Shown here in pieces: positions 1 to 64,000 of a stretch of 64,000 nucleotides of DNA; positions within the stretch are counted from its first letter, which is position 1; the number at the start of each line of letters is the position of its first letter. A model generated the notes under the pieces. The model searched no databases. It was not told the DNA's origin and saw nothing but the letters and a program-made list of their open reading frames with translations. Origin of the DNA: Lepidodermella squamata (Eukaryota > Animalia > Gastrotricha); contig JBLDXI010000028.1 of the NCBI GenBank assembly GCA_047495785.1, forward strand, positions 682,001-746,000, read 5' to 3'. Made by a program: the position numbers and the translations under genes.

Positions 1-1854
1 GAATCGCATGACCAAAAAATACAAGATAATTATTTTTTTGCATTTTGAGCCAGAAAGGCCATTCTTTGGCCTTCAATATCGGTCGTCGCAACGAAGTAAA
101 ATGAAACCGTCGAACTTTCATTTTCTTTTCTCGAACCATTTTAACTTGAAGCGTCGGAACTATCGGGATATTAAATTTTCATATTTTCAACAAATCCATC
201 GGAAAATTCAACGTTTTATTTGATCTCAGCTTCCGATGGGTTAAGGCACCTTATATTATTTGAAATGTACGATGAAATGAGTCATTGTTATTGCACTATT
301 GATCCACTGTCGGACTCGCCTCGGCCGCGAATATCCACTAAAGCTCGCGACCATGACCGTTACCTCGGCTTCGTGTCATCAAGTCGGAAGCAGTGGGGCC
401 ATCTTCAACATATCAACATATTCAGCCTCAAATCCTGTAAAATGCCATTTTTTGAAAATGAGAATTTTTCAAAAAGTCGCGGACAGCATTTTCCTCATCA
501 ATTGTCTCTCTCGAACCCCATTCTAACGGAAATTTCTGGAAAGTTCATCCCAGACTAGATCTATCGACTGGCGAAAACGGCATTGAAAAATTCCTCACGG
601 TTACGAAGTTATTCAAAAAACGCGAGGCAAAAAAGTTTGCGCATACTTTATCATCATTAAGCAAACAATTGCATGAAATGTTTGCGGAAAAACTGAGGTG
701 GAATCGAAGACACTATTATTATGGCAATGAGTAATAAAAATGTTGAGACGTACTGTAAAGCGGTCCTTTTTCGGACGGGGTAATTTCGGACACTTTTGGC
801 TTGAGTTTCTCCTCGCTGTTGATAGAAATGCCGTTCAAAATAGCAGGTGATAGCCGCGAGTCTGGTTTTTCAAATGACACCTGAAACATGAGAAACGGAT
901 TTGTTGACGAAAATGGTTGCACTTCTTCGCAGGTGTGCACCGAGGTAAAAATTGCCCTTTTCAGTTAGGTGGGCATGGGAACAAATTTAAACGGGACATT
1001 TTTCCTGAAATTCAGCCAGAAATAACGATATCCCCCGGCTTATTTCGGACAGAACCAAACTACAGAGAATTCAATCGCCATATTTTTTAGGGTGAGACTT
1101 TTTTCATCCGACAAATGTCTTATTTCATCCGAAATCCAAAAATGTGACTAAAATCATCCGACATGAAAATATCGATTTTCCCGAGTTCGATTTTTACGTA
1201 GGGGCATACCCCTTTTATGCACCCTATTTTGGCCCCTGAACCGGAAGAATTTCATGGTAAAAGATTTATGGCGATCAGAGTAGTATTTTTTTACTGTAAT
1301 TTTTCGAAAATATGAAAAAGCAAGTCGGATGAAAAAGTTTCCTCCATTTTTTAAACTGTAATATTTTAGTGCTAATAGCAATGAACTGCTTTGCGAGCAC
1401 AATTTACAATCCCTCAGGGTTCAAATCCCTCAACATGCAATTTCTTTATTTTTTTTCTTTATTTTTTCTTCACAAATTTTATCTCGCTTTAATGTCAACT
1501 TTGACCATAATCTAAATATGCACTCTGAACTGTCCGAAATTACCCCAATTAGCGTGTTTTCTTAAGGTTCGATTGGGTGTTTAAAATTGCGGTTTCGGAG
1601 TGTAATTTTGGGGGTGAAGACCATTTTTCTTGCGATTTCGGCCAAATTTGGCCCTTTTTGGTGTTTAAAAATTTCCTGTTTGGTGTTTGAAATTTAAATT
1701 GTTAAACTGCTTAAGAGAACACTGCCTGTTGTGTCCGAGTCAGTTACCCGTGAATACCTGTGCAGGTTTACCGTGATTTCTTTCAGCTCGAAAAATTATA
1801 ATTTCCTAGAATATTTCTGAATAAAACAACGCTGTGAGAAATTCGTATGCCGAA

Positions 1855-2290
1855 AACTGAGACCACGACATCTCAGATCCGACAACTGAGAACGGACAAC
1901 CGAGACTAAATTAATTTTAATTTTTTTTAATCGCTTAACCGAGACACCGACAACCGAGACCAATTAATTAATAAATTAAATTATTTTTATTTTTCTTACG
2001 ACAACTGAGTCACCGACAAGTGAGACACGGACATCCGAGACCGATTATCCCTAAAATAATTTTTGACTCGAGCTTAACGCGATATCAACGTGGACAAGGC
2101 CAGGAATTTTTAGTCAAAGTCCTAGTTTTACCATCTGTTTTACATTTCCCTATATTTTTGTCTCGGTTGTCCAGGTCGCAGCTGTCGGTGTCTCGGTTGT
2201 CGTACGAAAAATAAAAATTATTTAATTTAATTTATTAATTAATTGGTCTCAGTTGTCGGTGTCTCGGATGTCGGATCTCAGTTGTCGTAG
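1855..2290. mobile_element. Foldback/MITE-like inverted repeat with ~14-bp subrepeats (GACAACCGAGACACC-like)
   Basis: 1855-2040 and 2160-2290 are reverse complements, including the AT-rich block ccaattaattaataaattaaa / tttaatttattaattaattgg; both arms are built from tandem gacaaccgaga units. Confidence 0.7.
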
Positions 2291-4004
2291 AACCGAGAAA
2301 TTTCAAAGTCCAATATGCACAGCCGAAAAAATCGGAAAATCGAAATAAATTATTAACCCGACAAATTTTATATCGTTGGATAGAGAAAATTCTCAACGTG
2401 GATAAACTAATTTTCAAAAAAATTTCAAAATTTTTCCGAAAGAGCCAACCGCGGCACAAGAATATGGCAATTTTGCCCAAAATCACAAATTATAGCCCTT
2501 TTTGGCAAATTTTAGAAAATTAACCACAAGAGACCACCAGGTGTGCCAGGTATCATTAGATATAGGGCTGCTTCTAGTATTTATGAGCAGAAATTCAAGA
2601 AATTAGGAAGAGGTACCTGGGGCATTTTTCATTTTTGAAATTAATAAAAATTATAATGGGCGGATAGGGCGTTGGGTGGCATAAAAAGTGGTCGCGTGCC
2701 GCCCTTTTTGCAATAACAGCTCGAATAAATTCATACCCCGGTACTCTAAATAGTAAATGGTGTTTTAATCAAAACTAGTGCAAAAATGCGTGGGTGTGAT
2801 TGTCAGTATGCCTGATGTATGCCTGTCAGTTATCAGCTGAAATCTCTGACTTAGCGTATTTTCTCGAAGAGCAGCGCAGCAAAAAAATGCAAAGAAAACA
2901 TCGACAATAATATGAATCATAGCTTTTTATGAACATAAATAGTGAGCGCCGGCTCAGCTTATTATTTAAGCTTCGCCAATGCTGATCGAAAAGGTCGCTG
3001 GTTCCACCCTTACTGCTCGCACAAGAATTTGCGATTTGTGAAAAATCGAGCTTGCGGAATATCGCCAGGATGGTGATAGGACTTTTTGCCGCACGAACGT
3101 GATTAATACTCTGAAAATAGACTGCTCAAGGCGTATGGAGTATAGCAACACCTCATTTCATTTCACAAAAGCAAAAGGGAATAGTACCAAAGTCGCCTTT
3201 TGGACTTTGGGTCTCAGTTAATCACCCGCAACACCTGAGGAACGTTACGGTTTTCTCGACGAAACCACAGGTTTTGTAGTTACATTGCGCCTTTTAATCA
3301 ACTTGAACGTAAAAAATGCCGGACTCTTGTTGTATCAAAATAGTGTTTATTGTTGGACATGCATAAAACGAAAAGGCCATTGAGCAAGCACGTAATTATA
3401 ATCACAAATGTGAAGAGATTTGAAGCTTTGACTGAAGTTACGGTAAATATCCATTGATTTAAGATTTTTTCAGGAAGAAAGCGTAGATGAAGACATTTTA
3501 CAATTTTACAATCGCGTACGAAAATGAAGTCAGAGAAATTTAACAATTTCAAACTTTAACTGATAATTTTTTATATGATAGCCAGGTATATAGACAAATT
3601 GATATTGATAAAAATAGACAGAGAGAGATAAACATTTATTAAAAAATTCAGTGATAATTAGGTTGCCTTGCGACACAGTGATTATTTAAAGATTATTTTT
3701 TTCTGTGGTTAAAATACATATGAATGGAATACCAAAAGCTGTATCGAAAGACAAGTCAGAAATTTTTTAGTACCGAGTGTTTTATAAAATACAGTATGTA
3801 CAGTAAGAAAAATGAGTATCGAAGAGTTTTTCATAAAATAAAATGATAATTATATATTTAATGATATAAAGCGCACATGTTTTCAGGTATAAAATTGATT
3901 TTTGGCGCGATATGAACAATAAACAATATTTGCTCGCCGTCATTTACCTGTGAGTGTGGCTTAGCTAAGCGCTGTCGATTTTCAACGATCTCCACACACG
4001 GAAC

Positions 4005-4200
4005 GGTTTGATTGTGATGTGGCTATTGAAATGGCTAAGAAATGAACTGAACCTATAAGCGGTTTGATAGGTGATGTGGCTATTGAAATGGCTAAGAAAT
4101 GAACTGAACCTATAAGCGGTTTGATAGGTGATGTGGCTATTGAAATGGCTAAGAAATGAATTGAAACTATAAGCGGTATGATTGTGATGTGGCTATTGAA
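4005..4200. repeat. Minisatellite, 56-57 bp unit, ~3.4 copies
   Basis: Unit ggtttgat(t/ag)gtgatgtggctattgaaatggctaagaaatgaactgaacctataagc starts at 4005, 4061, 4118 and 4175. Confidence 0.9.
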
Positions 4201-4361
4201 ATTATAACCTTAAAAATAACGGAGAAATAGTAATACCTACGGAGAAATCACCATGTGAAATCAAGAATATTTTTTTCTATCCTAAGGTGATGTAATAAAG
4301 GATCTATACATGAGCCAGTTGAATATTAAAAGCTAGTGATGCAGGCTAAGCTGGTAGTTGA

Positions 4362-6585
4362 CTAAGACTGGCTGCATGGCTGCGTCGACAACTTGGAGTT
4401 GAGGGCGGCTGTTGTGTTGGTCAGAATTATTAAGGCTATAGTTGTATTGTTGAGTGCCCCGTTCCGTGTGTGTAGATGGCTGAAAATGGACAGCGCTGTC
4501 ATAGCCAACAATAGCAGGTAAATGACGGCGAGCAACACCGCCTGCTGGTCACCCCGGGCCAACGATGACGATAAAAACGAGTAGAATGTGACGAGGCCCG
4601 GGATGAAAGCGCAGCAGGCGACAACAATGGCGGCGGCCGTATTGCGAATTGACCGGAGAGGCTGTGACAAATGGTTAAACAAAATGTTCAACATGTTATA
4701 AAAGTTGAAAAGATCCGCTCTTACCGACACATCCAGATCCAGCAGGTTAGACGATGGGGGCGCAGGCGCGGGCAGGGGTTGTGGGGGCGGGTTGTGGGGG
4801 CGTTCGGCTGGAGAAACAAACACAATAAATTATCAACATGAGCCCAGCTTCTTGCTAAATCAATTCTAACAAATGGAGGCAATTTACCAGATAGCCGACA
4901 TTGCACCAGCGAGTGAACAAACGCCCCTAAACCTCAAACGCACTTTTTACCGACTACTAGAATTGGGCTCGAAAATTCCTAGCTTTACGTGTTAACTCCA
5001 GAGAAAACGTCAAGGTGGGAAGATGCAGATGGGTGATTTCGTGTTTCTGGAGCTTATGATTTCAAAAATCAACAACCGATAATTCCCTAACTTTTTTCAC
5101 AAAATCAGGTAAAATTAATAAAATCATTCACATTTGCAGCAATATTGGGAATCACCTACCACTATTTAGTCTTATATATTGTAAACTAAACTAAAGCTAT
5201 AGGGTAAGGTTACCTAAATCTGCATAAAAAATTTCCGCTTTTGTCAAACGCTTGTCATTCCATAACCATGAGGTTCTCCGGGCTCATATTTTGACTATAA
5301 ACAGTCAAAACCCATTCGAGTAATCTCACAAAATCTCATGAGCCAATTCCGCATCGTTAGAGAGCCATCGTTGCTCGAAGTAAAAAAGGCAGAAATTTAA
5401 AATGTGGCTCATGAGATTTTGTGAGATTACTCGAATGGGTTCTGACTGTTTATAGTCAAAATATGAGCCCGGAGAACCTCATGGTTATGGAATGACAAGC
5501 GTTTGACAAAAGCGGAAATTTTTTATGCAGATTTAGGTAACCTTACCCTAACTGATTTTTGCGCTATCATTAAAATTAAGCTATCACGCTTCTACCTATT
5601 AAAAATGTAACCAATGACTCATCTGTTTAGCGAATTTGAATCGAAACCAAATTGTGAAAATTTCCGGCAAAAGTGAATTTTTATTTTTGAAAAATTATGG
5701 TAAATGGTAAATCCTTCTTGAATGGAATGCAGGGTGCCACTTGAATTTTAAGGATTGACTCGGCTGAAAGATGGAAGATTCTGAACCCGTCGTCTCATCT
5801 GTGTCCAATGTCAGTGCCGGATTTGACAACTGAATTCGACACCCTAGGCACTCCTCTGATCTCGACCCAGCGGGTCCCTTGGTGGTAAGAGCCCCCTGCT
5901 GTTTTTCATCAGAGTTGCCAATATTTCCCTGGGGCCCTTTCGGGCAAGTGCCTTACTTACCTAATGGATGATCCGCTCCTGTCCCATGTCCCACAAATAA
6001 GGCAAGCAAAAATATAAACTCAGTGGTAAGTCTCGGGACCAGAAAAATTGCAAATGCAGTGATGAGGGTATTTAGCTATTTATTAATTATTTAATAGAGC
6101 AAAATAATAATAATAATGACGGGATAATAATAAAATAATAATAAAAAAATTCTGAAAAATTTAGCCCAACCTAATAAAATACCGGAAATTACCGAATCTA
6201 GTTCTTTTGGCATCTTCTCCGATTAATTTTTCTTCGGTGAAATCGCGCATAAATGATGCTCACGGTAGGTTTCATATAGAAAAATATATAAATATACTTG
6301 CAAAAGGTGCAAAATTAAAAAAATGATTGCGCATTTAATGGGACATGGTGTGATCCTGGTTATTTCTTCCAGTTATTCGAAATTACTTGAGTCATAATAT
6401 GAGGGACACTTACTATCAACTTCATCTGCATGAAGACCATAACCATGGCCACACGTTCGGCACAGAAGCTGCTGGTCGAACAGGCTGATTATGCGGCCAT
6501 CGACAATCGACTTACTTTGCCTCAGCCCGTCGCATTGTCTGTCCACAGGAAAATAAGTGCAGCCGCGGCAGATTTTTCGATTCAT
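4362..6585 (-). CDS. Uncharacterised protein: N-terminal Cys/His knuckle, Pro-rich linker, C-terminal transmembrane helices (multi-exon model)
   Basis: ATG at 6585 (MNRKICRGC...CRTCGHGYGLH), phase-1 GTAAGT donor after EVD, phase-compatible acceptors near 4927 and 4808, and hydrophobic segments in ORF 4362-4823. Linkage of the exons is inferred. Confidence 0.45.
5202..5548. mobile_element. MITE with ~145-bp near-perfect terminal inverted repeats, flanked by TA
   Basis: TA|GGGTAAGGTTACC...CATGAGCCA (to 5345) versus TGGCTCATG...GGTAACCTTACCC|TA (5405-5550); one mismatch seen; ~59-bp spacer. Confidence 0.9.
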
Positions 6586-8417
6586 TGTTAAAAGTTGAAA
6601 TGAAAGATCAATAAAATTGACGTTAAAAAAGTAATATAATGTAGTAAAACTATGCAAAATATCAACGAATTTCTGAAATGCAGGTAGTTTTAGCAATAAT
6701 AATAAGTCAAGTCTCAATTATTAGCATGTTTCGGATTGGAAAATTTTTATCACCGTATGATAGCATGACTCATGAATTCCTGACCGTTCGAAAGTTATTT
6801 CCTAACTTTAGAAACACTAAAATGAAAGACGAAGTCGTAAGTATCTCAGAGCAAGAATGATCTAGGAAAATTCAGGCCATAAGAATAGCAATCAATTATG
6901 TCACAATGGGTTACAAAACTCTGAAAAAATTTTGGTGCAAAAGTACCGGGAATAACCAAACCAGTTTCACCGGGGTTTTCCCAAATTCAATTTCTTCAGT
7001 AAAATCGCCGATAAGAAATGGTATTTTCCCGTTAGGCTTAATTTCTAGAAATTAGGCGAATTTATTGCAGAGTTGCACAATTAAAAAACCGTTGCGCAAC
7101 CTATGGGAAACGATGTATATTTACTAGATCAGGCAAGCTTTTAGCAAAAATGCAACTTGAGAAAGCTTACAATATAGAGTGTCTACTGTCTACTGGGGGT
7201 TGGTTAAAAAACGGATTTCTTCGTGCTCTCATAGTGAAGATCAGACCTTACTTAGAAAATCACGCGAATTTTTTGTTAATTTATTGGTATTTTTGAATTG
7301 ATCGTAAAATTCTCGAGCTCTTGGAAAAACTTTTCATTCCAATAAATTCATCAAAAACTTTTGCGCCTAACGACTCGATAAACAATGTCAGATGTTGAAA
7401 TCGTTTCTGCTGAAATATTTTTGACACTGGGTGATTTTTTGCCGAAAAGAGTCCGTCAAGTACGAATTAAATATTTAGATTGCCGGCAACTCATCGGTTC
7501 AGAAAGTGAACATCACTTGATGCTCATGATGCAGTCAAATCGAAAAAATCGAAAAATAGAGATGAAGAAAGGCTTAGTTTAAATAACACCAATAATATTG
7601 GCTCTCGAAATATCGACATGATTTCAGTGACTACCCAGCCGATCAGAGCAAACAAGGTCGAGCATTAGCTCTTTGAATAAGTATGAAAGGTTCAAATGCG
7701 AACGAAAAATTCATCTTTGATTAGGATAACGTGACTTGTTACCATGCGGTTAGCTAATAAGAGAAGCTGCGCCTCTATGCGCGCGCGTCCACCAGTTTTC
7801 TCCTCGCGTGCGTTTTAAACGATTCAGAATTTCACAATTTTTTGCTAACGGGCACGCGTTAGAATTACTCTTGTTGCGCAAGAACGCATGATCAATCGCG
7901 CGAAATAATGCCTCAAGCCCACTGTCGCTCGTTTTGATAAAAATTTGTTACTCGATTTCAAGAACACAGCGTTGCATACATGTTCAATTCTACCACCTAA
8001 TCGAAAAGCTAAATGATAAAATCCAAGTAACCATTCACAAATTATGCTGCAGTTTTCGTATTGGCGGTCGTCAGTAGCTTCTTGCCAAATTCGTCAGTTA
8101 CAAGCCGGCTCTATTTCAGAGCGGTGCGGAATATTCAAGATGTCTTCCAATAATTTTCCCAGCGAATTTAAACAAGTACCTACTATGCTTCCAAAAGGAG
8201 TCAAGTTTAATTGAAAAATTAAAAATTGAAAAATCAACCTATTTTGTCGAAACTTACTTGTCCAAAACTAGAGTCTTTGAAATGTCAGCAATTAATTTGA
8301 AAGCTTGATTCTGCTGTCTGTCTTCGGTTTCCCTTGCTCTTGTCTAAATCAAGTATACAACTGCCTGAACAGTCTGAGCGTAATTTAAAACATCATATAA
8401 CAATTTACATAAGAGGC

Positions 8418-9052
8418 TTATTTTATTTTCACGTATAAACAAGACAAATACATGTGACAAATACAAGACAAATACTGGCCCAAAATAAAGTAACGAAGTC
8501 CTAGTAGACACGATACAAAAGAGTTAGTGCCGAAGCAATATGTGGGAGTGGTAAAACTCCAACCGCGAACTTCAAAGAAAGCATTGAGGGAGATCATGTT
8601 GATGACGAAACTGGCGCCACCACATTCACTTGTCTTTCTCGAAAGCCGGCTGCAAAGAGACACCAAAATATATTAACATTTCTAAGAAAATGCTCGGCTC
8701 ACCTGTGAGTAGAAAAATCTGTCGAAAAGGTACCTCATTGTCCGCTCATACAAGTCTGGTTCCAATTGCACATCGACTGAAAAAGAAGCCGATATCATTA
8801 TATGTTATAACATGATGCGAACATGCGAGGCTATTTAGCTGATATTAATAGCTGAAAGATTTTCTTACCAATAGTGTCGACGGGTCCATTCGGATGAACG
8901 CCGAGGCTGTGGCCACAGCGACGGCACGTCAATGTTTCTGGATCCCAGACGTTAACTCCCACGCCATCTTTTACTGCCCGTGCAAATTTCACGAAAGTGC
9001 AGACGCGGTACCACGGCAACCCTGCTCCCGTGCATCCACGGCAACCATCCAT
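8418..9052 (-). CDS. Uncharacterised Cys/His-knuckle protein, paralogue of the gene starting at 6585 (3' exons uncertain)
   Basis: MDGCRGC...C...CRRCGHSLGVH, then a phase-1 GTAAG donor at the equivalent position; further short exons at ~8700-8776 and a hydrophobic ORF at 8418-8650. Confidence 0.45.
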
Positions 9053-11096
9053 AGGCTCTTATTAATTCGTAAAAATCAAGTTCAATATCTAAATTTTAAA
9101 ATCAATACTATTAATAATAATAAATCATTAAAAAATATATAAATTAAAATTGGCCCTTCGCCCAGTTGCGCAGATTTTAACTGGAGTGCCGGAGAATTCT
9201 ACGTTTTGCAATTGATTTCAAAACTTGATTGAAGTGATTCAAGTTATCTCAGCTTTTCTTGCGGACGGTCTCAAATGGAATATTACCGGGGAAAAAATAT
9301 CATATTGCCTTGCCTTCCCATGAGCGAACAGAAAAGAAGAGGTAAATAATACGCAAGACGCGAGCTTGAGAAAAATGAGCGCGCATATAATCTCGCCTTT
9401 TGTTCATTTTTAATGCTTTTACAACAAAAATAAAAAATATCGTTGAGCTAGCAGATAATTATATGAGATGCGAGACATGAAGTTTGATACACAGTGGCTA
9501 TGATAAAGAGATACAGTGACCACAGAATTTACGCAAGAAAGTTATCAAATCAGAGACGCCAAAGAAAGAAGAGGAGTATTTTATTGATAGGGATGATTTG
9601 GTGAGTGTGCATACGCAGTAACATGACACTTACCTCACACAGCCTCGGCAAATCTTATCCAGAGCATTTATTTCTTGGAGAAATAATAGTATATAATGGC
9701 CTTAAAGGAGTACATAGCGCGTTGTGTTCGACGCGAATCCATCAAATTAAACCTTGGGCAAAATCAATCATCATCGCAGAGAGCAGTTAGAGAATTAAGA
9801 TTAAGCCTACAACATAACAAAACCGATGCCTTACATCAACGTGAGTAGCGAGAAGCTAAAATTTGAACGATTTCCTCACTCATACTTGAGAATGAACAAA
9901 AAGTAGCATGAATAAACATCACGCACCTAGTTACGGATGAAGGATGAATATAGAATTGAGGTACCAAACCAATCGAATTATGGCGATAGGCGACTAATAA
10001 CGCGCCCGGGACTCCGATGACTTGACTCGACGACTTGAGCTATGGGATGAGTTAAGGCTATCTGAAAATTAGGGCTATCTGAAAATTAGATTCTATAGGC
10101 CATTGAGGTGTTCGGTGCGATCAATCATCAAGTCCACACGCCAATTTTTAATATGTTAAAGAGAGCAAGGTAGCACGGTTGGATTGATGAGCTAATGTGC
10201 AACACAGACTGAAAATTGCTGAAAGGATAAAGGATGTAACTCGGGACTAAAGACTATATTAGACTAGAGACTAGATTAGCAGCAGATTAGTGGAATCAGA
10301 AATGCTGCCGGGAAATTTTAAGCAATTTTAGAGCATTTGTAGAACGCTAAAAAATCGAAAACTGGGAGGTTTAGAGTTGCCAGAACCCCAGCACCAATCG
10401 AAATCGAAGCTCACATGCCTTTTGGCGGTAAAATGAGCACTGAGTGCAAGAACAAGTAACAAGTATTACATGAAGCAAGAGCTAAGAGAGATAGAGCGAA
10501 ATCACAAACCGCAACTCAGCAGTTCGCAGTTCGCTCAAACTGAGCTCAAAACTTGCTGTGAGACGATCGCGCAAATGAAGTCGAAAATAATGAATAAATT
10601 TTGGGTTCCCGGCTTGAAGGTATTTTGTTGGTCAAAAAATAAACAAAAAAAATAAAATTAAACATAAAAATTATAAGTTTTACAGTATTTGAACTATTCT
10701 TGAGAATAAAGTTGCCGCATGTGGATTCAGCCCGTTTCTTGATTGGATCGTGCATTGTCTTTCGCTGCGCTTGCGCAGTGTGGCGTAATGGACCCTGGTT
10801 TGATAATTATGGATAAAGGAAAACAAAAGAAAGTGAGACGAACAATCTCAAAGGTCATCGGGACGTATTCGATTTTCTCATCTTAGGTTCTCATCTCGTC
10901 GTGCGAGCGTCCACCCAAAATCGAAAGTTGAATAAGTTGATATCAATTTGATCTAAAGTCTAAAGTTGTACATCTTAACTTTCAACTTGAAAATTTGAAA
11001 TCTTGAATTTACGCCACTTGATTACTGGGGATGAAAAATGAGGTATTGTTTCTGCCACTTGTCTCGCAAGCAGAATGTTTATTATTGTTTATTGTT

Positions 11097-11154
11097 GCCT
11101 AGCCCCTGAAGATGGTTTAAATGACACCGAAACTATGTGGTAGTCGCGCAAGGC
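11097..11154 (+). ncRNA. Type I hammerhead ribozyme-like motif
   Basis: CTGAAGA (11106-12), T, stem II GGT/ACC, GAAA, stem III CTA/TAG, GTC cleavage triplet (11143-45); stem I GCCTAGCCC/GCGCAAGGC pairs at 7 of 9 positions. Confidence 0.6.
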
Positions 11155-12869
11155 GTCCGGTTAATTCAATCAGAATGCGAATACAAAAAGCGCAAAAAGC
11201 GTTTGCAAAAGCGTCCCAATAGCGCGATAGCGATGAAACATAGGTAAAAAAGGACCGGTTCCATTCGATCCGCCGTGATTGACTACCCCTAGTTTTTCCT
11301 CGGTGACATATTTTACCGAAGATTGGAATCGTCTTCCCTCCTCTGTAGTCAACAATTCGCATAGTGCGTTCTGCAATTACATTAAATCAAAACCAGCTAT
11401 ATACGAAACACACGTCACCTCGGCGGTGAGGCGCCTTGATATTCAACACTGTTGATCATTAAAATTTTCCAATTGCTAAATGTTCTGAACAACTTGCAAA
11501 TAAATATGAGTATGAGTATGAGTATGAGATTATGAAAATAAAGCTGATTTTTCGATTTATCTCAAAAGGAACCCTCGTGGACTATGACTATTCACCGCAC
11601 ACACAGCGATCTTTCGTCTCAATTTTTAGGAGACGTCAGCCTTTTCGCCTGGCTTCCTTGGAGATGACGCGGCCAGCATGAAATATTAGATCTCACATTC
11701 ACAAGAGCGAAGTGTTCGAGTCAAGCAGCGGTCAAATGTTCGTGGCTTTGAGCAGTCGCTAGACGCTCAGAGCATGCAGTCAGCGTGAAGATGAGTTTTT
11801 AATGTGATTCACTGTATGACACCAGCGAGTATTGGCGTGGTCAATCCGCCGTCGGTATCCGCCAAAATTCTAATGAGTATGTCCTGCGCGATACCCTGGC
11901 TCAGGAGGACATAAAATAAATCGCTTGGCATCTTTCATAATATCATCCGAGATCGATTTGCTGAATGCCGGATTCATACCGGATTGGGTATATTTGGCAA
12001 ATCGCAGCTTCAAGATGCTACAAAGTGCATGGTGTAAACTGACAAGCCGAGGCGTAGTTCGGGATACACCGCCCTTCCACATCCCAGTTTCTGTGTTGCG
12101 CCACACATTTGGGGTGACTACGCACTAACAAATGTAAGAGCCTTTTTTTATTTACCGAATATTTCTAGCCTTAAAATCAAAGACTTGGACTTTCTGCAGA
12201 TCGAAGCGCTATCGAGTCTTCGTGGCTTGTTGCTTCTATCAGTTGACTCAAGTTGATGAAGGATACTTATAGTTGGATCTCGAGTTAATAGAAAAAATAT
12301 CCGCAACCTCTTTGATATCGTTGAATAATGGATCTATCGACATTCTTATTTCATGAATTATCGACTATCGGCATTCTTTCGGCAGCTTATTGCGAACAAC
12401 TATTCATCTAAAAGTATATCGATATTGAAAAACAGAAAAAAGGCTCCATTTTACTTGCGGATCACTGTGTACCTACCTATTAAATCTTATAGTCGACGAC
12501 CTTACCGACCGGGTGTGGGGCGTGAGTAAGTTGTAAAATCAGAATTTTTACGAGCTGACTCCGTGGGTTGAAAATACAATAATATAAGTGTATCATGGGC
12601 ATTAATTACCAAATAACATTTCAATTATTCACCACCTTCGCTACACACATCCGGTTCGCTTTTGCTGCCCGCTCGACAATTACTATAAATATGGGCCGTG
12701 ACCGGGCGGCAAAGAGTCGATGATGATGATGGGAACGTGGCGCGAGACGCAACAGAAGTCAACACTGTGGTGTAGTCCGCGAAATGAAACGACACCGAGT
12801 GAAAAGTATATAAGAAGGAGTCAACGAGACGGGCGCACCGGTCGACGAAACACGCCCGCCCGCGCACCG

Positions 12870-13110
12870 TCACCGCTTATCTTATCGCGCGAGGCCGCGA
12901 CAAGCTTGACTTTTCAATACGAAACGCATTTATTGCCGCGCTTTGTTTATACCATTACAGCACACACGCGAGCCAAAATTTATTATTACTTCGCAAACAT
13001 GTGCGCACCGAGATAAGGCTGGGGCTGAAATTCCGATAAGGTGCGCGCCATGGTGACGCCAACGCCGCGCGCCGTGATTGGCCGGCTAAACGCGCGCTGA
13101 TTGGTCGGAT
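12870..13110 (+). promoter_or_regulatory. GC-rich promoter of the GATA gene with GATA sites and two inverted CCAAT boxes
   Basis: CTTATCTTATC at 12876-86, AGATAAG at 13011, CGATAAG at 13034, GATTGG at ~13076 and ~13099; a non-coding exon ends at CAG|GTAAGT 13207. Confidence 0.5.
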
Positions 13111-13623
13111 TTTTTCTCAATGCCAACCAGCTCACAACTCCAAGTCACTATCAACGTTTATTTTCCACTATCAAGACATCGCTAGATCGATAATCGCTAC
13201 AAACCAGGTAAGTATCAGGTATCTTCTCGCGGGTTCCAGCGACTTTTCCCCGGCCCTGTTACAATTTTATATTATCTAAATTAGCGCGAAAAAATTAGTT
13301 GTAGTCAAGGCTTGACACCTGTTTTTCGAGCACGGAGATATGATATTGCTATTTAAGATATAGATATGAGAAAGCCGAACAGGTTGTTTCAGCTATTTTA
13401 TCATATCAATAATATAAATTATCATTTTTCAACGCGCGATCAAAGGTGCGCACTCAAGATTATATGGCTCAGTTATCGGCGGCCGGTCTCTCCAAGGTGT
13501 TCGCGATAAATTTTTTCCGCGGATTTCGATAAAAAAAAGCCACAGCGCTATCTTAACTTTTTAGTTAACTCCGCCGTAATCACTCAAGCGTGACTAAATG
13601 ATGACGCGTTTTTCAGTGCCGAA

Positions 13624-16600
13624 ATGGAGCCAGCCAGTGATGTGGCCGTTGAAGACCCCACGAAATCCGACGTAGTTCAGGGCGGCGACCCGGTCCCAGC
13701 GCCGGAACCCGTCGATGGCGCCAACGGTGATCAAGAGAAATTCTCGCCGATATCCGCTAATGGAAACGCAACAACCGGCGATGCGAATCAAGTAACTGGC
13801 GATGAAGTCGTCAATCAGCAGTCCTTCGACCAACAGCCTGTTGCGACTACAACGGCGGCCGTTGTTCAACCGAGCGTGACGGCTGTGCCTCGGCCCCAAC
13901 TAACCGCGTTTCAAGTTCCAGCTTTCTTCCCAGCTCAGGCAGCGTTCGGCGGGTTCGAGCAGCAAGATGTAGGCGAGACGGGTACGACGCCGAGTGGATA
14001 TGTCCTTCAACAGCCGCTGAACGTTCAGCAAATCACGGCGGCTGGACAGCAGCATTTGACGCCGCAATACGCCCAATTTCCAGCAGCAGCTGCGTCGCAG
14101 TTCACAGTGTTAGGATCTGGGCAAAGTGCTCACGTCCAGGCAGGCCAATTCCTGTGAGTTTTAATTTTTTTCTAAATTTTAAACACCTTGCAATAAATAA
14201 AAGAGTTATTAAAATTAACAGAAATTAGGGCAATTTTAATTGGGAAAAATTTTAGAAAAATATTCCAATTTTTTTATTTTAAATTTGTAAATAAATTTAA
14301 AATCTCAAATTTCACTGAATTTTCAAATAATTTTGAAGATTTTATTTTAATTTAATTCACTATTTTTCAATTTTTTCCAGGAGTCCTACAGCCTATTTTC
14401 CGAATTTCACGGCTCAATGGCCACAACAAGCGGTTTACCAGCAACCAATCGCCACTCAACCGGTATTTCGCTACGAGCAGCAGCCAACCCAACGAAGCCA
14501 CGTTCAACAACAGCAGCAACAGCAACAACAACAACAAACACAATCACAACAGCAACAACTTCAGCAGACGAAACAGCAACAGCCTACCCAACAAACAGCC
14601 AATTATTGGCTGCCAACTTACGCGACAACATGGGCCCAGCCGAGGATATATACAAATCAGCAGTTTGGCGATTCGATCGTCCAACAGCAACAGTACCAAA
14701 TGTTGGCGAATGCCGCGTATCAGCACCATGCGCAACAGCAGCGCGAACAACAAGCCCAGGCGTCGAGTTGTTCTTTCCCGAGTCAGAATGATTTTTTGAG
14801 GATTCAACTCGGCGAAGTGCCGGGATTGGGCGCCGCTGCGGGTGAGGCGACGGGCGCTGGGCAGCAGTTGACGGTAGTTCCGCACCCGCCGCCTGGTTCG
14901 GGTCGAGAATGCGTCAATTGCGGAGTTGCGAACACGCCGCTTTGGCGACGGGATTCGGCTGGAAATTGTGAGTAAAATATTTTATAATTATTCATAAATG
15001 GGAATTTTAGCTTTAAAATGATCAAAATTGCGGATAATTTAATATTAGGATAGGGCATGGGCTATTGAGTAAGGAATAGGGCAGGAGTTGGGATAAATGA
15101 TTATTTTTCGATTTTTTTCTAGATTTATGCAATGCTTGTGGCCTGTATAGCAAAGGCACAACAGCGCAGGCGACTACAACAACGCAAAAGCAGAACGATG
15201 CCATGCTACAAGGTCTAGGCTCGAATGGCGCGTCTTCATTAGCGAAACAGCAGCTATTGGGACAACAGTCGCATCTGCTTACCGAAGCTGGTCTTATGAC
15301 GACAGGGCAGCAGTACCCGGTTTCGGCGGGCTCGACGGGCCTTGAGGTGCAACAGGCCAACCAGCACCAAGGACCGACTACGAGGCATTCGAGTCGGTCA
15401 GGAGGTGGTGGCGGATCCTCATCGGCCTCCTCAAAATCGAAAAGAATTGTGAGTTATAAGATTTTAAAAAATTCAAAAAATCTTAAAAATTTTTCATTGA
15501 AATTAATTTATTTTTAATTTTTTTCACTATTTTAGTCTGGTCCGAGGCGAACTGATCTACTGTGTGCCAATTGTTCGACAAAGATAACGACATTGTGGCG
15601 GCGAAATAACGAGGGTGACCCGGTGTGTAATGCGTGTGGGTTGTACTACAAGCTACACCACGTCAACCGGCCGCCAACAATGCGGAAAGAGCAGATTCAA
15701 ACGCGTAAGAGGAAAAGCAAGCCGCGGGAAGATAACGACCACGGTGGATCGCAGCACGCTGATTCGGAACAGGTGCCAAGCAAAGCGAGTAAACACGGCC
15801 AAATGTACGCTGGACAATCGAAATCTTCAAGTGAGTGCTTAAAATAATAATAAAAATTAATAAAATTAAAAATAAATACAAAAAATTAAATAAAAAAGGT
15901 CCAGGGAATATTATATAAGGATTTGAAATTTTTGGTCCATTTCTATCTCAATATTTTCCATTAATTTTCCTATTTTACGAACATTTTCCCTCTAAATTAT
16001 GACCTTATTTTCCGAAATCCGACTTGTAAGAAATGGGATTTTTCTCAAATTTCTTTTTAGAAAATGTTCCCATTTTTTTCGTATTTACAACGATTTTTCG
16101 TGATTTATCTTAATTTTAATGATTTTTTTTTAGAAATGTCAAACGGCCCAGTGAAGCATTCGCAAGCTGTGCTACAACAATCAGCTTCAATGTTCGTTCA
16201 ACCGACATCGGACCACCACCAGGCCATGCATCACGCGGCCAATTTCCACCCAGCCATGACCGTATCTGCTTCGTTCCCTAGCAACGCCCAACAACAACAA
16301 CAACAACAACAATTACTTGCTCAAACAATGACACCTTATTCTACAACAACCGAGTTCACCCTGGCCGAGGTTAACTCAGGCGGAACGGCGGCTATGTTTG
16401 CCAACCCACCGTCTGGCGCCAGTGTTTTCCAGCAGCAGCCTAGCCAATTTTTCCACCATCAACAGGACTTGATCGGCGGGGCGAAATTGCCGGGTATTGA
16501 AAGTTTTGGCGCCACTACGGTTCCGAATACTGGCACTGAGGCGAATTGGCAAAATCAGGGCCAGCAATTTTTCCAGGCCCAAAATTCAGAACTAGTCAAA

Positions 16601-16987
16601 AGTGACGATAACGACCAACCGCCCTCGTCGGCTATCAATGAAATATCGATTTTCGGCCAATTACCGCCAATCGAACATGAACAATTCGTAAATATGGGCC
16701 AAAATGGGAATGGTAATAATAATACCGAAAAAACCGAAGATAACATATCAGTCGGCTCGCACCACTCCGCGCCGGGTTCAATCAAGCGGAACATGGAAAA
16801 AGATGAAGTTGCGTCGATAATCAGTGAGAGTAGCAATAATTCGGCCTCATCGGCTGGGTCATCGTCGGCGCACAGCCGCGTTTCGGCGAGGTCCGGCGCT
16901 GGTAGCAATAATGCGGCGGTGATTAAAATCGAAAATGGTGCTAATATCGATAACGCTAATAATGCCGAGGCTCAAGAAATTGCGTGA
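13624..16987 (+). CDS. GATA456: GATA zinc-finger transcription factor, GATA4/5/6 class; coding exons 13624-14153, 14381-14967, 15123-15448, 15536-15830, 16134-16987
   Basis: Two C4 fingers: [28 protein letters not shown] and [32 protein letters not shown], followed by IQTRKRK (456-type tail). All splice junctions are GT-AG and phase-compatible. Confidence 0.93.
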
Positions 16988-17589
16988 CCTATATATATTG
17001 AAATAATGATTATATAATAATAATTTTTATATTCGATCAATGTTGTGCGAAACGTGTGATTTTAATGACACCTTGAATATAATTTGATTACTTTTTTTCG
17101 AATCCTGAATATATTGTTGATTTCCAATCGAGTTCATGTATATGTATCCGAGATTTTTTGGTCTCTTGATTTTTTTTCTTGACGAGTATGTTTTTGTTTG
17201 ACTGATGGCAATGATATGTATATGAATTTTGAGAACAGCTCAAGTTATACAAATAAAAACGATGAATACGCTTATTAATTGTACCTAATTGTCTCAAATT
17301 GCGCTATAAATTGGATTATTTCCTCAAAACTTACATTTTGCCGCTCCGTAAGACAAAACGTGATAGCGAATCGATTTCATGTGGCTGGCTTATTTTTACC
17401 TGTAATTGATAAATGACGCCGCGGGCGATTAATGACGCTCATCCGTGTCCGATAATTAGCGGCTCCAGGCTATTGCGCGAAGCCCTAGATACTCTTTTTT
17501 GTTATTTTTCAGTTTTCAAGGTCACAACAGCGAACTATTTTATACTTGCAAGCTCGAAATTTAATATTTTTCCCTCCAATTTTTGAAGA

Positions 17590-20500
17590 ATGTATGGACT
17601 GCTGTTGCAGGCTGCCCTCGAATTTATTTCGACCAAATTTTCGCTCGAATTAGCTCGCGAAATTTTAGAAGCCGCCGAAGGCTCAGAAGGTGGAAATGCG
17701 GCTGAAAAGTCTGACGTTACAGGTAAAATTAAAACTTGAATTCAACCAATTTTTCGAATGCTATTTTCATTTTATTTTTATATAATTAAGGAGGAAGTGC
17801 TGGTACAGTTCGAACAGTTCGAGCCGGCTTCGCTGTTCATCAGCTGTACAGTGATAAATTGCTGTCACGCTTGGCTAAAGCTACGGCCGACCTCACCGGA
17901 ATGTCCCTAGATTCGGTCCTCGAGCAACTCGGCCAGTTTTTCGTGCGATTCTCCCGCCAGAGCGGCTACGACAGCTTGTTACGCTTGATTGGCCGCAATT
18001 TACGCGAATTTATCATGGGCCTTGATAATTTGCACGAATATTTCCGCGGAACTTACCCGAAAATCAAGCCGCCTTCATTTATTGTTTTACAAGAGGACGC
18101 TGATGGTTAGAGAAATAATGTTAGGATTTAAAAATTTAATTTTTTTTAAATAATAGGAATGCTGATCTGCTACCGATCACCAAGAGGAGGCCTTCAGGGT
18201 TACGTTATCGGTCAAATGAAGGAAGTGGCTCGGGTCTATTTCAACATTCAAATGAATGTTACCATCATTTCGGTATCTGAGGATTCAAGAGGTCCGTGGA
18301 AAAGTTTTCCTAAAACTAAAAAATATTTAAAAATATGAAATTTCTGTATTAATAATTGAAAAAAAATCAAATTCTCAATTTCTCATCTTTTGTCTTGGAT
18401 TTTATTTTTTATTAGGTCGCTGGTCTGCGAATATGAAGCTAGAATTTGACAATTCGACGCAATTTTTGCTCGAGGGTCAGGATGCGTTGAGCACCCTGGA
18501 CGAAGTTAGCGGGCGCATTCTGAAAGCTGAAATGATCATGGATTCAATTCCTTTCTACATCGCCTTCAATAAGGACATGGAGATAGTATCGATTGGGCAC
18601 GGCCTTAAAGTTGCCATGCCAACTGTTGTCGGCGATGATTTCAACGAAACTTTTGAACTCATCCGACCTGCGGTTGCTTGCAATTGGGATATGGTAAGAA
18701 ATTTTAGATTTATCACGGAAAATTTGATAAATATTCTTGATTATAGATTATGGACTACCGAAATAACGTAGGTTGACTATTGGACCGTGGAATTTAATTT
18801 TTAACGCCTTGATATAAGGTTTTTGAGATACAATCGCTGAAGGCTATCGAGCGTCGAGATAATAAAATGCACGGATCGACGATCAAAGACGATGAGGGTA
18901 ATTTCCCTCAAATTTAAAAAATAAAGAAAAATCGATATTTTTATACAGATCGATTAATTCCGATCCGATTACGAGGTCAAATGATTTATTTCAAAGAATG
19001 GGACTGCATAATTTTCATGTCCATGCCTGTTATTGAGAGTAAGAATATTTTTGAAAAAATTCTGAATTTTCAAAATATTTCCCACAGGCATGAGAGAATT
19101 GATTCAGCTTGGACTGAAAGTTCACGAGCTTTCAATGGCAGACAGTAGCCGCGACCTTTTGACCTTGAAGGTAATTAAACTCATTTTTGTCTGGATTTCG
19201 ACATATTTTTCGTATATTTTAGCACCACAAAGAAATCGGAAAGGATCCTCTTCTCATTCAGGAAGCGAAAATCGGAGCGAAACTCGATTATTTAACGAAA
19301 GAAGCAACGGGGTAAGAGCGATTTTCCGAATGAATCATAGTTTTTCAGAATTATGATTATTTTCAGGTTTAAATCAAAGCGAACCACCTTATTGGAAGAG
19401 GCCGTTCCTCGATTCTTGCTGAAGCATGTCAGCAGTATGGGAAAAACACAGGTAAACATTCACTGAAGCCTAAAATTTGAATTTTCAATTTTCGATCATT
19501 CGTTGATCAAATCCGCCCTTTTCTATAAATGATATGATGAAATGAAATTATTGGAACTTTCAATTTGATCGCATTTTGATATCACGAAATTATTGAAACA
19601 GAGTGCAGATACCGTAGCTATTCTGGTTCTGAATTTCCACCAATTGGACAGCATGTTAGGTCCTGGAGTTACTCCACGAGGTAAACACGTACAATATCCT
19701 CTGAAATTTCGATAAACTTGACTGATTTTGCTAGAAATCATCGGCATGATCAATTCAATGTCATCGAAATTCGACGCAATCGTCCAGCGATACAATTACA
19801 CGCGCGTTTTCACGGTTTCTAACGACTACACGGTCGCATTTGGCATGCCGTTGTTAAGTCACCTTCCGGCTAATTTCGCCATTCTCGTCGCGACAGAACT
19901 GTTCGATGCTGTTGATGCGGCTGGGAAGGAAAGCCTGGCGAAGACTAAGACAAATTTGAAGCCAGATGTGAGAATTGGCATTGACATCGGCCCAGTTGTG
20001 GCCGCAGTAATTGGTGTCACCCTGCCGAGATATGTCGTTTTTGGCAAAACTGTTACCGTTGCGAATCGATTGAGCCTACTCGCATACGTAATTTTACCGA
20101 ATTTCCATTTTATTTTTCCCTTTATCCAATTTTTTAATATTATTTTCTAGCCTAGAGAAATCACGGTTACAGGTCGCGTTATTGATTCGATTGAAAGTAA
20201 CGAATTCAAGGACGCTTATGTGGTCAATTTTATGAAAGAAGTTGAGTTCCCGGTAGGTGTCCAAGATCGAGATTCCTCCCTTCAGAGTCTTCAATTTTTT
20301 TGTATTTAGGATGCTATGCACTTGGGCAAAACTTCGATGTACAAAGTTGAGATGATTGATCGCAAAAAATTGACGAGAACCGAGCGGCGCGTCAAAATGG
20401 CCGGGGCCGGCGGTGGAGGCAATAAAGGCCTGCTTGATGCCCTGGAAAGTGGGTCACGTGCTACTACTCCCATGACCGTGGTTAGTGGATGATATCAAAA

Positions 20501-20933
20501 ATTGGAAAAATTATTGAATTATTCAAGTTCAATTTGAATCAGGAAAATTGAATTTTAAATTGTTGACTTTAAAATTGTTTCTGAACATTTCGAAATTCTT
20601 TCTTTTACATTTTCTTTTACATTTCTTTTAAATTTTTAGGATGGCAACGATGGAACTAAAACCCCCTTATCGATGACTTCTGGCACGCGAACGTCATCAC
20701 AAGCGTCGCATTTTGCCGGAAACCGGGCTTCATCTGGAGCCGGCAGTGTCCCGAATGGAGGTTACGCCCCTAGCAGTGCAGCCGGTAGCATCAAGTTCAA
20801 AATTACCCAAGTTCAGGAGGAAGGAGAAGATGATGACGACGATGACGATGACGACGAAGATGACGAAGATATGGAACGAGCGGCAAGACGCGACCTTAAA
20901 AGCTGCCTTGCTGGGCCGTGCAATGTCTCTTAA
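17590..20933 (+). CDS. Atypical soluble guanylyl cyclase-like protein (H-NOX, PAS/HNOBA, coiled coil, degenerate cyclase), Gyc88E-like, multi-exon
   Basis: MYGLLL start, GLDNLHEY (proximal His), YRSPR heme-binding motif, LRGQMIY, VRIGIDIGPVVAAVIGVTLPRY; ends in CNVS. Confidence 0.88.
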
Positions 20934-21615
20934 ATTCGACCAGTTATCACAACAATAAAAACCATAACCTTTAATTTTGCTGTTCCACATGAATATGGAA
21001 CGACATCGTAAATGCACACGTTTATTGTTCATTTGATCTCACCTTGATCTGACTAGATTATTCTTAAATCTTTTATCGATCCTGTTTCCTTATAATTATT
21101 CCAACATTAACGGCACGTTGTATGCAATAAACCCTTTATATTGTTGTAGAGATTTGATCTCTCTTTGAACCAATATTTGATCAAAAATCAGACATCTATT
21201 CTCACCTTTGATATGATTTAATCCTAACTTTTGATGTCAAAGTTGTGAACAACATTTGATATTTTAAAAAAATCGTCCAAGAAGTGCCAGCAAATTTTCC
21301 AAAGTTGATCTCAGGTTGATCCCGTTTTGATCTCATTATAACAGATATGATCCATTTTTGACCCGATGTCTTGAGACCGTTATCTATTACTAGGGAAGGG
21401 CCAAAGGTGAGGATGTTCAATTTTCCTGTAATGCGACAATTTTCTAGGAATTCTCTATCTACGAAAGTCCAGCCCTGCTCCCCGTATTCATTTTTCGCTT
21501 ACAAGTTGAGTCATGCAGCTTGATAATTAGTTTATTCTTATCACTTTGGCGGTTAAAACCCAGTTGGGATATCACACTCCAAGCAGCATCCAGCATCGTT
21601 TTCGTCAAGTGTGAA

Positions 21616-24600
21616 ATGCTGAAGTCTGAATCTTACGTTAAAGTCAAGAAGGAGCCAATTGGTTCCGGATCCTTCGGCGATGTCTTTCTCACGAAGTCAA
21701 TGCATTTTGGTGACAAATTGTTCGCCATGAAAAGGGTTAGCATCTCCAAGATCTTAACGTTGAACACGTCGGATCCTGAACTGCCACGAAAACTATTACA
21801 TTTGGCTGAGAAAGAGGTATAGACCTCTCTGTCTTGCAGCAACTAATAACTCATTCTTTATAACAGGCGGAGAACATGCGGCATGTGGAGTGTCAGAATG
21901 TAGTAACGGTTTACGACTCTTTCACAGGTACTTCCTTATTCAAAGGCTCAACAAATCGAATGAAGGGTTGGTTAAATTTATGATCTTCCAGAGTTTACTG
22001 GGACTGAGCAGGGTTACTTCTATACCATTATGGAATATTGCGACGGGGGCTCATTGTGGCAAGTGATTCAGGAAGCTAGTTTTAAAAACGAGCACTTCCC
22101 AGAGCTCACAGTTCAGTCATGGACAAAGCAAATGGTGGAGGCTCTCAATTTTATCCATCAACGTAACATTGTTCATAGGGACATCAAACCTGGCGTAAGT
22201 TGATTCCTAGATTAAAAATGTGCAGCTAGAAATAGGATTTCCGCCCGCTGCAGAACATGCTGCTCTCTAAAAATCGAAGAATTTTGAAGCTAGGAGATTT
22301 CGGGATAGCAAAGCACAAAGACGAGTAAGTTCACTCGAAGATGTCATGAACAACAGTGAAGCAAAATGCTATAAATCCAGAGTGACAGGAACTGGAGTTG
22401 GGACGTTCATGTTCTTCGCGCCTGAGTTTCGTCAGGGAGAGCTCTACAGCCCTAAATGCGACATTTGGTCTCTGGGAGCCACCATCTATCAGTTGGTGAC
22501 ATTTGATACCAGGGTATGCTTATCTATAATAAGTGAGCGTGTTATCTAAACAGGATATCATCTCTTGTGCGCTCCTCAGTTTGACCAGCCCTTTCAAGTC
22601 ACGAACTTTGGTTACCATGCTGATTTGGACGAGCTGATAACGAAGATGATGGCGGCTGATCCTGATGACAGGATAACTATGGCACAGGCTGCTGCCCATC
22701 CATTTTTGAGTAAGAGAATTAGAGAATCAACCATTTAAAAAGACCAATATCGAAGCAATATCAAATGCATTTTACCAACGCATTATTGTAGGGATACTTG
22801 AAAAGTCAAACCCGAAACGCTAATTCGAGAATACGTAATGTGAAGGGAAGAGGAAGCGTGGAAGATAGGGGTGGGGGCCATGAGACGTAGCTATGTCTCA
22901 TGGTGGAGGAGGATGGGAATAGGGAATAAGGAAAAAGGGAGAAGAGAAGGAGAGGAAGGGGAATTGCTGGAAGAGGTGTTGGGGTGGACAATCGATAGAT
23001 AGGGGCGAATTTCTTGGTATTTTATCATAGTGCATAGAGCTCAGTGTTTAGGAATCATCTGTTAAAAAGATATTCCTGAAATCCACAATATACTTGCGTA
23101 TCTCTTTGAAGATTTGCCATACATCGTATTCATCGGCGCCGTTGGAAGCGGGAAAACCACTTTGGCTGAACGATTGACGGGATACACGCTTGCCACCAGC
23201 GATTTCGGCGAAAGCGTAACTCGTGAAACCACTGTGTACACCCTGCCGGCTTTTGATTTCGCGGACACTCCCGGTTACAAAGCAGTGGACAAGAAACTTG
23301 ACCACGCAATTCACATCGCTAAAGCTCTAAACTATCGCCCAGTGACTCGAATTTTCGTTGTTTGCAAATTCGACAATCGCCTCGATAACATGCTGCACGA
23401 CGTGGCCTGTGTTGTAGATCCGTTGTCTGCTGATCTCAAGGATAATATGACAATAATAATCTCTTTTTGGGATTATGCCGACAATTTAAGACAGTCTAAG
23501 GAGGAAATTTGTAAACAGGTTGAACAAAAGATGCGTAACCGTTTTAATGTCGATAGTTTTCTTTTCGTCTCCAAATCAATGAACAACATCGAGCAAACTC
23601 TAATCGAGTTCTTGAGCCAGCGCAGTCTCGCCGGGGCCAAAAAGATAGCAATTACGGTGGATGACCTTTCTGTGTATTTCGACCTGAAGGAAGGGGAGAA
23701 GGATGTCCTCAGATCAGCCAACTACACGACATCTGAAGCAAGAAATTTCGCCAATAGCGCCATCGAGCAGGCCGAGAAGATTGAGAAACCTTTTGAACGA
23801 CAGGACTTCCTCTTCTCTATTCTGCAAGCCATGAAGAGACATTTCACTCAACTCATCGAGCTCTTCGTAAAGGCTAGTAACCTGGACGTCAGTCTGGTAA
23901 TGATTGAATGGGTGAAACAATAATTATTGTTCCTATGTTTTTTCTTCCTAATACAGGTTGAGGACTACTTCTGGGTGAAATTTGTCAAGGATGATGTTAA
24001 TAGGGTTCTCGATGGATTTGTCATGCACTGCCAACAATTCCGTAACTATCTGGAAGGAAGCGTGGATAAGGAACGGCCATTTAGGAAATGCCCTCATTGC
24101 GGGTGCATTTGGACTAGAGTCGACGGCTGTGATGGCCCAACATTTTGTGGCGCTGTACCTTCAACTTCTGCCTTCGGTGATGCTAAAGAGTTGATTGATT
24201 GGAAGTGGACGAAAAATCTTCGAAATGGACGTTATCAGTTTACAAAACAATCCACAGAAATCAAAATTCGTCCACGCAGCCAGCTTGGAAAGATAGAGTT
24301 TCGGAGAAATCAGCTCGAAAGCATTAATCCAGAAAGCGTCAGACGGATCTTCGCATTTTTGACACATAACCCATTCGATCCTAATGAGGTGCAGTTCGAT
24401 ATTGACACCCCTACCCTATGGAATAAGATGATAAACCTTGCTATGGAGTCTGATATTTATGACTCGTGGTTACGTTTCATCAAAAATTTGGTGGCTACGA
24501 AGGCGGGTCTCATCGTTTTGCGATGCCCTCTTAATGACCGGACGGCATGTCTCCTTCACGAGATAATCGATAACCTGTTCAATGCGCCTCTGACAGGCGA

Positions 24601-25000
24601 CAGTTTTTTGGACCTTCTTCGACGCTCCGACGGACTAAGCCATCAGGATGTTAAATTTCAAGAAGCGTTGAGCGATTGGTACAATGGATTCGCGTTTCTA
24701 GTTTCAGATGCTGAGAGAAACTCCTCCCGTTTGTTTCATGAAGCGTGTGAAGCATTAACTGCTCTTAACGTCAACTTGGAACTTACTGAAAAAGGTTACG
24801 GCTGCGGGAAGGAGATCACGTGGAATGACATGCCTTGCGTCGATGTTCCGCAGAATGTTTTCGACATGGACGAATTTGAACTGCGGCGAATGATTTCATC
24901 CGTCGCCATTAGCAACCCGGTCGCGGATCAGCGCATTCGGCGGGAGTTACTCGAACGCTTCGATCGCACCTGTGTGAATCGGGAAAGCTTTGTAGCTTGA
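21616..25000 (+). CDS. NEK-like Ser/Thr kinase fused to an AIG1/GIMAP-like TRAFAC GTPase and a Cys-rich Rcat-like region (multi-exon)
   Basis: Kinase motifs GSGSFG, AMK, HRDIKPGN, DFG, APE and DIWSLG at 21616-22709. GTPase motifs GAVGSGKT, SVT and DTPG in exon 23070-23896. Last exon 23957-25000. The phase-1 donor at 22710 matches the acceptor at 23069, and the GTPase exon has no in-frame ATG upstream of the P-loop. Confidence 0.75.
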
Positions 25001-27055
25001 TAATGTACATTTCTTGGTACCTACTTGGTACCTATTGTTCAATTTTCTGGAATTATTGAACTGTGATTCACATAAAAGACTCATGAAAGCTTCAATTGGC
25101 TAAATTTTCGCATATGATTTAATTGTGCCTTATAACTGCACAAAATGAGGGCAGCAAAAATGACCGTAAATTGGGCTTACTTTATTTTTTTATTTTTGGT
25201 AATGAATGGCATTTAGGCACCTATGAGACGATTTCGGAAATGCTCGAACTTCAGGAATATTCGGTAGGTCGATACGGTGTAATGAAACTAGAAACTTTGT
25301 GGCATTTTCAACCTGGCCTTGATTATTCTGGATAGGCAGCTTCCCGCACATGGACTCTTTCATTGGATTTGGACAATGACAATGCATTTGGACAAAACGT
25401 TATCCTGAAATCGATGCAGTTTCAGTTTTTATTATGATTACTTCCGTTTGATGCCTTCAGCTATAATGATAATTTTTTGTAAAAGCAGAGAGCGGTTAGC
25501 ACAAAACCCGAGAGACACAACATGGTCGCAGAGTAATAATAACATATAATGATATAATAATAATATATCAGTTCGATGTGTTTTTTGCAGTGTGATACTT
25601 TTCGTTCGCTGACAGTGCATATTTCAGGTGACAATAATAATAATAATTATAATAATAATATATTTCAAGATTTTCCTTCGCAGATAGCATTTTGATAACC
25701 GTGGCGCATATAATAATTTACCGATTTTTTATACAATTGGTAATAATACAATAATATATTGAAAAATGGTACAAAGAAAATGACGGATTTTTTCTCGCTC
25801 AAAAATTAAAACAAAATTAGTAATGAAACAAAAGAAAAAGCGGAAGAAATTAACTAAGCCTCGTGTTTTATATTCATTTCTATGAATGCTGATATTATCT
25901 TAGAATCCAAAAATGGAAATTGTAATTCATTAATTAGGGAATAATTTCGCGGCTAGACAAGGTGTTTTCACAATTAATATTTGTCGGCTTTTGTTATTAT
26001 TTAAGCGTGTGTGACAAGTGAAACGACGCCACTCAAAGCGAGTCAACAACCCCCGGAAGAACAATGAGATAAAAAGGCATTGTATTGTTGTTTACAGCGA
26101 CACAAAAGCGGCTAAAGAGATAGCTCAAGAGATGACTTTTGATATACAATGACGAAAAAATCGGTGAAATTGAAATTATTCAAGTATAATATAAGAAGAA
26201 AGAACAGCAGCAGCAATTTTTCAGCGTCAAAACTAGTTCAAAGTGTTCGGATTGCGTATTTTTCAAATAATTAAGGTACATCATGTGCACGCACTAGTGA
26301 GATGTCGCTGGTAATAGTTATTATTGTTAGATTTCATCTTGGAAAAAAACAAGCAGTTCAAATTTCAGTAATAGAATATACAAATAAAAAATTTACTATC
26401 TAATGGCTAACAACCTGTGCTCACGCAGTGTGTGGAATTTTTAGTCATTTCTTTTCTTTACATTGATGCTTCACGTTGCAAGAGCAGTTCAAATTTTCGG
26501 ATAGAAAAATTTATCATTTTTTCAAAATTACAGTAATAATATCAATTTTTACTCTGATTAAATACAGGGGTGATGGAAGATCGACGCTATAGGCCATTTT
26601 TCAATCGGTCCTGAGATCGAGACACGACTGTTCATAACATGTGGTGTGTGTATTGATTGATAATGTTTATCCACGGAGATTACGAAAAAATACACGCGGA
26701 GTAAAGCAACAAATGGAGCAGGTAGGGCGCGTTTGCTTTTGAATGATTATTTCATGTTCAAGGCGATTTTTGGTAGCAAATCTAGCGATATATTTTTACA
26801 GGTAAATGAGCCCTTGCAACAATATAGCCACAGAGAAAAATTCGTTCAAGGTAAAGGCACAAATAATTGCGAAATTTAAATTGATTTTTTCATTCTTAAC
26901 ATTTCATTTTACCTTCCGGATTTTTCTCTGCGAATGTATTTTATAGGATTCTATGATATATATTTTTCAGGCGGTGCGGGAGGACCTCCACAATCACAGA
27001 TAATTTTTTACTCAGAAAAATTCCATTACTTTTACTCATTAATTTATTCAATAAA

Positions 27056-30000
27056 TCAAGATTCACTCGAACCGTCGCCGTTCGAAGCAGCCGGCGGCGG
27101 CCGTTTAGTCGGGGTAGCGCCAGGGTACAACACGCTGTTCGGTACGGAGACAACGGCCGGCCCAGCCGAGCGCGACATGGTTGAGGTGTTCGAATTGAGG
27201 CCGCCAGCCGGGGTCGCTGAGGCGGAACCGGCGTGTCGCTGCCAGAATTGTTGAAACAGCGAAACAGCGTCGATAGAAACCGACAAGTGCTGCGTAGTCG
27301 GGATGGCTGAGAATCGTTTCGAGCCGGAATTGTACTTGAAAAAGTGTTCAATCATGGCGTTTTTTACGGTTTTCGGCCCGATGCCGTGGATGCGCTCGAT
27401 GACGGGCGCGTCCGGTTCGAACGTGTACAGCCCGCGGTATTGACAGCCGGCATCTCGGAATAAAATGACAAAATGGCGCGTATTCGGCGCAGCTTTTTCA
27501 AGCTCGTGCAGGGCCTCTTGCCGCGCTTTCGCATTCGCCCCACCTGCTAAGCAAGTGTCTCTTATCGCGTTGTAGACCAGATTTCGATTCGACTTCGCGG
27601 ATGGTTGAACTCGCAACGGCACGCTTGGGTTCACTAGAATAAAATAAATAAAAATGAATTTTCGGCGAATTTTTCCACAATATTAGTATGAATTAAACAT
27701 GTAGTATTTTTTCAAACAACATTTACACGCAAGCTGTTAGCTTGGTCCATCATGCGTCATCAATCCCGAGTTGCCGCACATATATACGTATGTAAGTACA
27801 GAAAGAGCAAGCCCGTTAGTTGTTATTATTACATTAATGTTAGTAATCCGTTGATTTTTACGCGTTCGCAGAGTGTTTCAACAGGTTTTAATGTTTTATT
27901 AGCCTCTCACGGACACACGTATATAGCGACGTGAAAACTAGGTAAATAAACCGGGACACGTCAACTCTGAGGCTAAGGCGCGAGGCAAGCTATCACAAAG
28001 CACATCAATTTTTCATTAGCTGACCAGGCTTGAATTAAAATTTGATAAATAAAGGAAAATTTATCGATTTATCACAAAATTTGAAAATAAAAATATTTGA
28101 TTTGAGGTCAGCATTTATAGTGCTTTTTAAGCTTTTCTATCCTAAAATATTTTCATCAATAGCCTCCTGACATTTTTTGCCGTGAATATAAATTATACTA
28201 TCCCGGCATCATAGCAATTATCCCGAGTAATGAAGGCCACTTATATTCAACAATACAATTACACCCGAGAGCATTTGTTTACCCTCTCTCTCGTGTTTTC
28301 ATGTACCAGTGACATGGAATGTTTACCGAACCCAACTGGTACATACATCGGAATAAATACAGTAGCCTAAACAAACGTCCTGCCCGCAATGTATATTATC
28401 TGCCCATACACAATTGAAACACTCTGTAGACGGCATTTCGACCAAAAGATAGACGTTAATAGAGATAGATAGATGATAGAAAAGTGGGCAAGCGGACACC
28501 ATGTAAGTATTGCGTTTTGTACACCGAGCCTGTGCGGTTCCAAGGCTGCGTGTGTGCTGCGGTGTGTGGTGGGTGGGTGGGTTACCTTTGAGTGAGCTCA
28601 AGCTCTTCGCCGAGCGCAACGTCGCGCCGAGCGGGCACAACGCGTCGTGGTCGTTCCACGGCCGCGGCAGTGCCAGCAACTGGTCAATCAGCGCCCGGCT
28701 GCGTGATCCTATAATCCGTTCAGATGCATGGATACATTCAAATTAAAGACGTGCACGTGCGCAATAGTTTGTTGGTACAAAAGTTTTGCTTGTTAAATTA
28801 TTACAAGTAATATTGAGAAACTGAAAATTGTGCAAATATCACAGACGCTGCAAGTCAAGACAACGTGCTCAGCACATTTTTGGATTCGAATTGGATTTGA
28901 TAAGAAAAAATCTCAATTTTGAGAATGAAAATTTAACAAAAACCCAACACCTCTTCCAAATTTGAAGAAAAAGTCCAAGTAAAAAATATGCAAATGCCAA
29001 CTATTTCCAATTTTTCAAATTATCTAAAATTTAGATAAAAATCATTCAATTTATCAAAAAATTAGAATTTTTGAAAAATGAACCAATTCATCTCATCTGA
29101 AAATTCCAATAAAATTTCCCAATTTTTTCATAAAAATCTAGAATTTCGATAAAATATTCAATAAATAAAATTCACAAATTTCTCATTTTTCCAATCCAAC
29201 TTAGGAAAAGAATTCCTGAAATCTTAGAAGAATTAATTATCTCATAGAGATTTAAGGCTTTGGAATTACAACTTAATCAATTTTCAAACTATTGAGTCAA
29301 AATTCAATTCGAATCCAAATAATTCTCGTGCTTGGTTGCAGAAAATTGTTAGAAATATCCTCAAATAAAATCAGCATAAAACCAACCTGTTGCTATACTC
29401 AACGTATCCCCGTCATCGTTACTCAATCCATCGAGCGTCGACGCGTGCCGACTCGACAGCGAACCAGGCGGTTTCGGCGCCCTGGCCGCAACCGGCGTCC
29501 TGCCCGGCGTACTCGGCGGAGAAGGCGCGGCCAAACCAGCCAAATTTTCGTGCTCGCTCTGCACGGCAAGAGTGCCTAAACCCTTCGGCTTCGGCCTCGG
29601 TTTCGCGCCGGCGGACAGCGCATCCCTCGATTTCGACTTGATCATCGTCCCAGACGGTGTCGAGCCGTTTTTCATCGTTGGAGGGGCTAGCCGCGACATA
29701 TCAATCGCCTCTTCCTCCGCTTTTTTCTTCGCCAGGTACTCCTCGAATACCTGCCGCTGCTTCATGCGATGTTCAGCCCGTCGCTTCTCCTGCTCGTCCT
29801 GCTTCAAGCGAATTTCTTCACGCCGTTTCGCCGCATCAACGTCTCGCTTCGATAGGCCACCGTCATTTTTGCCAACAGACGCCTGGGTTAGCTCGAGTTT
29901 TCGTTTAATTTCCAACTCGACGCACTTTTGCCGCCGTCTCCTTTCCAACTCATCGGCATCGATCATATCACCGACTACAAAAGCGACATTTTGCTGCTGG

Positions 30001-33000
30001 GGTGATTTTGAAGATTCTGAAATCTGCTGTTCTTGGTCTTCTTCGATTTCTTGATGATTCTTGTGGTTATGAACGGCTAGACTTGTCGTAGAATTCGACG
30101 CCATTAGTCGGTTTTGCAATGCGCTCAGTGACTGTGATCGGCGAACCTGGCTGAGATTGGCCAGGCTTTCGTCTAAATGGTTGGAATAGTCGAGTTGTTG
30201 GTCGTTCGCTGTAGTAGTCGTGGTTGAGATGATAGAGCCTGGGCCCGGGGCGGTGCCGATCGGGACGAAAAACGCGCCGGCGGGGCTGGTTGCGGCGGCG
30301 GCTGCGGTTGTTGCGAAGGCGCTGGGTCGCTGGCCTGGCGCCGGACCGGGAAGTAACAGGGATTGCGTGGATTGGAAGTGGGTCGGGAACGGCTGCGCGT
30401 AGTACGCCGTTTGACCGTTCGGGGCAGGCAGGGTCTGGTAGACCACGACAGGCGGTGGAGCGACAACTACAGGCTGCGGATGAGGTGGAGCCTAAACATT
30501 AAAAAATTCAATAAGTCAACAAAATCATTGAAATATTGTTCAGAATTCAACTTTTAAAATCGATGATATTCTCAAAATTAAAGTAGCTGAGTGGACACAA
30601 ATCGAATTAATCAAAATTTGATCAAAATCAATATCTGATGTAAGGCATCAAATTTTGGCTACAAGTAACCAGCTAAAACATCTTCAAATTTGGCAATAAT
30701 ATGACAGATACATCCTGTACAAATTATATGGTAGCAAAAATCAAACGTCTTTTCTACGCTTTACTTGGTATTCTTAACGCAGTTGGAATCGATTATTTCT
30801 AGGAAAATAATGAAATCATACGGTTCACGCCACGTTAAGGGCCAAGCAAGCCACACATTACCCCCAGAAAGCCATATTTAAAAATTAAATCCCCAAGAAA
30901 ATCGATCAAATAAAAGGAATAGCATACTCTAAAAATCACTAAATAAATCACTTACAGCAATATAGAATCATTAAAAATTAAAATGAATATGGCTCATAAA
31001 TAGGTCACAATTGTTCCCAACAAGGTCAACGGCTGTGACTTTTGAGGAGATTTAAAAAAGGAAATCCGAGGAAAATTTTAGGCGTAGTTCTCAACAAGTC
31101 CTAAACATGATGAAAAAAGCTGCTTGAAACTGTGCTACACGATCTGTTCTTCATATAATTCAGTTTTAGCGCGGCTGCGTTGAGAATGTCGAATTTTAAA
31201 ATTGAAAGATTGAATATAAATAGAAATAGTTTATTTAGTTGTAGACCCTTGAGATGACTAAAAAAGTCGTTCAAATTTCAAAAATTCCATCAATGCAAGG
31301 AGTTTTACATCATTTTTTTTACGGAAGTCTCCAGCAGATCAAATAATAATAAAATTCCAAAACTCTTTAGCCAATTTACCTGTGGCATAGGCCGTTCGAT
31401 ATTTCTACGCCGCGTACCGCCAGGCGAAGTCAAAGACGACAGCTGCACATGCAAATCCGACAAACTCTGATTCAGCTGTTCCAACTTCGCATTATAGCCA
31501 TCATTCGCCACACTGCCGCGCGGACTCGCCCACGCACCCTGGTCCGAGGTGCGGCGGCCACTCGACGTAGTCGAAGACAGAGTGTTATACCCAATGCGAC
31601 TGCCAACCCCGTTGTTATTACTATTCTGCTGATTTTGCTGTTGAATCCGCTCTTGCTCTCGCCGTTTACGCTCCAGTTGCAGTTTCAAGGTCAACGAACC
31701 CGCTGATGCGGAACGGGCGGTCAAACCAGGCCGAGTTTGCACGATAGCCTCCACCTCCTCATCCTCACGGCTTGAATTATCAACAATTTGCTGCTGTTTC
31801 TGCTTCTGTATCTGCTGTTGTTGTTGCTGCAGCTGAGCCCAGGTAATCCGGACAGAACCATTCGACCGGGGCGATGACAGACCGCCCTCGGATTCAGTTG
31901 TCACAACCGGAACGCCTGCTTCTATCGCCGATTCAGCAGTTGAGAACTGGCGACTTCCAGCCACGGTGTAAGAACTTGCGCCGAGAGATGGCCTCTGCTG
32001 GTTTTGAAGCTGCTGGGCGTAGGAAAATGTCATTGTTCCGCCTGAAGACCCGGTTGAAGGCCGGGCGGAGGACCCGGAAGATTGACGCAGCGATAGGACG
32101 GGTGGGCTTGATAACACGGGCGAGTCGACGAAAACGGTGCCGGGTGAGGGCGAAGCATTTGCTCCAAAACCACTATCTCTCTGGAAATTATAAAAAAAAT
32201 CCATTAAATTTCATAAAATATTTTACAAAAGCTAAAATAAGGGTTTTAAATAGGATTTTTAAATAACGCATGCAGGTCAGACATTCAACCCTGGCCGCAA
32301 ATAAAAACGATGAACGGACTAAGAACAAAAAGAGCTTCGATTTCAAGACAAAAAAATATGAAATTACCCAAATTCCCATTAAAATTACATTTCTGAGCAT
32401 GGTCCGATGAATTTTTCCCTATCAAATTCCGAGCCTAGAAAATCCGATGGCCGGAATTCAGAAATTAAAATGATTTTGAACACAGAATGAAAAATTTCGG
32501 CCAAATAGAATCAATAAATTCAGGATTTAAATCGAAATTTTCACTTCATTGCCATCGAAGAAAGAATCTCTTTAGCCTATATTTTGTTTGTCTGAAATCA
32601 AAGCTCTCCACGTAAGACATTATTATAAAGGACTGTCGACAAAAGCGGCCAACACCGACGCTTCAAAACACCAGGGATTTTTCCATTTCAATATTATAAG
32701 GGATAAATAAGGATTTTTCCGACACGCCGGCTCTGATTCTTCTCGCTTCAACTTGCCGAAGAAGGCGCTGCAATGCGAACAAGCCCAGGTGGGTAGGTAG
32801 GCAGTGACTGCCGTTCAGGTACGATAGCTAGGCGCAAACTTCGCGACAGCCCGGCCACGCGGCGGCTCGGTGGCTGTTGCATGGTCGACCAGCCCCGATA
32901 TCGGTCTTCCGGGTAGAAAACCTGGAGCAAATTCGACCCGGAGTATGAGCTAGCTAGGCGCGGTCTCGCTGACGGTTCGCGAAACCGGGCCGAAGCGAAG

Positions 33001-35091
33001 TCGTAAGCACTTCGCGACGACGCAACGACGTAGGGCTGATGCGGGTATTGCTGGGCGTCCTCGGCTGGAATGTAGTAATAAGCCCGGCGCCTGTTACTTC
33101 GGTGCTGGTGGTGATGAGAACGGCGGCTTTTCACGAACAGCTTTTTGCAGGAGCAAATCAGTTATTTCGATTGTTAGTAGGTTTGTTTCAAAATAATAAT
33201 AATATTTTAGGTGCAGGTCAATTGATTGAGCAAACATTCTCCGTGAATCACGATGCAAAAATTATCGATTGTTCAATCAAAAATCGAGGTTTTACAAGAA
33301 ATATGAACAATTTTGTTAATGCCCACTTACGCAACGATAGGCTGGGTAAAATGTTCCTTAAAGCTTACCAAGATTATTATTCGAAAACTATTTCAGAACT
33401 TCAGTAATACTAACATAGAATAAACTATAAAATCTTCGATTTTTAAACATCAATTACGAAACTTATCCCGGATCGCTTATTCATACCTCACCTCGGCTTA
33501 CAATATCAATTGGATCAAATTAAATATTAATGCTCAAAGGCATGAATCATCACCGATAGGCAGCTGAATCATCCAAAATCAATATGTTCGAAAATGTATA
33601 TATCCAAATAAGCGAATTTTCGTCTTTAATTTGTAGAAAATCTCTACTCCCTCAAAATCCAAGATGGCATTACTATTCAGAGAAAACCTCGATTTATGAC
33701 ATAAATCGATCTGAGAAATTTTGATTATCAGTTAAACTAACTTTTTTGCCCGGAGCCATAGCTAGAAGACCAGCATCCCCGCCATCCGGCTCATCTGACA
33801 CAACAACGACCGTGCCAGTCGCTTGATGATGCCGGCTATCGATTTCAGAAAAATCGCCCGAAAAATCGACTTCATTGAGCAGCATGCTGTGACCATTTCC
33901 ATTGCCATTAACGTAACCCGACTCAGATTTCGTCGAAGAAACATGTAGCTGGTTTTCGTTGTTACCGTTGTTGTTAGTCATAACAGGCGCTACGCGACTA
34001 CACGCGCATAATAACGGCGGGGCTGTGCATAAACTCGCGAATAAATCGGCTAGGAAGACGAGAACGTTAGCCTTGAACGACGAATGCATGTATAGCAAAT
34101 CTTCGAGGCGGAAGAAGTAGACAGCTTTATCGAGATGGTCTGAAAATAGCCGCACGATTTCGAGGTTAAAACACGAATCTGCAACGCCCAATGGGTCTTT
34201 TAGGGCCACGTCGTTGATTCTAAGATGATCAGGTGCGTAGTGGCAAATCAACGTGGCTAAGGCAGCTCCGTCGCTAATATCAGCCAACAAATCTTTCACA
34301 AGAGGTATTACAGGCGCGTTCGATTCGTCTAATCGAATAGTGGAGCGACCTGACTGCCGTGTTAACTGGGTCGCACGTTCCCGCCGTTCTTGCTCGAGGC
34401 GAGCTCGAACGGCGTGGCAGACCTTAGCAATCCACAGAAGTAGCGCGTCCTCAGTTGTACGCGGCTGTTCCAGCGGTGATAAATGAGCAATCAAGCGAAT
34501 AGCAGCCGTCACTCGGTCCGTGCTGAAGTTTTGCACCAGATACGCGCGCATAAACGCGTCAATCACCGTTTGATGCACTGAAGCTCGGATCGGGTTGTTC
34601 AAGGACAGCTGCGATTCTATCCTTGACAGGGTGTTTTTCCCTGAAGGATCGTCCGATAACGTGTAAAACCCACATTGGTGTAAAATAAGCAAAACTGAGC
34701 CATGAAGTGAAGCTGATCCGTGTGAATTCACATTATTAATGGCTTGCTGTCTTAAAATAATCCTAGCAGCATCGGCGTACGCTCTTCCTGATGTCAGCAA
34801 AGCTGCCACTGAAGGGTTTAATTCCAGCTGTTTACTCGACTCTTCATCAGTATATTGTTCGTCGATAAGAGGATCTTCGTATTCGAGAGGTACCCGGCCA
34901 TCAAAAACTTTCGATAGTAACCATGCGATAGAACAGCGAAGGCGAGACTGATGAGGAAAAATTGATTGAAATAAAATTAACTAAATAATTCACATCCTCA
35001 CCTTTTTGTGATTGTATAGCTCCAAAGGCACAATATCGGGAACCAAGCTATGCCTCAGTTCGTTCAACTGGAGGCGAAATAATTCTGACAT
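27056..35091 (-). CDS. CAMSAP: CAMSAP/Patronin microtubule minus-end binding protein (CH domain, coiled coils, CKK domain)
   Basis: N-terminus DIVPLELYNHKK/SRLRCSIAWLL; CH domain EDALLLWIAKV...DISDGAALATLICHYAP; coiled coils LQLERKRR and KRREEIR; CKK domain KSNRNLVYNAI...HFVILFRDAGCQYRGLY...FFKYNSGSKRF. Confidence 0.93.
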
Positions 35092-36324
35092 GTTGGATTA
35101 TAGAAAAGTTAAACACGACCGGCGGGTGAGATCATCATTCCTGGATGTTACTTAAAAGTCATAACTGATCCAAAAAATCAGTATTCTTTAGAACCTATCA
35201 ATTCGAAATACAAACAAGATAGACGATAGACATCAAAGATTGGCATACATTTTGGAGAAAAATTAATTGAAAGATGATAGCTCGAATCCGCAAGCAATTA
35301 ACGGTGTATGGCTGCGGCAAGCAATATCAGCGGTAAACAATATGGAAGAATGATGCAGTTACAAGAGTGGTAATTCCAGCATCCAGCATCCAACATAAAC
35401 AGGGTATATAAACAAATAGGCCTTCCAGGAACACAATAGTCTTGGAAAATTGAAGAATGAGAAGGATCAAGTCGATGACTAATTCGGTTAAAATAATCAG
35501 CTGCTCTGTATACAACACAAATTTAATTGGCTTCCGCGCACAGAGATAACTTTGAATCTGTTATGTTTTGTTTTAATGGCGGACCCGGGTATCAAGTACC
35601 AAGTACAGCGGCGCTGGCCAGACACGCACAGCGGATGCGCCACTTTCATCAAAGGCCAAAAGAGGACGCCAGCCGTTCGGGGACCCCCGCGTCACTGAGC
35701 CAAATTTAATTTCCCATTTTGATTTTTATTTTAACTTGTCAGTTGAAATAATTATAATTGAATTCTTGAAAACTCGAAATTATATGCGTAAATGAATTGA
35801 AATGTGCGGGCATTTAGGCTCTTTGTGTTAGTGGTTTGTTTTAGGTGCATTTTTTTCTTTGTCCCTCGCATCGTTTTTTCTTGGCTCGAACGCATTGTGT
35901 AGATGCCAGCAGCGCAGTATTGTGCCAAATCAGCTGCACTCGTTAAAGATGTTCAGCTGGAATATACATATACGTAGAAAAATAAGAACACAAAGGTCAT
36001 GGATTCGGCAAGTGTTACGAATCGTTTTTATGCCAGCGATTGCCAAATCGCTACCACTTGTTGATCATTGATTCGGACTCAAGTTATTTGCGAGTCTTTG
36101 TTGCATCCAAATCACCCAAACATTGTTTGATACTTTGCACTAATCCCTTTATCTAGCTTGTAACGAGCTATTATAGCTCGTTTGCTAGCATCTTTTCCTT
36201 CGAGCTTCGAGCTGATTCTTACACCATTGTGGACTCTTGGCTCTGGTCCAAGAGTCTGTTTGGAAAGATTCCTGTTGATGAATTTAATATGAAAATCGTT
36301 CTAGGTTTTATATAAAGCGAGGAG

Positions 36325-39051
36325 ATGGAGAACGAAGGTGGTTGGAGCAATTTTGACGACTGGGCTAAAGTTTCCTGTGATGATGTGGAAGACGAGCAGG
36401 TTTGTTGATAACCAAGCTAAGTGCATATTTCTTGAGGGTTGTTCTTCCTCTAGGGCTCATCGTCGTCCTCTTCAGCCGAAGTAATTGTTGATAAGAGTGC
36501 CGCAAGATTTATGCGCCGCGACAGCTCTGACTCAGTTGAAATTATGTCGATGGAAAATGACGAAGACGTCGTTGATACCAATAAGCTAATGATGTCGCAG
36601 AATTCAGACTCGGAAAACAAAATGTGCTGTTCGACCTGTTCGACTGTTATGAACCAGAGCATGACCTCATCGATTGTTCATGTCAAGATGGAGGAGATCG
36701 AGACTCAGACCGACGAAGATTTCAAGCAGCACATCGCAGCTAATATGCCTCCTGAGGTCAAGACCGAAAAAATGGAAGCTATTGAGGAGGAGGCGGAGGC
36801 TGCTACTCAGCTAGAGAAGGCTCTAGATTCGATTGCTGAGTATATTCATCGCCATGGCCATCAGTTGATTTTCATTCCTTCGCATTTGCTGTTTGCTTTC
36901 CTGGTTATAACCGCCGCTTATATGACCGGCGTAGTGCGTATCGACGGACTAGAACGAGCCAATGTGGATAGCGATCTCACAACTCAGCACAACATCGTAG
37001 AACATTTGTCGACGAAAACAACGGCAGTCACGGTTGGTCAACAGCAGCAGCAGCAAACGCAGCAGTTGCCAGTTGTTCGGGAGCTGCAGTCTCCTGAATG
37101 GTAGATTTTTGATTGCATAATTTTGATATAGTTTTCAAAAAATTTATATTCTAGGCTGGATCGTCTTGCTACGTTGCTGGAAGATGTTTCTGACGAACTT
37201 ATCGCCGTTGATGGGCAGATCTCAGCTGTCGAGAAGCAGCTCGAACAATTCGACGCGCAAGTTCAAACCTCGGCTAACAACAACAAGCAGCAAATGATTG
37301 TTACCGATGCTTACCGAGTTTTGATCGAGAAACAGCGCCAAGCCTCGCGAATTCTCGATAAGATCAACAGCGTTCTGAGTGTTGATCGTCAAGCGAGGCA
37401 AGAACCTGCTGCGTTACTTGATGTCAGGCTGAAGTTGGTCGACATTGCCGGTGATTTTGTCGCGCTGAATTCACGTATGACCGAAGTTACGATGGCCAAC
37501 AAGCGCCGTCATATCAACATGTTGAAGAAAGCGATTGGAGAACGCCATCGAGTTGAAACCGGAGTTATCGCATCGCTGGTTAATCGCATTCGTAGTGCAG
37601 TTATTCCCTCGCCTATTGCCGATGCGAGATCGCCGGCTTGTCGTCGTTTGATGTCTTCGGTCGATTCGGCCCTTGTTACCCCGAGTGATGTTGCTGAGTG
37701 CATTCAACGCCACATCGCATTGGCTCACCATTTGAACGCGACCATCGAAACTGAGAGACGCCAAGCCGCTCGTTTCCGTGATCGGGCGGTGATTTCTGAT
37801 CGCGTTATTTCAGATCTGCGGGCTGAGTTGGACTGGCTAGCGAATCGAACTGTTTTGCTGAAATCAGCTGAGAAGCCAAAGGTTCAGCAGGCGAAATCGT
37901 TGATCCAATGTCTATCGACTTGCTCGCCAGCAGTTTCGTCGTTTGCCGAGCTGCTTCAACGACCCGAGCACTGCCGAACCTGTGATTTGTTGGATAAGTT
38001 GTCGTCTCAGTTTGTCTCGCTACTCAACTCAATTTCAGCCGCCCTTCTCGAGGGATCGACCAAGGAGTGGTCGACTCGTGCTATGCTTGAAATGTTGTCA
38101 AACACCCTGGCGACCATCAGCAACCCTGCGAAACTGATGAATCAGCAGCAATCGAAACCGGTGTTTTCCATGCCAGTTGCTCCGGCAAGTAAGAATACAA
38201 CTTGGTCGAACCGCTTGTCAGAACGCATTGTTTCGGTGAAGCAAACGTTGTCTCGAGCCTACGACCGTCTCCGCCGCTCTGTTGTCGCCAAAGTTTGGTT
38301 CGGCCGTCCAGCGAATCACACGTGCTCGGATTACGACGACGCCTTCGAGCATTTGAAGAGCCGTGTGATGAAAATGCAACTGGACCGCTCGTACCACGAT
38401 GCTGCCGTTTTGACGGCTCTCTTCAACGAAATGACTGCTTTGTCGAGGGATGATAACCGGTGCCTTGGTTTCAAAGCGCGTCAATTCCTGGCGTGCCAGC
38501 TCGCATGGGCGCGCCGCATGACCGCGCTGTTCCGTCGCGATTCGTTGTGTTCAGAGGCTCTTCCTAAATCGTGTTCTTACCTCCAGTGGCAGCAGGATTT
38601 GATGGCGTCTGTTGAGCTGACTTCAACGCTAGCTAATTTTTCTGTCGAGTCGCGTGTTAGAAAGGCGGTGCCCGTTGCTAAGAAGGACCACGGCCCGCCT
38701 GGACCCGGTTCACGTGTTCTCATCGACAACAACTGGCAGTATCTGTGGTTGCTGGAATCAGCCAATCGTTTCCGTAAAGTCGCGGGTAAAAAGGGCGATG
38801 ATGGCTCTGAGGAGTTGGAACAGCACGTTTCTTACTCCTACCTCTCACCCCGCCGTGACATTATGGTCCTCGCGCCCGAGTTTTGCCGAGTCGGCGCTGT
38901 TTCAGCCTCGAACAAGGCCTACGGTCCACACGTGCCTCGTTTACGCCCGTCATTGCCTATCAAGAGCGCGAACGACGAAGCTTGTCAGCGGAGTCGCGAG
39001 TTGGTCGCTATTTTCGGCAGCGAAAATACGGCCATCCGCGTTCGAGCTTGA
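36325..39051 (+). CDS. Single-pass membrane coiled-coil protein, CCPG1/PBXIP1-like architecture; exons 36325-36399, 36454-37100, 37155-39051
   Basis: Phase-compatible GT-AG junctions; acidic N-terminus with DDWAKV and SSDSVEIM; transmembrane segment HLLFAFLVITAAYMTGVV; long heptad-rich C-terminal region. The family assignment is an inference. Confidence 0.7.
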
Positions 39052-41659
39052 AATCACACCAAGAAAGACAAAAATTATCACCATTGTTCAACACATTTAT
39101 ATACATATAGGCTATGTTTTCTACTTCTTATACCTACTAAAATTTTACCAGTAAGATGATAGAGAATTGTTTCCTTTCCTGTTATTTGTTGTTGTTGACG
39201 ATTAACATGCAGCTATCATCTACCTCGGCTGTCCTGTAACTTCAATAATAGTCACGAGCGCTGCCTTTCAACAAAAAATCCGCGACAAAAAAATAGAAGC
39301 CGAAATGATAGATGATTTCGCTACGTTTATTTTTCTACATTACGAAATGCAACAAAACGAGAAGAAGGAGATGGCTGGAGTAGCTTTTTTTGGTCAAGTA
39401 GGTGCTCACTCTGCGGCGAAATAATCAGTATAAATCAACCTACTACCTGACTGCCCTTTGAAAAGTTTAGCTGGCTGGATTTTCATGATTGCTTTGTAGC
39501 AGGAACAGTTTTACCTCATCATAAATTTTTCTCAACTCGTGTGCGTGTTTTTACCTGTCCGTCTCTGTCTTAGTGCTATTCATAATATTTTTTAACAAGC
39601 TATCAATCACCTCGTATCCGCGTAATTTTTTCTAAATATATAATCGACAGTCTCCTCTTTTCCCGTGTGCGTTTTTTTGTGAGTTTTACACGTACATAAT
39701 CTTCACATTTTACTATCATATAATTGAAGCATTTATACCTGGTTTGAAATTCGAATTATGAAATTTAAAAAAGAAAGAAAGAGATATAACGCCGAGTTTT
39801 TCACCTGTAGCAGCCTTTAGCCTCACGCTCTTGTCTTTACGTCGTCGCATATTACATTACTATACGGTGTTCAATAATTGTGTCTTCTTCTTATTCATTT
39901 CAACTCTCGTTCTCTACTACTTCTTCTTCTTCATCGATTAAAATTTCTTCTCACAAGTTTTCTCGGCCTGTAAAAAAAATAGTAAAAAGCTTGATTTGAT
40001 TTTGATTGATATTTTTGTGTTTTTCACACCTCAGCAGCAGCAGCAGCAGCATCAACACTAAAGTTTTATAAAAATCAACGGAAGAAAGTAAATTGAATAT
40101 CTATATTATATATTAAACGAGGAAGCAAATGAATATATTGATATCTGTGAAAAAGCTATCTAAAATCCAATGTAGGCTGATGCGATTCTTAGCCCGACGT
40201 CTTCTCTACGTGCGATTCTTTACTATCATCGTAAATATGATCAATAATATCTCTCTATCATCGGTAATAATATAAATAAATAAATTTTACTAATTGTTAA
40301 CCTGACATGACTTTGATTTTGAATTCAAATTTTTTATCAATTTCTTTCAGGTGGTTGCCGGCTCCAATGTAGCCAGAATCGATACTATAAATAATAAATA
40401 TTATTAAGTCCCTGGCGAAAATTGTTACCACACGCTTCCCCATTGATGCTCATCTATATTCGGTAGACTCAAGGGAAGGTCAAGAGTAAACAATGACCAG
40501 AGTTGTTTATTGATGCGGGCATCGAAGGCGCCGCACACCACGTATTATATCACCTAACGCAGCTGCTACACGTGCGCAATTGGCTGATTTTTGTGTTCCA
40601 TAGTAATAAACTGTTATTGTTATTGGCGTAAGAGGGGCTTAGCAGAAGCACTCGCCTCAATTACACAAACAGGGTGCGCAAATCCCTAATACAGCCTAGT
40701 CTCTTATTGTGTTATCTGTTCATTCGCTATAGCCGGTACAGCCGCTCTGAGTGCAATTGCTTGACCCTGGAGATGAGCCGGGTCAGCCGGCCAAAAGGGC
40801 AGAACGACTGCTCTTTGTTCGCTTTAATTGCGCCAGGGTAAATAATTAGTAGGTATGCGTGTAAGAAACAAAAGCGGCAATTTTTTCAACACAGTCTCCA
40901 GACATGATGAGGATTTTTTTGCAAAAAATCTATACCTAGGTGTTCAAAAAAAACGCTGGCATTCATCCAATTCACGTTACCATATCACCATGCGCTCAAG
41001 GTGTACTCATGAGCTTGATAAAAAAGTGTAGCATCAAGTTCCTATTTATCGTCACATTGTTGTAGGTTGTAGTGTTGCTTTTGGAATGCCCACCACGCAC
41101 TCAGGATTATCGGTTCATGAATTTAGAATTTATTATTTATAAAATAAAAGTGACGGCTATAGCAAATAGAGGCTTTCTGTAAAATCTTGAACGCCCAACA
41201 ATTCCTGCATCGCTTCGATGTCTCTCGTCTATCACGATGTTACACGAGAAGTTATGTAGTAATGTGAGAAGAATTGACGTGAACTGTGACGACGGCGACC
41301 TAGTAGCATTAATCTAATTGAATATATTGCACGATGTCTATGCTGGTCGCCTCCAAAACAGAATTCGTGTTGGCGGTTAAATCTAGGGGTTTGGTTCTTG
41401 AAGCTCCAAATGTTGGTTGCCTTGAAAATAAAAATTATCGACTTGAAATATCGAAGAAAAATAATTTAAATTCCGATGCCAGAACCCTAGACAGACCCGA
41501 GCCCCGAGCCCTGATCTCTGACTTTCATTTCAAAACAAATTTCATCAATCGAATTATTCAAGAAAACCAGAATATTCCGAGTAATTTTCCGCTAAAAATG
41601 CACTATGCATAGTAATAATATTTCAATATATCAGTACAGGCCTTACTATTATATATGCA

Positions 41660-41732
41660 GGTTCGGTGGTGTAGTGGTTATCACATCTGCCTAACACGCA
41701 GAAGGTCGCCGGTTCAATCCCGGCCCGAATCA
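41660..41732 (+). tRNA. tRNA-Val (anticodon AAC)
   Basis: 73 nt; acceptor stem GGTTCGG/CCGAATC plus A; anticodon arm TCTGC-CTAACAC-GCAGA; T-arm CCGG-TTCAATC-CCGG; a T-run Pol III terminator follows. Confidence 0.96.
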
Positions 41733-41848
41733 GCTGAATTTTTCCTCTTTTTTTATTTGTTTTATTATTTTTATATCAATTTCATAATTATTGACCCGAG
41801 CATAAGAGAAGCGAGGGGTGGTAGAAGTGATTCAATGATTTTTTTTCG

Positions 41849-42477
41849 ATTCAGACCCGGGACAAGGCGCAGCCTTCTAGCCGTTTTGCCTGCCTAGGGC
41901 GCCCGCGGGTAGAAAAATTGTGTCGCGCCTCACCATGTGACAAGGACACGATCTTGCGTATTGAATTTAAATTATTCATCAACTATTTTCCCAAAATACC
42001 CAATTCTAGCATCAATCGGTCATTCATCATCAATCTCATCTGCATATGCTAACGTTTTATTATCAGCCATTTTTTTCTACAAAAATGCGCTGTGTGGAAA
42101 TATCAAAAAATTAATAATAGGTTCCAACAATGGAACTTGGGTTTCAGAATCATTTTGCAATACGAATGGAATTAGCCCATTTTAATAATTCGAATAAAAA
42201 TCGATGGCGACTTTTTTCATCATTTTTCAATATAGTTCTTTGCACCGCCAGCGACTTTTTTTGCGCCGCATAATGTGAATATGCAAATATGCCCCATAAC
42301 GTTAAAATTATTCGATGGAGAATGCGACTGTTTCGACAAAGCAATGTGACAGTAATTAAATTCAATTCGCAAGATCGCGACCCCGCCATATGGTCGGGCG
42401 CGACACAATTTATCTACCCGTGGGCGCCTTAGGCAGGCAAAACGGCTGGAAGGCTGCGCCTTGTCCCGGGTCTGAAT
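41849..42477. mobile_element. Non-autonomous DNA transposon (MITE) with ~90-125 bp imperfect terminal inverted repeats
   Basis: ATTCAGACCCGGGACAAGGCGCAGCCTTC... at 41849 is the reverse complement of ...GAAGGCTGCGCCTTGTCCCGGGTCTGAAT ending at 42477; no clear target-site duplication. Confidence 0.85.
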
Positions 42478-43750
42478 TGCAAGTAAAATCAACAGGTCCT
42501 TTGCCTATGCCTGAAACCGCGAGAAATAAAAAAACCTGTGTACATGAGGTAAAGATTTTACTCGAATTGTCACATCGTTGAATTCTCTATGAACAAAATT
42601 GAATAAAAATTGCCAGTTTAGATGACATACTTGCATGCCAGTGGAGTAAAATTCAAGTAGAATCCAATAAAATGTCACCAAACCCAAACATCAGCTACTG
42701 ATGAAGCTGCAGGTTGCAGGTTTCTTCCGGTTTTTTCGCGTATAATGCCGATTAATGCAGACTGTTTTCGAGAATGAACACGGAAGCCGAAAAATTTAGA
42801 TAGCTTTAATTTGTCCTTTAAATTTTGCCGGATTGAAACATTCGCCGTACTTCTCATGATAATAACAGTTACAAAATATCTTTTTTGACTTAATAAAACT
42901 TTATTCTGATGCCTACCCCCTTACATTTAATTTGCTAAAATCAAAGGGACCATAGCGAGCGAAACCAGAAAATGCCCAAGTGACTTTGCTTTATTATTAG
43001 CTAGTCGGTTACCCAAGTTTTAGCTTAGAATAAGGTTATATTTGTGGAATTTAGCATGCGATGCCGACCCCGACCAACAGATAAACGGGGTTCGAGGATA
43101 ATTTAGAGGGACATTTTTCACTACAAATATTTTGTGATCAGCAAAATTCAACGTCGAATTATAACGAACTTATTTAAAAAAAATCCACTGCCTTGCGGGT
43201 GCTCTTACGGGTTCATTCATTTCAATTGATGACAATATCTAACGAGGTCAAATTTTAGGCACTCATCAAAGAACTCGTTGTTTTCATAGGGAACTCCACT
43301 TTCCAGCATACCTTGCATCCGCGTTTGCTCGCAAGGGCTCGAATACGCTACGTACGCCCGGGAGTGAGGGAAAATGGTTCATCTCAGTCTCGCGAATACT
43401 AATCATTTGGATTTTCTCTTCCACAAAAAGTGCCGAAGTACTCAATGGCATCTTGTAGAGACACAGGAGCAGTAATATTTTCAACTGAGAAATTTTCACT
43501 CGGAGACTGACAAGACGGCTGAGGGTTAAATGTTAAAGCCGAAATAAATTTGCTGGCAACAAAATTTACCCAATACGTTCGTAATCAACTTCGGTTATAG
43601 CTAATATGATATGAATAGCAAAACAAAGGCAAACATGTATGCACCTTCTCTTTCTTTTTATTCATAGTCACCAACTTAAAATGAGCACAAAGCAATGCAC
43701 ATCTCTCCTTCGGAATTTGATGATAAATCTTTAGTAGACGCCTAAACAGC

Positions 43751-44464
43751 TCATTTGCCGGGCAGGATGATACCGTCATACTAAAGAAAGATAACATGTA
43801 AATCATAATTAATTGAATAAACTGATGAGCAAACCTTCTGTTGGAACCACTTCATGGCTTCTTCTCTGGTCACCCGCTGGCGCTTGCCGATGCAGCCGGG
43901 CTTGGCGCGGCGTTCGTAGACGCGGTGGCCGGCACGGCCAAGGACGACGAAGAAGTTCATACCATAGATACCGATGCTAGGGTCGTACTTGAGGCCCAAG
44001 TCGATATGTTCCTGGATACCGAAACCGAAGTTTCCTTCTTGCGAGAAGTTGCGCTTAATCAACTCGTATTCCTTGACCTTGAGACCCTTGTCGAGGATCT
44101 CGTCGGCCTTCTCGCCGCGGACGGTCACGTGGCACGCGATCTTTTCGTTACGGCGGATACCGAACGAGCGCACAGTGAAGCGGGCTATAATTATTATATC
44201 GAAATAACTAATTCAGACAGCTATGATTTGATAGATTAACTCACCCTTGGAGAAGACGGGGGTCTGGCCAGTCAGCTGTTCCAACACCTTGGCGGCACGA
44301 GTGAGACGATCGCCAGATTCGCCGACGCAAATGTTGACGCACAGTTTCTCAATGTGAAGATCACGCATCGGGTTGGTCTTGATGCGGTCCTCGCGCTTAA
44401 CGCGCTTGGGCTTAGCGGCAGCCGGGGCAGCGGGGGCCTTCTTTGCGGGTTCCTTACCAACCAT
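43751..44464 (-). CDS. RPL11: 60S ribosomal protein L11 (uL5), three coding exons
   Basis: [43 protein letters not shown] / [19 protein letters not shown]...YDPSIGIYG...AMKWFQQK / YDGIILPGK*. Confidence 0.97.
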
Positions 44465-45338
44465 TGCGGCTTATGTATTATATAGCCACTATAAAAATGC
44501 GGAATATAATACTTGACAATTAACAAAATGAAAAATTGAGTGACCATGGCCTGCAAAATCAGAAGATCTTGGAGTTAACAGGGTTAGCGAAGATTAAAGT
44601 CTTCGACACCATAAATTGTAATATTAGCACATCCTCGCACTTTGCACAAAGAAAAGTCACGATTGTATGGGATACATCCAACAAAGTAAGATCTCTCGCA
44701 AGCCTATGGCTAAGTAAAGTAAATATTTTCGGTGATTAAAGATTTTTGCACTTTGTCTGTTTTCACTCATCAGCGAGATCCAATCTTCATAGGCTGAAAG
44801 CCTCGGTTGAAGTAACCAATAATCAATATAAACCTAGTCAGCATAACTTGTGACTGGTGGATGCAAGTCCAAACAACTCCAACTTCAACTTCGGTCAACT
44901 TCAGCACCACTTACAAATAAACAAAAATGTCCAGAGCGTTAGTTAACCCTATTGCCTAGAACCAAACAAGCACTTCATCGCAAATAAAGTAAATTAGTTC
45001 AGATTAGCGAGTCAGTTCGATCCCACGCAGTCAGGTTCATCTTGAAGCGATCACAAGCTCAGTAAACCTCAAGGTCATTTCTTTATTAGCAACATGCGAC
45101 AAGAAAAAGCAAACGTCGCCTGCACTTAGCCGCACCTCCGACGCAGAACGGATACTTCAGCGTAGCACCGTGGAAAAGCGTCAGACGCATTCGGCAGGCG
45201 AAGATTTCCAGCGTTGGTCAAGTCTTCGAGACCCACGAGGTTGAGCGCCTGACTGTTTCAAGATTATCAACTTTAATAAAAATTAATAATTGCCAGAATT
45301 TTTCTAAATAAAATTTAATTAAAAATACGAAAATTAAT

Positions 45339-45352
45339 GTTTCCACGGATAC
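45339..45352. promoter_or_regulatory. Candidate RFX X-box
   Basis: GTTTCCACGGATAC (reverse complement GTATCC-GT-GGAAAC) fits the GTHNYY-N2-RRNAAC imperfect palindrome, ~170 bp upstream of the ATG at 45524. Confidence 0.45.
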
Positions 45353-45523
45353 ATTATTTCGGCATGACCCTTGCGCGATTTAGGGCTTGAGCGAGATTGA
45401 GCGGCAGCCGTTACACAAACGAATTCATTCAGCTTGCAGCTCCAAGTGATTTGCCGGAAGCTGAATTTTAATTGCGCTGATTTGCTTTTAATCTAAACTT
45501 GGCTCTAATTCAAGTTAACTGTA

Positions 45524-46543
45524 ATGGATTACATGTAAGTCTGAGTTGAATACTTACTGAGTTGAATCTGAGTTGACTGATGGGTAAGTCATTCCCCATC
45601 TTCGAAGGTTGTGAATGACTGAAAATATTTTGCTACTATTCCACATTGTTTGTGCATTTCGGCTTTGTAAGGATTACATAGCTCTTTTCTGTGTTTTCAG
45701 ATCATCACAAAGCTGGAATACAACTTTGCCGGGCAATATTTGTTTGAATGAAACCATCAATCGGAGAGAGAGCAAACTTACGCCATTGTACAAAGATAGA
45801 AAGAATAATTATGAGCAAGGCACCGGCAAAACCGTTTTGTTCCCGGGGCACGGTTATTATGTCCCATCTGATAAAAGCTGGATGAAACTTCACGAAAGGC
45901 GGTTTATACCTCCTTGCAACAGGCCTGATGCGATAGAGTTTGATAGCGAAGAAAAATTCTTGGATTACGTCAAGAAGCGTGACCGAACTGATGGTAATTT
46001 CGGAGGTTATCGTGAAAGATTATATTCGGAATTTTTCTTAAAATAGATTGGCGGTTCACCGGCCCACCTCGTCCTAACCATTTCAACGATCCTCATCCAG
46101 GATTTTCAGGACTTCCTGCTTTGAAACTCAACGGTTACGCATTCAATCCTTACAATCTTCACAAATCTGGTTCGAAACCCGGTGTTTACGAATCGAGCCA
46201 GATTGAATTGACCCGGTCGGCGTGTGCTCGATTTCCGATGTGGCGACAACCTCGAGGCTATTATGGCTATGTAAGATTTAGTTTTTATTTGCCATTTCAT
46301 TGCATGAATTGAGCTCTTCCACAGTACCATGAGCAACTAGACACGCGGAAGTGCGTTCCTGATGGGATCCACGGCTGCAAAACTGGCGAGCTCCCTTACG
46401 AGCCGTATGTTCTGCGCAATGACGAAGATCTCCTAAAAGCCGAATACTGTTGCACCCATCCAACATTCGACTGTGATATTTCTTCTATGAAGCAAACCCC
46501 TCGAGAAAATAACGCCCCGATGCCTGTGCCCAAATCGAAGTAG
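45524..46543 (+). CDS. Uncharacterised ~250-aa Pro/Tyr/Gly-rich protein; exons 45524-45534, 45701-45993, 46047-46270, 46325-46543
   Basis: Four exons join in frame through GT-AG introns (MDYI SSQSW...RDRTD DWRF...YYGY YHEQ...PKSK*); no domain recognised. Confidence 0.7.
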
Positions 46544-47031
46544 GCGATATTGACTGGAACTGTAGCATTGAAATTTTTCCACTTATAGCCCTTTAAACAG
46601 CACAATTTGATGCGAGGTTTATTGTAGATTTGTATGAATTCCTTCTTCTTTCACTTTATTTTATCAAAAACTGCGATTAATTTGTTAATTTGATTTTCTT
46701 TCGAAAAACCTATTTTGTGAATACGATCAAAATACGCATCCTTGAATGAACCAGCATTCTTTATTTTTTCTCTCATATGGAATGCGGATATTTTTTTCAA
46801 GACATTTTTTAAACAACCGCGTGGAGGCTAGTCCAGAAAAAAGGAAAAATAAGAAGTATCTGTCTTATAATAATAATTCATCATCTTCAATAATAACTGT
46901 AATAAAATTGTTGATTGACTGAATCACTGATTTGTATTGAAGCAGCGCCGAGAAATCGAAGTTGAAGTGACACAAAAAATCACGAAAATGATTATTTGGC
47001 GAATTTCCAATGATATACTGATCTTAGAAAG

Positions 47032-50000
47032 TCAAAATGGAGCATCCAGCTGCATGCAGGTACAGTGACAGCCGACAACCGGGCAGTAGATGTACTGGTT
47101 GAACCATTGCAGCAGATGATGAGCATGACCGCCATGACGGCACGACTGGCACCATGTGATCCAACCGTCATCGCCCACTCGCGCCAAACACACGGCACAA
47201 CGCGGCAGGGGACGCTTGCACGACTGACAATAAATTGGCTGAAAAAGAGGAAAACACGGTTAACCACTTACAAAACCGGATCGGTTATTGTTGAAAAACT
47301 ATAAATAGAGGCCAAATTTGCCCAATTAGCGAGACATACAAATTCAACTGAAAACGAAGCTAAAAACTCACCAAAACCCGTTGCATTCCAGCGAGCGGAA
47401 CGCTTTGAACAACCGCCTTTTCGCAGTAAGAGCACCCAAGCGAGACGGTGGGCCGCGGTTTGCCAACCGGAACGCCCAGCGCCCGTCGGAAATCGTCGAA
47501 AGCCGCCCGTTGCCTGAACAGCCTGAACCTATTGAGCAGTTGCCGGTACGTCTCAGTCCACGCGTCGACCTCAGACGGCGGCTTGCGACCGTTACCAAAC
47601 GCATGCGCACAGGCCAACGCTACAGTCTGAATATCACCCGTAACATTCAAATAATTCTGAAGTAATCGCACGAAATCGGTTGATTCAAGACCCGTGAATA
47701 GCAGGCCAGTCAAACGGCCGCCATTCAAATGCTGCCGTGAGACTACGGTAATGAATTTCGAAAATCGTTCATCTGGCAGGTACATTGCTGCTATGGCGAC
47801 TCTGTCCTCCAGAACTAGACCGTCATCGTAGAGTAAGGAATCGGCTGCGGAGGCGAATCGGCCGAATGTCAACAGCAGCTTTAGGTAGGGTTCGGTGACT
47901 TTTTTCAGGTTCGCCTCGACCATGGCGGGTAGGTTGGATTCGACGGCGAGTACGCCGGGCAGGGCCAAAGCGACAATAGGCAACATGTCGTCGGTCGTAT
48001 TCGCTTGGCTGCTACTCGCATGTGACAGCACTTCGAGAGCTAAAAATATTGAATATTAACAGTTAAATCTAACAGCGGAGGCAATTTAATAGTGAACGCC
48101 GTAATTATGGCAGTTCTTAAATTTTTCCTAATAAGTCATGGATCCCGTATAATAAAACCTTGTTACTTTTAGTGGCTTATTATCTTTTTCGCTCATGGCA
48201 TCCCAAGTGCCTAACTTTGCCCCGAATTCTTGCAAGTGTTGGCAACCTATTCCCTTCAGAATAAGGAAATTTACTCCAAATTGCTCGAGATTATTCGCCC
48301 TATTCTCATTTACGAAACAACCGAGATTACGTCGCAGAGACGACGAAGATCCCGACAAGCCTCCTCGGCCGAGCAACATGCCGCCACCGTTGCCCGTTGC
48401 GCCCGTCGACTGCAGCCAATGACGCCTCATTCTGCCTCGTGCCTTAATCACAGGCCTATACCGGGTGAAAAGAAGAAGACAGCTAACGCGGAGCCAGTTT
48501 CACCATCTTCGAATGTGGTTATGGCGTCTAGAGCTTCATCATCTTCCTCCGTTGTGTCTTGCTACTTGCTACGACGACTACTCTGGAGCGGCCATTGCCG
48601 ATTCCGAGTTGGCGTTATTTGCAGACTCCAAAAGCCCACTTACTGGTCTACCAGGGTATGTTCCTACAGGATCTCCTTGCGAGGATGTCAACAGGAGCCA
48701 GCTATCGAAGAAGTTGACTAGCTGATAACGTACCAAATGCTGTTGACTTCGAACAGTGCCTTCTCTCTCATTTCCATGGCTTGCTTCAGTAAACTATCGT
48801 TTTCATCTTTTTCATCATTTTTTTACGAAAACTAAGATCGAGCATAACATCGTGATTTTATATCGATAATTTTACCGATTTGATTTATTGTAACCATTTT
48901 AACCATTTACAATTTCAACGTCGTGTTTGTTTTTGTACTTAGCACGCTCTTCTGCTGTTCTTCTACATTTTATCTCTTAAAAAATTGTACAATGTCGATA
49001 AACGAGGCTGACCTGGCTAAAATTAGCATGCTGATCTCTGACAGTGAAACCCAAACTTAAGTCAATCAACTTTAGTCAATGAACAGGTCGGTCATGTCAA
49101 CTCGAGAAGAAGTCATATTATCATTCCGACGAAATAATCAATCTAAAAATTGAGGTCATAAAGAAGCTGCTTTACAACACATAATTATCTCTCGCGAAGT
49201 CAAGGAAAAGGCAGGTGAAACCAGCCACGGCTCGTCAAGGTCGACATTATCCAGCCAATGTACTAATGCTACGTTGATTCCCACTATATCTCTGACTTGT
49301 ATCAATGACTGACTTATACTGACTTTGCAATTAGAATAGCTTGGAGAACAGTTGTGGTGTCAAAATTTCTGGTACGTCCGAAATTCTGGAAAGATGCTTG
49401 TCTGACTAAATTGACGTGTCACAGCTCTACTAATGGCTTGGAAGGTGGCGCTTGTCAAAAGCGGTTTGCGGTCTATAAATTGCAGTGTTTGGATTATAAT
49501 GAGTACTATGTGGGCATGACCGGTCGGTCTGTGCAAAAGCGAATGAGAGATAACCATCTGGCGAGTATAAATCTATAAGAAAAATGCGACGGGCTACCGC
49601 TATGCTATGTTGTGTCATCCGACAAAATTCTCCACATCTCTTTATTTTAAGGCTATTATCCTCTACGGACCAGTGAATTTCTTTGAACCTAAATCAGCTT
49701 ATGAGCATATTTTTTATAAAAGTCTAAAACCTACTTTAAATACTAAGGGCTAATTTTGCTCCCATTCCCAACTAAGATTCAAATTTGAAAAGCTATCGAC
49801 CCCTTCAAATTTTAAAACATCAGTATCCGAGGTAAAAAATTGATGTGTATACCCTAAAATTCAAACGAAACGATAATATGAGAAGTTTTTCGGTTATCAT
49901 ATAGGGGTTATCGAGGTATAAGTACACTTCATTCAAGTTACATATTTTGGACAAAATAACAATCGAATACAAAATAATATGAAATCCAACTCACCGAGAG

Positions 50001-53000
50001 GCAATTTGAGTAGATACAGAGCGATGGCAGCTGCTCTCGCGGCTTGGCCAGGCAGTTCTGCAATCGCGCGAACGAACGTTTCAATGACAAAGTTATCCGC
50101 CGAGTTGTCTTGCACATTCAACACAGGCCAGCCGCACAGCCGAACGATATCCTGGCGTTCGTGAGCCACGTAGATTTTCGTCGTGAAATCAGTCGATTCC
50201 AACTTAACAGTTTTCTCATCGCGCTGTAACTGCAGCGACGAAGTTCGACCGCGGCTGCTAATGCCACCTGGAACAGCACTCAGCGGCGTTGTAGCCGTCG
50301 ACGCATTCGAAGACGTTCTCGGCGTGCCACAGCTGAAAACTGAGCAAACGCCGCGCAAGTCGATTTTGCCCTCGTTCAACGCAGTTGGCACGACGGAAAG
50401 CCGGTGGCGTTGGTTCAACCAGTTCCAGAAGGGTTTCGCCAGCTGATTCAACGGATGAGCGATTATTTCAGGGCTCATTCTACCTAAAAAAAATCAAATC
50501 AATCGTAAATATGTTTGTTAATTAATCGACCAGATAAAAATATTTCAAGCCGCATATGATTTCATGGAACGCCACGGGCCTAGGGGCTCGATAAGTCGTT
50601 CGGTGACCGATTAACGCCGGGCGTCAGCAGGGCAATTAGCAACCCGGTTAACATCAGCCATCAGCCATTAGAAAACGATGAAAGTGATTAGCACTAAATA
50701 CTGCAATCAAATGCGACCATAATCGCAATTTTTTCGACCCTTGCGCCATCTGAACGGCACTCAAGGCGAATTTCGAAAGGACCTCGACGGTCAACAAGAC
50801 GAGGCTCCTGTATCGATTTCACGCGATTTCTATGCCACCAAGATTTTTATTCCATTCTTAATAATCTAGTGTATTTTTACATCTCACTAGCATAAAGAGG
50901 CATGTCCTGTGTCCTCTGTGAGAATTTCAGACATAGGTATTGGGCGTCCCTGTAGATGTCAAGAACTGTAAGCCGATTTATGTATGTTAACTGAACGCCC
51001 GTTGCCTCGATACTAAATTCGACGTTCTCTTCTTAAGGATCTCAACTTGGACAATGTGCCTCTTATTATTATTGTTACCTCAAAGCCTTGCGAAGATTTT
51101 GATGGGGGTCGTTAAGAATCGGATTCTTCACTGCCGGGATCATTAATCGAACGTCAGCTATGCCACGCTATTGCTGAACAAAGAGATGAATACCGTGGCC
51201 TATGCACTGAATAATAAAATGTTTAGGGCCATGGGCCCATTCAAAAAGGTCCACCACGACCGTGGGACTGAATTTACCGGGATCGTTTTCAAAAAATACA
51301 ACATTGCGGTTGCGAGTCACCGCCGCGAAAACCATGGCAGAATGGTAAAGTTGAACGTGCCAACGCTACTATGGAAAGTCGCTTTTGTGCTCGGGTGATT
51401 GAAACGGAGACCCCTATTGGCTATCGATTCTCCCGAGCACCGTCTTCAAGATGAACTGTGAATGGACTCGAGTTAATGGCCAACCGCCTTTCAGTTTCTA
51501 CTTTGGTCGTCATCCTAGAGGCATGTTCGATGACTCCAACGCCGACGGAAAAGAGCTAAAGGTCGAAGCTAAGGCTAAGCTAATTGCTGAATGTAAAATA
51601 GCGAAAAAGAGCTAAAGAAATGAAAGAATGCACTGAAACGATTGGCTGCTGAAATTTCTAGCTTTTCAGGGGTCCAAAACTTTATACCTACTCTAGATTT
51701 ATACACGACCTCGGCTCACTTACGAAGACTAGCTCTGATCAGACAGAAACCTAGGTTATTCTAACTTATTTTATGCTCGTTTGAACATCATTTTCGGTCT
51801 ATTTTCAAGCCTGTCTCAACCCATTGCGCACGTCAAAAATTCGCTTAATGATTTAAGCAAAAATCATAAGCTACGAGTGCTGGTAGAAAAATTAAGCCTA
51901 GCAGAATTCGAATGTGCCGTCTGCAACGATTTAATTCATCCTGACAACCGTTTCCGCTGCTCCGGGTGTAACGTAGCTGTCCATGGCTATTGTAATGGTT
52001 TCAATGTCTCTCGGCTTTCTTTTTTTCGGATGCCGTTCCCTGCCTGCTGTTAGTACTCAATATCAGAACATCAAAGCTTGGGCCGTGGTATCATCTCCAT
52101 CGACATGTCGATGCTGTGGTAAGCCCGGCCTGGCTAGCAATTTATGCGAATCCTGTGGCTCCGCGAAAAACTTGTCTTTTTCGAAAAATCAAATTGCTAT
52201 TGCGGTAAACCTGTCTTCGCCGCCTGTTTTCCTGTAAAAGATGCAGATCCTGTAACTTTTCAGCACTTCTTTGTTTCGATCACTTTATGAAAAATGTTCA
52301 TCCCAAAAATTTCAAAAATTCAGGTGTGAACCCATACTTTTCTCTCAGAAAGTCTTGGTAGGAAAATTCCTTTATGTGGGTTCTGCTCATCTTATGATAA
52401 TTGCAAATGTATGGATCTTCTCAATCCTGTCTCGATTCTACTACGTCTTCAGCTCTTCTAGAACAGGAGATCAAGCTTCCACTTGTGTCCAATTTCAACA
52501 TTTTCATGTCATCTATCCAGCTTAAAATCGACCATTTATTTACATTTTGAACTACTCACGCAATTCAAACATGTCCGTCGATGCTTTATATAGAAAATGG
52601 CAAAAAATTTACCCCAAGGCGCGACTAGTTTCTGCGCATAGTCGCACTCGAGCCGGTATTTGATCAAATCCGACAGGTCCATGCGCGTAGCCGGGTCGAA
52701 CTGACTCGCGCCAGGCTCGTACTGCACCGATTTCAACGCATTGATATTGCGATTGGCACAAAACAAAATCGTATTATCCGGCAAAATGTGCAGTGTAGTC
52801 GGGTCGGTGAACGTCGACGCGACTAAATGATTGCGCGATATGATGGCTAACAACACATTTTTCGCAGTGCCGTGCCAGGCGAAGGTCGAAATCGCCTGGC
52901 TCGAGTCCAACGTTAACGGAACAGCTCGATCTGCGACGAAAGGCTCAATATCCCCAGCACTTCCAGACCCAGGTTCTTGTCCGTAGAGGTGGAATACCGT

Positions 53001-56000
53001 GAAAAGTCGAACATGAGCCGCGTCTCGGTATAAAGCAGCTGCGACTAGGCCATTACCGAAATTAACCGGCGACCAGGCGATTTTCGAAATTTGCCGCTGG
53101 TCCGAGTTCAACATAGCGAAGCAACAGGATAAATTTCGAATGTCCCACAAATGGATTGCACCGTCTTGAGTCGCAGATAGCACTAAGTCTTTATTAGATA
53201 GGTGAGGGGTGACGTTGTATACAGCCTTAGTCCAGGCTGACGTGATCAACTGCTGGTCGCGGACTCCTTTTACGTGAATGACTTTCAGGCGGTCTTTGGT
53301 TGTGCCGACGATAAGGCTTGGCGTTTGTTGGCAGTACCGCCAGGCGACCGAATGGACGAATTCACCGTTGTCTAGCTGCAGCTCCCAGTGTTGCGGTTCG
53401 GTGCTGCCTTTTGAGAACTGACGAATGTCAACGTTCCAGACGTACGTTTTACCGCGGCCGAATGCAGTGACAAGCTAAAATCCCAAAAAATACATCAATG
53501 TAAGACGTAAGCCTTTAGAAGAAATTAATAAGGGAATATAAAATAATTATATTAACTACTTGCACTTCTGATGGCTTCCCACCTCCTGCTAAAGAAATCG
53601 ACTCTAGATTCTTCAATCGAACGGCATTGTGCCTTGACTCAAACCAGTAGATATCTTTACGGGACATCTACAGCTTAGGTGCATTAAGCGTTCGCTGTGA
53701 CAATTAATAAGTGTCAAGGCCAGTCCCTGTCCATCGTTGGTGTTTCCCTTACCGTCGGCGTTTTCACCCATAGACAAATGAACCACGTTCTCTCAAGAAC
53801 GCGCAAGAAGTGCGAGCCAGCTTAATAACGAAAGTTCCCAAAACTAAGAAATATTACTATTACTCTCAAGTTTACAATGAAATTTTGTGAATAGCGGAGT
53901 GTAATAATATGTCTTCGACGAGCTTCTTCAAAAATGATCCTACTGTTTTTTCGAAAATTGATTTTCTCTACTACGCGACTCGTACGGCGCTTTTCGGCGC
54001 AAGTTTCTCTACGCCAAGTCTAAAGACCCTGAGTTGTTTTTCCGCGATTATCGAATGACTCCGCAACAGTTCGAGCGGCTTCACCACCTTGCTGCTACGA
54101 AAATGCCATATCCAGAAGGCAAATGGTTCAAGGCCGCAAAGCGATCACACTCAATATTGATGAACGTCTATTAAACTGGTTATCTTTCTTAACAGGACGC
54201 AAATTTCGAGTGAAAATTCAATAACTGTTTTTCTGAGTGGTACGATGTGACAAGTGGCGTCCCACAAGGAAGTGTCTTAGGCCCACTGCTATTTTTGGTA
54301 TATAACTGATCTGCCAAAATATATTAAATTCAGCATCATTCGTCTATTATGCGATGATATAAAATGATTTCCTCATACTCATTTATTACGAACCTGTAAG
54401 GATCTGCCGGCTGGCATCCCGCCGAACTAACTAGCTTGTGATAATAATCATGTGATCATCAATTAGGCAAAGCCATGTTCGCTTCAGTTAATTCTCTATG
54501 ATATTCAAGGCCCTGAATGGCAGATCCTCAATGTTCGATTCATTCTCAATAAAGTAGTATAATCCGCGACTACTCTTGAAAAACTGGATGCCGTACAGGT
54601 TAGATTCTGCAAAATCACTGGAGCCATGCTGCAACCCCTTGGGCAACGTCATTTTGTAGGAGTGATGGCCTACTTGTACAAAATCATCGTTGCAGGACGT
54701 GGAACAGCTCAGGTTCGATCAAAATTCAAGCGAATTTTCAAACGGTGCAGTCCTACGCGAGAATGCACTGCCAAGCACAATCATCAAATCAGCCTAGCTA
54801 AACCTGCTACCAAGCGCAGTAATATTGAGCCCTTCGAGCGTATAAACAATATCGTACAAAAATGAAATAATCTTCCCACAACTGTGTTCCCATCAGTGAT
54901 CAATGTCGAGCTCTTCAAAATATTTGTTAATGACCTAGGGCTTGCGCTATAGCCAACCATGCGCGCCTGAAATTTTTCCATAAATATAAAAAAGTAGTGC
55001 CAGGCCAAGTCTTGACATTTCCCTGACAGGACCATGCGTAACTGTTTCGTGATATTTACTTGAAGCATTTGAATAAATGTCATATAAATATCATGAGAAA
55101 CCCATTAAAATAATCAAAAATTCAAATAATATTGACTGAAATATTATTGAAAAAATTACCATATTGTGTTCGAAAGGATGCCAATCGATCGCTGTGCATT
55201 GGGGAAGGTCTTTGTTATGCATGTAAAGTACGGTTGACAAATTGACAGACGTCATCGATTCCTTGCCACTGCTTTCAAAGCTGAAAAGAATCAAGAATTC
55301 ACAACCGATTCAATAGACAAGCAATTCAAAGTTGGCCTCTTACTTGACAATTTTCACACTGTCCAGCTTTGCAATAGCTATTATCGAAGGATGGTCAGGA
55401 GATGGGCACCAAGCCATTGCCTAAAAAGATGGAAAATCATTATAAATTGTACAATTATGTAAAAATACTCAAACTTCATCAGTCCATTTTATTAATTCAA
55501 GAATGTTGGCGAATGGGGGCGATTATGAGAGCTACCCCGAACTAAAACCCAACTTCAGAAATTCGAAAAACTTGGCATTCTAGCTCCTGCATAATCTAAA
55601 TCCATGTTGTTCGAATTTTATTCTTGTTTATAAACTAAAATCCAATCAAATATAGCCATGAACCAGTTTGGCCAAAAATTCGATGAGAGCTTTTTAATTG
55701 AATTTTAATAAGAAATTTTAATAGATTAATTTTAGACATTTTGATCAATTAAATTAAGTGGAGTAGCAGGAGTGAACTGAAAAAAACATGCCGTGACATT
55801 ATTGCACGAAAATTCGCGCGACGTAAAAACGGGCAGGGCGTAGAGACTTTCAGCCAGCCGCGTACCAGGGCTATTAGGATCCGGCCCCGGCTTAGCCGAA
55901 CACTTGTACATGGTCAAATCATTGGCACCCAGCGCCAGAAAGGTCTGATGTTCCTCGCTGCGCGTTGGTGACCATAAAATTTCGCACCGCTGCGATTTCA

Positions 56001-56001
56001 T
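47032..56001 (-). CDS. MIOS: GATOR2 complex subunit MIOS (WD40 repeats, helical solenoid, C-terminal Zn finger/RING)
   Basis: N-terminus EILWSP; WD repeats (IDWHP, LWDIRN); RAAAIALY; TGDIQT; C-terminus CQSCKRPLPRCAVCL...[21 protein letters not shown]...CPVVGCHCTCMQLD. Confidence 0.92.
49250..49750 (+). mobile_element. Degenerate Penelope-like retroelement, GIY-YIG endonuclease remnant (in a MIOS intron)
   Basis: AVYKLQCLDYNEYYVGMTGRSVQKRMRDNH, with downstream AYEHIFYKSLKPTLN, typical of the Penelope EN C-terminus; interrupted by stops and frameshifts. Confidence 0.75.
51128..52240 (+). mobile_element. Degenerate Ginger2/KRBA2-like DDE integrase with a downstream PHD-like finger (in a MIOS intron)
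   Basis: LHCRDH..., GPFKKVHHDRGTEF, frameshift, PRKPWQNGKVERAN, then CAVCNDLIHPDNRFRCSGCNVAVHGYC. Confidence 0.7.
53960..54160 (+). mobile_element. PIF/Harbinger transposase N-terminal relic
   Basis: KDPELFFRDYRMTPQQFERLH resembles the F-x3-RM-x4-F-x2-L motif of Harbinger transposases; short and broken. Confidence 0.45.
54165..54620 (+). mobile_element. CR1/L2-type LINE reverse transcriptase relic
   Basis: VTSGVPQGSVLGPLLFLVY, DLP and IRLYCDDI (YADD equivalent), with frameshifts. Confidence 0.8.
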
Positions 56002-56075
56002 GATTTTTGAGCAAAATCACGCCCAACGACCTTCAAATTAGCATTAATAAGTCTCTAAATTAAACGAAAAGGACC

Positions 56076-56833
56076 ATACTTTAATATTCATCTAATTCAT
56101 TTTTTTCTGCATCTAATATCTTTTTTCCACATCTAAATCTTTTTTTCGCATCTAGGCCTTTTTTCTACAGCTAATTCTACTTTTTCTCACATCTAATTTA
56201 AAAATAGCTGGAATGACTTCAAAAAAATTGAAAAATGATTCAGCGCGTTGTTCTCGGTAAGAAAACATATGTTTTGTTGCCAGAACATAGGTAAATCGCT
56301 TTATTTAGCGAAAAGAAAAGAAAAGAAAAACGGAAAAATGAAAGAAAAACATCAATTTAAGGCTTTTCCAAAGCCATATAATGATTCCCAGTGTAGAGGA
56401 GCTTCGACGCGATGATGAACTCTTTTCTACAGCGCGACAGTTGTAGATCATCGATGTCCTTCTTTATCCGGCGATAAAGCTTGGGGTGCTGTTTTCCGGC
56501 CCACCATTCCTTGACATGTTTCTTCATGCGCTAAACATGACTATTGCACAATTTATTTACTACGCCTTTCGCACGTGCATTCTTCTATTAACATTTTCCC
56601 ACGTGCATTTTTCCGCGCGCCTGATCTGGCAACGAAACATATGTTTTCTTACCGAGAACAACGCGCTGAATCATTTTTCAATTTTTTTGAAGTCATTCCA
56701 GCTATTTTTAAATTAGATGTGAGAAAAAGTAGAATTAGCTGTAGAAAAAAGGCCTAGATGCGAAAAAAAGATTTAGATGTGGAAAAAAGATATTAGATGC
56801 AGAAAAAAATGATTTAGATGCCAATTAAAGTAT
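56076..56833. mobile_element. Foldback-like element with ~200-bp inverted arms containing ~20-bp CATCTAA-T(n) subrepeats
   Basis: 56076-56284 is the near-perfect reverse complement of 56625-56833; ~340-bp spacer. Confidence 0.88.
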
Positions 56834-57902
56834 ATTTCAACGAAAAATACAGCTCTAAGGTGCTTTCTATCCTTCCATCCGAGATAGCAATCTGCCTGTT
56901 GGAATCATCCTTGTCACATTTTAGGACCATTTTAAGGCCTAATGGCTGTTCAGCTATCTTAAACCAGACAATTTCGAATTTTCAAGCCGCGACCCGAAAA
57001 CCCCAGAAACCTTTTGCAAGCCTGTTCTTCGAATGACTGCATCAGTTCGTCGAAAACAAGAAAAATTAGGATATTAGAGCATATCTTAAGGATATCTTAA
57101 GAACTGTGGTATTTTCAAGCTATAAGTTTTGTGCAAAGCCTGTACTAAGATTTACAACTTCTAACAGCAATGATCGGCCATACTTTAGCCATAGTAGACT
57201 TAAGTTCCACGTATGGTACCGCGGCATTTGAGCCACAATCCTTTTTCACATATTTACCATCAAACCTGTGAGTAAACCGTCATTCAAGAAAACAGCAGCT
57301 TGGCAGGAGTTTCGGAACCCAAATCCGGCCTCAAACCGTAAAAATAACCAAATTTAACTCCACCAAAGCCATGTGTCTCAGTCATTTCAATGAATCGACC
57401 AATAAATGTTGCGTCGCCACGACCATCAAACTCAAACGAAACAAAAATATCGTAAAATCTAAAACAAAATCATTCATGAGCAATCACCATTTTTATTTTC
57501 ATTTTTCTTTTGCTTCTATCGGAGAGTTGCTTTTCGCTAGATCAAACACGGGCAACATTAACAACATCGACACATAATTTAAGAATTATATTTTTTCTTG
57601 CTACTAGAAATGCAAAAAGGAAACCAAGAGAACCAGTACTATTATAATTATTATAAGCAATTTTTGTTTGAAATTTCGCAACCAATAATTTTACAAAGAG
57701 CAATATCGTAGTTTGAGACAACAATTGAGAACTTATCGCCAGAAAATCGCTCGAATTTTTCAAATATTATAATAAATATTGAGAAATTTTGTAAAAAATA
57801 TGCAGCTTGATGTGAGAAGATCCCCGGAATTCAAGGTTTTGGAGATTTAATTTATTACAAAAGCTGCTTTTTCTGAACGATTTTCTAGCGAAAAGCTCCA
57901 AA

Positions 57903-60900
57903 TTATTGGTAAGGCCCCTGAGGCGGATAGCCCTGCGGCCGTTGCATCATCTGCTGCTGGGGAGGCGGCCCCGGGTGCCGATTCATCATCATCTGCTGCT
58001 GTTGCGGGTGGCCCATAAACTGGCCCATTTGTTGCGGCTGCTGCGGCATGCCGTAGCCCATGCCCGGCTGCGGTTGGCCCTGCATCGGCCCGCCCATTTG
58101 GCTGACGAATTGCGGCTGCGGCTGCTGACGGTGCTGTGGCTGTTGCATGTAGCCGCCCTGTTGCGGCATGACACCTCGCGGCACCATGCCTGGGGGACCG
58201 CCCGGCATCGGCGCCCGGACGAGTTGCTGCGGCTGTGGCTGGGGCGGCATTTGTTGCCGGCCTTGCATCATGCCCGGGTCGTGCATTGGCGGATAGTTGG
58301 GCTGATACTGCTGTGGCATGGGCTGTCGAGGCTCGAATTGCCGGTTTTGAGGTGGTGCGTACTAATAAAAGCAAAATATTCATCAATTCGAAATAAAATG
58401 GTTATCAATATTTGCACAACTAAAAATTAAAATGGGGTTCCAGCACTAAATTTTTCCAGATTTAATGCGATTTCGGCTTTTTCATTTTTCGACCGATAAT
58501 ATATTATTCATAATATTATAATATTCATTGTTATTTGGGAACTTCCACTTGTGCTGGACTTGTGAAAGCTGGGACGATCTATGGTATTTTTCAATTCTTG
58601 CTATTTTTATCTAATCGTTAATCAAGAAAAGTTTTTCAGGTTTTTGGGCTATTTCTTCGGCGGTTTGGTTTGGTCGTTTCTAGGCAGGATTTCCATTCAC
58701 TAGCTGTGATTGCTGCATGTCTCATCTACGAAATCATTATCGGTCACATATTCAGCAACTATCTTCGCTGGCTGGAAGTAAGTTGCCGACAACTCACGAG
58801 TTTTACGTTTTTAAATTCTCCTTTTAAAAACACATGCCCATACCCATTCTGTGCCGGTGTTTCCCAGGCGGACATAACGTGGAGTGTAACCAATTTTGCG
58901 CTGAAATATCAGTTGCGGAAAACTATCAGTACACATGAGGAAAAATTTCCGTGCTTGAAATCGTGGCTACAAAGGTTTGAGTACGAATTCTGCAACTGGC
59001 CCGCGCGTATAACCGCAGCCGACATCGAAAAATATAGACTGGCGGTAATTTTTTCCTGAGTTAGTTCAGCAACTTTCTGCATTATCATGAATTTATCAAT
59101 GCAGAAACTGGCTTTTGCAATCAACATAACTGCTTGTGCCTTCTCCGAAAAAGTAGAAGTCCCGTTTAATATTTCTCTCCCTGAATTGAGGCAGCAATAT
59201 TTGGTTAATGATACCAAAATCCGAGTCGAGGAAATGATTTTCAGCTATGCAGAAGTCGACCCGCTCTGTCTCTTCCTCGCTAAGGAGAAAGAACCGGCTT
59301 TTCAAAAAGCCAACCACGTAAAATTATAGATTTATTATAACATGGCTAAATTTTGCAATTTCCAGGTCATTCAATCGCTCTCTAACACTTCTGCTGCTAT
59401 ATCTCGCCTGACTTTTCCCTATCGCATGGCTGTTTTACAGCTGATTCCGTCGCAACAGGTCGAAAACATCAATTTCTGCAAAATCGGATTTACTACTACA
59501 CTGCTATGCTGACCGTTGCCTTCTTCTCGAAAAGTACCAGACTAGTGCTGGTCGTAATTTATTCAGTTGCCATCGAAAACGTTTTCATTGACGATAGTGA
59601 TACTGTAAAGCTGATTTGCTTGTAAAAAACCTCATCGAAATTTGATCATTTTCATGTTATTCGCAGGCCAACGATATTTCGATCATTTTCTTGATTCGCT
59701 ATGCCAGCATTGGTGCTATAATATACCATATTAATTTCATTCGCCAACGAAACAGAGACGCCCAGTTCAACCGCCTGTTGCGACGCTAATCACGTTCAAC
59801 TCAAAATGGGCCTTCCAACACGTGGTATTTATTACTCCTGATTGTCATAAGGAAGCAACCAGGGTATTATTTTCTTCTCAAATAGATGATTTTTTCTGAA
59901 TATATTGGCGTTAACGGCATCCAGCAAAATAAAATTGCAAGAATTATAAATAATAAAATATTAAAAAAATATTGGGGCTATCCTCTGGTGGAGTCTCATA
60001 TGGAGACCTATGGGTTAGGCATGATAAAAAAATTTGAGATCCTAGCGTGAAACTTGAAAACCCATATTTTGGGGAAATCCATGCCACAGTCTCAAATTTA
60101 ATGCTGGAACCCCAGCTTTAAGATGAGCACTTGGCACATCCAAATGAAATTTAATAATGAAATTACCTGTTGCGCTTGTTGGAAATGCTGCCGATCGGGC
60201 GGGACATTGTTGTTCGGACTCAGCAACAACTGACTGAGCCCAGAATCCTGCTGCGGCTGCTGTTGCACCTGCGGCGGCGGCCGTTGCTGCTGAGGCGGCC
60301 CTTGTTGGTACTGCGGCTGGTAGATCTCCTCCATCGGCAGCGCCAACTGATGCATCAAACTCTGTTGCGGCGGCGGCTGCTGCTGAACCGGCGGCGGTTG
60401 CGGCGGGCCAGGCTGTTGCGGAGGCGGCGGTGGCGGCGGGTTGCTCGACGCTAGCAAATCGTGCAGCGACGACGCGTTCGTTCTCGCCGCCGGCATAGCG
60501 ACCTGCGGCGCCATTTGCGGGTGCATCCTCTGCTGTTGCTGGTGCAACTGCTGCTGCTGTTCCAAAATGTTCGGATACGGCTGGTTCTGCGGCGGTTGCT
60601 GTTGCATTTGCTGTTGCTGTTGTTGTTGCTGCTGCTGCTGCTGCATTTCTGGCGGCCAGCCTTGTTGCTGCTTTGTCGCCGAGCCGTGTTGAGGCGGTCG
60701 TGGGGTTGACACTGTGTGGTAACCGGACGCGTCCATTGCCATGGGCGGCATTTGCTGCTGCTGCTGCTGTTGTTGTTGTTGCTGCTGCTGGCCTTCGCCG
60801 CTTCGCCGTTGCCGGTGCTTCGACGGCTGGCCGACCATCTGCTCTTGTTGCATTTGCTGGTGTGGTGGCACTTGTGGGAAAATCGTCGTTTCGAAATTCA

Positions 60901-63900
60901 GAGTCGCCGACGGTAAATTATCGCCTGAATAAAATATACAAATTATTGAGATGAGGACCGCAATATTTTAGGTTTTTTTCTGTTTCATGTCGACATATCG
61001 GAGTTATTTTTAGGGGTAAATTTGTAAATATTCAGAATAATACAGTTCAATTTTTTTCTGGGTCATTTTTTGATTAAGAATTGATTAGGAAATTCTGTCA
61101 AGAATTCGAGCTTCCAATTGCATAGCTCCGGTAGTAGATTTTCCCATTGCTCAAAATCTTGTTCTCAGTTGTTCTACCAATTTTGGGTATTGATTTTTCT
61201 TCATTTTTTTTACCTGAAAATGAGTCCAAGCGCTCGAGACCAGCGAGCGGTGGCGGTGGCATTTTGTGTTTTTCAGACGAATTCCGCTGCCGGCCCTGGT
61301 TGGTCGGCGTCAAGTGCTGCGGTGGCATCATTGGCGGCTGTAGGAACAGCTCATCGTCCATTTTACCCCCGTGTCCTGGATCCATCAGAACCGCAGTTAA
61401 CGGCGTCATTCGCACCGTATTATGCTGCTGCTGTTGCTGCTGATGGTGATGGTTGACATCAATTTGTGGGGGAACCATTTCTTGCATCTGAAATAAAAAA
61501 ACAGGGATAGATCAGGGATAGGTAAACAGCCATGAATTGCAGTTGATTTTTTTAAATTTCAAATTCCCGATAAATTGCACCAAATTTCAATTCTTTCATT
61601 AATGCTCAAAATCGCGACTTTAAAATGAAAATTTCATCTTTTTCAATTTATTAAATCTCCCGTCATAAAATAAAATAAAAAATTGAACAAAATAACCATA
61701 CCTGCAAAGAATTGTCCACATTCGATTTCGATTTCTTCGCCGAACTTGCCTCATCAACCTGCATAGGCGAATCAGGCTCCTCGTCTGAACTCGAATCCGA
61801 ACTCGAATTTCGGCGCTGCCGCGGCGGCAACGGCTCCAAGAAACTCGCATCCGAGCTCTTCAGCGGCTGGTGGTAAGACGCAAGAACGCCAAGCCGCGAA
61901 AACCGCGCCGTAGGCCGCACGTCCAACCGCCGCGCGCAGAACCACGTCCACGAAATCGGGCCAGAATTGCGCCAACCCGACCCCGGCTCGACAATCTCCC
62001 ACGGATTCAACGACTGAACGCCCGCGATTTGCAGGCCCTGCTGTCTTGCGTTCGCACTCAGCCCCGTTATTTGGTTGCCCCGAGAGTCTAAAACCGCGCC
62101 GTACGGCTCCATGACGAACGCCTCGTAAAACTGACGAGACAGCGGCATTAGCCGGCGAATTTCCCTCGCAACCGGCGACTGACACTCGCCGATTTCTTTC
62201 TTCAACTTCTTAACAGCGGCGATATACACCTTCTTATTATCATCCCGCTCCGTGAAACTGTCAGTGCCAACCATGGTTGAATGGACGAAACACGTCAATA
62301 GGTCGAATAGCAACGCCTGTAACGCAGATTTCGTCTCGGAACCAGGGTTAATCGGAACAGCCACTTGATGAGTCAGCAATTGGCAGCAAACCAAGGCCCA
62401 ATCCGTCGCAGAATTCGGCTGGCGGAGAATTCCCGAGTCGAGAATTGACCCGACCAGGGCGAGGCGTAACCTCAGCGCCTCTTGCCTCAACGTTTGGTCG
62501 TCCCAATTAACATCGGACTGGGGTATCACCCCTGACGCGGTGAATGAGCACTGGACAAATTTTTCGAGTTGGGCGTATAGAACTTTAGCCAACTCATCGG
62601 CCTGGTCGCGTTTCGCAGCGACGAGCGACGCAACCAGGGTCAAAAACGCGGGATGAGCCACCTGGGCCATGTAGTCCAGCAGTCGATCTCTGTCCTTTTC
62701 CTTCAGTTTTCCAAACGATTGGGCGGGTGGGACTGTTGCGTCTAGCAATCTCCACGCCTCTCTCAGCACCCTAGATTGCATGCATTCGATCAGCGAAACA
62801 ACCAACGGCGCGATGAACCACAACCGCTCGGGGAAATGAATGTCATTTTCGGCGAAATTTGACCTAGATTTCGACGCTGCGCTGAACATGTCCATCACGA
62901 CTGAGCCGAAATTGTCGAGAAATTGCTGTAGTTCAGTCGAACCAACCTGCCGGTAGACTAGCTGCAGCCTCAACCGGGTGCGGCGTAGACTCGACGCGGA
63001 TAACGGGTTCAGAATCGCGATTAAGGTGGAGCGTTGGCGCGGATCTGCGCCGGAAACTCGGACTGAACCATCGTCGCCCGTGCAGCATAGGCAATCGACT
63101 AAATGCCGTTGTTGCTCTTTCGTAATTCCCGAGTCTAATAACATTTCAGTTCGAAACAACAAATCAGGCTCGGCCAGGAGTTTACACCGTAAAAGCGGTG
63201 AGGTGGCGAGTGAATAGAACAACTCAGAGGCAATAGCGTCGCCAACTCGAGTGGTTTGTAGCGAAACTTTCGCGTTACCAGGTCCGGCAATCGGGGCTGA
63301 GTCGCCCAAATACAACAACGCCTTCAAAATCGATAACGTATAACTGCAGTCTGTTGTCGAAATATGCGAATTTAGCAGTAGAATATCGGCGAATGACATG
63401 CCGATCGGGCCTAGCTGGGCTGAACTTGCGTAGGCCTCACCAACCGGCCGGAATGACCCGGGGGTAGACTTTCCGTCTATAGCCGGGGTCGGGTATGACC
63501 CGACTAAGGCAAGTTCCGCTAGGCCGATCACATTCTTCAAAATCGCATAGGCCAGCAGGGTGCCTGATTCTAGGTCTTCCTCCATATCTTCCCGGTCTTC
63601 CATGCCCGATCCAGGGAAAACTGAGCTCGAATTTGAGGTAGCGCCCGGGGTTCGAGGCACGGTTAGGACTGGCAGTAGAACGAACCGGATCAGGTCGGAA
63701 AATGTGAAAATCGACCGGGCGAGAAGTACGCCGACGAAATTTGCGATGTTAACGCGAACTGCGTCTGCATTTCGGCTGTCCGGGCCGAGGTTAGGTCCGA
63801 CCAACATGCGGATGTCGATGAAGGCCTGTGTCATTGTTGGCTGTGGGTTCGTGACTGAGGAGGAACGCGAGAACGATGAAGAACCGCTGAGACGATTCGG

Positions 63901-63941
63901 TTGACCTGACGAACTCGATTGAGCTTGCAGGCTTTGAGCAA
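57903..63941 (-). CDS. MED12: Mediator subunit MED12, 3' portion (5' part lies beyond the window)
   Basis: EALRLRLALVG, AAVKKLKKEIGE, QGLQIAGVQSLNPWE and PISWTWF, followed by PQ-rich and polyQ (OPA) exons at ~61214-61488, 60167-60925 and 57903-58360. Confidence 0.9.
58641..59789 (+). CDS. Nested, spliced, antisense gene or pseudogene encoding a probable membrane protein inside a MED12 intron
   Basis: Successive phase-0 junctions GAA|GTAAGT..CAG|GCG, GCG|GTAATT..CAG|AAA and CAC|GTAAAA..CAG|GTC link ORFs 58670 and 59087; hydrophobic segments at both ends. Confidence 0.45.
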
Positions 63942-64000
63942 CTAAAAATCAATAACGAAATAGTCAGAATTTAATTTACGAAAAAATTCTCAATGAAAAG

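Follow-up and report, generated by a model that had tools for sequence, protein, structure and literature searches.

One reading frame or two genes

The locus at 21616-25000 of the window (the whole 64,000-nt stretch of DNA that was analysed, numbered from its first letter) raises the question of whether a protein kinase, a GTPase and a cysteine module encoded one behind the other belong to a single protein. Read from ATG 21616, the kinase frame extends to 22709 through six short exons separated by GT..AG introns of 50-66 nt, and closes with ...AAHPFL at a phase-1 donor (TTGA/GTAAGA, 22709/22710). The GTPase exon begins at an acceptor (AAAAG/AT, 23069/23070) that has the same phase as the donor. 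The frame of this exon opens no earlier than 23066, and no in-frame ATG occurs in it until far past the P-loop. The GTPase exon is separated from the last exon by a phase-0 intron (23897-23956); together these two exons form an open frame of 622 codons, and when the kinase, GTPase and cysteine exons are joined the reconstruction gives 889 open codons. The features are as follows.

21616..21816, + strand: kinase exon 1, with the ATG, the Gly-rich loop IGSGSFGDV and the FAMK lysine; joint 21816/21867 in RNA contigs
21867..21927, + strand: kinase exon 2 (61 nt), from frame reconstruction; upstream joint in RNA
21992..22194, + strand: kinase exon 3, ending HRDIKPG (HRD at 22174-22182); Pfam Pkinase E 1.4e-15; joint 22194/22254 in RNA
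22254..22324, + strand: kinase exon 4, NMLLS...LGDFG (DFG at 22296-22304), from frame reconstruction
22381..22513, + strand: kinase exon 5, with activation loop, APE and DIWSLG; Pkinase E 9.6e-8; RNA contig 22381-22512, joint to 22580
22580..22709, + strand: kinase exon 6, ending ...DPDDRITMAQAAAHPFL; phase-1 GTAAGA donor at 22710
22710..23069, + strand: proposed 360-nt intron (an intergenic spacer in the rival reading); RNA depth 0 in 22804-22970
23070..23896, + strand: GTPase exon, with a 15-residue linker, P-loop, DTPG, ISFWD as G4 and helical stalk; MMR_HSR1 E 1.1e-7; covered by RNA contigs
23957..25000, + strand: last exon, 347 aa and stop, with a helix, split zinc module and tail; joint 23896/23957 in RNA; 138 relatives
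24089..24151, + strand: Cys motif 1, CPHCGCIWTRVDGCDGPTFCG; alignment A1 of 86 sequences; pLDDT 85-94
24254..24787, + strand: insertion between the Cys motifs, a low-confidence helical prediction; present in RNA
24800..24823, + strand: Cys motif 2, GCGKEITW; alignment A1; pLDDT about 90

A preliminary description of this DNA had reported an intact kinase ending in HPFL at a phase-1 GTAAG donor (22710) and, in phase with it at 23070, a GTPase exon carrying GAVGSGKT, SVT and DTPG with no start codon of its own, and the sequence bears out both observations. RNA-derived contigs cover exons of both the kinase and the GTPase with 100% identity, with similar coverage over the GTPase half and the kinase exons, and spliced contigs of run X1 confirm four joints (21816/21867, 22194/22254, 22513/22580 and 23896/23957, the last within a 552-nt contig). 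The locus is expressed, and its gene structure is established at every point but the joint 22709/23070. No contig crossing that joint is among those listed for run X1, whose contigs are short. Introns 2 and 4, both required by the kinase frame, likewise have no joint listed, so the missing 22709/23070 contig is not evidence against the join.

The proposed intron is unusual in that its 360 nt compare with 50-66 nt for the other six, and its AAG acceptor has a poor pyrimidine tract. The interval is purine-rich, and no copy of it occurs in other parts of the window. A second acceptor in the same phase, tctctttgaag/AT at 23111/23112, lies 42 nt downstream and has a better pyrimidine tract than that at 23070; its use would give a product of 875 rather than 889 aa.

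If the donor at 22710 is unused, the kinase frame ends in SKRIRESTI at a stop codon (22736-22738) 27 nt past the donor. The locus could then consist of two adjacent genes, a small kinase closing at 22738 or in another short terminal exon and a stand-alone GTPase-zinc-ribbon gene, an arrangement that we consider unlikely, if well above negligible. The second gene would need a tiny first exon, missed within 22740-23069, such as ATGTCTCATG/GTGGAG (22893-22902, phase 1), and the kinase donor would be in frame by chance, one in three. Such an arrangement would be in keeping with the family described below, most of whose members checked, including the nearest environmental one (L002), stand alone and start with a methionine of their own; it would also account for an intron six times longer than its neighbours and for the absence of a junction contig among the RNA contigs listed, and a phase-1 mini-exon candidate is at hand. 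However, RNA depth is zero throughout 22804-22970, a segment that contains the mini-exon candidate as well as any 5' UTR. Within 22710-23069 just two mini-exons, at 22880 and 22893, start with ATG and have a phase-1 GT; both are weak, the latter with the weak donor GTGGAG. A signal search of the same interval found no AATAAA-type, poly(A) or 3' UTR signal after the alternative kinase stop, RNA depth being low after 22709.

The lack of an ATG ahead of the P-loop in the GTPase exon argues for the fusion across 22709/23070, which is likely; on balance, we read the locus as one expressed gene whose mRNA would join a Ser/Thr kinase to a GTPase followed by a helical stalk and, at the C terminus, a cysteine module with one zinc site. 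The gene structure itself is the one given in the preliminary description. An operon with the GTPase as its downstream gene, or a spliced leader providing the ATG, was considered and rejected, because no ATG occurs early in the exon, which calls for a phase-1 partner. No paralogue of the locus was found inside the 64-kb window, where the neighbouring genes are housekeeping genes and not an immune cluster.

The kinase and GTPase domains

The Ser/Thr kinase, of about 265 aa, is catalytically intact to judge from its motifs: GxGxxG, K, HRDxKxxN, DFG and APE are all present in the joined exons, and exon-wise Pfam searches identify a eukaryotic protein kinase (Pkinase, best E 1.4e-15). Its earlier designation as NEK-like finds no specific support in a search with the 67-aa exon 3 as the only query, in which NEK1 (E 2.2e-8) is one of many equally good matches, with CDPK, GCN2, PKG, Wee1, STK10 and CASK at similar scores.

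The GTPase exon carries a P-loop (GAVGSGKT, 23135-23158), SVTRETT and DTPG (23264-23275), and has the G1 (GxxxxGKT), G2 (Thr), G3 (DxxG) and G4 (Asp) elements of TRAFAC GTPases of the Era/EngA/septin-like kind. The one Pfam model that it passes is the generic MMR_HSR1 (32.4 bits against a cut-off of 21.9, E 1.1e-7), and its best solved relatives by sequence are Der/EngA proteins (E 2e-6). A more specific assignment to the AIG1/GIMAP/IRG type had been suggested and is not upheld, as neither AIG1 (PF04548) nor IIGP, the model of IRG GTPases, matches the window GTPase at E <= 1. Some relatives fall just under the AIG1 cut-off (P0098, for example, with 26.8 against 27 bits), and an Atlas feature search places the window GTPase near AIG1-bearing clusters. 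The Roc model scores below its threshold (E 0.1; 13 bits, cut-off 27), its match being confined to the P-loop, and no COR domain was found in the window protein by Pfam, in agreement with the initial reading.

A conserved family of GTPase-stalk-zinc-ribbon proteins

A search with the last exon retrieved 138 cluster representatives at 50% identity that carry CPHCGxVWxKVEGCDGxTTCG together with GCGKxIxW. We define the family by a P-loop GTPase of ~290 aa upstream of CPxC-x(8-10)-GC-x(4-6)-CG, followed by GCGxxIxW and a ~55-aa tail. Members come from ciliates, from Physarum (P0024), from a cnidarian and from a copepod transcriptome, and the largest structural cluster found, an Atlas cluster of 366 members, is mostly from Ciliophora. 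It is a genuine family, widespread among protists, with a patchy and predominantly protist distribution; the presence of GTPase-plus-CPxC proteins in ciliates and a possible scattered occurrence had both been anticipated in the preliminary description.

By sequence comparison, the GTPase-stalk-zinc part of the window protein is a full member of this conserved, unnamed eukaryotic family. Its GTPase exon aligns end to end with family members at 30-34% identity. Relatives such as P0139, P0004 and Physarum P0024 share with it the P-loop strand LPYxVLxGxVGSGKT, the DTPG, a T/S-x-W/M-D sequence at G4, a helical stalk of ~200 aa, the two Cys motifs including every invariant residue, and a tail of ~55 aa, whereas they have their own start and no kinase, and they are only 30-42% identical to the window protein. 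In alignment A1 (86 sequences; last-exon numbering) the invariant residues are C45, C48, G57, C58, C64 and G65 in motif 1 and C283, G284 and W289 in motif 2, so that only five cysteines are invariant across the family. The sole departure of the window protein from the family definition is the spacing between the two motifs, 218 aa as against 44-125 aa (typically ~52) in the family. The insertion of about 165 residues responsible for it has no homologues and no Pfam match and, as far as the aligned relatives indicate, is lineage-specific and unique to the window protein.

Family members are mostly stand-alone proteins of about 420-480 aa (~450) that have their own methionine and begin 6-30 residues before the LPY strand. 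Other domains have been added at the N terminus elsewhere in the family: P0006 carries a CBM20, and P0140 has a SAM-like region. No kinase was found in the ten longest hits from public protein sets, nor was any kinase similarity or motif found at the environmental loci L001-L003; of the two nearest ones, L002 has its own methionine and L003 is without a kinase motif in the 9 kb upstream. A word-indexed protein search found nothing with the C-terminal exon, four proteins with P0004 and two with the zinc region of P0006, within a length window that cannot reach 889-aa fusions from the window references. A metagenome scan with A4 yielded no confirmed locus. Atlas features had hinted at a link to giant viruses, and a scan of IMG/VR with the family pattern confirmed no relative. 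No paper on a GTPase-zinc family was found in the literature. The present work defines a conserved family with hundreds of ciliate members for which there are only generic names and, for its cysteine module, no Pfam model.

The cysteine module compared with RBR ligases

The preliminary description had also called the C-terminal module an Rcat-like ligase. In RBR ligases the catalytic triad of the Rcat domain is Cys-x-His...Glu/Gln (PMC3940038), while the window protein and its family have G-C-D-G, with a nearly invariant Gly at the position of the His. No exon has a Pfam match to RING or zf-C3HC4 that could represent RING1, and neither the window protein nor 82 relatives match an IBR or RING model, the only hits being weak ones to zinc ribbons. 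Two zinc sites would need eight ligands, and the invariant cysteines number five. By sequence, the C-terminal exon matched no solved structure; profile A1 against solved structures gave no RBR protein even at E 10, and a 3-hydroxyanthranilate dioxygenase that it did retrieve was set aside as a chance CPHCG match.

Because a fold search with the model of the whole 347-aa exon gave generic helical matches only, a compact relative was modelled. In the structural search, 27 of 48,161 chains reach Z 2 (range 2.0-3.5), and the best match is the parkin Rcat domain (Z 3.5 over 43 residues), which spans both motifs. Also among the chains with Z of at least 2 are the RING2 of HOIL-1 (29-30% identity) and the IBR domains of parkin and RNF31; the RNF216 Rcat domain aligns over 24 columns at 42% identity and 1.4 Å (Foldseek E > 1), and an IBR cluster turns up in the Atlas searches. 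All Rcat and IBR structural scores lie below significance (Foldseek E > 1, Z < 4).

With the Rcat and BRcat domains of parkin, HOIL-1, RNF216 and RNF31 the window module shares CPxC-x(8-10)-GC-x(4-6)-C followed by C-x3-hydrophobic-x-W, and the same predicted order of strands. It differs from them in having one zinc site instead of two and a beta-hairpin and linker inserted before the last ligand, and in being without RING1, Cys-x-His or a profile-level match. In these models the resemblance to ubiquitin ligases is the best available structurally but weak, and the designation as a ligase is not supported.

A working catalytic domain of the Rcat type, in which C58, the invariant Cys in the turn of the GC hairpin, would carry ubiquitin or a ubiquitin-like protein as a thioester within a GTP-gated, kinase-coupled ligase, appears improbable. 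C58 is invariant in 86 sequences, five invariant cysteines exceed the requirement of a single zinc site by one, and the structural matches to parkin, HOIL-1, RNF31 and RNF216 would point the same way; against these stand the sub-significant scores, the missing Pfam and profile matches, the absence of a RING1 for E2 recruitment and of a second zinc site, and the replacement of the triad His in GCDG. In a broader version, which we hold to be just as doubtful, the family might comprise new RING-independent, nucleotide-gated transfer enzymes that use the hairpin Cys of a one-zinc, Rcat-derived module as nucleophile, wired here to a kinase. Were it true, a single-chain sensor would both phosphorylate and conjugate, possibly for cell-autonomous defence. 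The five invariant cysteines and the weak likeness to the RBR catalytic domain make this a clear and cheap biochemical question.

Finally, a decaying or non-functional GTPase remnant that has lost its start codon and is transcribed by read-through only is highly improbable: the GTPase half does lack its own start, but it stays open for 622 codons across two exons whose intron is spliced correctly, keeps every family-invariant residue and has RNA coverage similar to that of the kinase exons.

A possible mode of action and related architectures

In the one-gene reading that we prefer, a family of normally stand-alone ~450-aa proteins that sometimes gains an N-terminal domain would here have acquired a kinase, and the zinc module would also have gained its ~165-aa helical insertion. 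By analogy with related septin-like GTPases, binding and hydrolysis of GTP by the Era/EngA/AIG1-like G domain may switch the conformation or self-association of the stalk, and the state of the stalk may in turn govern the fused kinase, which would be the output. The zinc ribbon could be an IBR/Rcat-like fold cut down to one zinc site that serves in interaction or regulation. Gating by GTP, oligomerisation and an output through the kinase are inferred from analogies of this kind, and any role in defence would be equally conjectural.

RNF213 and ZNFX1, with their RZ finger, combine a large NTPase with a small zinc module that has a possible nucleophilic Cys and works without a RING. The likeness is conceptual; their NTPases are of the AAA+ or helicase type and that of the window protein is a TRAFAC GTPase.

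Few proteins hold a kinase and a GTPase in a single chain; LRRK2, which is one of these, is of medical importance. In Roco proteins (LRRK2, DAPK1 and the Dictyostelium Roco kinases) the GTPase may regulate the kinase intramolecularly. The window protein differs from these in that it has no COR domain, resembles Roc at the level of the P-loop only and has the reverse order, with the kinase first, where LRRK2 has ROC-COR-kinase. If the fusion holds, it would represent a second, unrelated kinase-GTPase solution with the opposite domain order, and a comparison for the control of a kinase by a G domain.

A comparable arrangement is reported in gene models with Pkinase and AIG1 domains of the snail Biomphalaria glabrata, and also for salmon and fungi (PMC7053062). 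Compared by description only, the GTPases of the Biomphalaria models pass the AIG1 model, unlike that of the window protein, and a zinc module is unreported there. Like the proposed fusion, these models have an N-terminal kinase followed by a septin-like/TRAFAC GTPase of uncertain function, which may be immune.

Exon structure of the probable kinase-GTPase gene

Reading of the sequence gives eight open exons with GT..AG borders on the plus strand of 21616-25000.

Exons of the probable kinase-GTPase gene
21616-21816, plus strand, kinase exon 1
21867-21927, plus strand, kinase exon 2
21992-22194, plus strand, kinase exon 3
22254-22324, plus strand, kinase exon 4
22381-22513, plus strand, kinase exon 5
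22580-22709, plus strand, kinase exon 6
23070-23896, plus strand, GTPase exon, before intron 23897-23956
23957-25000, plus strand, last (C-terminal) exon

Joined, exons 1-6 encode a 265-residue protein kinase with a Gly-rich loop (IGSGSFGDV), the FAMK lysine, HRDIKPGN, DFG and APE motifs, and a terminal DPDDR...HPFL. Each larger kinase exon separately matches Pfam Pkinase (best E 1.4e-15); the NEK label in the preliminary description is unsupported. A phase-1 donor, GTAAGA, lies one base past HPFL, and the unspliced frame runs into a stop nine codons on, at 22736-22738. The long open frame that follows starts at 23066, immediately behind a stop, and the AG at 23068-69 sets an exon start at 23070 that requires a phase-1 partner. 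With 22709 joined to 23070, the product reads HPFL-N-IPEIHNILAYLFEDLPYIVFIGAVGSGKT and the frame stays unbroken for 889 codons. There is no in-frame ATG upstream of the P-loop in the GTPase exon, and no AATAAA-like signal in the gap region between kinase and GTPase exons. In that gap, just two candidate mini-exons begin with an ATG and have a phase-1 GT, and the donors of both are weak. The proposed intron is 360 nt long, against 50-66 nt for the other six. A second acceptor of identical phase, at 23111/23112 (tctctttgaag/AT), lies 42 nt into the GTPase exon and has the better pyrimidine tract; splicing to it would delete the 14 residues of the linker and leave the kinase end immediately ahead of the LPY strand. 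We consider it probable that kinase and GTPase are fused in one product.

The RNA-derived run X1 carries only the label 'RNA?', and contains cDNA, because its contigs lack introns 1, 3, 5 and 23897-23956, all four with GT..AG ends. These contigs cover both the kinase and the GTPase exons with zero mismatches. Depth is low immediately after 22709 and zero in 22804-22970, and no contig among those listed (118-552 nt) spans 22709/23070. The missing junction contig carries little weight, since the contigs are this short and the junctions left by introns 2 and 4 are likewise absent among them. The sequence features first described were correct, with the 22709/23070 junction itself only probable.

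Several minor features accompany the gene. A purine-rich low-complexity stretch (GGAAGAGGAAG..., GGGAGAAGAGAAGGAGAGGAAGGGG) occupies 22860-22990 within the proposed intron and includes a 26-nt inverted match at 22878-22903. RNA depth is zero across 21468-21634, and a possible acceptor, cgttttcgtcaag/TGTGAAATG, is found 6 nt upstream of the start codon (21600-21616); the 5' end of the mRNA may involve a 5' UTR intron or a spliced leader. The X1 contigs also contain series of 'opposite strands' joints ~90-110 nt apart (20959-21434, 24158-24374 and 24959-25068). The DNA run X2 shows none of them, and they may have arisen by fold-back in the library or during assembly.

The GTPase half belongs to an unnamed family

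The last exon has no match by sequence in Pfam or PDB. Used as query for phmmer in an exhaustive run against 1.84 billion cluster representatives (E <= 1e-3), it returned 138 matches, the top one at 41% identity and none a self-hit. The family layout comprises a short N-terminus, the P-loop strand LPYxVLxGxVGSGKT, DTPG and a G4 motif (T/S-x-[MW]-D), helices of ~200 residues, motif 1 (RKCPHCGxVWxKVEGCDGxTTCG), 44-125 residues (typically ~52) that include a beta-hairpin, and motif 2 (GxGCGKxIxW) followed by a ~55-residue tail. Invariant positions, in last-exon numbering, are C45, C48, G57, C58, C64, G65, C283, G284 and W289. Along its full length, the window GTPase exon can be aligned with the family (30-34% identity), and the window protein therefore genuinely belongs to it. 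The protein is unusual in a single respect, the 218 residues that separate motifs 1 and 2; the extra stretch is transcribed, is predicted to form helices at low confidence, and returned no homologues. One database hit, the 812-residue P0001, carries three near-identical tandem copies of stalk end and zinc module (CPHCSLVWQKMEGCDGSTEC ... GCGKLVQW); the repeats are either genuine or a product of misassembly.

Generic MMR_HSR1 was the sole Pfam model passed by the GTPase exon (32.4 bits). AIG1 and IIGP were unmatched, leaving the earlier AIG1/IRG label without support; COR was also unmatched, in agreement with its reported absence, and the Roc model reached only the P-loop (E 0.1). With a six-sequence profile, the nearest solved relatives are Der/EngA (E 2e-6).

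Most members are from metatranscriptome contigs of ~1.4 kb; Physarum and a Calanus transcriptome each supply one. In a structural Atlas search, the module fell into one cluster of 366 members, most of them from Ciliophora, and into another of 56 members that includes a cnidarian record. Both the ciliate affinity and the patchy distribution suspected earlier hold. Source names are generic ('GTPase SAR1 family', 'EngB'), the literature searched contained no description of the family, and it deserves a name.

The cysteine module

AlphaFold2 confidence for the window exon was high only in the two motif regions. In the model of a compact relative (P0139:298-414), built from an 82-sequence alignment (mean pLDDT 79), three short strands surround CPHC...GC...C; a beta-hairpin and, past GCGK, one more strand follow. 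Foldseek gave no significant match for this model; a local match with the Rcat of RNF216 covered 24 columns at 42% identity and 1.4 Å and was not significant (E 3.2). In an independent search, only 27 of 48,161 chains reached Z >= 2, led by louse parkin Rcat, whose Z of 3.5 over 43 residues spanning both motifs is too low to prove homology. Seven more RBR domains are among the 27 (HOIL-1 RING2 twice, at 29-30% identity, parkin IBR four times, and RNF31 IBR), as are rubredoxin and LysW-type zinc ribbons; these Z values are likewise too low as proof of homology.

We read the modelled module as a probable zinc ribbon with a single zinc site and an IBR/Rcat-like topology that an inserted hairpin interrupts. 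Alignment to parkin, taken as a lead only, would make C45, C48, C64 and C283 zinc ligands and put C58 at the catalytic-Cys position. The proposed ligase activity is improbable and unsupported. Several results speak against RBR membership: RING1 is absent, none of 83 sequences has an IBR Pfam match, a profile search up to E 10 recovered no RBR, only five Cys are invariant, and where Rcat has Cys-x-His the family has GCDG.

The kinase is a lineage-specific addition

None of the 10 longest family matches contains Pkinase; other N-terminal additions do exist, P0006 carrying CBM20 and P0140 a SAM-like region. At the genomic level, the nearest two relatives come from environmental eukaryote contigs. 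One (L002) has its own Met 21 residues ahead of LPY. In the other (L003), an intron just upstream of the P-loop (9270-9320; ..ccag/TCCATGGGCGCT, giving SMGAVGSGKTT) places the first strand on an unseen upstream exon, so intron positions vary within the family, and no kinase motif was found in 9 kb upstream. The kinase is therefore not a family feature but a lineage-specific addition. Kinase plus septin-like GTPase has precedent in Pkinase-AIG1 gene models, reported for Biomphalaria with salmon and fungi mentioned (PMC7053062).

The picture with the best support is a GTP switch from an uncharacterised protein family, to which a kinase output would have been added in this animal lineage. By analogy with related TRAFAC GTPases, it may be GTP-gated and self-associating, and might act in defence. 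Multidomain GTPases of these kinds are known; the present gene varies on them, built on an unnamed family.

Genomic context

The window contains no paralogue. Neighbours are ordinary animal genes.

Neighbouring genes
19728-20147, guanylate cyclase catalytic exon
27059-34809, minus strand, CAMSAP/Patronin gene (CKK domain 27059-27634, E 7.6e-44; CH domain 33697-34809)
43784-44173, ribosomal protein L11 (L5P family) exon
47363-53249, minus strand, MIOS (GATOR2 subunit) exons, WD40 and alpha-solenoid parts

The CAMSAP/Patronin gene is of metazoan type, which favours an animal origin of the window. Given these neighbours, the locus is not a contaminant, nor is it a cluster of immune genes.

Follow-up and report, generated by a model that had tools for sequence, protein, structure and literature searches.

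Gene organization at the locus

The window, a stretch of 64,000 nucleotides from Lepidodermella squamata, carries on its forward strand a predicted gene of 889 codons, in which a protein kinase, a GTPase and a module with five cysteines follow each other in this order. The organization was predicted from splice phase and from synteny with the paralogues of the same genome. The features are listed below; residue numbers of the last exon are counted from the exon start (23957).

21616..22709, + strand: protein kinase part, six predicted exons, recognized by motifs and a weak Pfam match
21616-21816, 21867-21927, 21992-22194, 22254-22324, 22381-22513 and 22580-22709, + strand: kinase exons, predicted from sequence
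22710..23069, + strand: predicted kinase-to-GTPase intron, 360 nt, donor GTAAGA at 22710, acceptor AG at 23068-23069
23070..23896, + strand: GTPase exon, MMR_HSR1/AIG1-like G domain and then a helical linker (Pfam match)
23135..23158, + strand: P-loop GAVGSGKT (G1), read from the translation
23897..23956, + strand: predicted intron, 60 nt, GT..AG, containing an in-frame TAA
23957..25000, + strand: last exon, 347 codons and stop (open frame 23957-24997)
24089..24151, + strand: N-terminal piece of the module, with the knuckle CPHC (C45, C48), the GC cysteine C58 and TFCG (C64)
24128..24130, + strand: codon of C58, the fifth invariant cysteine, corresponding to the position of the Rcat catalytic cysteine
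24197..24250, + strand: beta-hairpin of residues 81-98, the part of the insertion that the whole family shares, placed between the third and fourth presumed zinc ligands and present in the models of the window and of a compact relative
24275..24766, + strand: all-alpha bundle, residues 107-270
24794..24823, + strand: distal piece GYGCGKEITW (C283, I287, W289), recognized by conservation and profile match

The 889-codon product was searched exon by exon, each exon separately. The complete set of kinase motifs (GxGxxG, AMK, HRD, DFG and APE) can be read from the sequence, and Pfam Pkinase scored 33 bits on one exon. The frame of the GTPase exon starts only at 23066 and offers no ATG ahead of the P-loop, thus an upstream exon is required. 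The fusion with the kinase is predicted because the splice phases match (phase 1 at both ends of the 360 nt intron) and because kinase exons lie directly 5′ of all four own-genome paralogues, on the same strand.

In the translation of the GTPase exon DTPG (G3) stands about 45 codons downstream of the P-loop. Pfam MMR_HSR1 matched this exon with an E-value of 1.1e-7 (32.3 bits, cut-off 21.9), NCBIfam small_GTP and Era gave weak matches. G1 (GxxxxGK[ST]), G3 (DxxG) and the Pfam score above the cut-off identify the domain as a TRAFAC G domain of the MMR_HSR1/AIG1-like type. G4 is atypical, CKFD or SFWD.

The segment between 23897 and 23956 was read as an intron because its excision gives residue-for-residue collinearity with the intronless paralogues: the junction becomes ..NLDVSL|VEDYFW.., to be compared with ..NLDVTRVDDYYW.. 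in a paralogue. Besides the five-cysteine module and the segment inserted in it, the last exon encodes a lead-in helix and, at the C terminus, a helical tail. The module is therefore not stand-alone, as an earlier note on this DNA had described it, but the last exon of a predicted kinase-GTPase gene. The same note was right that RING1 and IBR domains are absent; the upstream part of the protein is kinase and GTPase.

Conservation of the two cysteine-containing pieces

The translation of 24089-24823 (+ strand) is a single stop-free frame, which begins with CPHCGCIWTRVDGCDGPTFCG and finishes with GYGCGKEITW. The cysteine codons start at 24089 (C45), 24098 (C48), 24128 (C58), 24146 (C64) and 24803 (C283). 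Exactly 218 residues separate C64 from C283, and both pieces lie in one open exon, as first read. The sixth cysteine of the CPHCGC string (C50) is not conserved, most relatives have L or E in its place.

Word-index protein searches with the last exon and with the C-terminal part of the L003 paralogue returned no matches, therefore an exhaustive search was needed. A profile was built from the four own-genome paralogues, which share 37-41% identity and keep both pieces. HMMER search of 1.84 billion proteins with this profile found 287 relatives at E <= 1e-3, originating from amoebozoans, diatoms, ciliates and this animal. When the own genome was searched with the module profile, only the five paralogues were found, and no Rcat exon appeared even at E <= 10.

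Both pieces were matched independently in 120 of the best 150 of the 287 relatives, and in the window the family profile matches the distal piece independently as well (E 2.9e-7). C48, C58, C64 and G65 are present in all of 148 relatives, C45 in 147 of the 148. In the distal piece the G-C-G residues are kept in 118, 122 and 116, and the Trp in 120, of 123 relatives. The distal GCGxxIxW is thus as conserved as the N-terminal piece, and it always stands C-terminal to it. The proposal that the two pieces make up one module was borne out by these 120 of the 150 best relatives and by all own-genome paralogues. Retention of the GC cysteine, also part of that proposal, was confirmed by the 148 relatives.

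In the relatives the two pieces are separated by about 54 residues (median 54 aa, range 45-100 aa), and the P-loop lies about 290 residues N-terminal to the motif. The helical bundle of about 165 residues was seen whole only in the five paralogues of this genome. The notion of a domain inserted in the loop was hence partly right: a whole domain is there, but an insertion as such is family-wide, and only the extra bundle is special here. Among 73 full-length relatives Pfam detected MMR_HSR1 in 45 and AIG1 in 14, whereas RING, IBR, UBA, UBL and E2 domains were found in none of the 73. The GTPases that end in this module are MMR_HSR1/AIG1-like and constitute a widespread, unnamed family, found in protists. 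The window fits the family definition, in which CPxC-x9-GC-x5-CG is followed by GCGxxIxW and a P-loop lies about 290 residues before them. Full-text literature searches found no paper on the module. The contigs carrying relatives P0004 and P0001 had an uninformative context.

Structure models and fold searches

AlphaFold2 modelled the last exon with a mean pLDDT of 84.6 and a compact relative with 80.7; on both cysteine pieces the values were 85-95. In the window model strands are formed by residues 42-44, 51-53, 61-63, 81-86 and 93-98 (the hairpin) and 286-288. The hairpin strands of the compact relative are residues 75-80 and 90-95. Strands 42-44 and 51-53 flank the first knuckle, and C58 is located in a glycine-rich loop, VxGC[DEN]GxT, that lies between strands 2 and 3. 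Strand 286-288, which follows C283, is short (three residues, pLDDT about 92), and all other strands of the model lie in the N-terminal piece or the hairpin. The models suggest that C64 and C283 form a second knuckle, around strands 61-63 and 286-288.

The Rcat domain of HHARI (residues 338-376, a contiguous stretch of 39 residues) superposes on residues 37..118 of the compact-relative model with 2.0 Å. Since a contiguous HHARI stretch matches residues 37..118, the superposition bridges the insertion. By the arithmetic of the superposed ranges C58 corresponds to HHARI C357. In the Foldseek PDB list RBR E3 ligases occupied the top four rows, and RBR ligases appeared also in the Atlas and BFVD lists, all of these fold matches being sub-significant. 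RNF217 IBR models were among the Atlas matches (TM 0.24).

The inserted domain was modelled as a helical bundle. Foldseek and VIA searches with the window model returned only generic helical bundles, which matched the insertion, and the results of the VIA-wide search with the compact model were dominated by two flanking helices. Complex prediction with the last exon, zinc and own-genome ubiquitin gave a score of 0.29, under the mark of 0.34, and thus speaks on neither side of the question of binding.

Similarity to the Rcat domain

Raw hhalign probabilities and E-values are unreliable for short Cys-rich profiles; the spliced profile gave about 130 against any shuffled target. For this reason column-shuffle controls were used alone. 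The N-terminal piece scored 31.3 against own-genome Rcat domains (9.9 +/- 2.9 for column shuffles), and it aligned without gaps to six own-genome Rcats (CPxC..K..GC); none of 150 shuffles reached the score. Against own-genome IBR domains the score was 15.8, barely over the shuffles (9.5 +/- 2.3). The distal half by itself did not exceed the shuffles in hhalign. The order of conserved residues is shared with the own-genome Rcats: Lys at +6 after the knuckle, Gly before the Cys and, counted from the last ligand, a hydrophobic and an aromatic residue at +4 and +6, respectively. The CPxC knuckle followed after about x9 by the G-C cysteine, as in Rcat, is present in 147-148 of 148 relatives. In the hhalign alignment, too, C58 falls on the Rcat catalytic cysteine.

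RBR ligases are defined by a RING1 that recruits the E2 and by a Cys/His/Glu triad (PMC3940038). In the Rcat triad the His stands two residues past the cysteine and is complemented by Glu or Gln (PMC3940038). This triad is absent from the module. The position after C58 is D, E or N in 129 and the next one G in 135 of 148 relatives, which agrees with the earlier claim that the His is missing. The position three residues past the last ligand, equivalent to the Glu site, is variable. The second zinc site of Rcat, C-x2-C ... C/H past the F-C-W motif, has no counterpart here: beyond W289 no Cys or His is conserved (consensus xxMxPVxxPxE). Pfam IBR (PF01485), which also covers Rcat, had no match on the last exon and did not rank with the top families when 121 modules were scanned; its 40 places in the own genome include none of the five paralogues. 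Of the Rcat reading in the earlier note, the spacing and order of the first lobe and the match of the N-terminal piece stood, but the second lobe is absent and Pfam IBR does not match. The module most resembles, weakly, the first zinc lobe of an RBR Rcat. It is not a member of the RBR family.

A probable zinc-ribbon-type module on a GTPase

The reading we prefer, with a probability of roughly 55%, is that the two motifs are halves of one small zinc-ribbon-type module, probably binding a single zinc, which would serve the GTPase as a head for output or targeting. The CPxC knuckle would supply C45 and C48, and the second knuckle would consist of C64 and C283, its turn opened by the insertion; the models point to these four cysteines as the probable zinc ligands. 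The insertion itself consists of a beta-hairpin (45-100 aa) in every family member, to which the paralogues of this genome add the helical bundle. As head of a GTPase switch the module would be reached by a long helix, which appears to run from the G domain into the CPxC knuckle. Because this helix joins the G domain to the knuckle, the way the C58 loop is displayed would depend on the nucleotide state and perhaps on the kinase. Most likely the module would offer a zinc-stabilized surface for binding that carries a thiol, reactive or regulated; thioester chemistry may occur but would not be the default.

An alternative, a minimal Rcat lacking RING1, in which ubiquitin or a UBL is handed from an E2 to C58, forming a thioester, and then onward while the GTPase (and the kinase) gate access, by analogy with the concept of RNF213, appears unlikely to us. 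It would explain why C58 is invariant when a single-zinc ribbon needs only four cysteines, and both hhalign and the HHARI range arithmetic place C58 on the catalytic cysteine. The residue order is that of the own-genome Rcats, two relatives have an IBR-style CPHPxC knuckle, and RBR ligases rank repeatedly among the first matches in three structure libraries. Against this, every fold match is sub-significant, [DEN]-G stands where Rcat has the His, the Glu position varies, and a second zinc lobe, RING1 and IBR are all missing. None of the 40 Pfam IBR places of the genome coincides with the five paralogues, and RING, UBA, UBL and E2 domains are found in 0 of 73 full-length relatives. Both defining features of the RBR class, the E2-recruiting RING1 and the triad (PMC3940038), are lacking in the protein that carries the module. 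Ligase activity is a possibility that we hold to be doubtful. It is similarly doubtful that the family represents a founding, minimal one-lobe Rcat, a GTP-gated, RING1-less Cys module that transfers ubiquitin, a UBL or some other acyl group and that occurs in hundreds of protist GTPases and in this animal, where it is wired to a kinase. The helical bundle of the paralogues could then cover the reactive cysteine as an autoinhibitory lid, by analogy with the Ariadne domain of HHARI and RING0 of parkin.

Slightly less probable is a different metal site, in which C45, C48, C58 and C64 form the zinc knuckle by themselves while C283 stands apart, unbound or as a bridge to a second metal or within a dimer. 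The C-x2-C-x9-C-x5-C spacing is self-sufficient, and the weak Pfam matches were to short local ribbons and rubredoxin-like knuckles. As none of the five cysteines is less invariant than the others, sequence alone cannot name the odd one out. Completion of the lobe in the HHARI superposition requires the distal piece, however, and the confident strand past C283 has possible partners only in the N-terminal piece or the hairpin. The equal conservation of GCGxxIxW and its fixed place after the N-terminal piece also speak for C283 as part of the site. Five invariant cysteines might instead bind iron or an Fe-S cluster, or a reversible disulfide might report the redox state to the GTPase. Weak single-member matches to knuckles of rubredoxin or desulforedoxin type (Desulfoferrodoxin_N in relative P0043) and the presence of 1dfx in the Foldseek list favour such a sensor, but Fe-S signature spacing is absent, no match to Fe-binding families is significant and the best analogues are zinc sites; we consider it improbable. 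That two unrelated Cys strings met by chance in a non-coding or decaying ORF has next to no probability: both pieces are kept in the relatives and paralogues, the frame is intact and the models are confident. The 287 relatives and the column conservation refute this reading.

The module defines an unnamed domain without a Pfam model, attached to hundreds of eukaryotic GTPases. If C58 is catalytic, the module would represent a new class of NTP-gated, RING1-less ligase and would show the minimal Rcat core. If it is not, the module would be a clean case of a zinc knuckle interrupted by an insertion the size of a domain, and the gene would be a single-chain kinase-GTPase switch with relatives of immune type.

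Comparison with known systems

With RBR Rcat domains (HHARI/ARIH1 338-376, RNF216, parkin) the module shares CPxC, x9 and a G-C in the loop between strands 2 and 3, then two further Cys ligands with a hydrophobic residue and a Trp at +4 and +6, respectively. It differs in being single-lobed, in lacking C-x-H and the conserved Glu, and in having x5 before the third ligand, where Rcat has x4. The turn between the last two ligands, 2-4 residues long in Rcat, comprises 45-218 residues in the module, and RBR proteins carry RING1 and IBR, whereas the protein described here has neither. IBR/BRcat (PF01485) is similar in belonging generally to the bilobed zinc-ribbon fold class, and its CPHPxC style of knuckle occurs in two relatives; it lacks the extra cysteine that the module keeps.

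Generic zinc ribbons (UPF0547, Zn_ribbon_3, ribosomal bL32) also carry their CPxC knuckle on a small sheet of beta strands. UPF0547 matched 21 and Zn_ribbon_3 12 of 121 members, weakly and all below the cut-offs; no other Pfam families matched repeatedly. These ribbons lack three traits of the module: a fifth invariant cysteine, a highly conserved GC[DEN]GxTxCG loop and an insertion of domain size that interrupts the second knuckle. MZB/DUF1998 was rejected, having one marginal match only. On the basis of motifs, RsgA-type and YqeH-type zinc GTPases were judged unlikely matches. PDB sequence searches with profiles A1 and A3 gave nothing meaningful. For the GTPase no solved close relative emerged, the best PDB sequence match being GPN-loop GTPase 1 (E 0.0066).

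RNF213 is an NTPase-coupled transthiolating E3, and the likeness is in concept only; no match to it turned up in sequence or fold. ROCO proteins (LRRK2-type Roc GTPase and kinase) likewise combine kinase and GTPase in one chain, again a likeness in concept only: their domain order is the opposite, and the gene described here is without COR or LRR. With the GIMAP/AIG1 and MMR_HSR1-type TRAFAC GTPases the family shares the P-loop and DTPG of the G domain, to which it adds the C-terminal five-cysteine module about 290 residues past the P-loop.

Gene context of the five-cysteine module

The two cysteine-bearing pieces lie in a single exon. They share one open frame: translation of 24089-24823 (+, frame 1) starts with CPHCGCIWTRVDGCDGPTFCG, finishes with GYGCGKEITW, and places 218 residues (65-282) between C64 and C283, the spacing given in the earlier note. 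The relevant features are listed below.

Features of the predicted kinase-GTPase gene
From ATG 21616, +: complete kinase, six predicted exons, with GxGxxG, AMK, HRD, DFG and APE motifs
22709, +: predicted kinase end, phase 1, with adjoining GTAAGA donor
23068-23069, +: AG acceptor of matching phase, completing the predicted kinase/GTPase junction
23897-23956, +: intron of 60 nt, GT..AG, with an in-frame TAA, dividing the GTPase exon from the exon that follows
23957-24997, +: last exon, 347 codons; C45, C48, C58, C64 and C283 are counted from 23957

The GTPase exon contains GAVGSGKT and DTPG, and matches Pfam MMR_HSR1 with 32.3 bits (cut-off 21.9). No ATG precedes the P-loop in its frame, which is open only from 23066, and the kinase lies upstream on the shared strand. 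Taking out 23897-23956 restored exact collinearity with the intronless paralogues. The predicted gene comprises eight exons (2667 nt, 889 codons), which were searched one by one. The module had been described as stand-alone; splice phase, together with kinase exons directly upstream and on the same strand at all four paralogue loci (C1, C28 twice, C34) of the 121 Mb, 151-contig assembly, argues instead that it is the last exon of a kinase-GTPase gene. Two paralogue copies on different contigs (L003, G000:C28:366590-367546, and L004, G000:C34:1354838-1355794) gave identical scores in every search, and may stem from a recent duplication or reflect two haplotypes kept in the assembly.

Several other coding segments were observed in the window. 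An exon for the catalytic domain of an adenylate/guanylate cyclase (19728-20147, +; Pfam Guanylate_cyc, E 4.9e-19) comes shortly before the kinase-GTPase gene, with an acidic D/E-rich ORF (20673-20933) between the two. A CAMSAP/patronin gene occupies 27059-27634 and 33697-34809 (-; CKK domain, E 7.6e-44; CAMSAP CH domain, E 5.4e-17), in keeping with an animal genome. Two long open frames, 37174-39048 (+, 625 aa) and 61666-63834 (-, 723 aa), had no Pfam match at E <= 1e-4, and resemble the large coding exons of ordinary genes.

A family of GTPase-associated modules

The last exon matched nothing in Pfam or NCBIfam, and word-index protein searches returned no match. A profile built from four distinct paralogue copies was therefore run against 1.84 billion cluster representatives, and matched 287 proteins at E <= 1e-3, 32 of them at E <= 1e-10. 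Nearly all relatives read CPHCGxVWxKVEGCDGxTTCG, followed after a median of 54 residues by GCGKxIxW. Both profile regions were matched independently in 120 of the best 150 relatives, the remainder being mostly truncated fragments.

In the HMMER alignments C48, C58, C64 and G65 were present in 148/148 sequences, C45 in 147, T62 in 146 and W52 in 140, and in the distal piece G-C-G in 118, 122 and 116 and W in 120 of 123; these counts are somewhat biased, as the profile rewards the same residues. The DGC cysteine (C58), which the earlier note took to be catalytic, is thus conserved in the homologues. The only aligned variant seen to lack one of the cysteines was a single C45G.

The gap between the pieces is usually 45-100 residues long. 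Because the relatives carry it at the same place, an insertion at this site is common to the family: the inserted segment noticed earlier is present, and what is special here is its length.

The typical layout puts a P-loop at residues 10-35 and the motif some 290 residues on, in a protein of about 440-460 aa. Pfam searches of 73 full-length relatives gave MMR_HSR1 in 45, AIG1 in 14 and one fusion each to CBM20 and ART; none of the 73 had a kinase, RING, IBR, UBA or E2 domain. In P0043 (Pelomyxa schiedti KAH3757173.1) the GTPase-module, here with a gap of 160 residues, precedes an ADP-ribosyltransferase (ART) domain, and in the relative P0007 it follows a CBM20 starch-binding domain. A third relative, P0001, lacks a GTPase and carries three modules in tandem; a retrotransposon adjoins it on its contig (L044). 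Named sources include Physarum, Pelomyxa, Thalassiosira and a Calanus transcriptome; an Atlas fold search added ciliate clusters of MMR_HSR1 GTPases of about 460 aa. No Pfam model and, in a literature search, no published description of the family was found. The safest statement is that the window's module forms the end of a protein with kinase and GTPase parts, and is one member of a large family that has no name.

Predicted structure and probable zinc binding

The AlphaFold2 model of the window exon (122-row alignment) had a pLDDT of 84.6, with 85-95 on both cysteine pieces.

Secondary structure of the window model
2-26: lead-in helix
42-44, 51-53, 61-63: three short strands round the N-terminal piece
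81-86, 93-98: hairpin
107-270: seven helices
286-288: strand directly after C283
After 286-288 to the chain end: helices

Since all other strands belong to the N-terminal piece or the hairpin, strand 286-288 would pair there, which would bring the distal piece beside the N-terminal one. The model of a compact relative (P0002, 279-438; pLDDT 80.7) has the same strand order. The two pieces form one five-cysteine module, split by the insertion and probably binding one zinc. A single-zinc ribbon needs four cysteines, which leaves one invariant cysteine extra; model-based mapping suggests C58, at the position of the Rcat catalytic cysteine. On the most likely reading, zinc would stabilise the module as an output or binding head whose thiol is reactive or regulated. 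A different ligand set, leaving C283 free, appears rather improbable, and a redox or Fe centre would be a good deal more surprising still.

Comparison with RBR ligases

The earlier note saw in the module a ligase-type, Rcat-like site with C58 as the catalytic cysteine. Foldseek against the PDB placed RBR ligases in the top four rows (RNF216, E 1.1; HHARI, E 4), none significant. The matched stretch of the HHARI chain has no break, yet it covers a range of 82 residues in the model of the compact relative, so the match must skip the insertion; range arithmetic would then map C43/C46 of that relative to HHARI C344/C347, C56 to the catalytic C357, C109 to C367 and W115 to W373. The Atlas search gave RNF217 IBR models (TM 0.24), and BFVD gave giant-virus RBR ligases at ranks 3 and 9 (E 1.7-2.9).

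With hhalign, the N-terminal piece aligned to the Rcat profile ungapped over 21 columns with a score of 31.3, which none of 150 column shuffles reached (9.9 +/- 2.9). Against nine IBR domains of the same genome it scored 15.8 (shuffles 9.5 +/- 2.3); two relatives have an IBR-style CPHPxC knuckle. Other results speak against membership of the RBR group. The distal piece alone scored 9.0, reached by 10/100 shuffles (7.4 +/- 1.7). Pfam IBR did not match the module, the module profile found no Rcat exon in the L. squamata genome, and PDB sequence searches with module profiles were empty; the repeated weak Pfam matches were to generic ribbons (UPF0547, Zn_ribbon_3). In the profile comparison the N-terminal piece thus exceeds its shuffles and the distal piece alone does not; the fold matches are sub-significant. 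Elsewhere in the genome, IBR/Rcat matches cluster at G000:C15:4031000-4095000, where about 65 kb hold eight or more of them, which points to RBR-type ligase genes arranged in tandem.

RBR action is defined by a RING1 that recruits E2~ubiquitin, the Rcat cysteine and a Cys/His/Glu triad (PMC3940038). The predicted location of the extra invariant C58 at the catalytic position would suit a ligase, but such a function is unlikely: in the 73 full-length relatives nothing connects the module with the ubiquitin system, and important parts of the catalytic apparatus are missing. RING1 and IBR are absent, as is the triad His, in agreement with what had been noticed initially; the position of the triad Glu is variable, and the second zinc lobe of Rcat is lacking. 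The consensus patterns favour the resemblance: six Rcat domains of the L. squamata genome read CPxC-x5-K-x2-GC-NHM-x-C-x2-4-C-x3-F-C-W, and the module family, with [DEN]-G in place of the His, reads CPxC-x5-K-x2-GC-[DEN]G-x-T-x-C ... C-x3-I-x-W.
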